A DNA stretch of 64,000 bases, taken from NCBI RefSeq assembly GCF_006345805.1, contig NC_042999.1:55862001-55926000 (forward strand), given 5' to 3'. Position 1 is the first letter of the stretch, and the number at the start of each line of letters is the position of its first letter. The notes beneath the pieces are model-generated. The model saw only the letters and a program-made list of their open reading frames with translations. It did not search any database and had not been told where the DNA came from. The DNA is from Octopus sinensis. Lineage: Eukaryota. This document shows positions 1-64,000 of the stretch, one piece after another. The position numbers and the translations under genes are program-made.

Positions 1-99
1 TCAAAGCTTTCTTACCAAAAACTACCTGTCTAATGTTCTTCAAAATGGTTCTGACCCTAAATGTAGATTCTGCAATAAATTTGATGAAGCAATAGGCCA

Positions 100-640
100 T
101 CTTGTCTTGGGATGTCCTGTGCTGACACCAAATGAATAAAAAAAATCACCACAATAAGAGAGGACAGTGTTTACATTGGAAAATATGTAAACACTACAAA
201 ACCAGCACTCCTACTTACTGGTATGAACATCATCTTGAGCCAGTCGTTGAAGGTAAAAATGCCATAATCCTCTGGGATTTTCCAGTCAACACCAACAGAA
301 TGATCCAGGCTAATTGACCAGACATTGTCATAAAAAAAAAACAGAAAAGGAAATACTTGTAGACTAATAGATGTAAGTGTTCCCACTGATAAAAATATAT
401 CTGTAAAGGAATTAGACAAATTAAGTAAAAATATAAGAATCTGGAAATTAAAATACAAAAGGTGTGGCATCTTAAAACAAGAACTGTTCTTGTTATTGTG
501 GGTGCCCTAGGTATGATTAGGAAGGAATGTCAGAAACATCCCAGGAGAAGCATGTCTCAAAGAAATCCAAGAGATTATACCGACAAGTGCTGCCCACATC
601 CTTAGAAAAACCCTCTCAATTTAAATCTATGTGTTGTATT
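100..640 (+). mobile_element. 3' fragment of an RLE-type (R4/Dong/HERO-like) non-LTR retrotransposon, degenerate
   Basis: Translates across stops and frameshifts to LHWKIC..WYEH..ILWDFPVNTNRMIQAN*PDIV..IDVSVPTDKNISVKELDKLSK, a PD-(D/E)xK restriction-like endonuclease pattern; (AAT)n-like tail near 790-810. Confidence 0.75.
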
Positions 641-807
641 ACATTAAGATATTTTGCTACTGCCCCTGCTGCCACTTTCTCTCCCGAAGCTTTCAGTCAT
701 ACTGCTACATCTCTTATCCTTCACTCACCCTAGTATGGTGGGTGTGTCTCGGTGAATGCCTATAACAAACATGCAAATTTAAAGTAAATAATAAGATAAT
801 AATAATA

Positions 808-928
808 TTATCTAGGATATGTCTGTTCAAATTCACATATCATCTAGGTTAAACCTGTTCAAAGTCCATATTATCTAGGATATGCCTGTTCAAATTCATA
901 TATCATCTAAGATACGCCTGTTTAAACT
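808..928. repeat. ~31-bp minisatellite, ~4 copies
   Basis: Repeated unit resembling tatcatctaggatatgcctgttcaaattcaca. Confidence 0.75.
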
Positions 929-959
929 GACAAAGAAATCAAAGCTAATTCTCCTGCTT

Positions 960-1195
960 ACTGATAAATATTTCAGTCCTTTCTAAATAAAATATTGCTG
1001 AAAAAGAAGTGGAGAAATTGTCAAAGTACAAAGATCTCAAAACTGAAATATTGAAGATGTGTGGCATGAAGGTGAAAACAATACCTAGCTGTCTGTGAGC
1101 ATTTTGTATGATAAAATTCCATACCTGGACCCTCACTATCCAGAAAATAGGCCTGCTAGGAACAACCCACATTCTATGCAAGACACTATCAAGTC
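960..1195 (+). mobile_element. second RLE-type LINE C-terminal fragment
   Basis: Translates to EKEVEKLSKYKDLKTEILKMCGMKVKTIP...IQKIGLLGTTHILCKTL, the same C-terminal motif family as 100-640. Confidence 0.65.
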
Positions 1196-1246
1196 AAAAG
1201 TACAGCCCAAATAAAACAATCCACAAAGACAAGATACACTCTATAC

Positions 1247-1465
1247 CAGTGGTTTTCAACCAGGGTTCCGCGAAACCTTAAGGTTCCGCCAGTACAGTCC
1301 AGGGGTTCCACAAGAAGTTACAAAACTGCTAAAATCGACAGTAATTTTTAATTCTCCTGTGCAGATATGTGTGCATAAAACTATTAAATTATTGCACAGG
1401 GGTTCCTCGAGCCAGTGGAATGTTTCCTTGGGGTTCTGCTCCAGCAAAAAGTTTGAAAAGCACTG
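1247..1465. mobile_element. hAT (Charlie-like) MITE with 8-bp TSD
   Basis: TIRs cagtggttttcaac / gtttgaaaagcactg; exact 8-bp TSD ctctatac at 1239-1246 and 1466-1473. Confidence 0.9.
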
Positions 1466-2218
1466 CTCTATACAGTAATTATCCAATAAAACAAGCAACG
1501 CCCACAACATGTACTCTACAGGTCAGTTACCCAACAGTATGCAACTAGCATTACACACACAACACACAATACAGACATTAATACAGCAAAAGACTCAAGT
1601 GAAACCCCATAACAAAGCAAACTGATGCAATACAATACCAGGGAGTTTGTACTCCTATGACAGCAAAAATAACAAAAAAACAAGAACACAGTACTGCACA
1701 CATCTCAGCAACACAGATGCAGGTGATGCAGTGGAAATTTACCTGAAAGTATCAAATGTCGAATAATAATGACAATGATGATGATGATGAGAATAATAAT
1801 AATTGTACATGTATGTATGTACATATACATATATATGTATAGATAGATTGATAGATAGATAGATAGATAAAGAGAGTTATATATATAAGACATTGATATA
1901 AATACAAGCATACATATATATTTATACACACACACACACATGCATACATATATACAATGTATGTATGTATGTTTGTCTATATATGTATAGATGTGTGTGC
2001 TGCTTACATTAAGTTTCTACCTCAATGTAAATGTATTTTGAAGAAAATCTACTGGCTGCATATGGCAAAAACAAATATAGGTATACAAATACATACATAG
2101 TATAATCGTGAATTTACACAGATAACATATGTACATGATTACTGATTGGGTTGTAGGTGTAGCATGATGACAACAATTAAAAGCAGTGTATGAAGGATAT
2201 GTAATGTAACTGCTCTAT

Positions 2219-2456
2219 CTGCGACGATTTCATCTCAATCGAAGGAGAGGGGCTTTCTCCGTCCGGGTTGCAGATCCGTGGAATAAGCTGCCGGACGAGA
2301 TGGTGAAGATGCCAACGACCGCTCGATTCAAAGTCCCCCTTGACCACAAGTGGCCTGAACTCTTTACATGAACACCACCTTGTACATAACTCCATGTCCC
2401 CCTACATGGCCTTGCTTTTTGCTTTTTGAACCAAAAAATTAACTAACTAACTAACT
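2219..2456 (+). mobile_element. CR1-like LINE 3' end with (TAAC)n tail
   Basis: 2219-2371 encodes LRRFHLNRRRGAFSVRVADPWNKLPDEMVKMPTTARFKVPLDHKWPELFT*, a typical CR1 ORF2 C-terminus; short 3' UTR, then a (taac)n tail at about 2440-2455. Confidence 0.85.
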
Positions 2457-2987
2457 GAAGCCCTTCCATCACCATGCCACACTTATGAGTAATAGTAAAG
2501 CATTGCAACCCAATCAAAATATTTATCAATAGATATGTATATGCCAGTCACAGTAACTACACCTTATATATTGTGTATATGTCCTCATTTACCTTCTTTT
2601 CTATCCCTCTGTTCTTATGTTTACTTTCCTATTCCAATGTTCTAACATGAATTGTTTTGAACAGTATAAATAAAGATATTCTTCTCCAAAAGCAATAATA
2701 ATTTGATTACTTTAGTGTACATAGCAACAAAGAATATCAGAGATTACATAGAAACTGAACTATAAGCTTTTGTTTCACTGAAATCCCAAATTCTAGATTC
2801 TTTCCTGACAGCATGATTGGAAAACATACATTATTTGTTGGTTATATATAATATACTGTTGCTAAGCAACGAGGTAATCAGGGATTATCTATCTTTTGAA
2901 TATTTAAGAAACTTGAAATAAAGAAAAATAATTCTAAATATTCTTAATATTTGTGCTGATATTTTGGTTTTAATATTGCATAGTTCT

Positions 2988-3430
2988 AAGGTGGTGAGCT
3001 GGTAGAAATGTTTGCACACTGGATGAAATGCTTAGTGGTATTATGTCTGGCTTTACGATCTGAGTTCAAATTCCACTGAGGTTGATTTTGCCTTTCATCC
3101 TTTTGGGACTGATAAATTAGGTACCAGTTGCATACTGGGGTCGATCTAATCGACTGGCCCCCTCCCCCAAAATTTCGGGCCTTGTGCCTAGAGTAGAAAA
3201 AAATATTGGATAGTTTTAGAAAATGGAAGTGATTTGACAGAATTGTTAGCATGCCAGACAAAATGCTTAGTAGTATATCATCTGCCTTTACATTTTGAGT
3301 TCAAATTATGCTAAGATTGACTTTGCTTTTCATCCTTTCAGAGTCAATAAAATCAGCATAAATTGAGCACATGAAACAATGGAATCAATTAGCCCTTCCT
3401 TTCAAAATTTCAGGCCTTGTGCCTATAATA
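2988..3430 (+). mobile_element. two adjacent copies of tRNA-derived SINE family A
   Basis: Head aaggtggtgagctggtagaa, B-box gagttcaaattcc, body gactttgcctttcatcc..ggggtcgat, end caggccttgtgccta. The family recurs many times in the window. Confidence 0.8.
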
Positions 3431-3808
3431 GAAAGGTTATATAATTTTTGGGTGATGGATGGCAGAATCAAACAAACTATCACAGAGTATTTAGTAATGT
3501 CCCTTTGTTATCTGAGTTCAAGTCCTGTTGAAACTGACATTACCTTTTATTCTTCCAGAAAGAATAAACAAAGATTCAACTGAATTTTAAAATCACAGCC
3601 TTTACAATTTTGTTTATGGTTTAGTCAGATGTGGCTATCATTTCTGTGCAGTCAAGCAACCACATAAAGATCTCATGTTACCTGAGAGTGTCTGGAGTAC
3701 CTTTGGTTGTGTGTATGTGTGTGTGTGCATGTATGTATATAAGTGTGTATGTATGTGTATGTATATGTATGTGTATGTATGTATGTATATATATATATAT
3801 ATATATAT

Positions 3809-5849
3809 CATCATCATCATCATCGTTTAACGTCCGTTTTCCGCGCTAGCACGGGTTGGACGGTTCGACCGGGGTCTGGGGACCGGCACAGAAGCCAGTC
3901 AAGGCGGTGCTGGCATCGGCCACGTTCGGATGGTGCTTTTTATGTGCCACCGGCACAGAAGCCATTCGAGGCGGGGTTGGCATCAGTCCACGTTCGGATG
4001 GTGCTTTTTGTGTCCCACCGGCACAGAAGCCAGTCGAGGCTGCACTGGCAATGGCCACGTTCGGATGGTGCTTTTTATGTGTCACCGGCACAGGTATCAC
4101 AGCTACTGTTTCCATTGATATTTGGTTCGATGTTCATGTATATGCACTTGACTCGACAGATCTCCTCAAGCACAGCGAGATATTCCGGGATCCAAGGTAC
4201 TTTGGATGGGCAGGGGTATGCGGAACTGGTGCCGGAAGCATCCCGGGTCTTAGTAGTCACAGCACATCTCCAGAGATCTCGGTCCTTCGCCATTGCCTCA
4301 GTGAGGCCCAACGCTCTGAGATCATGCTTGACTACCTCATCCCATGTCTTCCTGGGTCTACCTCTCCCCCTGATTCCTTCAACTGTTCGGGAGTGACACT
4401 TCTTCACACATCTCTCCTCATCCATCCGCAGTACATGACCATACCATCGCAAGCGTCGCTCTTGCACACCGCATCTGATGCTTCTTATGCCTAGCATTTC
4501 TCTCAGGGTGCTTACACTCTGTCGTGCATTCACACTGACATTACACATCCAGCGGATCATGCTAGCTTCATTTCTTTCAAGTCTACTCATGTCCTCTGCA
4601 GTCACGGCCCATGTTTCACTGCCGTGAAGCATGGCAGTTCGCACACATGCATCATACAATCTACCTTTCACTCTGAGTGAGAGACCCTTTGTCGCCAGTA
4701 GGGGTAGGAGATTTCTAAACTTTGCCCAGGCTATTCGTATTCTAGTGGTGACACTCTCTGCGCATCCACCCTCACTACTAACTTGGTCACCCAGGTAGCG
4801 GAAACTATCAACTACTTCTAGTTTCTCCCCCTGGAGTGTGATGGAATCTGTTTTTTGAGTGTCTGTGGTGTCTATTGTCCCTGTGCATCTGCCGCACATG
4901 AAAGCTATCTTATCAGTTAATTTCCCTTTGATGTTGCTGCACCACTTATGCGTCCATAGCTTACACTGGGTGCATCTTATGGAGTTTCTACCTACACCTT
5001 TCCTACAGCTCGAGCAGGGCCACCTGCCCGATGGGGTGTGTGCTGAGTTCGCCTTTCTGCATACTATAACTTTGGTCTTCACTACATTTACTCTAAGGCC
5101 CTTAGATTCTAACCCTTGTTTCCACACCCGAAATTTCTTTTTAGTTCCGGTAGTGATTCTGCTATGAGGGCCAGGTCATCAGCATAGAGGAGCTCCCAGG
5201 GGCAACCTGTTTTGAATTCCTCTGTTATTGCCTGGAGAACTATGATGAATAAAAGGGGACTGATGGCTGAGCCCTGGTGTACACCTACTTCTACCCGGAA
5301 TTCTTCACTATATTCGTTGCCAATCCTAACCTTGCTGACAGCCTCTCTGTATAGAGCCTGTACAGCCCTTATTAGCCATTCGTCAATCAACAGTTTCCGC
5401 ATCGACCACCAGATAAGGGATCGGGGAACCCTGTCAAAGGCTTTCTCGAAGTCCACAAAAGCTATGTAGAGGGGTTTATCTTTAGCTAGGTACTTCTCCT
5501 GCAGTTGTCGGACCAGGAATATAGCATCAGTGGTGCTTCTACCTGGCACAAAACCGAACTGCATCTCATCTAAGCAAATTCTCTCCCTAATGAGATGGGT
5601 TATGACCCTCTCTGTGGTCTTCATCACCTGATCCAACAGTTTAATACCCCTGTAGTTATTTCTATCTAGAGCATCACCCTTACCCTTGTAGCAGTTGACT
5701 ATGGTGCTGCTACACCAGTCATTGGGTATGACTCCATTATGAACTACCTGGTTAACAATACGGGTGACTAGGCCATAGCCTGCATAACCAGCTGTTTTAA
5801 GCATCTCAGCAGTGATTCCTGATGGGCCGGGGGCTTTACCCGGTTTCAT
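3809..5849 (-). mobile_element. 5'-truncated RTE-clade LINE (RT, PHD-like finger, C-terminal domain, 3' UTR, (GAT)n tail)
   Basis: ORFs 5109-5849 (KAPGPSG..YRGIKLL..QFGF..AFVDFEKAFDRV..GVHQGSAISP..YADD) and 4075-5127 join via one frameshift near 5125. Tail (cat)n at 3809-3823 on +; flanked on both sides by (TA)n. Confidence 0.95.
3882..4094. repeat. 67-bp tandem repeat in the RTE 3' UTR (3 units plus partial)
   Basis: Units start at 3882, 3949, 4017 and 4084 (accggcacagaagccagtc...ggatggtgctttttatgtgcc). Confidence 0.9.
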
Positions 5850-5993
5850 ATATATATATATAGTTGAAAAATATTACAGATCTATACAAATCAAATTTCT
5901 ATATATAAAAGATGTAGGTGGAAATAGCACAGAAATCGAAGACATTTCAATTTAAAAGGGAATTTAATAAAAATGATTTTACAGTGATTGTCG

Positions 5994-6034
5994 TACGCTG
6001 AAGACAGGTCAATACCTAGAAATTGCAGTCCGTG
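5994..6034 (+). ncRNA. minimal type I hammerhead ribozyme motif (Penelope-type, GUC site)
   Basis: Stem I tacg/cgtg; core CUGAAGA 5998-6004; stem II aggt-caat-acct; GAAA 6019-6022; loopless quasi-palindromic stem III (a)ttgcag(t); predicted cleavage after 6030. Confidence 0.75.
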
Positions 6035-6579
6035 TGTATCACTTAGGTTGACGAGGAAGGGATGACTTCCCTATGCAAATACCATAAGGGCACAGAAAGT
6101 GTGCCTAAAGCCAGCTGGAGATGATGTTCTCCTGGGGCTACAAGCTACAGTAACACCCACCCTTAGTGGTTAGCCATATTGAGATGGCAAACATACCTCA
6201 CAGATTTTTAAAATTATATAAAGAAAATATTACTGGTTTCCATGAATCTTGTCTCATCAAATATCAGTAAAAATTTATAAAAATTTGAAGTAAAAACAGT
6301 CTATCTTTTGTCTGGGAGTCAAGAACATGTCAAATATAGTTTGGTATAGAGTTCAAAATGTTAGGGAGTGAGAGAAAGGGTGTCTATTGTCTAAAAGAAA
6401 TCTTTGTGTGATCCTGCCAAGGGAGTGGCTAAAAAGCATTTTTTGTGTGTGAGTGTGTGTGTGTTTGGAAAGTGACCAGCTGTGAGTTGATGAGTATGTA
6501 TGTTTGAAGAAAGAATTGGGATTTTCCTTTGGGTTAGATGTATTCTTTTGAGTGTCTCTACCTGTGTGTATGTGCGTGA

Positions 6580-6610
<31 letters not shown>

Positions 6611-7177
6611 CTCTGTCTCCCTCTTTCTCTTCCTCTTTCCCTCTCTCTTGCTCCTCTCTCTCTCTCTGTTTCTCACCCTCTCTCTTTCTGAACTATGAGC
6701 TACATCTTAAGACCATCATATGATGTCTTTAAGACCCATTCTGATCTGTTATCATTCTCAGTACTTTCTCATATCTGCTGTCAATGGCTTCTTCCCCACT
6801 TTTGTTCCTCACTCATTATAGCCAGCCCTATGTACCTCTGCATCCATCTCTGCCACTGTATATCTGTCTTCCATCCACCCCACTCTCCCACCCAAGATGT
6901 CACCTCCATATTTCTTGATTTACCAACAGGTTTATTTTACAGCTGCTCTCCTCCCTTGCTGTACTGCCACTTATTACCTCATTCCTGCAACACTCCTATT
7001 TGTTTCACCTTCTCCCATCCCCAAACTGATATTTACTATCTAACACACCTCCAGCTTTGTTCTATTCACTACATATACCTCCACCCCATCTCTAACCATC
7101 TGTCACTCTTTTCTCACACTCTAATGATCCTATCAACCCACATCCTTTCCAACTCTTTGTCCATATTTTATCATATA

Positions 7178-8760
7178 CAGGCATACCTCACCCTACTTCA
7201 TTAACTGGTTCCAGCAGACATGACTTAAGTTGAAAAATGACTCAAGTTGAATTAACTTGTCTCTAGGCTAAGCTAAGCCAAATTTACTTGTTTCTAGGCT
7301 AAACCAATAATAACCATTCCCAGTTCTGTACGTTATTTATGAATGCATTTTCAATAATACACGGTGAATAAAAACATATTTTAGGCTTACAGACAAATAA
7401 TTTTTATTTTTTAATACAGTACAGTAAAATAAAAGTAATCTAAATTTACGAATACAATTGGTGGTGTTTACCATACATCACGGATGCTTTATTTATGAAT
7501 GCGGTTTGCAATAAGACATGGTAAAATAAAAGCCATTTTTAAGCTTAAAAAACAAATTCAGTAATTATTATTATTATTTTGCAATAGTAAAAAAACTAGA
7601 TTATTTTAAATTTACCAATACGCACATACAATTTGGTGGTTTACATCATGGATGTAGATGGCTGTGGATTGTCAACATCAACAGCTGACTCTGACTGTTC
7701 TTGTTATTTGAAGCACTTAAAAAACTGGTTGAGAGTTCCTTGATCTGTCTTCTTTTCTTCAAGGATTACATTATAAGAAGCAAAAGCTTTGTGACAAGCC
7801 CCCATAATCTTGGAAAAGGGTTGAGCATTTGGATCTATATCCTCAAACACAGAAAGAATTTTTTTGATATATACAATGGTAAAGTGATGTGGCTCAGGTT
7901 CAACTTCCTCTTCTTTATTTTGCTGTTCATGAAGCTCTATCAAGTAAATCTGTGAAATCCTCCTCCTCCAAATTTATTTCCAGTTCTTTGCTCATAGTCA
8001 CCAACGTTTTGTTGATGGCAACATTATCAAACCCCTTAGAATCATTCACAGATTGCAGGCATAGCTTTTTCCATACACCATTCATAGCTATGCTCTGTAC
8101 ATCATTCTATGCCACTGCTATGTTCTGTACAGCCTTGTAGATATCGTATCTCTTCCAAAAGCCATGAAGTGTGATGGACTCATCAAGATCAGTCGCAGCT
8201 ATTGCTTGGCACAACACACACTTCATACAGTAATGCTTGAAGATAGCAATTATTCCCTGATCCATTGGCTGCAGAAGAGACGTGGTGTTCAAAGGGAGGT
8301 ACACGACGGTAACATTGAGGTCAAAATCTACAGTGTTTTGAGGGTGGCCAGAGGCATTATCTAAGATAAGTAAAACCTTAAAAGGAATCCCCTTCTCCTT
8401 ACAGTACTTCTCTGATGCTGGGATAAAATGATTGAAGAACCACTCTTCAAAAACAACGACAGTAACCCATGCTTTTGAATTAGCCATCCATATAACAGGG
8501 AGAGATGCCTTGGGTATGTTCTTCAGGGCATGGGGGTTATGTGCATGATACACAAGCAATGGCTTTAACTGAAAATCTCCTGCACAATTACCTCCCAACA
8601 TAATGGTCACACATTCTTTTGAGACCCTGTAGCCTGGAATAGTTTTCTCCTCCTTGGAAATGAATGAACGGTCTGGCAGTTTTTTCCAATACAATCCAGT
8701 TTCGTCTATGTTAAAAATCTGTTTCCAAGCAAGATATTATCTTACCATAGTCAGATATGT
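7178..8760 (-). mobile_element. Tigger/pogo DNA transposon, 5'-truncated, degenerate DDE transposase
   Basis: ORF 8107-8694 (YWKKLPDRSFISKEEK..KPLLVYH..NSKAWVT..LILDNASGHP..LLQPMDQGII) plus C-terminal pieces to ~7700; Tigger-like terminus TA|caggcatacctc at 7176-7189. Confidence 0.9.
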
Positions 8761-8834
8761 TTTCACTGAAGATTGGAAACAAATGGCACCACTTACATGA
8801 TGATGACACTCATTTACACCTACCAAGAACAGGT

Positions 8835-8873
<39 letters not shown>

Positions 8874-9069
8874 CACACACACACAAACACACACATTTAT
8901 ATATACATATATAATGGGTTTCTTTCAATTTCCATCAACTAAATTCATTGAGAAGGCTTTGGTCAGCCTAGGGCTACAGTGGAAGGCATTTGCCCAGAGT
9001 GCCACATAGTAGAATTGAATCTGAGACCATATGTTTGGGAAGCAAACACCTCACAATCATGCCTATGTC

Positions 9070-9330
9070 AAATGTATGGTATGGTATGGTATGGTATGGT
9101 ATGGTATGGTATGGTATGGTATGATATGATATGATATGATATGATATGATATGATATGATATAATAAATATAATATGATATAATATAATATAATATAATA
9201 TAATATGATATGATATAATATAATATAATATAATATAATATAATATAATAAATATGATATGATATGATATAATATAATATAATATGATATAATATAATAT
9301 AATATAATATAATATAATGTAATATATATT
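9070..9330. repeat. compound pentanucleotide microsatellite (ATGGT)n-(ATGAT)n-(ATAAT)n
   Basis: Seen directly in the sequence. Confidence 0.95.
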
Positions 9331-9369
9331 TATATATGCACATGGACACACACATACACACATACACAA

Positions 9370-9645
9370 AAGGAGCACTCTGTCGGTTACAACGATGAGG
9401 GTCCCAGCGGATATGATCAATGCAACAGCTTGCTCATGAAATTAATGGGCAAGTGGCTGAGCAATCCACAGACACATGTACCCTTAACATAGTTTACAGG
9501 GAGATTCAGCGTGATATAGAGTGTGACAAGGCCGGCCCTTTGAAATACAGGCACAACTCATTTTTGCCAGCTGAGTGGACTGGAGCAACACAAAATAAAG
9601 TGTCTTGCTCAAGGACACAACACATCGCCAGGAATTGAACTCCCA
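9370..9645 (-). mobile_element. tRNA-derived SINE family C (CORE-like ccttgagcaagacact); related copies at ~10670-10970, 23575-23860, 37870-38100, 60510-60840
   Basis: Minus strand reads gagttcaattcctgg..gtgttgtgtccttgagcaagacactttatt; body shared with the listed copies. Confidence 0.65.
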
Positions 9646-9973
9646 GTACAGGTGCCAGGGGAAGCTGGCAATGGTCACAATCAGTTGGTGCTTTCGGATG
9701 GTACTTTTTACATACCACCAGCACAAGTATCACAACTACAATTTCCATTTGATTTTAATTTTGATGTTGATGTGCTTGACTCAATGGGTCTCCTCAAACA
9801 CAGCAGGTCGCCCTATGATCCAAGGTAAGCACAGCAGGCCTTCCTGCGATCCAAGGTACTTTGAATGGGCTGGGGCTGCTATGTGAAGCTGGCACAGGAA
9901 ACAGCCATGAACTTACGTTATTTGTTGGGTCTTTGCAGAAACAGCATATCTCCAGAGGTCTCTGTCTTTCATC

Positions 9974-9975
<2 letters not shown>
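9645..9975 (-). mobile_element. degenerate RTE 3' fragment (same family as 3809-5849)
   Basis: Shares caggtgcc..ggtgcttt..gatccaaggtactttg..catatctccagaggtctc with 3880-4290; abuts (AT)n at ~9973. Confidence 0.7.
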
Positions 9976-10016
<41 letters not shown>

Positions 10017-11754
10017 AGTGTATTTTTGCCTTGTTAACAATTAACACGGAAAAAATAGATAAATAGTTACATGTGTCAAAAGTAAAAGTATTTGATTTAT
10101 ACCTGCATTAAACTCCATTTATTTATATATATATATGTGTGAGTAATTAATTAAAAAAATGGAGAAAAAGACAACAAGAAAAAACAATAACACAAGGACA
10201 TGGTACATGCAAAGTATTAATAAGATGCTCAGAGAAGGAAAGAAAGAGTGGTTGTTTTACATTTTGAACAAGGCTCTTCTTTGGAAACAGGAGACATAGG
10301 AAAGTCCAAAAAAAAAAGGAAGAAGGAGGAAAAAAATCGCCAACAGTCCACGTGTAGTTACATATACATATATAAACTGAAATATTCTTATTCACAAAAG
10401 CATTGCAAATGTTGTAGAATGCTTCCTAACATTCTTTTCTTTTATTGTTTGCCCTTAATTAAATATTGGTGGCTCAAACAAAATGTAAACAAATTATTGT
10501 TGCTTTGAAAATAGCAAGTATAAAAAGAGCTATGATGAAAGCAAAGGGTGGCAGTTTTGATATATAAATGCATGTAAAATATTGTCAATAAATATAACAA
10601 TCAGCCAGTAAATTTTTATTAGCCAAAACATGCACAGGAACTTTTTATTTTATGATGAAATGGCACTCCGGCACTTCAATGGTTACAACGACGAGGGTTC
10701 CCTTTGATCAAATCAATAGAACAGTCTGCTTGTGAAGCAGCTGAGCACCCCACAGGCTCTTGATGTAATTCTCAGAGAGATTCAGCGTGACACACAATGT
10801 GACAAGGCTGGCCCTTTGAAATACAGGTATAACTCATTTTTGCCAGGTGAGTGAACTGGAGCAATGTGAAATAAAACGGCTCAAGAACACAATGCATCAC
10901 TGAAAATTGAACTCATGACCTTATGATCATGAGCCAAATACTCTAACCACCAACCCATGCACCTTCACTTGATAAAATGAATAATTGGTAAATGTATATG
11001 CAGCCCTCAGTTATTGTGATCCCCTTCGGTCATAAATGACCATAAGATTGCACCTAGAGAGTTACCCTCCGAGGCACAAGTCTGGGCAAGGTTTGTTTAT
11101 GGAAAACTAGCAGTCACCCATTCATACCAGCCTCCCTTCTCCATGCCACCAATGTTATCCAAGGGAAAGGCAAAGGCTGATACAGTTTGGCACCAGTGAT
11201 GTCGCAACTCATTTCTACAGCTGAGTTAACTGGAACAACGTGAAATAAAGTGTCTTGCACAAGAACACAACATGCTGCCTGGTCCAGGAATCAAACTCAC
11301 AACCTCACGATTGTAAGCTTGATGCTCTAACCACTGAATCATGCACCTTCACAGTACTCAGTATATATACACAGTTACACATATTGGTATAGCACCAATA
11401 AAGCTGATGATCAAATACAACTAAAGAAATTCTGAGATAATATTTATCCCCAACTTAAACATGAATATTCTAGTAGAACAAACTTCACTGCAGTAGTTAC
11501 CATGAAGGAAACTCTCATCCTTGCTGTCTCTAGTGGCCAAGTGTCCATCATTGACAAGACCAAACAAGGTTGAAATCATGTGATTTGAAGATCTTGGTGC
11601 TGGAGGTAGCAGGGATTTATTGCCCTACTAGCAACATAAACAAGAGTGCATTTTGCACCAAAAGCCAATACAAGAGTTCCTCTCATGGTAACTACTGAAG
11701 AAAGGTTTGTTTTAATAGAACTTCAACATTTAGGTGAGAATAAATGTTACCTCT

Positions 11755-11957
11755 TTTACTCTTTTACTCATTTGATTGTGGCCATGCTAGAGCACCACCT
11801 TTAGTTGAGCAAATCAACCCCAGGACTTATTCTTTGGAAGCCTAGTAATTATTCTATCGGTATCTTTTGCCAAGCTGCTAAATTACGGGGACATAAACAC
11901 ACCAGCATCAGTTGTCAAGCGATGTTGGGGTGGACAAACACAGACACACAAACATAT

Positions 11958-11988
<31 letters not shown>

Positions 11989-12160
11989 CATATATATGAC
12001 GGGCTTCTTTCAGTTTCCGTCTACCATATCCACTCACAAGGCTTTGGTCGGCCCGAGGCTATAGTAGAAGACACTTGCCCAAAGTGCCACACAGTGGGAC
12101 TGAACCCGGAACTATGTGGTTCATAAGCAAGCAACTTACCACACAGCCACTCCTACGCAT
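11755..12160 (-). mobile_element. CORE-type SINE family B with internal (AT)/(GT) microsatellite
   Basis: Reverse complement of the 13072-13493 element. Confidence 0.85.
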
Positions 12161-13071
12161 TTGTTAGCAAAATATTGCAAAAATTTTGACCCAACACAAT
12201 ATATGGATACACTCACATTCCGTCTAGTAAGAAATTATTTGCTGTTATTGAGAACCTGTGTAGAGGATTCTCTAAATTCTGGGTAGTAGTGTTACTACAT
12301 TTCTGTGTAACTGATATCTTTGGATAATTCCAAACTAAGAATTTTCCTATTTCTATCATGAATATTTTAAAAATCTATTGATTCCAAAACTGGTATATTT
12401 AAAGTTTATCCAATGCTGTGTCAAGTTCAGTAATTACTTGATTCCATAGAATCCATTGTCAATGTTTTTTGCATTTTTTTCTTTTGATTTGATTAATCAA
12501 ATGTTTTTTATTGTTTTATTGATAAATACACTAAAAGCTGTAACATATAACAAAATGTGATTCGGTGAACTTTATGGCTTAGAAAACGATTCAGTGCTTC
12601 CTTAAGGTAAATGTCACCAAAATCAATATCATCACAAGATGTCAAGTGGGAACACATGAGAAGAATAACTAAATATATAAAGTTTGTTATTGAACTTTGT
12701 AATTTCCATTGGACCGTAAAAATATTGCTGGCCTTGAGAAATTGAAACTCACCATAATGCAGCAGAAACAGTGAAAAGAAAACAAATTCAACAATTGGAA
12801 AAAGTAAAAATTAAGGAAATATCAATGAGATTTCATATCATTTCATTTCTGCTAAAATGTCATTGTGTTAAGTTTAAGTAAAATAGAGATTATATAAACA
12901 ATATCAACATTGGCAATGATGACAGCAATATTGATAACTTAAGTGACATAGTATATAAACAAGAATGACAACAACAATGATGACAACAATATTTAGAGTA
13001 GATAAACAATAACAACAAGAACAGCAACAACAACAACAAAGTGGCATAGAAAGTATATAAACATATATATA

Positions 13072-14155
<1,084 letters not shown>

Positions 14156-14269
14156 AATAGGGTATATAATCAAAAACAGCAACATTAAAAACAACTACAA
14201 TGACAACAAGAACAGCAAAAATGATAATGACCACATTGGCAGTAACACAGGGAGTATATAGACATAGTG

Positions 14270-14476
14270 TATACTCTTTTACTTGTTTCAGTCATTTGAC
14301 TGTGGCCATGCTGGAGCACCATCCTTAGTCGAGCAAATAGACCCCAGGACAAATTCTTTGTAAGCCCAGTACTTATTCTATCAGTCTCTTTTGCCAAACC
14401 GCTAAGTTATGGGAACATGTAAACACACCAGCATTGGTTGTCAAGCGATGTTGAGGGGACAAACACAGACACACAA

Positions 14477-14553
<77 letters not shown>

Positions 14554-14720
14554 TATGACAGGCTTCTTTCAGTTTCCATCTACCAAATCCATTCTCAAGG
14601 CTTTGGTCGGCCTGAGGCTATAGTAGAAGACACTTGCCCAAGGTGTCATGCAGTGGGACTGAACGAGGAATCATGTGGTTGGTAAGCAAGCTACTTACCA
14701 CACAGCCACTCCTGCGCCTA
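14270..14720 (-). mobile_element. CORE-type SINE family B
   Basis: Reverse complement of the family B head, CORE, microsatellite and tail. Confidence 0.85.
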
Positions 14721-16304
14721 TACAACTCCTGTTGTATATAAACAACAACAACCTTAAGTAATACAACACAGAGGGTATATAAACATAGAGTATATAATAA
14801 ACATCAACAATAATGATGGCAATAACTAGAACAATAATTTCTACTTTGGGTACAAAACCTGAAATTTAGAGAAGAGGGTTAGTCAGTTATATTGGTTTCA
14901 AATTTTGGCTCAAGGCCAGAAATTTCAGGGGAGGGGATATGTTGGTTATATAAATCCCCAGCAATCAACTGGTACTTATTTTATTGACCCCAAAATGATG
15001 AAAAACAAAGTTGAGCTCAGTGGAATTTGAACTCCGATCATAAAGCTGAAAGAAATGTAGCTATGCAAATTTTCCAGCATGTTAACAATTCTTTCTGCTC
15101 ATTGTCTTTGACTGCAATGATAGCATCAATGATGACAACAGCAATAACAATAACAAATGTATATTTACCAGATGGAGTTTACTTGCATACGTCATCACCA
15201 TCATCATTTAACGTCCATGTTCCATGCTAGCATGGGTGGGATGGTACCACAAGAGCTGGCCAAGGCCGAAGCCTGCATCAGACTTCTGTGACTGTTTTGG
15301 CAGGAGTTTTACAGCTGGTTGCCCTTCCTAGCACCAACCATAATGGTGAAATCTTCACTTTGTTAATATTAATTCTACATCACAAACTGGAGATCTATAA
15401 TGGAATCACACAGTCTACGATTTGAAAATAGCTTCCATATTCAGAAACAGATGGGAAGTAATTGATCAAATATGTAGTTAAAGTTGGAGATGAAATGCAA
15501 TAGAAAACACAGAAATATGAAAAAGAGGAAATAAATGTTTAACCTTTTAATCAGAGTAGGGATTAAAGAATGCAATCCAAGTTAAACTACATTTTACAAA
15601 AAGGAAATTGTGATGTGGTTTGTAATTGGAAATCTTCAGTAAGATTAAATGGGTAGCTAACATTTTGTAACCCTTAATCAGCAAGGGAAGAGCAGCACCA
15701 ATGACATTTATTTTCTTCTGGGCCTCCAAGAATGGTAGGTTAAAGACTGGAAATTATTTCAAACAAAAACCTGACCTGAATGCCATAAAAAAGTGAACTC
15801 CATTGAAGGCATTCAAGAGCCAGGTGTTGATGTTGAACCAAACAATGTAATAAGTCTACCATCCAAAACATTGCTTCAAATAAATTCAAAACATGAGAGT
15901 ATTAACTTTATACAATCCAACCAGCAATGAAACAATATGACCACAAGTAAAGACAATGTCTAATTTCTGGAAGTTTCTACTGCTTTCTTCTCTTCTCCCT
16001 TTCCCAGACTTTCCATTTCTTCCAGTCAAAAGGCCAGCAGGTAGTTTTTACTACCACATCTATAACAACTAAGTCTTTTGCCCTGCACTGTTAGTCTCAT
16101 ATGTCCTTTGTCTTGGTGGTTCCAACTAGGTATAGTTCAGGTATGATATTATGACTTTCAAAGTCATTAGAAATTGCAAGTACACTCTGACCTCTTCTGC
16201 CCACATATCACTTCTCATCACTCCTATGTTAATCATCTACCCATACTGCAATACAATTGTATGACCAAATAGGTTTGTCTCACTATTTCAGCCCATATTT
16301 CTTT

Positions 16305-16335
<31 letters not shown>

Positions 16336-16745
16336 TTGGTGAGTTCTTCATCCTGAAAATATAGCTGACAGTCCCATAAGTTTTTTTTCCCAATCAAGAG
16401 AATTTCTCCAGATATTTTGTGGAGTGCCCCTTCTTCCACCAGGTGTTTTGAAGATATGTGGAAGCCCTTGTCTTTGTTCTTAAAGCAAAATCGGGTTGGG
16501 TTTCTCTTTACTCTCCCTTAGATTAGCTTCTTGGGCAAACAAACGCTGTCTAGTTTTGCACAATTCTCCTTTGATTCTTTTTTCCAGGGGCTTTGTCAAA
16601 TCTAAAACTTCTGCTTGTGTAATGAGAGAGATAAAACTGGCTCCTTTAGCACTGTTGTTATATTTATTATCCTTCCCAACATAACTATTGTCTGTGTGTC
16701 AGTGTTGTTATGGTTATTTTTACCACAAACACACTGGCTGTGATA

Positions 16746-17140
16746 GGCGCAGGAATGGCTGTGTGGTAAGAAGCTTGCTTCCCAACCACATGGTTGCAGG
16801 TTCAGTCCCACTGCATAGTGCCTTGGGCAAATGTCTTTTACTATTGACTTGGGCCAACCAAAGCCTTGTAAGTGGATGTGGTAGATAGAAACTGAAAGAA
16901 GCCTGTCATATATATATATGTATATATAACTGTGTGTGTTTCTGTATTTTTCCTCCTATCACCACTTGACAACCGGTGTTGGTGTGTTTACATCCCTGTA
17001 ACTTTGTGGTCCCACAAAAGAAATCAATAGAATAAGTATCAGGCTTAAAAAATAAGCACTGGGTCAATTCATTCACCTAAAAATTCAGGGTTGTGCCTCA
17101 CCATATCTACAGTCTAATGTCTGAAACAGGTAAAAGATAA
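16746..17140 (+). mobile_element. CORE-type SINE family B
   Basis: aggcgcaggaatggctgtgtggtaag head through gtctaatgtctgaaacaggtaaaag end. Confidence 0.85.
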
Positions 17141-17804
17141 AATAATTTATTTTCCTACTAAATGTTCATTTTGTCGCGGAATTTATTTTTGTCTTGTTTT
17201 TGTTTGTTTTGTTATTTTATTTTTGTGTGGGCTTTTTTAATGCGAAAATGTCACCAAAATCTGAAAACAAAATATAAATTCTGTAAATATAATTCAAGGT
17301 ATTGAAGGTAGATCTTCACAAGTAACTAATTTTTATTGCAAATACCCAAAAAGAAAAAAATTGGTAATGCTTAAAATATGACATTGATTACACTTCATAG
17401 AACTGGGTAGGTGGGAGGATCATGTAAATGAAGGGACTGAATTCAACCAGGTATGTTAACTAGCTTATGGATTTGATTCACTAAAAAATTACCTTTTTCT
17501 TCTACCAATCACCAAACACTTTGTTATGAATAAATAACCTACCACTAGGTTAAAAATCATAAACAACTTAATACAGAGTTATTAATCTTTAGTAACACTA
17601 TTTTACTTGTTTCAATCATTTGACTGTGGCTATGCTGGAGCACCACCTTCAGTTGAACGAATCATCCCCAGGACTTATAATATCGGTCTCTTTTGCCAAA
17701 TCACTAAGTTACAGGGATGTAAACACACCAACATCGGTTGTCATGCTATGGTGAGAGGATAAATACAGATACACAAATACATACATACGTACATGTATGT
17801 ATAT

Positions 17805-17875
<71 letters not shown>

Positions 17876-17934
17876 TGTATGTATGTATGTATATATATAT
17901 ATATATATATGAAAAAACAAGTCAAAAAAATAGA

Positions 17935-19736
17935 AAATGCTAAAATAATTTTATAGTGAACATTTCAGTACCGGTTTCGGTCATTTTGAGACCTTTTCAA
18001 CTGTAACGATTAAATAATTAAATTTAGAAAAATTAGAAGAAACGTTTTTTTAAAGGAATATTTCTATAGTAGTGTTCAGATATAAGTGGCATTCTGCCTT
18101 TCTCTGACTCCCTTGTTTGCACTTGTGTGTTGGAGGTCGTTGTGAGTTCTTGGTAGGAGTAGTAGAGGAAGAAGGCTGATGAGGAAAGGGGGTGGGAGAA
18201 TCTGGGAGTGCCCTGATGTTCGTATTTTGAATGGTCAGTGGCGGCTGGCAGTCGCAGTTCAATTCAGGAGAATATTTCTATTGAAAGGCTTGTTTATAGA
18301 ATTTGCGTAGGTGTTATACTAAAAAACATTAGTGACAAAGTTAAGGGGTAGAAGGTGGAGAAGAAGAAGAAGAAGAAGAAGAAGAAGAAGAAGAAGAAGA
18401 TGACGATGTTGATGATGATGATGATGAAGAAGAAGAAGAAGGAGAAGGAGAAGATGACGATGATGGTGATGGTGGTGATGATTATGACGACGATGATGAT
18501 GATAATGATGATGATGAAGAAGAAGAGGAAGAAGAAGAAAAAAACAGAGAAGGGAGAATATGAATGGGTTAAAGTAGTGAGGTGTTGTATGATTTGAAGT
18601 TGGCATGTTATGGATTATAGCTGTGATTTTAGCTGTGATTAGTAATGGATTCTTTGGAATGTAATATTTGTGTGTGAATATTTCTTTTATTCTAAAGTTG
18701 AGGTATATTAATTGTTTGTCGTAGACCCGTTAAGAAGTGGCCTGTATTTTGCAATAAAGAGAGTTTCTTTACTTATTCGTTGTCTCGAGGTTGTATCGTC
18801 CCTAAATTGGTAGAGGGGGAAAATCCTGAAGCTTGGTGTTTTTTTGTTGGCGCAAGTATCTATGTGTTGGCTAAAAGCTATTTTTCTGTTTTGGGGAACT
18901 TTTATCTGGGATCTGTGCAGGGCCATTCATTTACGCAAACTATTTTTTGTTTGGCCTATGTACTGCTCTTGACACCCGGAGCAGGTTAGTGAGTATATTA
19001 GGTTCTCCGAAGCACATGTGAAGTTGCTTTTCACTGTAAACCGTTGTCCCTGTTTGAAGGAGAACTCTGATCCCTCAATTAGATAGTCGCATATCCCTCA
19101 ATTGGGTCTTCCACATTTTTTTACTGTCGGCTTCTGTGTTGAAGAGTGAATTCGGGCTTGTGTTAGGAGACTTTTCATGGATTTAGGCTGTCTCTTGCTT
19201 TTTATGATCGTGTGTGTTTGGAGGATTGTGTTCATTCTGTGGTCTTTTTTTAGGAGGGGTATGTTGTGGAGGATGGTGCCAAAGGCTTCGTTATTGAGAG
19301 GGTTGTGTGTGGAGATGTATGGCAAGGCTTTTGGTTGTAAGTTTTTCTTTGATTTGGGATGTCTCAGTTCCTTGATGTTAAGTTGAAGGGCACGTTGAAT
19401 GCACTTGTCAATAAGTGAAGGTGGATAGTTCCTGGTGATAAGGGTATCTTTTAGTTCTTGTAGTCGTGTGTCTCTGGTGTTTGCGTTCGAGACTATAGTG
19501 CATATCCTTTTTGCTAGGTTGAAGGGGATATTCATCCTGGTGTGTCTGGGATGGCATGAATTGAATGGAAGATATTGCTTAGAGTCTGTAGGCTTATAAT
19601 ATATGTCTGTTTCTATTATATTATTAGCTTTCTTAATGAGGATATCGAGGAAGGGGAGTTGTTGCTGGCTATATTCCATCGTGAATTGGATGTTTACGTC
19701 CAGTCCGTTTAAAATTTCCTGGAATTCTATGAGTTT

Positions 19737-19740
<4 letters not shown>
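17935..19740 (-). mobile_element. 5'-truncated Penelope-like element, Neptune-like (RT C-terminus, Cys linker, GIY-YIG endonuclease, 3' pLTR)
   Basis: One frame reads LNGLDVNIQFTME..LPFLDI..DIYYKPT..YLPFNSCHP..IPFNLAKRI..KCGRPN*GIC..FTC..NLIYSLTCSGC..YIGQT..LRK*MALH..HIDTC..KETLFIAKYRPLLN*, with in-frame stops at 19098-19100 and 18927-18929. Confidence 0.92.
17966..18003 (-). ncRNA. minimal hammerhead ribozyme with U3-A8 covariant core (GUA site)
   Basis: Minus strand: cag UUGAAAA ggtc-tcaaaat-gacc GAAA ccgg UA ctg. Stem I 3 bp, stem II 4 bp with G10.1-C11.1, palindromic loopless stem III accggt; located at the 3' end of the Neptune element on the same strand. Confidence 0.7.
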
Positions 19741-19773
<33 letters not shown>

Positions 19774-19808
19774 CATACATACATGCATACATATATATAT
19801 ATATATAT

Positions 19809-19920
19809 ATTTATTTTATAGAAGGAGCTTCTACAGGACTAGAACTGTTTCATTCATCTGAATGATTTCATCTGAATGAAACAGTTCTAGTCCTGTAGAA
19901 GCTCCTTCTATAAAATAAAT
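19809..19920. repeat. perfect 48-bp inverted repeat (16-nt spacer) made of a truncated hammerhead-bearing pLTR
   Basis: 19809-19856 is the exact reverse complement of 19873-19920; the arm matches 30870-30916 except at about one base. Confidence 0.95.
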
Positions 19921-19983
19921 TACTTTACTCTGCTATGTATTGAGTACCTTATTTACTGTGGTTAACCCCGACTCAACCCGGGA

Positions 19984-20022
<39 letters not shown>

Positions 20023-20835
20023 ACAATGGGCTTCTTTCAGTTTCTGTCTACCAAATCCACTCACAAGGCTTTTGTAGAAAACTTCTGCCTAAGGTGTCTT
20101 GCAGTGGGACTGAACCGTGAACCCTGTAGTTGGGAAGCAAGCTTCTTACCACACAGCCACTCCTGCGCCTATCACAGCCATTGTAATATTTTTTTTTTTC
20201 TTGTCTTTGATCAGTAAGTGTTATTTCCTATTTGCTTCTATCTAGAAATCAAAGGAAGTGACTGTTATTCTCTTCATACTTTGTCTTTTTTTTTTTTTTT
20301 TTTGAGCTGGACATCAATGTTTTGAAACTGACCTATTTTCCTTTACATTTCAGACAGACTCAGCACTGAGTTGCTGAAGCAGCAATATCATTATAGCTAA
20401 TATTCTGCTCAGTATCACAGATCTGCTTGTCATTTGCTTGACCATAACCACTTGAGCATGTCCATTCGTGGCTGACAATATGTACATCTCTGATTATGAG
20501 CAGTAGTAATGGGCTGGTGGGGGGGGGGGCATTATAGCCATGTGTTTAAAGGAATTCTTAGGGATTTGAATAACTCACCTCTGGAAACATGGGTGTTTCA
20601 TTCATTAGGAGTAGTGGGGTGAGGAAATCATTGCCATGTGTTGAGAAGGATTCTTTGGGGTTTGGATAAATATTGTAACAAAAGCAAAGTTTAAGGCAAT
20701 ATTAGCCGTTTTTCATACTCTCTAAGTGTAAGCCAATAAGAAATAACAGTTGCTACCCAGGGACAAAAATCATGTTACACAGTGTAATTTAATACTATTT
20801 GACAGCTATTAATTAACAATTTGTCTCTATTGTAG

Positions 20836-20960
20836 ATTCCGTCAAAAGTTAGCAGAGCTCCTACAAAGCAATAAGGTGCAGTACACAATTATATTTTTTG
20901 TGATCATTGATGGTCTTATAGTCATTCTTGAACTGCTAATTGACTTGGACATCATTAAAC
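20836..20960 (+). CDS. HVCN1: voltage-gated proton channel exon: S0-S1 (FRQKLAELLQSNKVQYTIIFFVIIDGLIVILELLIDLDIIK)
   Basis: tgtag acceptor and gtaagt donor; phase 2 to phase 1; matches human Hv1 VVLDALLVLAELILDLKII; Asp (D112-equivalent) codon at 20909-20911. Confidence 0.92.
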
Positions 20961-21589
20961 GTAAGTAGAAATAATTTAGTCCTTTAATTGATTTTTACAA
21001 CCTGAGAAGATCGTGTTCAAGAACTGTATATATTCCACCACATACAACTGTAACATATTCATCATCATCATCACCATCACCATCATCATCACCATCACCA
21101 TCATCATCACCATCACCATCATCATCATCATCGTCATCGTCATCGTCATCATCATCATCAACATCATCATCATCGTCGTCGTCATCGTCGTCGTCTTCAT
21201 CATCATCATCATCATCATCATCAATATCATCATTTTAGTCTCCACTTTTCCATGCTTGCATGGATTGGATGGAATTTGATAAGGTGGATATTCTACAGAC
21301 AAATGCTCTTCCTGTTGCTGTCACATGTTTCCAAGTAAAGTAACATTTCCCTATGACCAGACATACCTCGGAAGATTGGAACTGACAGACACTGCTTGCA
21401 TTATAATGACACATTTACAGCTATCATGACATGTCAGGGCAAGGAAACAGTAATATACACACACACACACACAAACACCATACATGCACACACGCACACG
21501 CACATGCATACATAAACATACATATATACATGCACACACACACACATACATGTGGAAGTTCCAGAATAATAGATTATTAAACCCTATTC

Positions 21590-22254
21590 TGGTATTGAGT
21601 ACTTCTTTTTATGGATGAGGAGATCTGTGTAAAGAAGTGCCACTCCCAAACAGTGGAAGGAATCCGGAGTAGAGGGAGACCCAGGAAGATATAGAATGAG
21701 GTGGTGAAGCTTGACCTTTGAACGTTGGGCCTCACAGACGCAATGACAAAGGACCAAGACCTCTGGAGATATGCTGTGACTGTGAAGGCCCGGCAAATAA
21801 AGTGAGTTCACAGCTGTAACCTACACAATTGTTGCATAACCAGTCCACTCAAAAGTACCTTGGATCATAGGGGGACGTGCTGTGCTTGAGGAGACCTATT
21901 GAGTCAAGTACATCAAAGCCAAAATCAAATGGAAATTGTAGTTGTGATCCCCATGCCAGTGGCACGTAAAAAGCATCATCTAAATGTGGTCAATGCCAGC
22001 GCCACCTTAACTGGCTTCCATGCCAGTGGCACATAAAAAGCACCTACCAATTGTGGTCGTTGCCAGCCCCCTCAGCCCCTGTGCTGGTGGCATGTAAAAA
22101 GCACCCACTACACTCTCGGGGTGGTTGGCATTAGGAAGGGCATCCAGCTGTAGAAACACTGCCAGATCAGACTGGAGCCTGGTGCAGCCCCTTGGCTTCC
22201 CAGACCCCAGTAAAACCGTCCAACCCATGCCACCATGGAAAACGGACATTAAAC

Positions 22255-22290
<36 letters not shown>
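21590..22290 (+). mobile_element. RTE 3' fragment with (GAT)n tail
   Basis: Encodes degenerate CVKKCHSQTVEGIRSRGRPRK..KDQDLWRYAV, followed by the 3' UTR and an aaacgatgatgat tail. Confidence 0.85.
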
Positions 22291-22633
22291 TATTAAACAA
22301 ACAATATCATTATTTTTGTTTTCATTCATAGGCAACATTTTACATGTATGGATTAATTCTTCACCTGCATTTCTCAAAAGTATTTCAAACATTTGTTCCA
22401 TTTATGCACACCACAATGCTTCAAGCAAATGGCAACTCTCTTTTACTTATATATATATTTCTAGTATGCAACTGATTATAGGCATATCTCTCTGAATCAC
22501 AATCTTATAAACTTATACACACCATTCTAGAATTCCATTCTCATATCTTAGTTTTGCCAATTCTACTTTGTCCTATTCTGTTTCTATTCTCTATTATTAT
22601 TGTCATCATCATCATCATCATCATCATTATTAC

Positions 22634-22681
<48 letters not shown>

Positions 22682-22744
22682 GATTATTATTAGTAGTAGT
22701 ATTATCACTATTACTATTATTATTGTTATTGTTATTATTATTAT

Positions 22745-23170
22745 TAAGGCAGCGAGTTGTCAGAATGATTAGCACACTGGGTGAAATGCTTAGCGGTACT
22801 TCACTCATCGCTATGTTCTGAGTTCAAATTCTGCCAAGGTCAATAAGTTAAGTACCAGTTGAATACTGGGGTCAATATAATCAACTTACTGCTCCCCCAA
22901 ATTTCAGGCCTTGTGCCTATAGTAAAAAGGATTACTATTATTATTACTATTATAATATTATTATGACAGTGAGCTCTCAGAATCATTAGCACACCAGGGA
23001 AAATGCTTAGTAGTATTTCATCTGCCTTCACGTTCTGAGTTCAAATTCCGCTGAGGTCGACTTTGCCTTTCATCCTTTCGGGGTCGATAAATTAAGTGCC
23101 AGTAAAACACTTGGGTTGATAAAATGAAACAGTCCCCTCCCCCTCAATTTTATTTTTATTATTATTATTG

Positions 23171-23237
<67 letters not shown>

Positions 23238-23515
23238 CATTATTATTATCATCATCATTATCATTATTATTATTATTAATATTATTACAATATTATTATT
23301 ATGGCAATAAACTGGCAGAATTGTTAGCACACCAGGCAAAATGCTTAGTGGTATTTTATCTCTCTTCATATTCTGAGTTCAAATTCCACTGGGGTCAACT
23401 TTGCTTTTTGTTCTTTGGGGTCGATAAATAAGCATCAGTCAAGTACTGGGGTTGATGTAATCAACTATCCCCCTTCCCCAAATTTCAGGCCTTGTGCCTA
23501 TAGTAGAAAAGATTA
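22745..23515 (+). mobile_element. three head-to-tail family A SINEs separated by (ATT)n tails
   Basis: Heads at about 22745, 22968 and 23305, each with B-box gagttcaaatt; the intervening tracts are (att)n. Confidence 0.8.
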
Positions 23516-23521
23516 TTATTA

Positions 23522-23573
<52 letters not shown>

Positions 23574-25022
23574 GTGAGAACATATGGCCTAATGGTTAGA
23601 GCATTGTAGTCATGATCACGAGATTGTGTTTTCAGTTCCTAGACTGAGTGGTGTGTTGTGTTCTTGAGCAAAACACTTCATCTTGCGATCTCTTCAATGC
23701 CTGATGCATGGTACACTGTGCACCCGTTCAGGCTACACTGATTTGATGGGGGGAGTGAGGTAATGTACAACACATATATTCAATCACTATAAACAAATCA
23801 TTTGTGCAGGTTATTTGGCAAAAAGGCTCAATATTTATTCATACGTTGTCTTCAACAGGAAAATCCATCATTATTATTATTAACAGTGTTTTGGGGGGTT
23901 TTTTCTGTAAATAACTGTTTAAAACTTTGGCTCAGGGCCAGCAATTTTGAAAGGAGAGAAGCAAATCAATTACATTGACTTCAGTATTCAACTGGCATAT
24001 TTTATTGATCTTGAAAGGATGAAAGGCAAAGTCAGCCTCAGTACTTGAACTCTGAATGCAAAGCCAGAAAAAATGCAGCCAAGCACCCTGTCTGGTACCT
24101 CTCTTACCTCTCAAACCTAGCATAAGCCACCTCCCTCAATACTACGCCCCACTCTATCACAGTGTCTAGTCTTACAAGCTGCTTGGCAACCTGAATAGTG
24201 TTGGTGACATGAAAAAGCATCTAGTACACTTTGTAGAGTAGTTGATGTTAGGATGGGCATCCAGCTATAGAAACCATGCCAAAACTGACATTGGAACTTG
24301 AAACAGGCTTCTGACCTGTCAGGTTCTGTCAAATCATCAAACCCATACCAACATGGAATACAAATGTTCAATAATGGTAAGGATGATGATGACAGTAATG
24401 ATGGTGGTGGTGGTGGTGGTGTGGGAGTGATGGCAGCGGTAGTGGTGGTGATTATTCTTTGGAGAATTTTCATTTGTTAATTAAAATATCTCTTCCCAGT
24501 ATTTATTGCTCCATAATAAATTACTCTGGTAATGTTACATAATACTGGAAAAGTATTGCCAAAATGTAAATGCTGAAAATTTTGTTCATAAGCTCTAACA
24601 TGTGTTCTGGTTGGATCTGATATCTCTATTAATGGCATATGGATTCTATCCTGTATGGAATCTGAAAGTGGTGAGCTGGAAGAATAGTTAGTATATTGAA
24701 CAAAAAGCTTAGTTGCATTTCTTCTGGCTCTTTACATTGTGGGTTCAAATCCTGCTGAGGTCAACTTTGCCTTTCATCCCTTCAGTTGATAAAATAAAGT
24801 ACCAGTCAAGTATATGGGTCAATGTAAACAACTTGCTCCATCCATTAAAAACTGCTAACCTTGTGTCTAAAGTAGAATGAATAATTAATGGATGCTGTTA
24901 TGTAGGAATCTAATGCTGATATAACATATTAGAAACAGTTCAATTAACAACAAATATAATTGCATTTTGTTTTAATTTTAATTTACTTTATATTTGATAT
25001 TTTCTGTCTTTAATAGTTTCAG

Positions 25023-25429
25023 ATAAGCCACATGGTCATGTAGAATCCCATGAAGTGGAATCACATGGGAGTCCCCATGACTCTCAAGACTCAACTACTC
25101 TCCTCTCTATATTATCCAACGAAGATGATTTCAATGAAGACCACCAAGTGGTGTATCACAGAGGACATCATAATCCAGCTCTGGTGAAAACACATGGCCG
25201 ACATCATAACTATCACGATGAACATTCTATGGTCACTCAAGCTATTACAACTTTGAGTCATATCTTGCTAAATAGTACGAGTGACTATGAAGGGGATGAC
25301 AACAACAGCATCTCTCATGGAGAGGATCATGGTCATGGAGGAGGGCACCATGGCCATTCCGACAAAGAAATTGCAGAACATACCCTCCATTATGCTAGCC
25401 TTGCTATCCTGTGTATCTTTCTTGTTGAG
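25023..25429 (+). CDS. HVCN1: Hv exon: ~116-aa His-rich S1-S2 loop plus S2 (..IAEHTLHYASLAILCIFLVE)
   Basis: Acceptor tttcag at 25021-22 (alternative in-frame tag at 25015-16); donor gtaagc at 25430; phase 1 to phase 0; the end matches human VFHYMSITILVFFMME. Confidence 0.9.
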
Positions 25430-26111
25430 GTAAGCATGTTTTCCTGCTATACTTTCCAATCTCAGCAAGAGGTGATTAAGAATATGAGGAAAAAGTAATT
25501 CTTTCAACAAGTTCCTTTTGTACAAAGTCAATATTTCAGTTTCTCTTTCCTCAAGAATTGGTACCATTCTTCATGGGTCGTTAGATTTGTTAACAATGAT
25601 TAGAACCATTCAAATTCTCAGAACTATAGTACTATTCTTAAGAACAAAAATGTATTTGTTTATTTATGTTTGTGAAAAGTGTAACAGAAATAATTGTCTA
25701 ATTCTGGCATCAATTTCATTAGGTTAGAAGGGATTTGGAATTTATATCTTTATACCTTATCTTCATTGGTGTTCAAATTGCAATTGTATGTGGGCACTAG
25801 AATGTAGCCTGAGGGGAAAGAGCAGTAGGGTGCCCTAAAACCACATGGCAAAGGGCAATTGACAAGGAAAGGAGATGAGAAGGGTAGAGAAACTGGAATT
25901 AGATCAGAACAATGGCAGAAGGCAGAGCTGGTTGGAGAGATTATGTTGTGGCTTTATGTGCCCCATGGCACAGAGAGAATTAACTAACCATAAGTCACTC
26001 TATTCTATTCTTAATTTTAATTGAAAGAAAAGGGTGATAATTATACACAGGATATATGAATATGAAAGGAAAAATTTGTACCAAGATTTAACATAAAATT
26101 AGGAGTGCAAC

Positions 26112-26310
26112 ACATACATGAGTGCAACTTATACATGAGTGTGACTTATACATCAGTACAGCTTATACATGAGCATGACTTATACATGAGTGTGACTTAT
26201 ACATGAGTGCAACTTATACATGAATGCAAATTATACAGGAGTGTAACTTGCACATTAGTGTGACTGATACACATGCAGGATTTATACATGAGTGTGACTC
26301 ATACATGACT
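26112..26310. repeat. 17-bp minisatellite (ttatacatgagtgtgac), ~11 copies
   Basis: Seen directly in the sequence. Confidence 0.85.
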
Positions 26311-26518
26311 AAATATAGTAGGTAATTAGGTCTTAGAATATATACAGAAAATAGAGCAAAATAGTCATTGATATAAATAAACATAAGTTAGTAAAAGATC
26401 TTCAGTTATAGAAATAAAGTGTTTTCCCAATGCTTTCACTGTTCTATGTTTAGTTTCTTTTATGTTAAATAATTGAACACTGTTGTTTGCTATTATTGTC
26501 ATTAATTTATAATTTTAG

Positions 26519-26572
26519 GTCATATGTAAAGTTATAGCTGAAGGAACTCACCTATTGAAGCATAAAGCTGAA
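26519..26572 (+). CDS. HVCN1: Hv exon: S2 end and S2-S3 linker (VICKVIAEGTHLLKHKAE)
   Basis: ttttag acceptor, gtatgt donor, 54 bp, phase 0 to 0; same length as human IIFKLFVFRLEFFHHKFE. Confidence 0.9.
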
Positions 26573-27033
26573 GTATGTATATATATCCTTTCATTTCCAA
26601 ATGTTGTTAACAAAATAATGAAATAATTATGATGAAGTTTCTTTTTCAAATATATTGTAAATAAGACTCTTAACTCTTTGCCTGTCCTATGCATCACATG
26701 TGACACACAACACATATTTCCCTTGTGTCCATGTATCATATCTGATACACATTCACAATTCTTTTTTTCAACTACTAGAGTGGCTTGGGTGTTATGAAAG
26801 GAAAGCTAAGGGCAAAATAAATGTCCAAAAACAAGCATAGACATCTGGGACAGACTTATGAAAATGCTTTAGATAGTCAAAAGGTTTAATGTTAATTACA
26901 AAATAAAATTTGATGCTGGATATTTATTTGTTTACTTTTCGTATTAATTAGTTTATTTATTTTCTTTTATTCTTTTTGACAAGCCTTTCTCCTTTAAGTT
27001 ATAACTGAATTGAATATATAAGTATATGTGTGA

Positions 27034-27251
<218 letters not shown>

Positions 27252-27258
27252 GCATACT

Positions 27259-27301
<43 letters not shown>

Positions 27302-27640
27302 GTATATACAGCCATCAAGAATACATAAATCAGAAAAATATGCACTCATACATTTGTCAATAGGGTAAGTATATTAGCTGAAGTGTACAATATTATATAT
27401 CCAGTATGGCTGATCTTACCAATCATCTCCATAGTGGGGGTTCAATGGAATGTAACTTTATGCTCTTCAGAGTTCACAGTTATGGAAGAAAACATGGTGT
27501 TTTCTTCCATATCTGTCAGCTCTAAAGAGCACAGGGTTACACAATCAGGCTATTATCTAAGCATTCTGTTGAACGCCCACTGTGAAACCGATTGATAAGA
27601 TCAGTCGAATGGATATACAATACTGTACACTTCAATTAAT

Positions 27641-27893
27641 CATCATCATCGTCATCATCATCATCATCATCATTTAACGTCCGTTTTCCATGCTAGCATG
27701 GGTTGGACAGTTCGACTGAGGTCTGGGAAGCCAGGAGGCTGCACCAGGCTCCAGTCTGATCTGGCAGTGTTTCTACAGCTGGATGCCCTTCCTAACGCCA
27801 ACCACTCTGTGAGTGTAGTGGGTGCTTTTTAAGTGCCACCGGCACAGGTGCCAGAGGAGGCTGACAACGGCCACAATCGGTTGGTGCTTTTTA
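27641..27893 (-). mobile_element. RTE 3' fragment
   Basis: (cat)n-ttaacgtccgttttccatgctagc..ggatgcccttcctaacgccaacc..; ends at an (AT)/(ACAT)n tract. Confidence 0.85.
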
Positions 27894-27903
27894 TATACAC
27901 ACA

Positions 27904-27934
<31 letters not shown>

Positions 27935-28579
27935 CCATTCAATTGAGCAATATCTGTATTTACTTTCATATATTCCCATCTTTATAGAGATTCATTTTAT
28001 TTAATCAAATAGCTTTTACTTAATCCTCAGGAACATTTGCTCTTTCTCTATCTGTCTCTCTCACTTTCTCACTCTCTCTCTCTCTCTCTCTCTTTCCCAA
28101 TCCACCCCCCCTCTCTCTCTCTCTCTTTTCAATAGCTCTAATCAAGCAGTAACCACATTTCCTTCCTTTCAAACAGTATTGATTATTACAAGGATTTCTT
28201 GAATGTCAACATGGAGACAGAATGTGGTCATCGTTGCTGAAGATACATATTTGTTGGAACCTTAACAATTCATCAACAAATTACTATTTCATGTCGTTAA
28301 CATATGATACATTTACAAATGTCTTCACATTACTTCACTAAGTCAACAAATAAAAGGAAAACATTTATAAAGGTCTTTATCCAAATGTTTCCATCTCCAA
28401 ATGCTAACATATATATATATATATAAATTTTATTTGTTACGGAATAAAAATTTCGGCATAATAGGGGTTCAAATTATTCTCAATGAAGAAATATATATTT
28501 TCATTTAGAGATAGTAGGCCCCTTCATCTCACCATATAAAAAAGAATTTTTATTTTAAATTCCTACTGTTTTATAACTT

Positions 28580-28674
28580 GGCTACACGTGTTTCATGAGG
28601 TACATTTCCCAGTTTCTAAACCACGCCATGTTTTGCTGGAACCCTTCTTAAAATGTAACCTTGATCATCAGGCC
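28580..28674 (-). ncRNA. hammerhead motif with extended stem II (left arm)
   Basis: Minus strand: ggc CUGAUGA (28671-28665) ..ggttacattt..aaatgtacc.. GAAA cacgtg UA gcc; stem III is a perfect palindrome. Confidence 0.65.
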
Positions 28675-28721
28675 CTTATATCACTATACTTTAGTATTGA
28701 ATGATGATAAAGTGATATAAC

Positions 28722-28816
28722 GGCCTGATGATTGGGGTTACATTTTAAGAAGGGGTCCAGCAAAACATGGAGTGGTTTAGGAACTGGGAAATGTACCTCA
28801 TGAAACATGTGTAGCC
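28722..28816 (+). ncRNA. hammerhead motif with extended stem II (right arm; sense to Hv intron)
   Basis: ggc CUGAUGA (28725-31); ~12-bp stem II tgggg(t)tacattt/aaatgtacctca enclosing a ~43-nt loop; GAAA (28802-05); catgtg; UA (predicted cleavage after 28813); gcc. Confidence 0.7.
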
Positions 28817-28892
28817 AAGTTATAAAACAGTAGGTATTTAAAATAAAAATTCTTTTTTATATGGTGAGATGAAGGGGCCTACTATCTCTAAA

Positions 28893-28947
<55 letters not shown>

Positions 28948-29123
28948 GTGGGTGTGGCTAATTGGTTAAGAAGCTTGCTTTACAACCATGTAGTTTTGGG
29001 TTCAGTTTCACTTTGTTAGGAAAGTGTCTTCTACTATAGCCCCAGGCTGACCAATGTCTTGTAAGTGAATTTGGTAGACAGAAATGGTGTGGAAGGTGGA
29101 AGCCTGTTGTATATATACATATA

Positions 29124-30000
29124 CAAGGTGCAATAGGTAAATTATCACCATTTTTTATATTTTTAATTTTGCGCATGCACATTGTTTGTTTATGACTTTG
29201 CCAACCACACAGTACAGTAGGGTCAGCTGGGCACCATCTGTGAGAAAAACAGCACCATGACGCAATTCACTTTGCCAGAAATTTGGAAACATCATGCTGT
29301 ACTGCTTGGCATTCGTGCTGGAAGCTCCAATACAAACATTTCAGAGTGTTTAGATGTCAATCTGAGGACAGTGCAATCAGAGGACATGTACTGAGAGTGA
29401 TAAAAATCAAACATCCGGTCAACACCATGGTGTTTGAAGTGATCACTAGTGATGGTAATGTTATGCCCCCATTCATCTTCCCATACAGCCTCAAATTCAT
29501 CACAGAGGCCCACATCAAGTGCCTGGAGGAGGTAGTGCTGCTGTGTGTCTATAGGGTGGCTGCTGGAAGACCCTATGTCTGGCAACAGGACTTAGCACCA
29601 TGCCACACAAGCAGGAGAACCCAAATTATGGTTGTCAAACAAGTTTTGCAACCACATCATCCCTAACATCTGGCCACCTTTCTCCTCAGAATGCAACACC
29701 CTTGATTATTATGTGTGGGGTACAGTTGAGTGAGAGACCAACAAAACTTCTTGTGATACCAAAGATGAATTGAAGGCAAGGATTATGGTAGTGTTCACCA
29801 ATTTAAACAAGGAAACCATCCAGAAGAGTTGCAGGAGATTCTGAAGTCATCTGGAGGCCATAGTTGATGTCAGTGGCGATTTTATCAAATAGATTTACTC
29901 TTTAATATTCCAAGAAAATTTTATGTAATTTCGGTAAATATATCTGTTGAGACGTCAGTGCTTTCATTTTTTGCCCAATTTAGATGACAGTTTATTCACC
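29124..30000 (+). mobile_element. internally deleted Tc1/mariner transposon, maT-like (DD37D)
   Basis: Follows a TA. Encodes HAVLLGIRAG.. (HTH), then jumps to MVFEVITSDGNVMPPFIF..WQQDLAPCHTS..IWPP..CNTLDYYVWG. There are 37 residues between the last two Asp after correcting one frameshift near 29625. Confidence 0.8.
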
Positions 30001-30001
30001 A

Positions 30002-30343
30002 CATCATCATCATCATCATCATCGTTTAACGTCCGTTCTCCATGCTAGCATGGGTTGGACGGTTCGACCGGGGATCTGGGAAGCCAGAAGGCTGCACCAG
30101 GCTCCAGTCTTATCTGGCAGTGTTTCTACAGCTGGATGCCCTTCCTAACGCCAACCACTCCGTGAGTGTAGTGGGTGCTTTTTACGTGCCACCTGCACAG
30201 GTGCCAGGCGAGGCTGGCAACGGCCACGGTCGGATTGGTGTATTTTATGTGCCACCGGTACGGAAGCCAGATGAGGCGGTGCTGGCATCGGCCACGAGTC
30301 GGATGGTGCTTTTTACGTACCACCAGACCAGGGATCCTGGGAT

Positions 30344-30346
<3 letters not shown>
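30002..30346 (-). mobile_element. RTE 3' fragment inserted at the end of the maT element
   Basis: (cat)n tail, conserved 3' UTR and two 67-bp-type units; abuts (AT)n at 30347. Confidence 0.88.
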
Positions 30347-30394
<48 letters not shown>

Positions 30395-30729
30395 CAAGAA
30401 GTTGAGGTTATAAGAGATAATGGGGCCATTGAGACCCAAAGGTGCCAGGTAATGCTGAATATGTGCTGTAGACAGACCATAGTTAAGGGAATCTTACATT
30501 GCTTATAGACTCTATATTTGGAAGGACCCATTTTTAACTCTGTTGGACTTTTGGACTTTACTCATAGGATATAGGAATATTGCATATATACCATTATGCC
30601 TAAGAAATGGATTTACAAAAAATGGATTTAATATCCATACATATCTTGCATCTATTTTCTTTCCTCCACCTCACTCTCTATTTTGTATCACATCTAAACT
30701 AACTATGACTTAACCATCCTCTCATACCA

Positions 30730-30779
30730 TCTCCGATGAAGGGATATAATTAATAAATATCCTAGAAACAGCTGTAAGA
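30730..30779 (+). ncRNA. hammerhead-like motif with a U4C core change
   Basis: tct CCGAUGA a-gggatat..atatcct-a GAAA cagctg UA aga; palindromic stem III. Confidence 0.5.
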
Positions 30780-30886
30780 CCTTCTATCTATAAATGCTCT
30801 AATATCTACACAGCTTTGGTTTTTTTATCTCATTACGGAAAAAATTCTTATATATATATATGTATATATATTTATTATATAGAAGG

Positions 30887-30937
30887 AGCTTCTACAGGAC
30901 TAGAACTGTTTCATTCAAGAGAAATCTTCAGGAAGCT
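30887..30937 (-). ncRNA. intact type I hammerhead ribozyme motif (GUA site)
   Basis: Minus strand: agcttc CUGAAGA t-ttc-tctt-gaa-t GAAA cag-ttctagtc-ctg UA gaagct. Stem I 6 bp perfect; stem III 4 bp with an 8-nt loop containing ctag. Confidence 0.8.
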
Positions 30938-31264
30938 AGTTAACAAGAATTGTATTGGCATTTATACATTTAGGCAGGTTTAAAGGGGTGGTGGTGGGGG
31001 ACTTTTTGGGGGTAGGCATAGCGCAAAAATATCATACTTGGGGGGGTGGTCAAGGAGTCAGTGGTAAATTAGATAAAAGAATAAATAAAAGAATAAAAAA
31101 ATATATAGAAGAATAGAGTTTTAGGTAAATAAGGAGATTCTCACTTATACCTATACACATATGTATACATATATACACACACACACACACATATACATAC
31201 ACACATACATACACACACACACACATATATACATACACATATATATACATACATATATCTACAT

Positions 31265-31295
<31 letters not shown>

Positions 31296-31496
31296 CATAT
31301 ATACACACACACATGCATATACATATACACACACACATGTATATATACACACACGACCGCACATACATATACACACAAAAAAATATATACATACACACAC
31401 ATACACATACACACATACACACACATATATCCACATACACACATGCACACACAACACACAAGTCCCTATATACACATATATACATATACACATACA

Positions 31497-31538
<42 letters not shown>

Positions 31539-31607
31539 CATATGTGTACCTATACATACCTACACATACACACATATATATACATACAAATACAAACCCA
31601 TTCCCTA

Positions 31608-31718
<111 letters not shown>

Positions 31719-34116
31719 TGTATGTATGTATGTATGTATGTATGTACATGTATGTGTGTGTCTGTGTGTATTTGTATCCGTCTTTGTCATCCTTACCACT
31801 ACAACTTGACAACCGACAACCAGTGTTGGTTAGTTTACATCTCCATAACCTAGCAGTTCAGTAAATGAGTCCAACAGAAGAAAAACCACACTTAAAATAT
31901 ATATATTGGGATCGATTTCCTTGACTAAAACCCTTCAAGGCAGTGCTCCAGCATGGCCGCAGTCAAATGACTGAAGCAAGTAAAATAAAATAAAATATAT
32001 CTGGACAGTTAACACTGACCACATGCCATACCATTTAATGCATCTACATTCACACTGTTCCATCAACTACAGAATGGCTGTGAATTCATTTCTTTGTTCA
32101 TGTGACTCCTCCAGCACATGGCACTCTTTCCTTATTTTAAATGAAATCTTTAACTCTGAAATCCACTCCTGCTCAACTCTCACTCTACTGTAATCCATAC
32201 AGCTATGAGCCAAGATGGTAGCCTCTTCATGATGGTTCAACCTGTTAAAAATAGCAGCCAAATAATCTTCTAATATACTTTGTCATCTTTAAAATAATAG
32301 TACATTGGATAATGTTGTTCGTAGTACACTATGCCTAAAAATGTTTAGATGGTCTTGGGTAAAGTGCCTTTTATCATATCTCTACTCAGTTAGGTCTACT
32401 TAGTGCTAAACAACAACACTATAACCAAGTATACTTAAACTTAACTCTAAATATTATCATGTTTAAAAAAACAAACCTATTTGGAGTTTTGTCAGTTTTG
32501 TGCGAATTCTCCCAGGTAACACATTTCTTTGAAACATGACTCATTTGAAACAACTACAGATACAACAGAGATAATAATTTTCCCTGCTAGATATGATTTG
32601 TTTTTCTATGAACCAGAAATAAGGCTTACGAGGAAGAGATGGCTTCCCTTTGCAAATACCTGAAGGGCACAGAAAGTGTGTCTAAAGCCAGCTGGAGACG
32701 TCGATCTCCTGGGGCTAAAAGCTACAGTAACACCCCCACTTTGTGGTTAGCCATATTGAGATGGCTTTTATACTTTACGTTGTTGAGCGGTTACTGTTTA
32801 CATCTCGCTCTGAGATTTAATAAGAAATATATAATCTCGTATAAATTTGTAAAGAGTCGTTGGGATATTTACTTCACAAACAAAACACAGAACTTAGAAA
32901 GTCTAGAAAATGTCACCCACAACAGCCAATATTTTTAAGGTTTACTGTAAGATGGTATATTAGAGAAACAAAAGACATTTTTACAAAAATATTAATTAAT
33001 GTGAAATAGCTTCATCTGGGATTGGAATCTTGAACAATGATAAGAACTCAAAAGCAATTTTGATTTTCACATTTCTCATAGGAGTAGGAATGGGAGTGTG
33101 GTAAGAAGTTTGCTTCCAAACCATATGGTTTCAGGTTCAGTCCTACTGCATGACACCTTGGGAAAGTGTCTTGTACTTTGGTTGTCAATCAAAGCGTTGT
33201 GAATGGATTTGGTCATCAAAAACTGAAAGAAGCCCATCATATATATGATGATATCATCTTGTCAGATAATAGCCATCTCACATTAAATGATAGCGGGGCA
33301 TCTGTACATCACTGGATTTAAGTGACAAAAGCTTGTACAACAATTTTACCATTTTCTCAGTCACTATAATGAGTTCCATTGCAAGATGATTGATACTATT
33401 TTAACTGCAGTTTTATGTCAGAGTATCTTTCTCTTAGAAGAGTTGCCTTCTTCTTGGATTTGTTAAAAATAACAAGAGCCTCTTCTACTCCTGGAAAACT
33501 TATTTAATCCATAGATGGGGCCCTGATAGGTACTATTATTCCCAGTCAGAATGGACCCAGGATTAATGGTAATTTATGAGGGACTCCACACTCCCCACAT
33601 CTCAAGAACTCCAGAACTGGAGCAGCACCACCAGAAGCATTTTAAATGCTATACACAGGGCATTGTTGTTCTTGGCATTCTTTTGTCTTGGGAGACAATG
33701 GAGTTGCACATAAACTAATCCAGTCTGGTTTTTACATTTCATGTCCTCTCTAGTTTCCTCTCCAGTTCTGCGCAGGCCTGGGCTAGATGTAAGAAAATCC
33801 TGGGTAGCCCAATCATCAGGATTCCTCTCTCGACCTTGCTGATGTAGTCCAAAGGAGTGCAGAGCATCACATTTGGCACCAGCTTGGTTGCAGGAGCTGC
33901 CGGGAGAGTGTTGAGTCGAACACTAAATCACCTACAGGGCTCCACTCCGGATATCTTTGAAGGTTGTCTCCTTTCCGTAACCCTGGATAGGGGCCCATAC
34001 CGGGTACTGTCAGCCAGAGCCAGCTGAGCCCGGGACTCATGTCAGGCAGGGTTGTCACTCTCTGAAGTAGTGAAGAAAATCACTACCCACTACCTAAGCA
34101 CATAAGATTTTATGTA

Positions 34117-34149
<33 letters not shown>

Positions 34150-35185
34150 GTGCATGTTTGTGTATGTGTGTGTGTGTTTTTGTGTGTGTGTGTGTGTTTG
34201 TGTGTGTGTGTCTGTGTGTGTGTGTGTGTGCATGTGTTACTGTCTTCTTTCCTTGACATCATGTGATTGTTGTAAGCAAGTATCACTGTCATATAAGTTG
34301 TGTACTTTATTTCCAATCTTCCAAGACATGTCTAGTCATAGAGAAATATTACCTTACTTGGAAAGAGATGAAGGTTAGTGACAGAAAATCTGTAGAAAAT
34401 CTACTTCAGTGGATTCTGTCCAACTCATGCAAACATGGAAAAGTGGATTTTAAACAATGATGATGATGATGATGATGATGATAATGCTGAACATTGAGAC
34501 AAGATCATATATTTGATCAACCTATGCTCATCCCAATCCATCATGAATCCATTATGGCTTTTCTGTTGCCATGTTTCAACTGCATCTTCTCAGCCTTGCA
34601 TCTTGAAGTTCCCACACAGTCAAATAGATATCTGAATAATATCTTAAATAGATATCTGAATAATATCTTAAAAGTTTACTCACTATGTATTTATAACCAT
34701 AACGCTTTTGGACTAATGATTCAAAACATTTGATTTATTAGCTTCATCTTTCATGCTTCCCTACATTTGGAGAGGGTATAGCAACAAAATGGGATTATAT
34801 GCTCAGCAAATTGGAAAATCAAATTATTATTACAATAACTTATTTCACAAGTATAGTTTCTTGAGATTCAAACAACCAAGTCTCTGTGGGTTTATACTTA
34901 TAAGGCATTAGCTTAGTTCCCACTTCAAGTTAAATCTGCTGGATATTTCTTCAAAAATAACATTTGAACGATGAATTCTAGGTTTAACTTGAGCTATTTC
35001 TTTGTATTTAGTTTTGTATTTTCTTCCACTCTAAGACAGAAATCCTCTGTCTTATCATTGACTTTGATGGCCAAGATATCACCTCTCCTCCAAGTTCTCG
35101 TCATAAAACTCACTGTTAGGCACCACTTTGCTATCAACCTAATTAAAATCCTTATAATAATTAATAATCTCTTCTACTTCTTCAG

Positions 35186-35324
35186 GTACTTGATGCCATC
35201 GTTGTTGTTGTGTCTTTTACACTGGATATTGTCTTCTCCTTTGTTGATGTTGCCCAAGCAGCCAAAGACGCCGCTGGTTTGATGGTTATGTTAAGATTAT
35301 GGCGCATCACTCGAATTATCAATG
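35186..35324 (+). CDS. HVCN1: Hv exon: S3-S4 ([47 protein letters not shown])
   Basis: cttcag acceptor, gtatgt donor, phase 0 to 1; carries the RxWRxxR Hv signature plus D174 and D185 equivalents. Confidence 0.97.
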
Positions 35325-35925
35325 GTATGTAACATAAATACTAAAATAAAAAGGTGTTTGATAGAAAGTTTAAAGTTTCATAATATTTATACTGCAATCT
35401 AAAACATGCATCTGAAGTTCAAATCATTTAAGTTTCATCCAATAATTTTTTTGTTATAAATACAATGATCACAAGAAAGGTATAAATACCACTACAACTT
35501 GGTTACCCACATTCTTGAGGTTTCATGCTTAATTTAAACTAAAATTTAGTTTAAATTAAGTTAGCTAAATGTTAAGAAAATGTAAAGCCATATATGAAAG
35601 GATATTGTCCTTTTAAGTATGGTTTTATATATTTCTAATAAAACTAAAGTGTACAACTCTAATCCTACCCAGAGTGGATCGCTCACAGTTGTGCTGCAGC
35701 ATTTAAAGGAAAAATCAATGCTTTCAATGCCATTACCGACTGGCAGGCATTGAACCACTTCTGCACCATCTGAAGATGACCATCGCACACTTTGTTGTCC
35801 CAGACATAACAAAGCCTTCAAATATGTTAAGCATAGAAACCTGTCAGCTTTAGTTTTCTCTTAGTTTCTTCCAGCAATGTCTCATTTATTCAATCTAAAG
35901 TTTTCCTTCCATTACAGTGTGCTTT

Positions 35926-35962
<37 letters not shown>

Positions 35963-36559
35963 CACAATGTATCAACTCCGGAAATACCACAAGGTTCAAT
36001 AATGTTTCTCCACATTCTTCATTCTATATTCCTGACTTATTCACTACTAGTCCCTAATCATACAAACTCCTACACAAATAGTACCGACCTTCATTTATAC
36101 TTAACTACTTTATGCATATCTACATTCAACCTAGATATTTTATGCCAGATTTGCAGTGCTTCCAAGAACAGTTCCCACAACCTAGTCTTGTTAAACATCA
36201 CCAATCCACAATCTTTACACATATCAAAGATACAGTCTTACACTGCAACCTCCTTATAAGTAAATACATAGTTGAAATCTTTAAAATCATTATAAACACT
36301 GAACCTCACATTTTTTAACAACTCCCCATGGTGACTTCACATGTGATGATGGCAGTTTTCCATCTTCAAAGATCATGAGGAAGAGTGGAAAACCCTTAAG
36401 TGGCCACCTAAACCAATCCATGAATGACAGGCTCTGGCACACTTAAGGCAAATGTGCAGGCTTTTGTTAGACAAATGTCATGACAATGACTTTCTTTCTT
36501 TGGCATGTCTCATTTGCTGCAGTTACTCTTGGTTACTCAAAATTGTCTGTAATGGTCTG

Positions 36560-37060
36560 AATACAGTATTACACCTCCTTCTGTGTTGCAATTCCTTTGC
36601 ACCCTGTGGTGTTCATCTCTGCCTCAGTGAGATAACATTTCAGCTGGTCTTGTATAACATGGTCAGAACTACATCCAAAAGACCAGGGTTCTCATTCATG
36701 GCCAAAAGATACTATCGCCTGCCTGAGTTACTACTGACTTTCAACAAAGGTCGAATATAACCTACCTTGGAATATTGCTCCCATATCTGGGATGAAGCTA
36801 CTGTTACACATGTACACACACAAACATTCTTGATAACTTTCAAAGCAATGCTATTTGACTGATTGACCAAAAACTCACTCATCAACATGTTGCAACCAGG
36901 ACTTAGGGATATAATACCCTACCTCTTTTACTCTTTTCATCACTACTGTACCTCACTACTCCAGAACCTGCATCTAACATTTTCCGCAATCATTTATTTG
37001 TAGAACTGCTCTGATCTCTAAAATTCTTTCCCTCACACCTTTGATGTACTTACATTTCAA
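36560..37060 (+). mobile_element. degenerate L2/CR1-group LINE fragment
   Basis: Contains LLLTFNKGRI*PTLEYCSHIW, resembling the RPxLEYCSHIW motif; a related minus-strand fragment lies at ~57240-57560. Confidence 0.55.
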
Positions 37061-37620
37061 CTCGCTACTTTGTTTTAGTTCCAATGTATTATTGCAAACA
37101 CTCTTGTTCATAATGCCTCAGTTTTAGTGTTTAAAAATACAGATATATTAAATTTAAATGCATCCAAATAACTAGAAATAAAAGTATTTGAAAGTAATGA
37201 AAAGGTAGGTTCATCATCATCATTATCATCATCATCCTTTAACATCCACTCTCCATGCTGGCACAGGTTGGACGGTTTGACATTGAGCTGACTAACAGTT
37301 ATATAGTTACATACAATTATAGAGTTATATTCACTGCTTCCTGCTGCAACCATCCATGAGTATATTGGTTCCCCCATCTCATCCAACACACACTGGGACT
37401 GTGTAGATATTAAGGATGCTTCACGTCCTTCTGTGACTAAACTATAATAAAGTCATATGGGATAGAAAATAGAACAACACAAGTGAGGTTTAGCCCAACG
37501 TAAACTAATTTTATAATGATTCATCTCAGAATGTCATAAAAATGGTATTAAAACTCAGAAATCTGAAGAAATGAAATTCCAGATGATCGTCAGTCATAAA
37601 TGGATGTTATGGACAGAGGC

Positions 37621-37770
37621 CGAACTAATTAAAAATGCTATGAACTGAAAGTGAACTAATTAGAGAAGCTACTAAAGGTGACTGAACTAACTGAGAATTC
37701 TATAATATGAAGTTGAACTAATTAAAGATGCTATAGATATGATGTTGAATAAATTAAAGAATTATTAGAT
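37621..37770. repeat. ~31-bp degenerate minisatellite, ~5 copies
   Basis: Recurring gaactaattaaa(g)atgcta..tgaagtt unit. Confidence 0.65.
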
Positions 37771-38760
37771 TTTTGAAGCACAATAATGTTCGTTAGTGGC
37801 ATTGGTTATAAGAACTGATAATTATTGTATACAATTATTGTAATAAAGTTGTGTGGTATTTATTTACTAGAGGGGATACGTGGCTTAGTGGTTTGGGTGT
37901 TAGGCTCATGATTGTAAGATTGTGGTTTCTGGACCAGGTGATATATTGTGTTTCATGTTGTTCCTGTCCACTCAGCTGGTAAGACTGAGTAATTCTGCAA
38001 CAGACCGGCATCCCATCCAGGGAGGAAAATATACACCAGAGAAACTGGGAAACTGTCCCTATGCTCCTTACAGAATAATGTGGAGTAACCATAATCATAA
38101 CCATTTATATATTGCTCAAGAAATATAGCTACATTTGTAATATGAAATAACTGAGAATCATAAGGGAATTGTGAACTTGCTTTTCCAAGCACTCAGCCCT
38201 TCACATTAAACAATAAAATAAATTGTTTTTTTCCAAATTAAAATAGGGAACCCTGATATATCTCTGTGCAGTCTACATGAAATGATATCTCACTGTAAGA
38301 TCTCTTAATCTGTTAGATTAAGCAACAGGAGGAAGTGGGACAAATTATCAGAATGCATTGAGCAGAATACTTTGCGATACCTGTTCCTAGTCTCTGAATT
38401 CAAATCCCACCAAGGTCAAAAACTGCAAATCCAGAACAATGGATTGGAAGCACAGTTTCAGGCAAGATGTATTGAGGTATCTGTTCTTGGTGGAGTAAAA
38501 GCAACTCCTGAATTGACACTAGGGTCAGTTGAATCAGCCCAAGTTGAGAGCTTTTTCTTAACATTAGAGGCATAGAGATGGGAGGCTATGTAGATGGGCA
38601 ACCATCAGTCTTCCTCAAAAAAAGAAAATAGAGAAACGTCTTATCCAAGCCTGTGTATACATGTACAGATACATGGTAAACTTTGACTGATGGAGGCCTA
38701 GGAAGGGGAGAGAGAGAGGGGGAAGATGGAGAGAAGGAGAGAAAGAGAGGGAGAGAGAGA

Positions 38761-38814
<54 letters not shown>

Positions 38815-39539
38815 CTGGTCTTGGTTAAATTTGTTCCAGTATGTGAATTCCAGTTTATTTTCATTGCAGTCAGCCAGGTTTATGAATATATCATAGGATA
38901 TTTGAACATATATATACCATCAAATTTGATCTGATATCAAGTGTTGAAATGGGGATTATTGTATCCTATTGTAATCATATTGGTCATTCAGTACATTGAA
39001 TTCTTTCCTTGCCTTTCAATGTGTTCTTTGGCAATATTGAATTAAAATAAAAGTGGTGAGCTGACAGAATTAATAGCATACTGGTCAAAATGCTTAACAG
39101 AGTTTCTTTCAACTTTATATTGTGCATTCCAATTTCACCAAGATTGACTTTGCTTTTCATTCTTTTTGAGTTGGTAAAATAAGTACCAGTAAATCACTGG
39201 GATCAGTGCAATCAACTACCCTCCTCCCATTAAATTTCAGGTTTTGTGCTATAGTAGAATAATTAACTTGAAATTAAAAAAGTAACAAAGCAGTAACTTG
39301 AATAGTACATGTGTTTATTAAATACCAAATATGACTTCACCAATAAAAAATGAAGAATTAATTGTCATTAAATTATTGTAAACTTATAAAAGTTAACTAA
39401 ATTCCCTGGTCTTAATTACAAAATCAACTCAAAAAGAAAAGTGGTTTGAACAGAAAAATCAAAATTAGTAGACATAAAGTTTATGTTTTATATATTTATT
39501 GATTTTCTCTTGTTCTTGTGATGGTTATGGAAGTTAGAG

Positions 39540-39830
39540 TCTTCAGTCATCTCCATAGAGTTCTATGAGAATAAACTGTCATTAGATTTTCTGGTTGGAT
39601 TCCTAACTGAACAACTGAGACTATGGATATAATAATCAACCATCATGTTCTTGGTCTAGCCTTAAGTTTCCAGCTGGTTGGCTCAGCTTGAAGAATCCAT
39701 CTTGTGATTCTTTCCTGCGACATTCTAATCACGTGTCCATAGTACTAGAGCTGTGACTTCTCAACGCAGAGAAGTATCAGCTCGACTTAGAAAGACTCCC
39801 TGACCTTTCAGTTATGCACCCTGTTTCTAA
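39540..39830 (-). mobile_element. degenerate RTE-type C-terminal fragment (second family; plus-strand relative at ~45640-45960)
   Basis: Translates to VEKSQL*YYGHVIRMSQERITRWILQAEPT..RPRT; the 45.6-kb copy gives YGCEYW..MGVLRRISGVTLLDRV..ERSQLRYYGNVIRMSQER. Confidence 0.65.
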
Positions 39831-39988
39831 GTCTATTTATGTCTGATAAATTTTGTAATATTTTATGATATTCCTCACACTTTTAAATCTAGATTTAATG
39901 TGGGGTTTTCTTGTTTCTTTTTGTTTTATTATGCATTCTCTTGGACAAAAATTTACCAAGGCCCAAATGTTTGAATATTTCTTCACAG

Positions 39989-40104
39989 GTGTGATCATTT
40001 CAGTACAAATGGAAGCAGAAAAGAAAATTAATAAAGTAGAAAAATTATTACATGCTGCCGAGAACGAGAATGAGTATTTACGAGAAGAAATTGCCAAATT
40101 AAAG
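39989..40104 (+). CDS. HVCN1: Hv exon: post-S4 and coiled coil (GVIISVQMEAEKKINKVEKLLHAAENENEYLREEIAKLK)
   Basis: tcacag acceptor, gtaagg donor, phase 1 to 0; matches human NGIIISV followed by a heptad-like helix. Confidence 0.93.
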
Positions 40105-41300
40105 GTAAGGAAATGTGATTAATATAGAAATATATTTAATAATGAATTATATTGGATGAGCAGAATCTGTAGAGCATCAGATAAAATCATCCTCATCATT
40201 ATCATCATCATCATTGTTTAATGTCTGCCTTCCATGCTACATGGGTTAGACAGTTTGACAGGAGGTGACCTGGCAGGAGCCTGCACCAGACTTCTGCGTC
40301 TGTTTTGGCAGGATTTTTATGGCTGGATGCCCTTCCTTACACCAACCACTCTATAGAATGGACTGAGTGCTTTTTACTTGGCACTAGCACAGTTTGACAT
40401 GGTGTTTTACAGCTGGATGCCCTTCCAAACATCAAACACTTTACAGTTGTGGACTGGATGCTTTTTAAGTGGAACCAGCACCGGCAGGGTCACCAAGTAA
40501 CTTGCAAGACAAGGATCCTTTGCAAGGGGAGGAGGCATTGGAGGAGGGGATTTGTCAGATGATGAAAGGTTATAGTGAGACAGAGAGACAGAAACAGATG
40601 TCTTGCTGTAGAGGAGGTATATGGTTACTTGGCCAGAAAGAGAGAGAGAGAGAGAGAATAGGAGAGAGAGAGAGAATAGGAGAGAGAGAGAATAGGAGAG
40701 AGAGAGAAGGAAGAAGAAGAGAGAGAGAGAGAGGGAGAGAGAGGGCAAATGAAAGGAAGTAATTTATATCAGATGAACTGCAGAAGACAATAAATATCTA
40801 AGAAACTGGAAAAAAATGTTGTAAATAACAACAACAACAACAACAATAATAATAATATTCTGCTCAAAACCACAGATTTGCAAGCCAGTTGTTTGACCTT
40901 AACCAGCTGAGCATGTCTCTTGGTGGCTGGCAATATATGCATCTCTGATCATGAGCAGAAGTAGTGGACGAGCATCATAGCCATGTGTTGGGAAGAATCC
41001 TTTGGGGTTTGAATAATTCGCTTCCAGAAATATGGGTGTTTCATTCATCATCCTTAAACAAATCTTATTCAGAGACCTTTTGAGTAGGATGCGCCACTGA
41101 ACCTGAGAAAATTCTAACTAGGCCCCACCAGCAAGATCATGTGCTGTTTATCTTGATATGAGTTCACCATGTTGAATATGTATGGTTGTGATGCATGTGC
41201 CCTGTGTACTCGTATCAGATGGGTAGTCATGATGGGTGTGGTAGGCTTCATATATTTGTACTCTAGTGTCACTTTTATAGCATACACTGCTCTCTCACTC

Positions 41301-41342
<42 letters not shown>

Positions 41343-42704
41343 GCCTTCAAAATTTGCCACAAGGTTAGCAATTTCAAGTGTTGGAGTAAGTTGATCACAT
41401 CAACCCCAATGTTCAAACGTGCTCAACTTATTTTATCGACCCCCGAAAGGATGAAAGGCAAAGTCAACCTCAGTGCTATTTGAACCCAGAATGTAAAGAT
41501 GGCTGAAATACTGCTAAACATTTTGCCAGGCATGCTAACAGTTCAACTAGCTCACCGCCTTAATAATAATTATAATGGTTTCAAATTTTTCCACATGGGC
41601 AGCAATTTTGGGGGAGAGGATGAGTTGATTACATCGACCCCAGTGTTCAACTGGTACTTATTTTATCGACCCCGAAAGGATGAAAGGCAAAGTCAACCTC
41701 AGTGGAATTTGAACTCAGAACATAGCGAGAGGTGAAATACCACTAAGCATTTTGCCCGGTGTGCTAACGATTCTGCCAGCTCACTGTCTCATGGCACTTT
41801 TAAACACTATGGCCAAACACCAAGAAACCCCCAAATATCACAACTACTAAAAATTGTTCTTTTGCATACAGCCCTCATCCCAAGAAAAACATTGTCAACC
41901 TGAAAATAGCTGATTCTCTTAAATCTCTTTCAAAACTGAATTACAAATTTAACAGAATATTATTTCTGACATTCTGGTCTCCTTTTCATACACTGTATCG
42001 TTGCTAATCATAAATAATACCCATCCAAAGTCTGTGGACTTGGAGGTTTCTGAGTGAGACTTGGAACAGCTCATATAAAACAAAACAACATAAAAAATAA
42101 TAACAACAATAATTGGATGCATTGGGGAAATTTCACATTTTATTAATTTTCATTTATTTTGACTCTAATGGGTGTTATGTCCGTCTGTCTGTCTGTCTGT
42201 TCCCTCTTCATGGTCAAATGGTTGGACCAATGGTCACGGTGTTTTTCAGAATTATGAAGGAAGCAATCAGGAAGGCTTTTAGTGAAAACAATGTGAAAAA
42301 ATATGATTATTTATTGGATATTGAGTTTTATATGAATAAATCACCTTAGATTTTTTTTGTTAAAATTCCAGTGACAAGGATTAACACTGGATTCCCCCCC
42401 CCCCCATGAATTTAGAGGGTTTAGATTTGTGATACTATCCCTTTATTTCCCATCATAGATTGGCAGATTTGTCATCTTACTATAATGGGCATTATGTCTG
42501 TCTGTCCATCTGTCCATCTTTTTGTCAGTTCTCTCCTCATGGCCAGATGGCTGGACCAATGGTTACAATAATTTCCAGAATTATATATATACTCACACGT
42601 ATACATACATCCACACATATCAACACATATATGTATATATATACATAAACATGCACGAATATATTAATAGGTATGCACACTCACACATACATGTGTGTAT
42701 ATAT

Positions 42705-42977
42705 ATGCGTTTACTCTTTCTACCCATCGCCCCTAAGAAGAAGTTAATATAGATCCATGTGGGTCGATTATTTCTGATTGGTTAATGAAATTTTGTTTAC
42801 TCCATATGGTTTCAAGGAAAGCATATTTGTTTTTAACAATTTAATCAAATATACTTTCCTTGAGATGCTATAGAGTAAAGAAAATAATTCAAAATTTCAT
42901 TAACCAATCAGGACCAATGAACCAACATGAATCTATGTTAACTTCTTAGGGGTGATGGGTAAAAAGTGTAAATGCAT
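42705..42977. mobile_element. full-length hairpin MITE
   Basis: Outer tacccatcgcccctaagaag / cttcttaggggtgatgggta; inner perfect 22-bp ctgattggttaatgaaattttg / caaaatttcattaaccaatcag; further paired segments towards the centre; sits in an AT/GT microsatellite. Confidence 0.8.
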
Positions 42978-43461
42978 GTATATACATACATATATATGTA
43001 AGTGTGCATACGTATTAATGCATACGTATTAATGCATCCGTACATGTATATGTATATATATGTATATGCATGGATATGTGTGGATATAAGTATATGTGTG
43101 AATATATGCTTGTGTCTCTGTGTATATATATGGACATATGGATACATATATATATGTGTGTATATGTATATGTGAATACTTGCATACATACAAATTTTCA
43201 TAACTTTATTTATATCTTATAAATGAATATTCCATTCTTTTATTAACTATAAACTTACCTTATTTATATTTAAATTTTCTCTATCATCTCTATTTAATTT
43301 ATTCATTCATTGTTCTAATTCAATTTACCTGCTCTATCTTATCTCCAATCAAACTGTAAACCCCTCATCTGAACATATAACAATACAAATCATAAACCAT
43401 ATCATTCAGTCTGCTATGATGAATCCATAAACACATAAAACATCCAAAGGAATATTTTTCC

Positions 43462-43534
43462 CCCTCTGAAGATATTATGCTCATATCATATAAATTTAAT
43501 ATTTACTGAGTATTAATTGAAACGGCTGTAAGGG
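43462..43534 (+). ncRNA. hammerhead ribozyme motif (GUA site), sense in Hv intron
   Basis: ccct CUGAAGA (43466-72); ~10-bp stem II attatgctca/tgagta(t)taat; GAAA (43519-22); cggctg; UA (predicted cleavage after 43530); aggg. Confidence 0.75.
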
Positions 43535-43624
43535 ATGATGATTAATTTTCTGTTAAAAATAAACAATTTTTAACTTCCCAATCTCCATTTGCTTTGTCTT
43601 CTTTTATATATACATATATGTAAC

Positions 43625-44060
43625 TACCATCTTGGGTCCATCTGCCCTCTACGAACCCAATGTAGAAGATCTAATGTAATTTATAAATGCACCATCCTCA
43701 GCACATTACACAATTCTACAGCTATATATATAGGATCGACCATAAATTTTAAACAGCAATATGCCACTCATCTCAATTCTTTTAGACACAAGAAACACAG
43801 TAAATCCACAACACTCGCCAGTCACATACATCATCTCAAAAATAGGAATATTCCCTTCACTTTGTCATGGTCCATAATAGATTCAGGGCTTCTATACCAA
43901 GGTCAACACTTAGCCTGTAAGTTATGCCTAAAAGAGGTATTCCACATATTAAATCACAACTCCTTGACACTACTAAATAAATATAATGAAGTCCTAAGTA
44001 CATGCAACCACTGCTTTTTTCATACCTTCAAATTTTACCAGAAATCTATATGCAACCTAA
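43625..44060 (+). mobile_element. Penelope-like (Poseidon/Penelope-type) GIY-YIG endonuclease remnant
   Basis: ORF 43589-44095: ICPLRTQCRRSNVIYKC..IYIGST..FKQQYATHLNSF..TTLASHIHHLK..SWSII..CKLCLKE..LLNKYNEVLSTCNH. Confidence 0.85.
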
Positions 44061-47000
44061 ATAACCACACAGCATGTATCCACAACATCCCTTAAGTAAT
44101 CCTAAACAACCCTACTTAATTTTCCCTTGCCTCCATTTTAATTTTTAATCTTTAATTTGTTAACTCCCTTATCTTACTTTAAGGATCTCAGTCATTTAAT
44201 ACTACATATTTGGACATACAAGCCAATAATGTGTGTGCATGTATTTTTATGTATGTAAGTATATGTATGCGAGTATATGTATGTGAGTATATGTATGTAT
44301 ATGTAGATATATATATATACATATATATGTATATGTATGTATATATATATATATATGTACATGTGTGTGTTTCCATGTATATATATGTGCATATGTATAT
44401 ACAAATATATATGAGTGTGTGTGTGTGTGTGTGAAAATATGTATACATAAGTACCTGTATACACACGTGCATGTGACTATGTGTAAGTGCAATTTAAGTA
44501 CTGATAATCTTTCATATGACCTCAGAATTGTTGGTCTCTTATCCCTCAACATTAGTCTCTTATACCTCAATAAAGACATGGAGCGGAAACACAGTATACA
44601 ATTAAAATGTATGGATGATGCTAACAGGAAATATAGCTACTGATGGGTGCATTATATCATGCCTCATATCAAAGGGTATGCTTTTGCCTACCAAGGGCAG
44701 AGATAGCCACAAAACACATAATAACCAATGAATTTAGTGAATCCCTTAAACACCTGAAATGGGATTGAAAATGTTGATTATATTACACTTCTGTGAAAAA
44801 CATTACACATTTGTTCAGTAGCTTCCCTAAAATGTCTTTCCACAAAAGAAGTAAATATATATTCTTTTCTACCCAAGGCACAAGGCCCGAAATTTTTAGA
44901 GATGGGGACCAGTTGATTAGATCGATCCCAGTATGCAACTGTTACTTAATTTATGAACCCCGAAAGGTTGAAAGGCAAAGTTGACCTCAGTGGAATTTGA
45001 ACTCAGAATGTAAAGACTGTAAATACCACTAAGCATTTCACTGGCATGCTAACATTTTTGCCAACTCACTGCCTTAGAAGTATATATATGTTGTTTATAC
45101 TACATGCATATGTATATAGTTGTTTATGCAGTATGTATATTGTTTGCTAAAGCAATATACAATGCAACAAATCAATACAAACAATATTGGTAGAATATTA
45201 CTATCAAAACTTCTTTCAAGTGCAAACTTAACAGGTCTGATATATTTGTCTAAGACAGAATAGAAAAATGCTGTACAGCTGTAGATGTCAGCTGCTCCAA
45301 AGCTGTGAGTAAGTATGGATAATGGCTTTGAAACTTACAGCTTCTGTACCAAGATTGCAAATTTACATTTATATAAATACTCACTGTTGTATTTGATTCT
45401 GTTAGTAAATACTTAAGGGACGATCTGGAGAAGTTGGGATTTGGGGGTAAAAGAAGTAACCAACCAGCACACACTTTGTAACCACAATCTATAAGCAAAA
45501 ACAAAAATATGCAAGACTTTTCTGAACTCCAGTGAAATAACACTTCACAGTCTGATGTGAGATCCTATAATAAAAATATGTATATTACAACAGGGTTCCA
45601 TGCTTAGAGTTGGCTTCAAAGTCAAACTTGCTATCCTCAATTCAGTTTTCAAAGCTATCCTTATCTATGGGTGTGAATATTGGATAATGATTGAAAGAGA
45701 ATAATCATAAATATATGCAGTTGAAATGGGAGTACTCAGAAGGATCTCTGGAGTAACATTACTTGACAGAGTGCACACTCAATGATCAGGGGCTCTCTCC
45801 AAGTTGAGAGGAATTTCACCACATTGAGAGGTCACAACTCCGGTACTATGGAAATGTGATTAGAATGTCACAGGAAAGACTTGCAAGGCAGATTCTTCAA
45901 TCGCCATAACCTTTCCAAGAATAGTGGGCCAAGAAGATAAACTAAGGAATGGATTCTAGTGACATAACATACTCAAATTACTGCTATTAAGTACTGGAAT
46001 GCACTATCAGAGAATTTTAGATGCTTCAAAAATTATATCTTTTGTTGAAAAAAAAATTAATTTTATGAGTAGGAATATTTTTCAAAAAGTTTCAGTTGTT
46101 TACACCTCATGCATGTTTTTGTTAAGATGGCGCCAATTATGTTTTTTTTTTTTTTATTATTTACAGGAAAATGATGCTTCAAACATCTTCAACGAATGTC
46201 ATAGATTCAGTTGAATTTTCTAGTTAAAATTATTATTTTTATGTTCTATAGTCATTGAGAAGCCACAGATGTAATTTTTTTGTTGATCTCCAACAGTAAC
46301 CAAAGTAATAGCAGCAACAGAAATATTAAAACAGCCATAAAATATTGAAGTAGTTAAATAAAAGAATGGTTTGTGTGTATATGCCAATCTATTTGAGATG
46401 TATGGAGAACTGTCATTTCCTTTTTACAATTGTATAATTTCTGTTATAGGCAATTGTGGAGACATGAGCTTCTTTCAAATCCAGTGGAAAGAGCTCATCA
46501 TAGTGGAAGTGCTTCTGTACTTAAATATATATATACTGATTTCTTAACTGAAGGATTTATTTAATGAGCAAAAAGTAAATAAATAAATAAACAAAATAGA
46601 ATTAAAGCCAACATTATGGATGATTAGGCAGGAAGACATAAACAAATTCTGACATTTTATAGAAAAGAAATTGCTTTAATTTTCTGGTTGACTAGTTTCA
46701 ATATCGACGTGAGACAGAAGATAAATGAAAACCAGGAAATGACAGAAAGGTTGAGATAATTAGAAATGTCTAAAGAATAACATTGGTTGTGACAGATATT
46801 AGCACAGAGGCATTTGGATTTATAAATTTTATGTGCATTTATGGCTTCTAAAAGAAATTCATAGTCAGATATTCTTCAGATAAATTTCCATACATCATAA
46901 TGAATTCTAAGATATAAAACAAAAACATCTGTATCCCCTTAGAAGTATTTTGGTAATGTCAAAATTTCAGAAGTTCATTAATGGTGCCAGGTACTGTAAA

Positions 47001-49473
47001 GTATAATTTTACATTAAAAATATAGCTAAAATATAATTTAACTGAATTAAGGATGATAGTTTTATTGATATATCTTGATCAAATCAATTGATGATCCAGA
47101 ACAGTCTTGGGTAAACTGCAGCCTGTGGGATATTCTAAATAGCATGCCTAAACAAAAAAAAAAACTGTCTTGAATTTTTTTAGTAGTGTTGCTCTGATGA
47201 TGAGCCATGTTTCATGCATCACACTTCTTAGAAAATATTATTCATTCCTGCTCAAGAGGATTGGTTTCAAATTTTGGCATAAGGCCAGCAAATTTGTGAG
47301 ACAGGGGTAAGTCAATTACATTGATCCCAGTGTTCAACTGATAATGATTTTATCGAGCCCCGAAAAGCTGAAAGGTAAAGTTGACCTTGGTAAGATTTGA
47401 ACTCAAAACATAAAGTCAGTAGAAATGCAGCTAAGTATTTTGTCTAATTCAAATTTTGGCACAAGGCCAGCAAGTTCAAGGGAAGAGGAAAGTCGATTAC
47501 ATCCACCCCAGTGTTCGACTGGTACTTATTTTATTGATCCCAAAAGGGTGAAAGCAAAGTCTGCCTCAGTATATTCTGAGAATTTGAACTCAGACTATAA
47601 AGACAGACAAAATGCCACTAAGCATTTCACCCAGCATGCTAAAGATCCTGCCTGCTCTACAATATTAACAGCATTTTCAGATTCAACTTGTAATCCACAA
47701 ACTTTTATAAAAATGAATAAGCACTATTTATTTTGATGACAATGTATAACGCATTTGTCGTCATCAGTTTCATATGAAGTTTAGATATAAATATTTTGTC
47801 TTAGAGGTGAAAATTGCTGTAATTAATTTCCTACAATGCCCATTAATTTATTTGTTTCTTCAGATAATAACATTGAAATAATAAAATCACCAGAAATATG
47901 AGTTCCCTATAAAACAGATTTTAGCTGTTAGCTAAACGTAATTATTATAGATAATCAATTAAAACAATAGCCATTTTCTTGTGTCAAGTCATTCAAATAC
48001 ATTTATTTTTACCTGGAGAAATAAATGAGGAAGATTCAGAACACTGGAATCACCTTTGTCTTTTTTTCTCTCTCTATTCCCACTCTACTCCTGCTTTGAC
48101 TCCACCTACAGAAAGTAGAACATGTCATTATAATTATCAACTCTATCTACCTCCACACAACCTACTCTCAACCTCCACTCCAACTCAACTCTAACTACAC
48201 CTTCTTTCTCTACTTTCACTCTCCCACCACTCCATTTCCACTCAACCTCCACTCTACTGCTTCTCTACCTCCAATCAACCACCACTATGTCTCCATTCTA
48301 CTTCTATTCACTCTCCATTCATCTTCCACGTAAGCAAAACAATCTACCGTAGCACCTTTCTCTACAAATGTAATCTTGTGGCTGATAAAAAGTAATCATA
48401 TTTACCAAGGTATATTAACTCTATAAACACAAATGATTAAGAGAAAAAGTTACAAAACATTTAATTTGAACATAAAAACATTTAAAATCTTTTGATCAAG
48501 TGATCGGTTGTAGCTCTAGTTTATTATCTGCTCTTCATCCCTGGAAAATGCTCTTCCAGTTCACAAAACAGTACCCTCAAATTTTAACATTTTAACAGTT
48601 TAAAACAAGTTCAGTGATAAATTTTAAAAGTTTAACATAAGCACAACACTTTAACAATCACCTCTTTAACAATCAGCACTCCTTTAACAATCAGATTACT
48701 CTGTAATGTTTATTCATTTGCACTGTTTTGAATTAATCATGCTTTATTTTAGAGTTTCAAGATTTTGATGATGTGACTGTTTATCTTTAGAATGACCGTG
48801 TAGGTCAGTATGAGTGGCTAGATCTGGTTAGTATAAACATAAAACAGGTAGAATATTTGAGCTGAATACAACCAGTTTAAAAGTTAAAGGGTCATATGAT
48901 AAGTCAAGACAAATAATGAACAATGTGGTCACTCAGTGTGCTAAAAATAGCCTTCAGATTCCCTTAAAAACATTCAACTGTAAAAATTTTTAAATGGATA
49001 TATTGGACAATGTAATCCAACATATATCTGAAAAATAAGTATAGTCTTTGCTGATGTAACTTTGATCCTAACTCTGCTTGATCAGAGTGCCTTTGAGGCA
49101 GACATCAATAACAGCATCAATGACTGATAATGTAAATGAAGAATATGTCATTCACAAACAGAACTAGATTCAATACTTCCTATAAGCTAATATAGTTTTA
49201 GGTGGGTACTAGCCTGATATGCATCAAACTTCCATTAAATTATTTAATAGTACTATTACTAGTAGTAGTCTTATTAAAACATGCTGCATAAGTTGCCTGG
49301 AGTTATGGCAACAGCAATCAAATTATTAACCTTTTTGATAACAATTTGCCCAAACCTGTTCATGGTTTTATGATATTAAATTCCAGTTTAAAAGTGATTA
49401 AATTAAAATCTTCCATCAACATTTCTTGTTATTTCATGTTCCCAAACCAGCTTAATAATTTTACTAAATTCCT

Positions 49474-51222
49474 TGCCCTTCCTCTTCCGATCAGCTCCCG
49501 AGTTCCTGTCAGCTCCCCAGCTGCTGATGTCATCCCACACGCCACCCTGATCTTAAAGATCACATCTCCTCTACACCACGTTAAAGTCCACCATCCAACC
49601 GGGCGGGCGCCTTGCGCATTGAGGTTTCCTCAAGCTAGGCACCTCGTTCTCCTCCTCTCCACAATTGTCATCCAATGAAGAGACAATCCTGCGAAGGTCC
49701 AAGACATATTGCAGCATCCCATCTACGGAGACGTTGTTTCTGGAATTGACCGACGTCACCGTTCCTCTGCTCCATTGAGACATACAGCGCGCCTTTGGTG
49801 GCTTAACCCAGACTTCCTCCCCTATTTTCACATGCGTAACGTCTCAACACAAACGTCCATCACCTCGTCTCCCATGTACCATGATATATGCTCGTTCAGC
49901 TCTTTACAGTCCAGCACCGGTCTGACTTTTCCCTTCGTCGGCTGCACCACCACCACCAGATGTAGCACTCCACTCACCACCTCCTCCTTCCATGGGACAA
50001 GGACTCCTTCTTTGATCCATCTCTCTACCTCGTCTTCGAACTTGATCCTGGTGTGACCTTTCAAGGTACACTGGTAGCAGCACACCCTGTTCTTCAGCAT
50101 CAGGGGCTTGTCTTTCCATCGCCACTCTATCATCCGCCACTGACCACTGAACGCTGCCTGAAAATCCTTGTCCTCAATGGTGTAAGCAGCGCAGTCCCTC
50201 GTGGAGCTCTGCTCTCTCTGGCGATCCTGACTCACAGCGCACGACACACTCACACTTCTGAACGTGACCTCATCTCCTGCAATACTGACACCACCGAGGC
50301 GGTTGATAGCATTTATCTCCATCACCACATCAATCCCGTCTATCACGCATTTGAACACAATTACCTGCAGCCTTAGCGTCGCACCTCACACCGCTATCTC
50401 TACATTGCTGCCGGCCTTACATCGGATTTCACTGCCGTCGACCTCCCAGACGCTACTTGCCTCACTCCATTTCTTTGACACCCATGGAGTCATGAGGGTG
50501 GTCGTGCAACCTTTATCCACGAGGGCCTTGAACATCCCCTTGGCCTCGACATCAATTATGGGCAGTGTCTCCAAAAGCGCCTCTATTCGTTTGCGGGGAA
50601 AGTTTGAGAGGCAGCAACTTCCCCAGTCGTTTCCCTGGTCACAATCACGGGCGATGTACCTTGTCTGTCTGCATCGATAGCAGACGGGCCCCAGTTGCGT
50701 ACACTCCCTTGCCATGTGCGACCCCTGACATTTAAAACACCGGCCTGAGAACGGCTGCTGTCATTACACGGTAGGCTTCTTCACGTCTTTCTCCGGCCAT
50801 TGTCCGTCTTTATGCGCCTCCGTTACCACCATCACTGTCGTCTTCCATCCAGTCTTTCACGTCATCACACGAGCTTGAGCCACAAGTTCACTCAGCTGCC
50901 ATCGTGGTGACGTCTTATGTGGAGTGCCGAAATAGCTCATGGTGAATGTGGGAGATTAAAAGTAAGACACCTACCTTCTCTTCATCAACACAGACCTCTC
51001 CGATGGTAACAAACTCTTCCACGTGGCCCAAACCGAAACACTAAAAATAGCAGCTGCTGTCCCTCACATTGTCGCAGCACTCACACATCCAGCAACTCTC
51101 GGCTACTCCAATCGAAACGGCCCAATCATCTCATGCCGGTGCGCGCATCACCTATGTGCCCTTCCTCTTCGGGTCAGTTCCCAAGTTCCGGTCAGCTCCC
51201 CAGCTGCTGACATCATCCCACA
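49474..51222 (-). mobile_element. internally deleted Ty3/Gypsy LTR element (5' LTR 50947-51222; truncated 3' LTR 49474-49539)
   Basis: The LTR has terminal TGTGGGA..TCCCACA. Internal region: two CCHC-like knuckles (CFKCQGSHMAREC, CYRCRQTRYIARDC), protease (ALVDKGCTTTLM), RT N-terminus (KGKVRPVLDCKELN), then directly the integrase C-terminus (GEEVWVKPP..W..GTV) and a purine-rich tract before the 3' LTR. Confidence 0.85.
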
Positions 51223-51538
51223 ATTGAAACAAAACAATGTACTTTATGAGAAAAATGGTAATAGGAGGGTCAAGCATTTTAGCATTTAATTTTAATCCCT
51301 TTGTCATCAATCCACCCGAGGCCATCCCTGGTTCTAGAGCACAAGTATCCTGTTTTGAAGTGATATAAATTCCATTAAAATTTCATGTTAATTTAAGTTC
51401 CAAGCACCAGCTTAATAATGACAAAATTACTGTGCTAAATTCTTAATTATTTTAAAATTAATTGAAGCAAAAGTTGGATATTTCAGCAGAAATATGGTAA
51501 TGAAAAAGTTAAATGTTATCTTCATTTTACTCTAACAG

Positions 51539-51629
51539 GAAGAATTAGAATCGGTTCGGAAAAAGCAGAAAAAGGACGATGGCAAATCACTTGAAAGTGT
51601 ATCCCAAAAGACGGATGATGATTTAATGG
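51539..51629 (+). CDS. HVCN1: Hv exon: coiled-coil end and C-tail (EELESVRKKQKKDDGKSLESVSQKTDDDLM)
   Basis: ctaacag acceptor, gtaagt donor, phase 0 to 1; continues the heptad pattern; unique sequence between repeats. Confidence 0.75.
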
Positions 51630-51820
51630 GTAAGTTTCAATATAAACTATATTTTTTTTCCGAGTATATATTATCTTTTCAGAATTCGACTAAGCTCCTT
51701 AAAACTGTTGATAGCAGAATCTATCTAAATTCATAGATGAGAATGACATGTATAGTGATGTCAATTAAGTGACACCCTATTATTTAATAAGTATGAGTGA
51801 AAGAGGGTCACCATCTTGTA

Positions 51821-54800
51821 TGTAATGACAAGAAAAGAATTTGTGAGACGGTTGTAATAAGTCATAACATGTTTATTACCGGAGGTAATGCGTTAACATA
51901 AAAGGTTAATTGAAGGAAAACTTGTAACATCAAATGATCATATTCTTTTGCAACCACATGTCTCCAAGCAAATGAGGCGAACATACGCGTGTGCAGGTGT
52001 GTATGTGAGTGAACCGACTCAATGCATATCGAAGAATCAACAGGCAACGAATGGCGCAAATTTAGAAATATGTTCCTTAATATAAGGGATGAACCGGAAG
52101 TCCCTGACTTCGACGTCAACTGAAAACTTCCAGAATGTTCGAGGGAGATTACTCTCGTTAAATCCCCTTTTTCCTTTTGCTTTCCTGCTTGACCGCCAGG
52201 ATTCACTACATAACCCCCTCCTCAGACGAGCAGTCGATAAGCAAAATCATTGTAGTGATCCAGGGCAGCTACAAAGCAAAACAAGTAGTAAAATAGAAAA
52301 CATCAATACATGCATCACGATAGATACTGTTTGGTGCAGTAAACCTTTAGCTACACAGCTATGCACATCAAACTAAATGCAAAACAAAGCAAAATGAAAA
52401 TACAATGTGAAACATGCATGGGGAAAATGTTTGTGAATAAACGTTCTTTGTAAAAGAAATAGCAAACAGCTTGTTTTATAATACAAAGCTAAATATACAT
52501 AGTTCTGGATAATTCTTGTGGCCAATGTACTGTTCTGCCACTTTTTGCGATATAAGGTTTATAGGTATGTTGTGTTTGAGGTGCATGTGGTGTTGTTGAA
52601 GTAAGAACGAAATCTGTTGACGTATGATGGTGTATCAGAATCTGGTGCATCAACTGGTTTGAACATTTGACCGGGAAGTGTCAAAGTGATGCCGTGAAGA
52701 AGTTCGGCTGAGGAGAAACCTAAATTTGTCTTAACAGCGGAATGGCAACGAAGAACAATTGGTAGGAATTCTGTCCAACGTTGCAGATCAGGAGTATGTG
52801 TAATGCAGCTTTTAACTGTCTGTGGAATCGTTCTATCATTCCTTTGGAAGTTGGGTGATAACTTGTCGTATGAATTCGAGGAGCACCCAACAGTCATGAT
52901 ATTTCACGGAATAAAGAAGCTTCGAACTGGTGTCCCCTATCAGTGGCTATTTTAGATGGGACACCAAAGCACGCTACCCAATTGGAAATGAACGCTTGTG
53001 GGATGGATTCGGCTGTGATATCAACGTCAATCAGAGGTATGGCTCCAGGCCATCAAGAGAAACGATCGATGCAAGTCAAGATGTATGTGAAACCATGACT
53101 AACGGGCCAGGGTCCAACAATGTTGATGTGGACATAACAGAAACAAGCGTCCAGTGGGCTGAATTTTCCGAGAGGAGCACGAATATGTCGATGGACTTTG
53201 TTGCGTTGAAACTGCAAAGAAGAATGTGTCCTACTGGCGATTATATGGTGCATGTTAGGCCAGAAGAAACAGGCTGTAGTGAGCTTTACTGTGACGGCTA
53301 TGCCGGGATGCGACAAGGAATGAAGAGCATCGAAAACGGTATGCTGATGACGATGTGGAACAAGCGGTATAGGTGAGCCGGTAGAGGTGTCACAAATGAT
53401 CCGCCCTTCAGCAGATGGAATGGGTAAGTATTCAAATCTGCAACAGGAATGTGGTTGGAAGAAGTGTCCAAAGAGTCCAAAGGAGGTTGGTCTCTGGCGA
53501 TAGCAACCAAATCGATGTGTGCAGGAGACAAAAGTGAACACACAGGAAATCTGGATAATGTATCAGTAGGTATGTTTGTAGATCTGGCTATATGACGAAT
53601 GTCACTGGTATATTGCGAGATGAAATTCAAGAGTCTGTATGTCCTTGATGAGTATTTATCGGACTTGGATTGAAGAGTGAATGTAAGAGGTTTATGATCT
53701 GTGAATACCATGAACTCCTGGCCTTCTAGGAGATGGCGGAAGAGTCTCACAGCAAGATAAAATGCTAAGAGCTCTCTGTCAAAAGTATTGTAACGCTGTT
53801 CTGCTGGCTTGAGTTGACATGAGAAAAAGGCAAGTGGTTGAGATTTCTGGTTGATGATCTGTTCTAGAATGGCGCCAACAGTGATCGTAGACGTGTCTAC
53901 AGTTAAGGATAGTTTCACGTTTGCAGTAGGATGAGTAAGAAAGGAAACTTTAGCTAATTCAGACTTTACGGAGTCGAAAGTTTGCAAGGCGTCAACCAAA
54001 AGGGAAATAGATGCGTCTTTCTTCTTTGTGGATTTCAAAAGTTGTGTCAGGGGGAACAACTTGTCCGCGCTGTTTGGGATGAAAGTTCTGTAAAAATTTA
54101 TTAACCCCAAAAAGTGACGTACTTGTCTCAATGAAGTAGGGGATGCGATTTTCTGAATAGCATCCACTTTAGATGGGAGGAGTCGAATTCCCTCTGTGTC
54201 TATAAGATGTCCAAAGAATTCCAATGAAGTTGTACCGAATACACATTTAGCTGGATTGATCTTTACATGATACACTCACAGACGTTGAAACAACTGAGGT
54301 AGATGTTGATGATGATGTTCATCTGTGTCGCTGGCTACTAGGAGGTCATCTACATAAGCAAAAACAAAATTCAGTCCGCGTACAACTTCGTCGATGAAAT
54401 ACTGGATTGTACTGGCAATATTTCTCAGACCAAAAGGCATAGATAGGAATTCGAATGAACCAATGGTTACGGCAGTTTTAGGTATATTTTCTGGGTACAT
54501 CTGGATTTGGTGGTACGCACGTACCAGATCCACTTTGGAAAATATAGTGCAACCATGGAAGTACATAAGAGAAGTCCTTTAAGTTGGGTAGGGAAATGTC
54601 CTGTAATCACCAACGGTCTAAAATACGCTCTACCCTTCTGAGCTAAGTGTAGCGGAGATGCCCATGAGCTAGTAGAAGGACGTATAAGGCCAGGCTTGAA
54701 CATGTGATCGAATTCAGCGCAAACTTTCTTGAGTCTGTCTGGCGCTAGTCTACGTGGACGAGAGAAAATGGGTGGACCAGTTATTGTAATAAAATGTTGA

Positions 54801-56060
54801 GTCGAGTGGACTGTCTGGGTAGGCTTAAATGATAGATCCGTTAACTCGGGAAATGAAGCAAGCAGAGTATGGAACTGGTTATTGGCAGCAACTACAAAAA
54901 AATGATGGGACGAGGATAGCAGTGGTAGATTCACATGCAGACGTAGATAAAGATGTGATAGTATCCACAAGTTTCTGTTTCCTGACATCTACCAGGAGTG
55001 AATAGCGGTATAAGAAGTCCACCCCAAGGATAAGATGCGGCAGGTCAGTGATGACAAAAATCCATTTAAAATCTCGACGCAAAGCAAGGTCTAGAATTAA
55101 ATATATCTGACTATAGATTTTGACGGGAGACTGGTTCACTGCATATAAGGAAATACTGGATAACTGTGGCTTGTTAGAGCTGAACCGTAATGGCAAATAC
55201 TGCAACTTGATCCTGTATCGATCATGAATGACCTGTTTGAGACTAGGTCCCTAATGAAGAAAGCCCGATTAGCTGAAAAATTGTGAGAGTTCTGACGTGC
55301 CCGGGCTCTCTAGGTTCAGTTTTCCAACACTTTAAAAGCACAAGACTTGTTACAACGACGTGCCTTATCATGAAAACGTGCGTGGTACCAGCACACCGAA
55401 GAATTGTTGGCTGAAAAAGTGTTATGTGGTTTAGAAGGGAAAGAATGGCTTCGCGAACGCTGTCTAACATGACAGAATTGAGCTATTTAGCATGTTAAAC
55501 CATCGATAGCCTTCAACATGGCGTCTCCATTTTTATTATCAGGCTGTTGTCAAGAAGACGATGAACCAATAACCGAATCAGCTGCGGTGGGTCAGTGAGA
55601 AAATTCCATTATCCTGTCTACAGATGAAGCAATTTGATCTATAGTGTTGGTGTCAACCATATTCGCCAATATCGTCGGTACATTAGTTGATAAGCGGGAA
55701 AAAATAATTTCTTTACGAAGAAGCTGTCCGCAGGTGTATGGCCACTGGGTTCTCTGATACGCCTAAGAAATTCTGAAGGAGTTTTGTCACCCAGGTTCTC
55801 ATCTCGTAACAATGCACGGAAATGACTTTCTGCTGATTTAGAATTTCTGCATAGTATTCCTGTTCTCAGGTCATGCTTTGTGGAAGATCTGTGATGATAT
55901 ATTTAACGGTGTCTGCTAATATGGCAGGAATGCCACTAATAAGCAGGTGTAGCTTTTGTTGAGCTGCTTGTATACCATGTGCTGTGAAATACGAATCAAG
56001 CTGTGCAAACCATAGCTTGGCATCGCTGTAGTAAAAATGCTATGAAAGTTTTGAGTGTTG
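51821..56060 (-). mobile_element. degenerate Ty3/Gypsy LTR retrotransposon lacking the 5' LTR (gag-PR-RT-RNaseH-INT, PPT, 3' LTR 51821-52210)
   Basis: gag FYYSDAKLWFAQLDSYF (~56040); protease region 54879-55205; [22 protein letters not shown] (54276-54566); RNase H TSTITVGAIL..DRELLA..FTDHKPL; integrase HPG..GPWP..LTCIDRFS. PPT gaggagggggtta at 52223-52211; LTR ends TGTAGTGA/TCATTACA. Confidence 0.93.
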
Positions 56061-56744
56061 GAGCTAAAGCAATACTGGATCCCAAGACATCCCAAATTTT
56101 AACTGAGTGACAAAAAAGGAACTTTTGAATATCTTAAAAGTTATATTCTTCAACAAATTTAAATTTAAGATTGATGTGTCCATATACAATCTTGTAGGCT
56201 TTGAGAAAGTCTGCTTTAATTCCATAACATTCCAGGGTATGTACCCTGATTTAACTGCATCAAATAATCAAAATAGATGAAATTCCTGTAATTTATTTCA
56301 GGAATTCTACAGATAAATTATCTTTAGATAAATTCTAGGTATTTCTCTTTCTAAAATAAAGAGACCAAACTTGAAAGGCATATTTCAATATGAAAATATA
56401 TTATTTTAAAATTATGAGAATGCCAAGCCTCATCTTTCTGAGTGAAATTAAGTAGGCAGAACTGTGTTGAAACTTATCAGATAAATTGTGTCTGTAATTT
56501 AGAAGCCCAACCTTGTCATGCTACTATGTCACACTGATCCTGCTGGAAATTTATGTTAAGAGTATGAGTGTCTGCGGAGTACTCAGTCATGTACACTATT
56601 ATTCAATGAAAAAATAGTTTGTTTGATTAAACAACTTTAATATTCATTGGCGGTGGTGGTGGTGATGATGATGATGATGATGATGATAACACAAGAACAA
56701 TGATATTACTGGATTTAATAACTTTTTCTACAATTTTATTTTAG

Positions 56745-56792
56745 ATATTCTTATGGGCTGGGACAGCCCACACTTCTTAAACAGCAATTCTG
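56745..56792 (+). CDS. probable Hv C-terminal exon (DILMGWDSPHFLNSNS)
   Basis: ttttag acceptor, gtatgt donor, 48 bp, phase 1 to 1, open and compatible with the previous exon; no homology support. Confidence 0.5.
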
Positions 56793-59700
56793 GTATGTAA
56801 ATACAAGGGGTTCATATTGTGACAGCACATCCTTTATCAATATATGCCATGTAGATGCACATGTGTTTAACATCTCAATTGTTAATTTAACATAGATAGA
56901 GCCTTTTTTTTTTTCATTTAATCAAAGAAGAAGAAATATCATTTATAACCCTTGGCGGTCAACGTGTTTGATGTATGAATTTTTGCAGGTTCATCTTGAT
57001 AGAAATGATGTGAACACGGAGAGAACTGGAGATGATTGTCCCTTTTTTTAAAAAATTTTTTTTTTCCTTTTAGATTGCTCTGAGGGAAAGAAGGGGCTGT
57101 GCTGATAGTCTTCATAAGCGCTTTAAGAGCAGTGAGATTGTTGCTTTTAACATACCACTTAAACTGTTTCAAGTTGGACCTTGCAGAAATGATGTAATCA
57201 GATAATCAGTGAAGGAATTCCAAAAAGCTGATGATCTAAGACAAAAGACTAAGGGAAGTGGTTAACATGAGATCTGGTTGGGTCAGATGTAATATGGGGG
57301 ATGAGAGGAGGCAAGAGGACTGAGCCAGTAGTACCTGAGTAGAGACAGTAAGGGTCCAGGCAGCTTTGAGGAGTAAAAGCTATTATGGTAGCAGAGAAAA
57401 AGGTGGAGAGAAGAGACAATATGTCTAAGGGTCAGTGGTTGGAGTATGTTGGTGAGCAACTTTGTATCATTCAATCAGGATATTTTTCTCTGGATGTGGT
57501 CTTGGATGTGTGTGTGTGTAAGGCAACAGTTGTGGCAGTAATATTCCACTCTGTGTCCCAACAGAGCTTTATAGTGTAGTATGAGGGACAAAGTGTGATT
57601 CACCTACCTCTCAGTGGTTCTCTTGCAGTATTACCTTTCCAGCTGGGTTACCTTTGAAAGTGCCCTACCCACCTAACCTTTAGCCAGAACCTAACAGCAA
57701 ATTAGATCATATCCACACACATCCATGCGCTGCAACCACCCTGAAGCAAAAAGACCCACACTGGCCCTACATCTGTTCATGTGGCCACTTTCCCTGGATT
57801 TCCAGTAGGGCTCCTCAGCCATTGATATCACTGACCCTATAGTTCCAGTTAACCTCATCCACACATATAAAAAGTTATTATTTATTGAGATGGCGCTGAG
57901 GAGAAAGGTCAGTCATTGAGACATGTTAAGAATGTGAGTTTCTTAGGAGAGTATGAGGCCTAGAAAGTGAGATATAATAGATATGACATTATCTATTATG
58001 CATTGTGTGGGTTTGGGCAAAAGTGGTCCACTGCGTATACTTTGCTAGTTTAAAGAACAGTAGGTGAACAAAGTATGTTGGTGGCTAGAGGTTGTAGTAT
58101 GTTGATTGCAAAAAACCTTTATCATCTATAATATTTGCAACGGAAGCAACTCTCTTAAGTTCTTCTAAAATGATTGAGTTGTTTGTTTCCTGAACTTCTA
58201 CACCACTTACGAGGTAAAATGCAATTGATTTTGATTAAAAATAAAGAAACAATGCTACTCACAACTCCTCCTCTGAGCATCTCTCAACTGACATCCGTCA
58301 TTTTTATATCATCAGTCCACAGCTCATATTTCCTATCAACCATTCCCACTCCTGTTCACCACTCACTATATTCACCGCTAATATACATCTGATCACCTCC
58401 ACCCCAGATGTTTATGTCCATCTCCCACTCTTCCTGATTCTTCTGTCCCTATGCTCTCTTTTATTCACTCTCTTGGACATATTACCTTGAGGTACAAACT
58501 GGCACCTTATCAACACTATGTTTATCTCTCTTTTGGACACTCTTCCAGTCACTCGTCGAAAATACAAGGTAGCCATGAATCTCCTCCACAGTTATAAACT
58601 TCTTATTGTTTCTCCTATATTACTTCAACCTAGTAACACTTTGCATTAAAGAAACCACCCTATCTCCTATTCTTCCTCCCAGTTGAGGAAACTGTTTAGC
58701 CTTGTAAGTTACAAGGCAACATCACTAGTGCTGGTGCCACATAAAAAAAAACATCCAGTACATTCTTTTAAATGGTTGACAATAGGAACGGCATCTAGTT
58801 GTAGAAACCAAGCCAAAACTGAGACACTAGAACAAAGTGTAGTCTCCTGACTCATTGAATCTTATTAAAATGTCCAACCTATGCTAATATGGAAAGCTGA
58901 CATGCTGGTGGGGCGGTGGTACTGACAGTGAAGGAAGTGGTAGTGGTGATGTTGAGAACGAGGAGGAAAGAGGGAGGAGGAGGAGGAGGGGGATTTGAAA
59001 ATCGAAGTAAATACTAAAAATAGTAATAAATTCCTTTATGTGATTTTATTATGTTGCTGCAGCCAGCAATCCTAATCACACAAAAAGCAGTGAGCTTGGC
59101 TTTAATATATTTGTTAGGAGCAATGTTTATGATGCTATATGTAAATCAACAAAAATAAAAATACTACATTAAAATCCCAAAGCCAAAAGCAATTATAAAA
59201 CTCACATTGGAATTAAATACCATATTTTCTGGCTTACAAGTCAGATTTTTCAGAACAAAATTTACAGCCAAAATAGGAATGTCAATTTATACGTCAAGAC
59301 TGCTTCAGAGGACTAAAAATTCCATGTGAAATGCAGCAGGATTTGGAAAGATTGTGATGATGTTTGCATGTTTACACTTTACATTACATCAATTTGTTTG
59401 CTTGAAAATATGGCAGGATCAAAGCAGACCTAAGAAGACATAGACTATACTGTCCAGAAGAGGTTCAATAATGCCAAAACATGTCTGTAGTTGTCATCTT
59501 GCTTCTAATAAAGATCAAATTTCCCCACTAAAAATAAAAATTCAGTTTCCAGTTGAATTACTTAATTTTTTGAAATTATCTCTCTTTTTTTCTTGTGAGT
59601 TGCTAACACTTACATTTAGGGTTTTAGTTGTTGCTTTATTTCCACCTAAGAAGCAAATTTCAGTTCATTAAAAATGTTTTTCCTTACATCATTCAGTACA

Positions 59701-59830
59701 TCAGCAGCTACCTGAAGTAATGAGAATAGTTTGTTTTTACTGTTAATGTCAATAACTTGTTTGTTATTTATTGTTTGATTTGGTGGGTGGTGTTGGTTAA
59801 ATATCAATGTTTTCTTTGCTCTTCTTACAG

Positions 59831-60000
59831 ATTCTATACATTGCCTTAGTACCTTAGTTCATTCTAAACACCTTCTATATAATGTATCTACGTATTCTAC
59901 ACATTATGTCAACATCTTTACACTGTGCCTATGTATTCTACACAGTGTCAATACCTTCCATACACTGTCCCAACACCTTCAATATACTGTATCTACATAG
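59831..60000 (+). CDS. possible terminal Hv exon running into a degenerate ~20-bp minisatellite
   Basis: Long pyrimidine tract plus ttacag; phase 1 frame open to TAG at 59998-60000; low complexity and no homology. Confidence 0.25.
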
Positions 60001-61259
60001 TCTATGCACCAAATCAACATCTTCTACACCTTGTGTCAACACCCTCTATACATTGTGTAAGTTCATTCTACACACCTATTCAATACATTCTGTATACATT
60101 TCTTAATGTTTGTACCACTTACATATACAGTGTTATATTACATGCGACCTGCCTGGTGTCTATTTTCAGTTAATTCTAATATCTGTTCTCAGGTGATTTG
60201 GTACCTATTCTGGATCATTTTGTCCCTATTCTCAACTGATTTAGTATTCCACTGATCTGTTACTTATTCTCCTAAAAGTTAAGTGAAATAAAGTTTACTG
60301 GCAGGAAACATGATATTATGCTAACAGCAGATTTTAACTCATGATCTATGAGTAGATAGTCTATTGGTCATCCCACCATTTCTATTTATATAAAGCTCAA
60401 GTCTAGACAAATATTGTTATCAGTGTTAATTACTATAAAATGTGAGTGAAATATTAAAACAGCCTTTGATTTATCTTCAGTGCAACTGTGGTCACTATAC
60501 ATTTAAAAAATGGCTCTCTGTCGGTTATGACAATGTGCTCAAGTTGATTCAATCAACAGAATAGCCTACTCATGAAATTAACATGCAAGTAGCTGAACTC
60601 ACATTTTACTCTGATTACATTTTACACTAATTATCATGTGGCTGAGTGTTTAGGGTATTAAGTTCATGATTGTAAGGTCATGTGTTCAATTTCCAGCGAC
60701 ATATTGTTTCCTTGAGCAAGACACTTTATTTCACGTTGCTCCAGTGCATTCAGCTGGCAAAAATGAGTATTTCAAAGGGCCAGCATTGTCACAAATTGTG
60801 TCATGCTGAATCACCCTGAGAATTACATTAAGAGTACACAAAGCATCACACTTCCCCATTTTATGTCCTAAAATCAACTGACTCCACTGTTAAATCCATC
60901 ATGCCAACTTGTCCTTGATGTAACATATGAAAATTAATATTTCACTGAAGTCCTGATGAGTATAGCTATAACACATCATTAAAACTACACTTGAGTGGAT
61001 TATAACCAACCATTGTAATATATTATTCCTCAATATTTTAGGAAAAACAGTTCTTACTCCTTCAACAGCTACAAGTAAGTACTCTTTTACTTGTTCCTTC
61101 TTTGGCTTTTTCACAATTTACTTCACAATATTAATCTACAATGATATTAATTTCCAAAGTAATCCTGAAAGTTTGAACTCACAGTCAGTTACTATGAATA
61201 AATGAGCTTTTTTCCTCTTTGAGCTCCCACCAGTATTCACCTATCCACTCCCCTACACT

Positions 61260-61540
61260 ACGTGCTATCTCCCCAATGTAAGAAACAAGGCAACAACTTA
61301 CGCTGGGGAGATGGCATGTAACATAGGGGAACAGATAGGTGAACACTGGTGGGAGTTCAAAGAGGAGAAAAGCTCATCAATGTTCTACCAACGTGCTCAA
61401 TTAGAACATAGAGGCTCAGTTAATAACAGGAATGCTAAGTTATTATCAATGCATAGAACAAACATGACACTTAGACAGATTACAGAGGCCACAAACGTAG
61501 TAATAGACATAGCAAGCTTCAAAAGAAAACACGAATGAAA
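61260..61540 (+). mobile_element. degenerate Penelope-like GIY-YIG fragment
   Basis: YTC..TTYAGEMACNIGEQIGEH..MFYQRAQLEH..KLLSMHR..LRQITEA..FKRKHE resembles YIGET.R..ER..EH..H..KIL..R.I.EA. Confidence 0.5.
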
Positions 61541-62251
61541 CAATAACACCCACCACACAACACAACATGATGACTAAAGATAGAATGGGAAAGAAAAAGG
61601 ACACAGATACAAACAGTATAGTGAGCAAATCCATATACACACATACAAAACACAGACATGTGTGCACATACACACACACAGATACAAATGCAAATGCATG
61701 GACAGATAAGGATACACACCCTAGAAAAACAGAATAGACTAAACAGAATAGACTAAACAGAACAGGAAGAGACACATGGGATGGAGAGTTGCTGAAGAGG
61801 TCACAGGTGGGTGACAAAAGATTTCCAGGCAAAAGATAAAAAATAATAACAATAATAAACAAATGGAGAACCATGTGTTTTTTTGGCAAAAAAAAAAAGA
61901 TGACCATCCCCAAAATAATAACTTTCATCTTGTTTTCATTCTTCCTGAGGCTTTAATAACTACTATTTAAAAAATGGTTCATATTTCTATTACTTTCTCT
62001 ATGTTTGAATCTCAAGAGGGATTTAATAAGTACCAGTGATATACTAGGGTAGATTAAACCAATTGTTCAAACACTGTTTTTGTGCTCATTTCAGAAATCC
62101 AGATTTTTTTTTCTGAAGTGCATCTAACAATATGAAAAACATCTTTATTTCAGCAACAACATTGTCATCACCAACAACACGTGAGTATAATCCCACATTG
62201 CAGCCCTCGTCTCAACATGTAAGTTGTTACTTTCTTCATCACACTTTAACC

Positions 62252-62289
<38 letters not shown>

Positions 62290-62294
<5 letters not shown>

Positions 62295-63120
62295 GTAATA
62301 ATAATAATGAGTTCAAATTTTGGCACAAGGCCAGCAAGTTCGGTGGTGGGGTAGTTGATTATATCGACTCCAGCACTCAACTGTTACTTATCTTATTGAC
62401 CCTGAAAGGATGAAAAGCAAAGTCAACCTCAGTGGGATTTGAACTTAGAACCTAAAGACAGATGAAAATGCCACTAAGCATTTCACCCAGCATGCTAACA
62501 ATTCTGCCAGTTCACTGCCTTAATGATAATAATAATAATTACAATAATAATCATTTCTGCTAAAGGCACAAGGCCTGAAATTTTGGGGAGAGGACTATCT
62601 GATTACATCGACCCCAATGGTTCACTGGTACTCAATTTATCAACCCTGAAAGGGATGAAAGGTAAAGTCGACCTTGGCAGCATTTGAACACAGAACATAA
62701 AGATGGATGAAATGCCACAAAGTGTTTCAACCAGCATGCTAACATTTCTGCCAGTTCACTACCTTAATGATAATAATAATTACAATACTGATAATCTTTT
62801 CTACTATACACACAAGGCTAACAATTTGAGGGGAGGGAGTAAGTTGATTTCATCAACCCCAGTACTCAACCAGTACTCTTTTTATTGACCCTGGAAGGAT
62901 GAAAAGCAGAATTGACCTCGGTGGAATTTGAACTCAGAATGTGAAGATAGATGAAATGCCGCTAAGCATTTTGCCCAGTGTGTTAATGATTCTGCCATGT
63001 TGCAGCAACCCTGATAAATGAAAGACAAAGTCAATCTCAGAAGAATTTGAACTTTGAAAACATGAAGCTGAAAAAAATATCACTTAACATTTTGTCTGTG
63101 TCCTGACAATTCTGCCAGCT
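62290..63120 (-). mobile_element. array of three full plus one partial head-to-tail family A SINEs separated by (AAT)n
   Basis: Copies at about 62290-62522, 62550-62765, 62795-63000 and 63010-63120; a similar pair lies at 41340-41790. Confidence 0.8.
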
Positions 63121-64000
63121 TGCTGACTTCTGTAATGATACTCTTTTACTCATTTCAGTCATTTGACTGTGGCCATGCTGGAGCACCACCTTTGGTCGAG
63201 CAAAAAGAGGCTGATAGAATAAGTACTAGGCTTACAAATATGGACTGGATGCTTTTTACGTGGCACCAGCACTGGCAGGGTCACCAAGTAACTTGCAAGA
63301 CAAGAAATCTTTGAGAGGGGATGGAGCATTGGAGGAAGTGACTTTGTGTCAGATGATGAAAGCTTAGAGTGTGACAGAGAGACAGAAACTGGTGTCTTAC
63401 TGTGGAGGAGGTACATGGATACCCAGAGAGAGAGAGGAAAAGGTAACAAGAAAAAGGATAGAAACGAGTGTGCTGGTGTAAAGGAAATACTTGGTTACCT
63501 AGCCAGAGGGAAAAGCAAGAGAAAGAGAGAGTGATCAAGACTGAGGACAGAAACAGGTGTGTTGTTGTAGAGGAGATACATGGATACATGGCCAGAGTGA
63601 AGATCAAGGGAAAGAGAGAGAGACAGACAGAATGAGTGTAAGAGAGAGCAGGAGAGAGATGGTGACAGAGAGCCAGGGTATACTCACAATGAACGGGGAT
63701 CAGAGTAGTACATCCAACTTGCTGTTACTTGAGATCTCTGGGTGAGACTTGGAGCAGCTGATAAAACAAAAGAACAATGAAAAGTAGTGGTAGTAGTCCC
63801 TTCTACTAAAGGTACAAGGAGCTGCTTGATTACATCGACCCAAGTATGCAACTGGTACTTATTTCATTGATCCCAAAAGGACGAAAGGCAATGTCAACCT
63901 TGGTGAAATTTGAACTCAGACCATAAAGACATATGAAATACCACTAAGCATTTTCTCCAGTGTGCTGATAATTTTGCCAGTTCACTGCCTTAATAATTGA

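What the first reader, a model, noticed from the sequence alone, without database searches (positions are those of the whole stretch)
25023..25429. Proton channel with a ~116-aa extracellular S1-S2 loop containing 22 histidines
Seen: between S1 (..DLDIIK) and S2 (IAEHTLHY..) the spliced protein has about 116 residues with 22 His in HG/HH/HGH clusters, many Asp/Glu and two N-x-S/T sequons (NST, NNS). Known: the human Hv1 linker is about 5 aa here, and external Zn2+ inhibition of mammalian Hv1 depends on H140 and H193. The H140 equivalent is kept (LHY), but no His occurs in the S3-S4 loop ([10 protein letters not shown]). Long S1-S2 loops are reported in some algal and dinoflagellate Hv channels, so novelty must be checked. 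Inference: the loop may be a polyhistidine Zn/Cu-binding or external pH-buffering module resembling ZIP/ZnT His-rich loops, plausible in an animal with copper-based haemocyanin.
Basis: partly seen in the sequence, partly recalled or inferred. Interest (0 to 1): 0.8.

Follow-up and report, generated by a model that had tools for sequence, protein, structure and literature searches.

The report
Octopus HV2 proton channel histidine loop
This exon encodes a long, histidine-rich outer loop in the octopus copy of a mollusc-wide voltage-gated proton channel (HV2); the loop is real and conserved, but it was already described for the sea-hare channel AcHV2 in 2022, so this is a new member of a known kind whose loop function is still untested.

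Summary
On the + strand, one exon (25017/25023-25429) sits between an S1 exon (20836-20960) and an S2-S3 exon (26519-26572). It encodes 116-118 residues with 21-22 His, 20 Asp/Glu and two N-x-S/T sequons, then the first half of S2.

The spliced window exons are identical to an annotated Octopus vulgaris protein (P0214, 665 aa). O. bimaculoides and Argonauta hians have orthologues, and every annotated isoform keeps the whole loop.

With the loop removed, the protein groups with 20+ long-loop proteins from chitons, gastropods and bivalves. That group includes the 339-aa Aplysia protein that matches published AcHV2 (79-residue loop, 14 His, inward H+ current, Zn2+-sensitive). All 23 orthologues have loops of 64-134 aa with 14-23 % His, net acidic charge and 2-6 sequons. 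They also share a conserved motif next to S2, HHH-[ST]-N-K-E-x-A-E-H-x-L-H.

So this is the cephalopod HV2 orthologue, and the His-rich loop is the family hallmark, not a novelty.

One correction: all annotated octopod models use an acceptor 6 nt upstream (25017), which gives 118 aa and 21 His.

The loop's function remains inferred. I favour an external H+/Zn2+-binding module, possibly also a tuner of the gating voltage.

The parts
20836..20960 (+). HV2 exon encoding the end of the N-terminus and S1 (FRQKLAELLQSNKVQYTIIFFVIIDGLIVILELLIDLDIIK plus 1 base). It contains the selectivity-filter Asp (IIDGL) and the outer-S1 acidic residues E and D (LELLIDLD).
   Evidence: 100 % identical to P0214 residues 33-73; aligned to human Hv1 residues
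25017..25429 (+). Exon encoding the whole S1-S2 loop and the first half of S2. The start is 25017 according to all annotated octopod proteins (..K-LSD-KPHGH).
   Evidence: annotated orthologues
25017..25369 (+). His-rich extracellular S1-S2 loop proper: 118 aa, 21 His, 20 D/E. The calculated net charge is about -15.5 at pH 8.1, 0 at pH 6.0 and +7 at pH 5.
   Evidence: AlphaFold2 pLDDT <50 over most of it
25220..25270 (+). Only predicted secondary-structure element inside the loop: an amphipathic helix EHSMVTQAITTLSHILL. It is nearly identical in Argonauta and is followed directly by the NST sequon.
   Evidence: (helix 143-159 of P0205, pLDDT about 60)
25271..25279 (+). N-S-T glycosylation sequon
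   Evidence: conserved in O. bimaculoides and Argonauta
25301..25309 (+). N-N-S glycosylation sequon (N-H-S in the other octopods)
25346..25390 (+). Conserved motif next to S2, HHGH-SDKE-IAEH-TLH. The family consensus is HHH-[ST]-N-K-E-x-A-E-H-x-L-H. It ends at the His equivalent to human H140.
   Evidence: (position-by-position counts in 23 orthologues)
26519..26572 (+). Exon encoding the end of S2 and the S2-S3 linker (VICKVIAEGTHLLKHKAE)
35186..35324 (+). Exon encoding S3, the His-free S3-S4 loop ([10 protein letters not shown]) and S4 with RLWRITR (RxWRxxR)
39989..40104 (+). Exon encoding the S4-proximal coiled coil (GVIISVQMEAEKKINKVEKLLHAAENENEYLREEIAKLK)
   Evidence: continuous helix in the AF2 model
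51539..51629 (+). Exon at the start of the C-terminal tail (EELESVRKKQKKDDGKSLESVSQKTDDDLM)
56745..56792 (+). Alternative micro-exon (DILMGWDSPHFLNSNS), present only in O. bimaculoides isoform X1 and the Argonauta model
61042..61074 (+). Alternative micro-exon (GKTVLTPSTAT)
62154..62180 (+). Small C-tail exon ((A/T)TTLSSPTT). The rest of the roughly 300-aa tail lies beyond the window end, and the first coding exon lies upstream of the window.

Best explanation
Identity (about 0.95). The feature is the S1-S2 loop exon of the octopus orthologue of the molluscan type-2 voltage-gated proton channel, HV2, whose characterised member is Aplysia AcHV2. A long, mostly disordered, N-glycosylated, acidic loop with 14-23 % His is the defining trait of this subfamily across Mollusca.

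Mechanism (inferred, about 0.4). The loop acts as an external binding module for H+ and divalent metals. I see two parts.
- Membrane-proximal part. This part is conserved in sequence (HHGH-SDKE-IAEH-TLH). It runs into the S2 helix and places E(-7), E(-4)/H(-3) and H(0) on one helical face, beside the outer-S1 Glu and Asp. I propose that it completes the external Zn2+/H+ site that Hv1 builds from H140 + H193 + E119 + D123. It would stand in for the S3-S4 His that all HV2 proteins lack.
- Distal part. This part is conserved only in composition. It is a titratable polyelectrolyte, about -15 at sea-water pH and neutral near pH 6. It would hold protons or metal ions at the channel mouth and may help set the negative activation range that lets HV2 carry inward H+ current.

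Shown here: gene structure, orthology, conserved composition, conserved motif and predicted disorder. Inferred: metal or proton binding and any effect on gating.
For: Identity and expression of the loop:
- The spliced window exons are 100 % identical to O. vulgaris P0214 over 314 consecutive residues.
- O. bimaculoides isoforms X1-X3 and the Argonauta model keep the full loop. The O. bimaculoides isoforms differ only in the C tail.

Orthology:
- In a tree built without the loop, the octopods sit inside the clade of all long-loop molluscan proteins. That clade includes the 339-aa Aplysia protein P0208. Core identity is 61-74 % within the clade against 47-53 % to short-loop HV1-type proteins.
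- P0208 matches the published AcHV2 description: 339 aa, 79-residue loop, 14 His in pairs (one search gives 78 aa and 15 His with my boundaries).

Family signature:
- All 23 orthologues have loops of 64-134 aa, 14-23 % His, net charge -4 to -17 with His neutral and 2-6 sequons. The rest of each protein has about 2 % His in most (up to 6.4 %).
- Motif next to S2: H(-13) in 21/23, H(-11) in 18/23, K(-8) in 22/23, E(-4) in 21/23, H(-3) in 21/23, H(0) in 23/23.
- 17 of 21 loop His are kept between Octopus and Argonauta, while overall loop identity is 65 %.

Structure: the AF2 transmembrane core has pLDDT 75-86 and the loop is below 50 except for one helix.

Literature:
- AcHV2 is proton-selective, Zn2+-sensitive, opens about 25 mV more negative than AcHV1 and carries inward current (PMC10911540; PMC10377628).
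- In EhHV1, which has ten His in the S1-S2 region, single His mutations abolish Zn2+ sensitivity (PMC7754295).
- Swapping the S1-S2 loop between fungal Hv channels shifts the G-V curve by about -30 mV (PMC7910559).
Against: - No experiment has addressed the loop in any HV2 channel.
- AcHV1 (short loop) and AcHV2 have the same pHo dependence of gating, about 44 mV per pH unit. This argues that titration of the loop His does not strongly drive gating.
- In NpHV1 the single H140-equivalent His accounts for nearly all Zn2+ inhibition. Extra loop His may therefore be dispensable for Zn2+ block.
- At marine ionic strength, electrostatic effects of a floppy loop are heavily screened (my own reasoning).
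- The preference for keeping His over other residues among octopods is only a trend (Fisher P = 0.075).
- The equation P0208 = AcHV2 rests on species, length and loop description. I did not compare accessions.
Confidence: 0.85

Rival explanations
1. Proton-collecting antenna or local buffer. The His and carboxylate groups gather and hand protons to the outer vestibule. This would let an inward-conducting channel work in alkaline, poorly buffered sea water or haemolymph.
For: - HV2 is the molluscan type that conducts inward H+ current, and it is strongly expressed in Aplysia gut and gill.
- The composition (about 18 % His plus excess D/E) is conserved while the sequence is not.
- The calculated charge swings from -15.5 at pH 8.1 to 0 at pH 6.0.
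- His/carboxylate antennae are established in other proton-transfer proteins (general knowledge).
Against: - Hv unitary currents are very small, and classical work found them not to be limited by buffer supply at millimolar buffer (from memory, not checked here).
- Nothing in the sequence tells an antenna apart from a metal site.
Confidence: 0.25
2. Gating-offset tuner. The loop acts sterically or electrostatically on S1, S4 or the dimer interface. It would shift activation about 25 mV negative, turning an extruder into a depolarising inward channel. The His residues would be secondary.
For: - AcHV2 differs from AcHV1 in offset (-20 versus +5 mV) but not in slope.
- Fungal S1-S2 loop swaps move the G-V curve by -29 to -35 mV and speed opening.
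- The loop is strongly acidic at physiological pH. External negative charge shifts activation negative (surface-charge theory).
Against: - It does not explain why His content in particular is held at 14-23 % in every lineage.
- The equal pHo slopes of AcHV1 and AcHV2 argue against a large charge effect from the titratable loop.
- The core also differs by about 50 % between HV1 and HV2 types, so the offset may arise there.
Confidence: 0.2
3. Tolerated low-complexity spacer. The loop would be a glycosylated, disordered insert with no role specific to His. Its composition would reflect mutational bias such as CAT/CAC microsatellite expansion.
For: - The loop is predicted disordered. Its length varies two-fold and the sequence is barely alignable between classes.
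- CAT/CAC-type microsatellites occur in the adjoining intron at 21059-21233.
Against: - No tandem repeat lies within the exon.
- The His fraction stays within 14-23 % in 23 species of four classes, while the rest of each protein has about 2 % in most (up to 6.4 %).
- The motif next to S2 is conserved in sequence.
- 81 % of the His are kept between Octopus and Argonauta.
- AcHV3's even longer loop has only 13 His in 299 aa.
Confidence: 0.08
4. Gene-model artefact. Most of the loop would be intronic and removed through an internal acceptor, so the mature protein would have a short linker.
For: No transcript data could be examined here. One ambiguity does exist at the 5' end of the exon, where two acceptors lie 6 nt apart.
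Against: - The frame is open for 135 codons and both other frames are closed.
- Annotated models in three octopod species all keep the loop.
- Every gastropod, bivalve and chiton orthologue has an equivalent loop.
- AcHV2 with its loop was cloned and expressed.
Confidence: 0.02

Closest known systems
Aplysia californica AcHV2 (Chaves et al., FEBS J 2022/2023, PMC10911540); most probably protein P0208, LOC101850633, 339 aa
   Same: - Same orthologous clade when the loop is excluded; 65 % core identity.
- Asp selectivity filter, RxWRxxR in S4, His at the outer end of S2 and no His in the S3-S4 loop.
- Long His-rich, sequon-bearing S1-S2 loop that ends in HHH-T-N-K-E-x-A-E-H-x-L-H.
   Different: - The octopus loop is longer: 118 aa with 21 His against 79 aa with 14 His.
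- It is more acidic (net -16 against -6) and has fewer sequons (2 against 5).
- Its His sit mainly in HG/GH contexts, not HH pairs.
- The octopus protein is about 660 aa because of a Ser/Thr/Pro-rich C tail of about 340 aa with alternative micro-exons.
- Octopus has His at the position of human H168 (KHK), where Aplysia has Gln (by eye).
- The currents of the octopus channel have not been measured.
Aplysia AcHV3 and the molluscan HV3 family
   Same: [quoted passage not shown]
   Different: - HV3 has an xPWRxxR S4 motif (first Arg lost, Pro before Trp), weak voltage dependence and a leak current.
- Its loop has only about 4 % His.
- The window protein has RLWRITR.
Coccolithophore EhHV1 (Emiliania huxleyi)
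   Same: It has ten His in the S1-S2 region. Two of them are individually required for Zn2+ sensitivity (cited in PMC7754295).
   Different: It belongs to an unrelated protist lineage, with an RxWRxxRxxH-type S4 in protists. The His-rich region is not homologous to the HV2 loop. I did not examine the EhHV1 sequence here.
Human and mouse Hv1 (HVCN1; PDB 5OQK, 3WKV)
   Same: - Same four-helix voltage-sensor fold with no pore domain.
- D112, E119, D123 and H140 equivalents, RxWRxxR and a C-terminal coiled coil.
   Different: - The human S1-S2 linker leaves only about 6 unaligned residues, against about 121 in octopus.
- The second Zn2+ ligand, H193 in the S3-S4 loop, is absent from octopus and from all HV2 proteins.
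Fungal Hv channels AoHv1 and SlHv1 (PMC7910559)
   Same: The S1-S2 loop is the dominant determinant of the voltage range and speed of activation. AoHv1 also opens with an inward H+ gradient.
   Different: The loops are short and not His-rich, and they are not homologous to the HV2 loop.
His-rich loops of ZIP/ZnT metal transporters
   Same: Disordered poly-His/acidic composition; known or proposed metal binding (general knowledge).
   Different: The resemblance is compositional only. The loop has no Pfam match. Those loops are usually cytosolic, whereas this one is extracellular and carries sequons.

Membership tests
Voltage-gated proton channel (HV/HVCN1) | Four-helix voltage-sensor domain with no S5-S6 pore domain | tested here: met
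   Pfam Ion_trans matches only the S2-S4 part. The PDB best hits are human and mouse Hv1. AF2 gives S1-S4 plus one long C-terminal helix.
Voltage-gated proton channel (HV/HVCN1) | Asp selectivity filter in mid-S1 (human D112) | tested here: met
   FVIIDGLIV aligns with human VVLDALLV. The column is Asp in all 29 aligned sequences (D57).
Voltage-gated proton channel (HV/HVCN1) | S4 signature RxWRxxR | tested here: met
   RLWRITR at 35186-35324. R268, W270, R271 and R274 are invariant.
Voltage-gated proton channel (HV/HVCN1) | C-terminal coiled coil directly after S4 | tested here: met
   Exon 39989-40104. AF2 shows a continuous helix from residue 256 to 320.
Voltage-gated proton channel (HV/HVCN1) | Proton-selective, voltage-gated and delta-pH-gated current | not testable with these tools
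   This needs patch clamp of the octopus protein. It has been shown for the Aplysia orthologue only.
Molluscan HV2 (AcHV2 type) | Groups with AcHV2, not with HV1-type paralogues, when the loop is excluded | tested here: met
   NJ tree and core identities: 61-74 % to the long-loop clade including Aplysia P0208, 47-53 % to short-loop types. Caveat: P0208 is equated with AcHV2 by species, length and loop description, not by accession.
Molluscan HV2 (AcHV2 type) | Long extracellular S1-S2 loop rich in His | tested here: met
   118 aa with 21 His. The family range is 64-134 aa and 14-23 % His.
Molluscan HV2 (AcHV2 type) | His at the external end of S2 (H140 equivalent) with conventional RxWRxxR | tested here: met
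Molluscan HV2 (AcHV2 type) | Activation negative to E_H with inward H+ current; Zn2+ sensitivity | not testable with these tools
   Electrophysiology is required.
Molluscan HV3 (AcHV3 type) | S4 motif xPWRxxR (first Arg lost, Pro before Trp) | tested here: not met
   The window has R-L-W-R-I-T-R.
Bivalve HV4 (CgHV4 type) | Minimal channel with RxWRxxK | tested here: not met
   The third charge is Arg, and the protein is about 660 aa. HV4 features are taken from PMC10377628.
ZIP/ZnT-type His-rich metal-binding loop | Sequence homology to the transporter family | tested here: not met
   The 120-aa loop has no Pfam family at E <= 1. The resemblance is compositional only.
ZIP/ZnT-type His-rich metal-binding loop | Measured binding of Zn2+/Cu2+ | not testable with these tools
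   This needs ITC, ICP-MS or a similar assay on the isolated loop.

The most novel reading that the evidence does not exclude
The HV2 His/acid-rich loop may not be a mere Zn2+ site. It could be the element that turns a proton extruder into a depolarising, inward-conducting proton channel. It would do so either by harvesting protons from alkaline, weakly buffered sea water or haemolymph (a proton antenna) or by setting the shift of about -25 mV in activation threshold. Octopods, with the longest and most acidic version, would show the effect most strongly.
Probability: 0.25. Interest if true: 0.55.

Novelty: new member of a known kind. Interest (0 to 1): 0.25.

Why it matters
HV2 is one of the few proton channels that opens negative to the proton equilibrium potential. 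It can therefore acidify and depolarise cells. Why it does so is not known, and its signature His-rich loop has never been tested.

The comparison made here adds two points beyond the Aplysia paper:
- The loop's composition (14-23 % His, net acidic, glycosylation sequons) is held constant from chitons to octopods.
- The 14 residues leading into S2 form a conserved His/Glu motif.

These give precise targets for mutagenesis. For the genome scan itself, the lesson is that this feature is an already annotated, already described family trait.

Tried and rejected
A profile of database homologues was used instead.
- The look-up of encoding contigs for the O. bimaculoides protein found no record. I therefore had no orthologous DNA, could not compute dN/dS and could not compare the tandem acceptor in another species.
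- The first coding exon (MHSEGK...PEKT) was sought by tblastn and by regular expressions and is not in the window.
- Most of the C tail likewise lies beyond 64000.
- The supplement of PMC10911540, with the octopus sequences and accessions, is not held.
- I considered and rejected an origin of the loop as a microsatellite. There is no tandem repeat in the exon and the trait is pan-molluscan.
- I rejected HV3 and HV4 membership because the S4 motif does not fit.
- I considered an extra transmembrane or re-entrant segment in the loop. The only helix is amphipathic and of low confidence, and it is followed by a sequon.
- No squid, cuttlefish or Nautilus orthologue appeared in either large search. 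Conservation within cephalopods is therefore shown for Octopoda only.

Full report
**1. What is in the sequence**

The window is AT-rich (30-47 % GC in 2-kb blocks, mostly 33-39 %) and full of microsatellites. It reads as an animal genome.

On the + strand, 25023-25429 is an open frame of 135 codons. It lies between an AG acceptor and a GTAAGC donor. The neighbouring exons are:
- Upstream, 20836-20960 encodes FRQKLAELLQSNKVQYTIIFFVIIDGLIVILELLIDLDIIK and ends with one extra base.
- Downstream, 26519-26572 encodes VICKVIAEGTHLLKHKAE.
- Further downstream, 35186-35324 encodes S3, [10 protein letters not shown] and S4 with RLWRITR.

It has 22 His, 20 Asp/Glu, 5 Lys/Arg and two sequons, NST and NNS. 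The rest of the assembled protein has 4 His in 159 residues. The chance of at least 21 His in 118 residues at a 2.3 % background is 4e-13. No tandem repeat lies inside the exon.

**2. Whose gene it is**

A profile search of the representative library and a second word-indexed search found three annotated octopod proteins:
- Octopus vulgaris P0214, 665 aa. NCBI calls it a hypothetical predicted protein and UniRef calls it voltage-gated hydrogen channel 1.
- O. bimaculoides LOC106880339 isoforms X1-X3, of 683, 667 and 656 aa.
- Argonauta hians P0213, 677 aa.

The spliced window exons are identical to P0214 over 314 consecutive residues starting at residue 33. The window is therefore O. vulgaris or something indistinguishable from it.

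I located these exons: 20836-20960, 25017-25429, 26519-26572, 35186-35324, 39989-40104, 51539-51629, 56745-56792, 61042-61074 and 62154-80. The first coding exon and most of the C tail lie outside the window.

**3. A small correction to the exon start**

All three species' annotated proteins read DLDIIK-LSD-KP. In the window this corresponds to the acceptor tag|TTTCAG at 25016|25017. The loop is then 118 aa with 21 His. Both acceptors may be used, but I could not examine transcripts.

**4. Is the loop really expressed?**

The three O. bimaculoides isoforms differ only in C-tail micro-exons, and all keep the entire loop. The O. vulgaris and Argonauta models keep it too. Every orthologue in other molluscan classes also has an equivalent loop (section 5). 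AcHV2 was cloned with its loop and gave currents. Wholesale skipping of the loop is thus very unlikely.

**5. The family**

The first homology search already showed full-length coverage to molluscan proteins named voltage-gated hydrogen channel 1-like, from Haliotis, scallops, Pomacea, Biomphalaria and Lymnaea.

I removed the loop and built a neighbour-joining tree of S1 plus S2-S4. The octopods fall inside one clade with all long-loop proteins from a chiton, vetigastropods, caenogastropods, heterobranchs and scallops. Short-loop molluscan HV1-type proteins, Lingula and vertebrate Hv1 fall outside. Core identity is 61-74 % within the clade and 47-53 % outside it.

The clade contains Aplysia californica LOC101850633 (P0208, 339 aa). 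Chaves et al. (PMC10911540) describe AcHV2 as 339 aa, with a 79-residue S1-S2 loop holding 14 His organised in pairs, RxWRxxR and a His at the outer end of S2. P0208 fits this description.

The same paper states that octopus and oyster have genes similar to AcHV1-3. The 2023 review counts four putative HV genes in O. bimaculoides. The window gene is not HV3 (xPWRxxR) and not HV4 (RxWRxxK).

**6. What is conserved in the loop**

Composition across 23 orthologues:
- Loop length is 64-134 aa.
- His content is 14-23 %, against about 2 % in the rest of each protein in most (up to 6.4 %).
- Net charge is -4 to -17 with His neutral, and +4 to +17 with His protonated.
- There are 2-6 N-x-S/T sequons.
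- Short-loop relatives have linkers of 12-15 aa.

The distal loop is barely alignable between classes. The last residues before S2 are conserved in sequence: H(-13) in 21/23, H(-12) in 17/23, H(-11) in 18/23, [TSP](-10), N(-9) in 19/23, K(-8) in 22/23, E(-7) in 19/23, E(-4) in 21/23, H(-3) in 21/23, L(-1) in 23/23 and H(0) in 23/23. H(0) is the human H140 equivalent. In octopus this stretch is HHGH-SDKE-IAEH-TLH, at 25346-25390.

Identity between O. vulgaris and Argonauta by region:

| Region | Identity |
|---|---|
| Loop | 65 % |
| S2-S4 plus coiled coil | 93 % |
| C tail | 57 % |

Of the 21 loop His, 17 are retained. The excess over non-His residues is only a trend (Fisher P = 0.075).

**7. 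Structure**

I ran AlphaFold2 on the 321-aa O. bimaculoides model with a 29-sequence alignment:
- The transmembrane core is moderately confident, with pLDDT 75-86.
- There is one long S4-coiled-coil helix.
- pLDDT is below 50 for residues 77-140 and 160-188 of the loop.
- The single loop helix, HSMVTQAITTLSQILLN, has pLDDT of about 60. It is followed immediately by the NST sequon.

This agrees with the published remark that molecular dynamics of the AcHV2 loop showed no defined tertiary structure. S2 is predicted to start at about position -9. This places E(-7), E(-4)/H(-3) and H(0) at i, i+3/4 and i+7 spacing on one helical face. That last point is my reading.

The human Hv1 structure sequence aligns to the octopus protein in two blocks. 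Six residues separate the blocks in human and about 121 in octopus.

**8. How it probably works**

Shown by others:
- AcHV2 is proton-selective and Zn2+-sensitive. It has the usual slope of about 44 mV per pHo unit. It opens about 25 mV more negative than AcHV1 and so carries inward current. It is strongly expressed in gut and gill.
- The H140-equivalent His dominates Zn2+ inhibition in an insect channel. In EhHV1, with ten His in the S1-S2 region, two single His are essential.
- In fungal channels the S1-S2 loop sets the voltage range, with shifts of about -30 mV on swapping.

Inferred here:
- HV2 lacks the S3-S4 His that supplies the second Zn2+ ligand in mammals. The conserved His/Glu ladder at the top of S2, next to the outer-S1 Glu and Asp, is the best candidate to complete an external Zn2+/H+ site.
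- The distal loop has a calculated charge of -15.5 at pH 8.1, 0 at pH 6.0 and +7 at pH 5. It would serve as a titratable reservoir for protons or metal ions, and perhaps as a tuner of the activation range.

I put about 0.95 on the identity and about 0.4 on this mechanism. The antenna, offset-tuner and inert-spacer readings are listed as rivals. The identical pHo slopes of AcHV1 and AcHV2 count against a strong electrostatic role for His titration.

**9. Novelty and verdict**

The gene is annotated, and the family and its His-rich loop are published. The literature library holds no follow-up on the loop.

What is new here is modest:
- The octopod version is the longest and most acidic among the non-caenogastropod members.
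- The compositional signature is pan-molluscan.
- The motif next to S2 is defined.
- Octopod proteins carry a long, alternatively spliced C tail.

I class this as a new member of a known kind, with interest 0.25.

Noticed in passing
window 25010-25027: Two in-frame acceptors lie 6 nt apart (tag|TTTCAG|ATAAG). The upstream one gives K-LSD-KP, as in all annotated octopod proteins. They may be alternative acceptors.
   Followed up: partly
window 40105-40125: Reading through the donor after ...EEIAKLK gives VRKCD and a stop. The old 321-aa O. bimaculoides model XP_014785706.1 ends in the same way (...KLKVRKYE). This is either a short isoform without the C tail or an old mis-prediction.
   Followed up: partly
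window 51539-62180 and beyond 64000: Octopod HV2 proteins have a Ser/Thr/Pro-rich C-terminal tail of about 340 aa. It is absent from AcHV2 and most other orthologues. Caenogastropods (Babylonia, Nucella) also have long tails. Two cassette micro-exons (56745-56792 and 61042-61074) generate isoforms X1-X3 in O. bimaculoides.
   Followed up: partly
window 21059-21233: The S1-loop intron holds a (TCA)n microsatellite rich in CAT/CAC. In one frame it would read as poly-His. It is intronic and not part of the loop exon, which contains no tandem repeat.
   Followed up: yes
window 53298-54275 (-), 5109-5849 (-), 8107-8694 (-): Mobile-element remnants are present. One is an RT_RNaseH fragment (1e-24) inside an HV2 intron. 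Upstream of the located exons lie an RVT_1 reverse-transcriptase fragment (4e-23) and a DDE_1 transposase fragment (2e-36).
   Followed up: partly
window 22075-22291 and 27635-27851; also about 40200-40500 and 29984-30148: Copies of a SINE-like repeat of about 215 nt flank the loop exon in inverted orientation, 91 % complementary. Similar sequence recurs in other introns.
   Followed up: no
window 26550-26560 (KHK in THLLKHKAE): Octopus has His at the position aligned with human H168, the internal pH-sensing residue. The Aplysia orthologue has Gln there (KQK). I noted this by eye.
   Followed up: no
protein searches: No squid, cuttlefish or Nautilus orthologue of HV2 turned up. The only cephalopod hits were Octopus (two species) and Argonauta. 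The gene may be absent from those lineages or simply not annotated.
   Followed up: no
P0008 (Arion vulgaris) residues about 335-360: This land-slug orthologue has a second His-rich stretch (HGHHHHHHVHAGKHLKDGHGHKK) in its cytoplasmic C tail.
   Followed up: no
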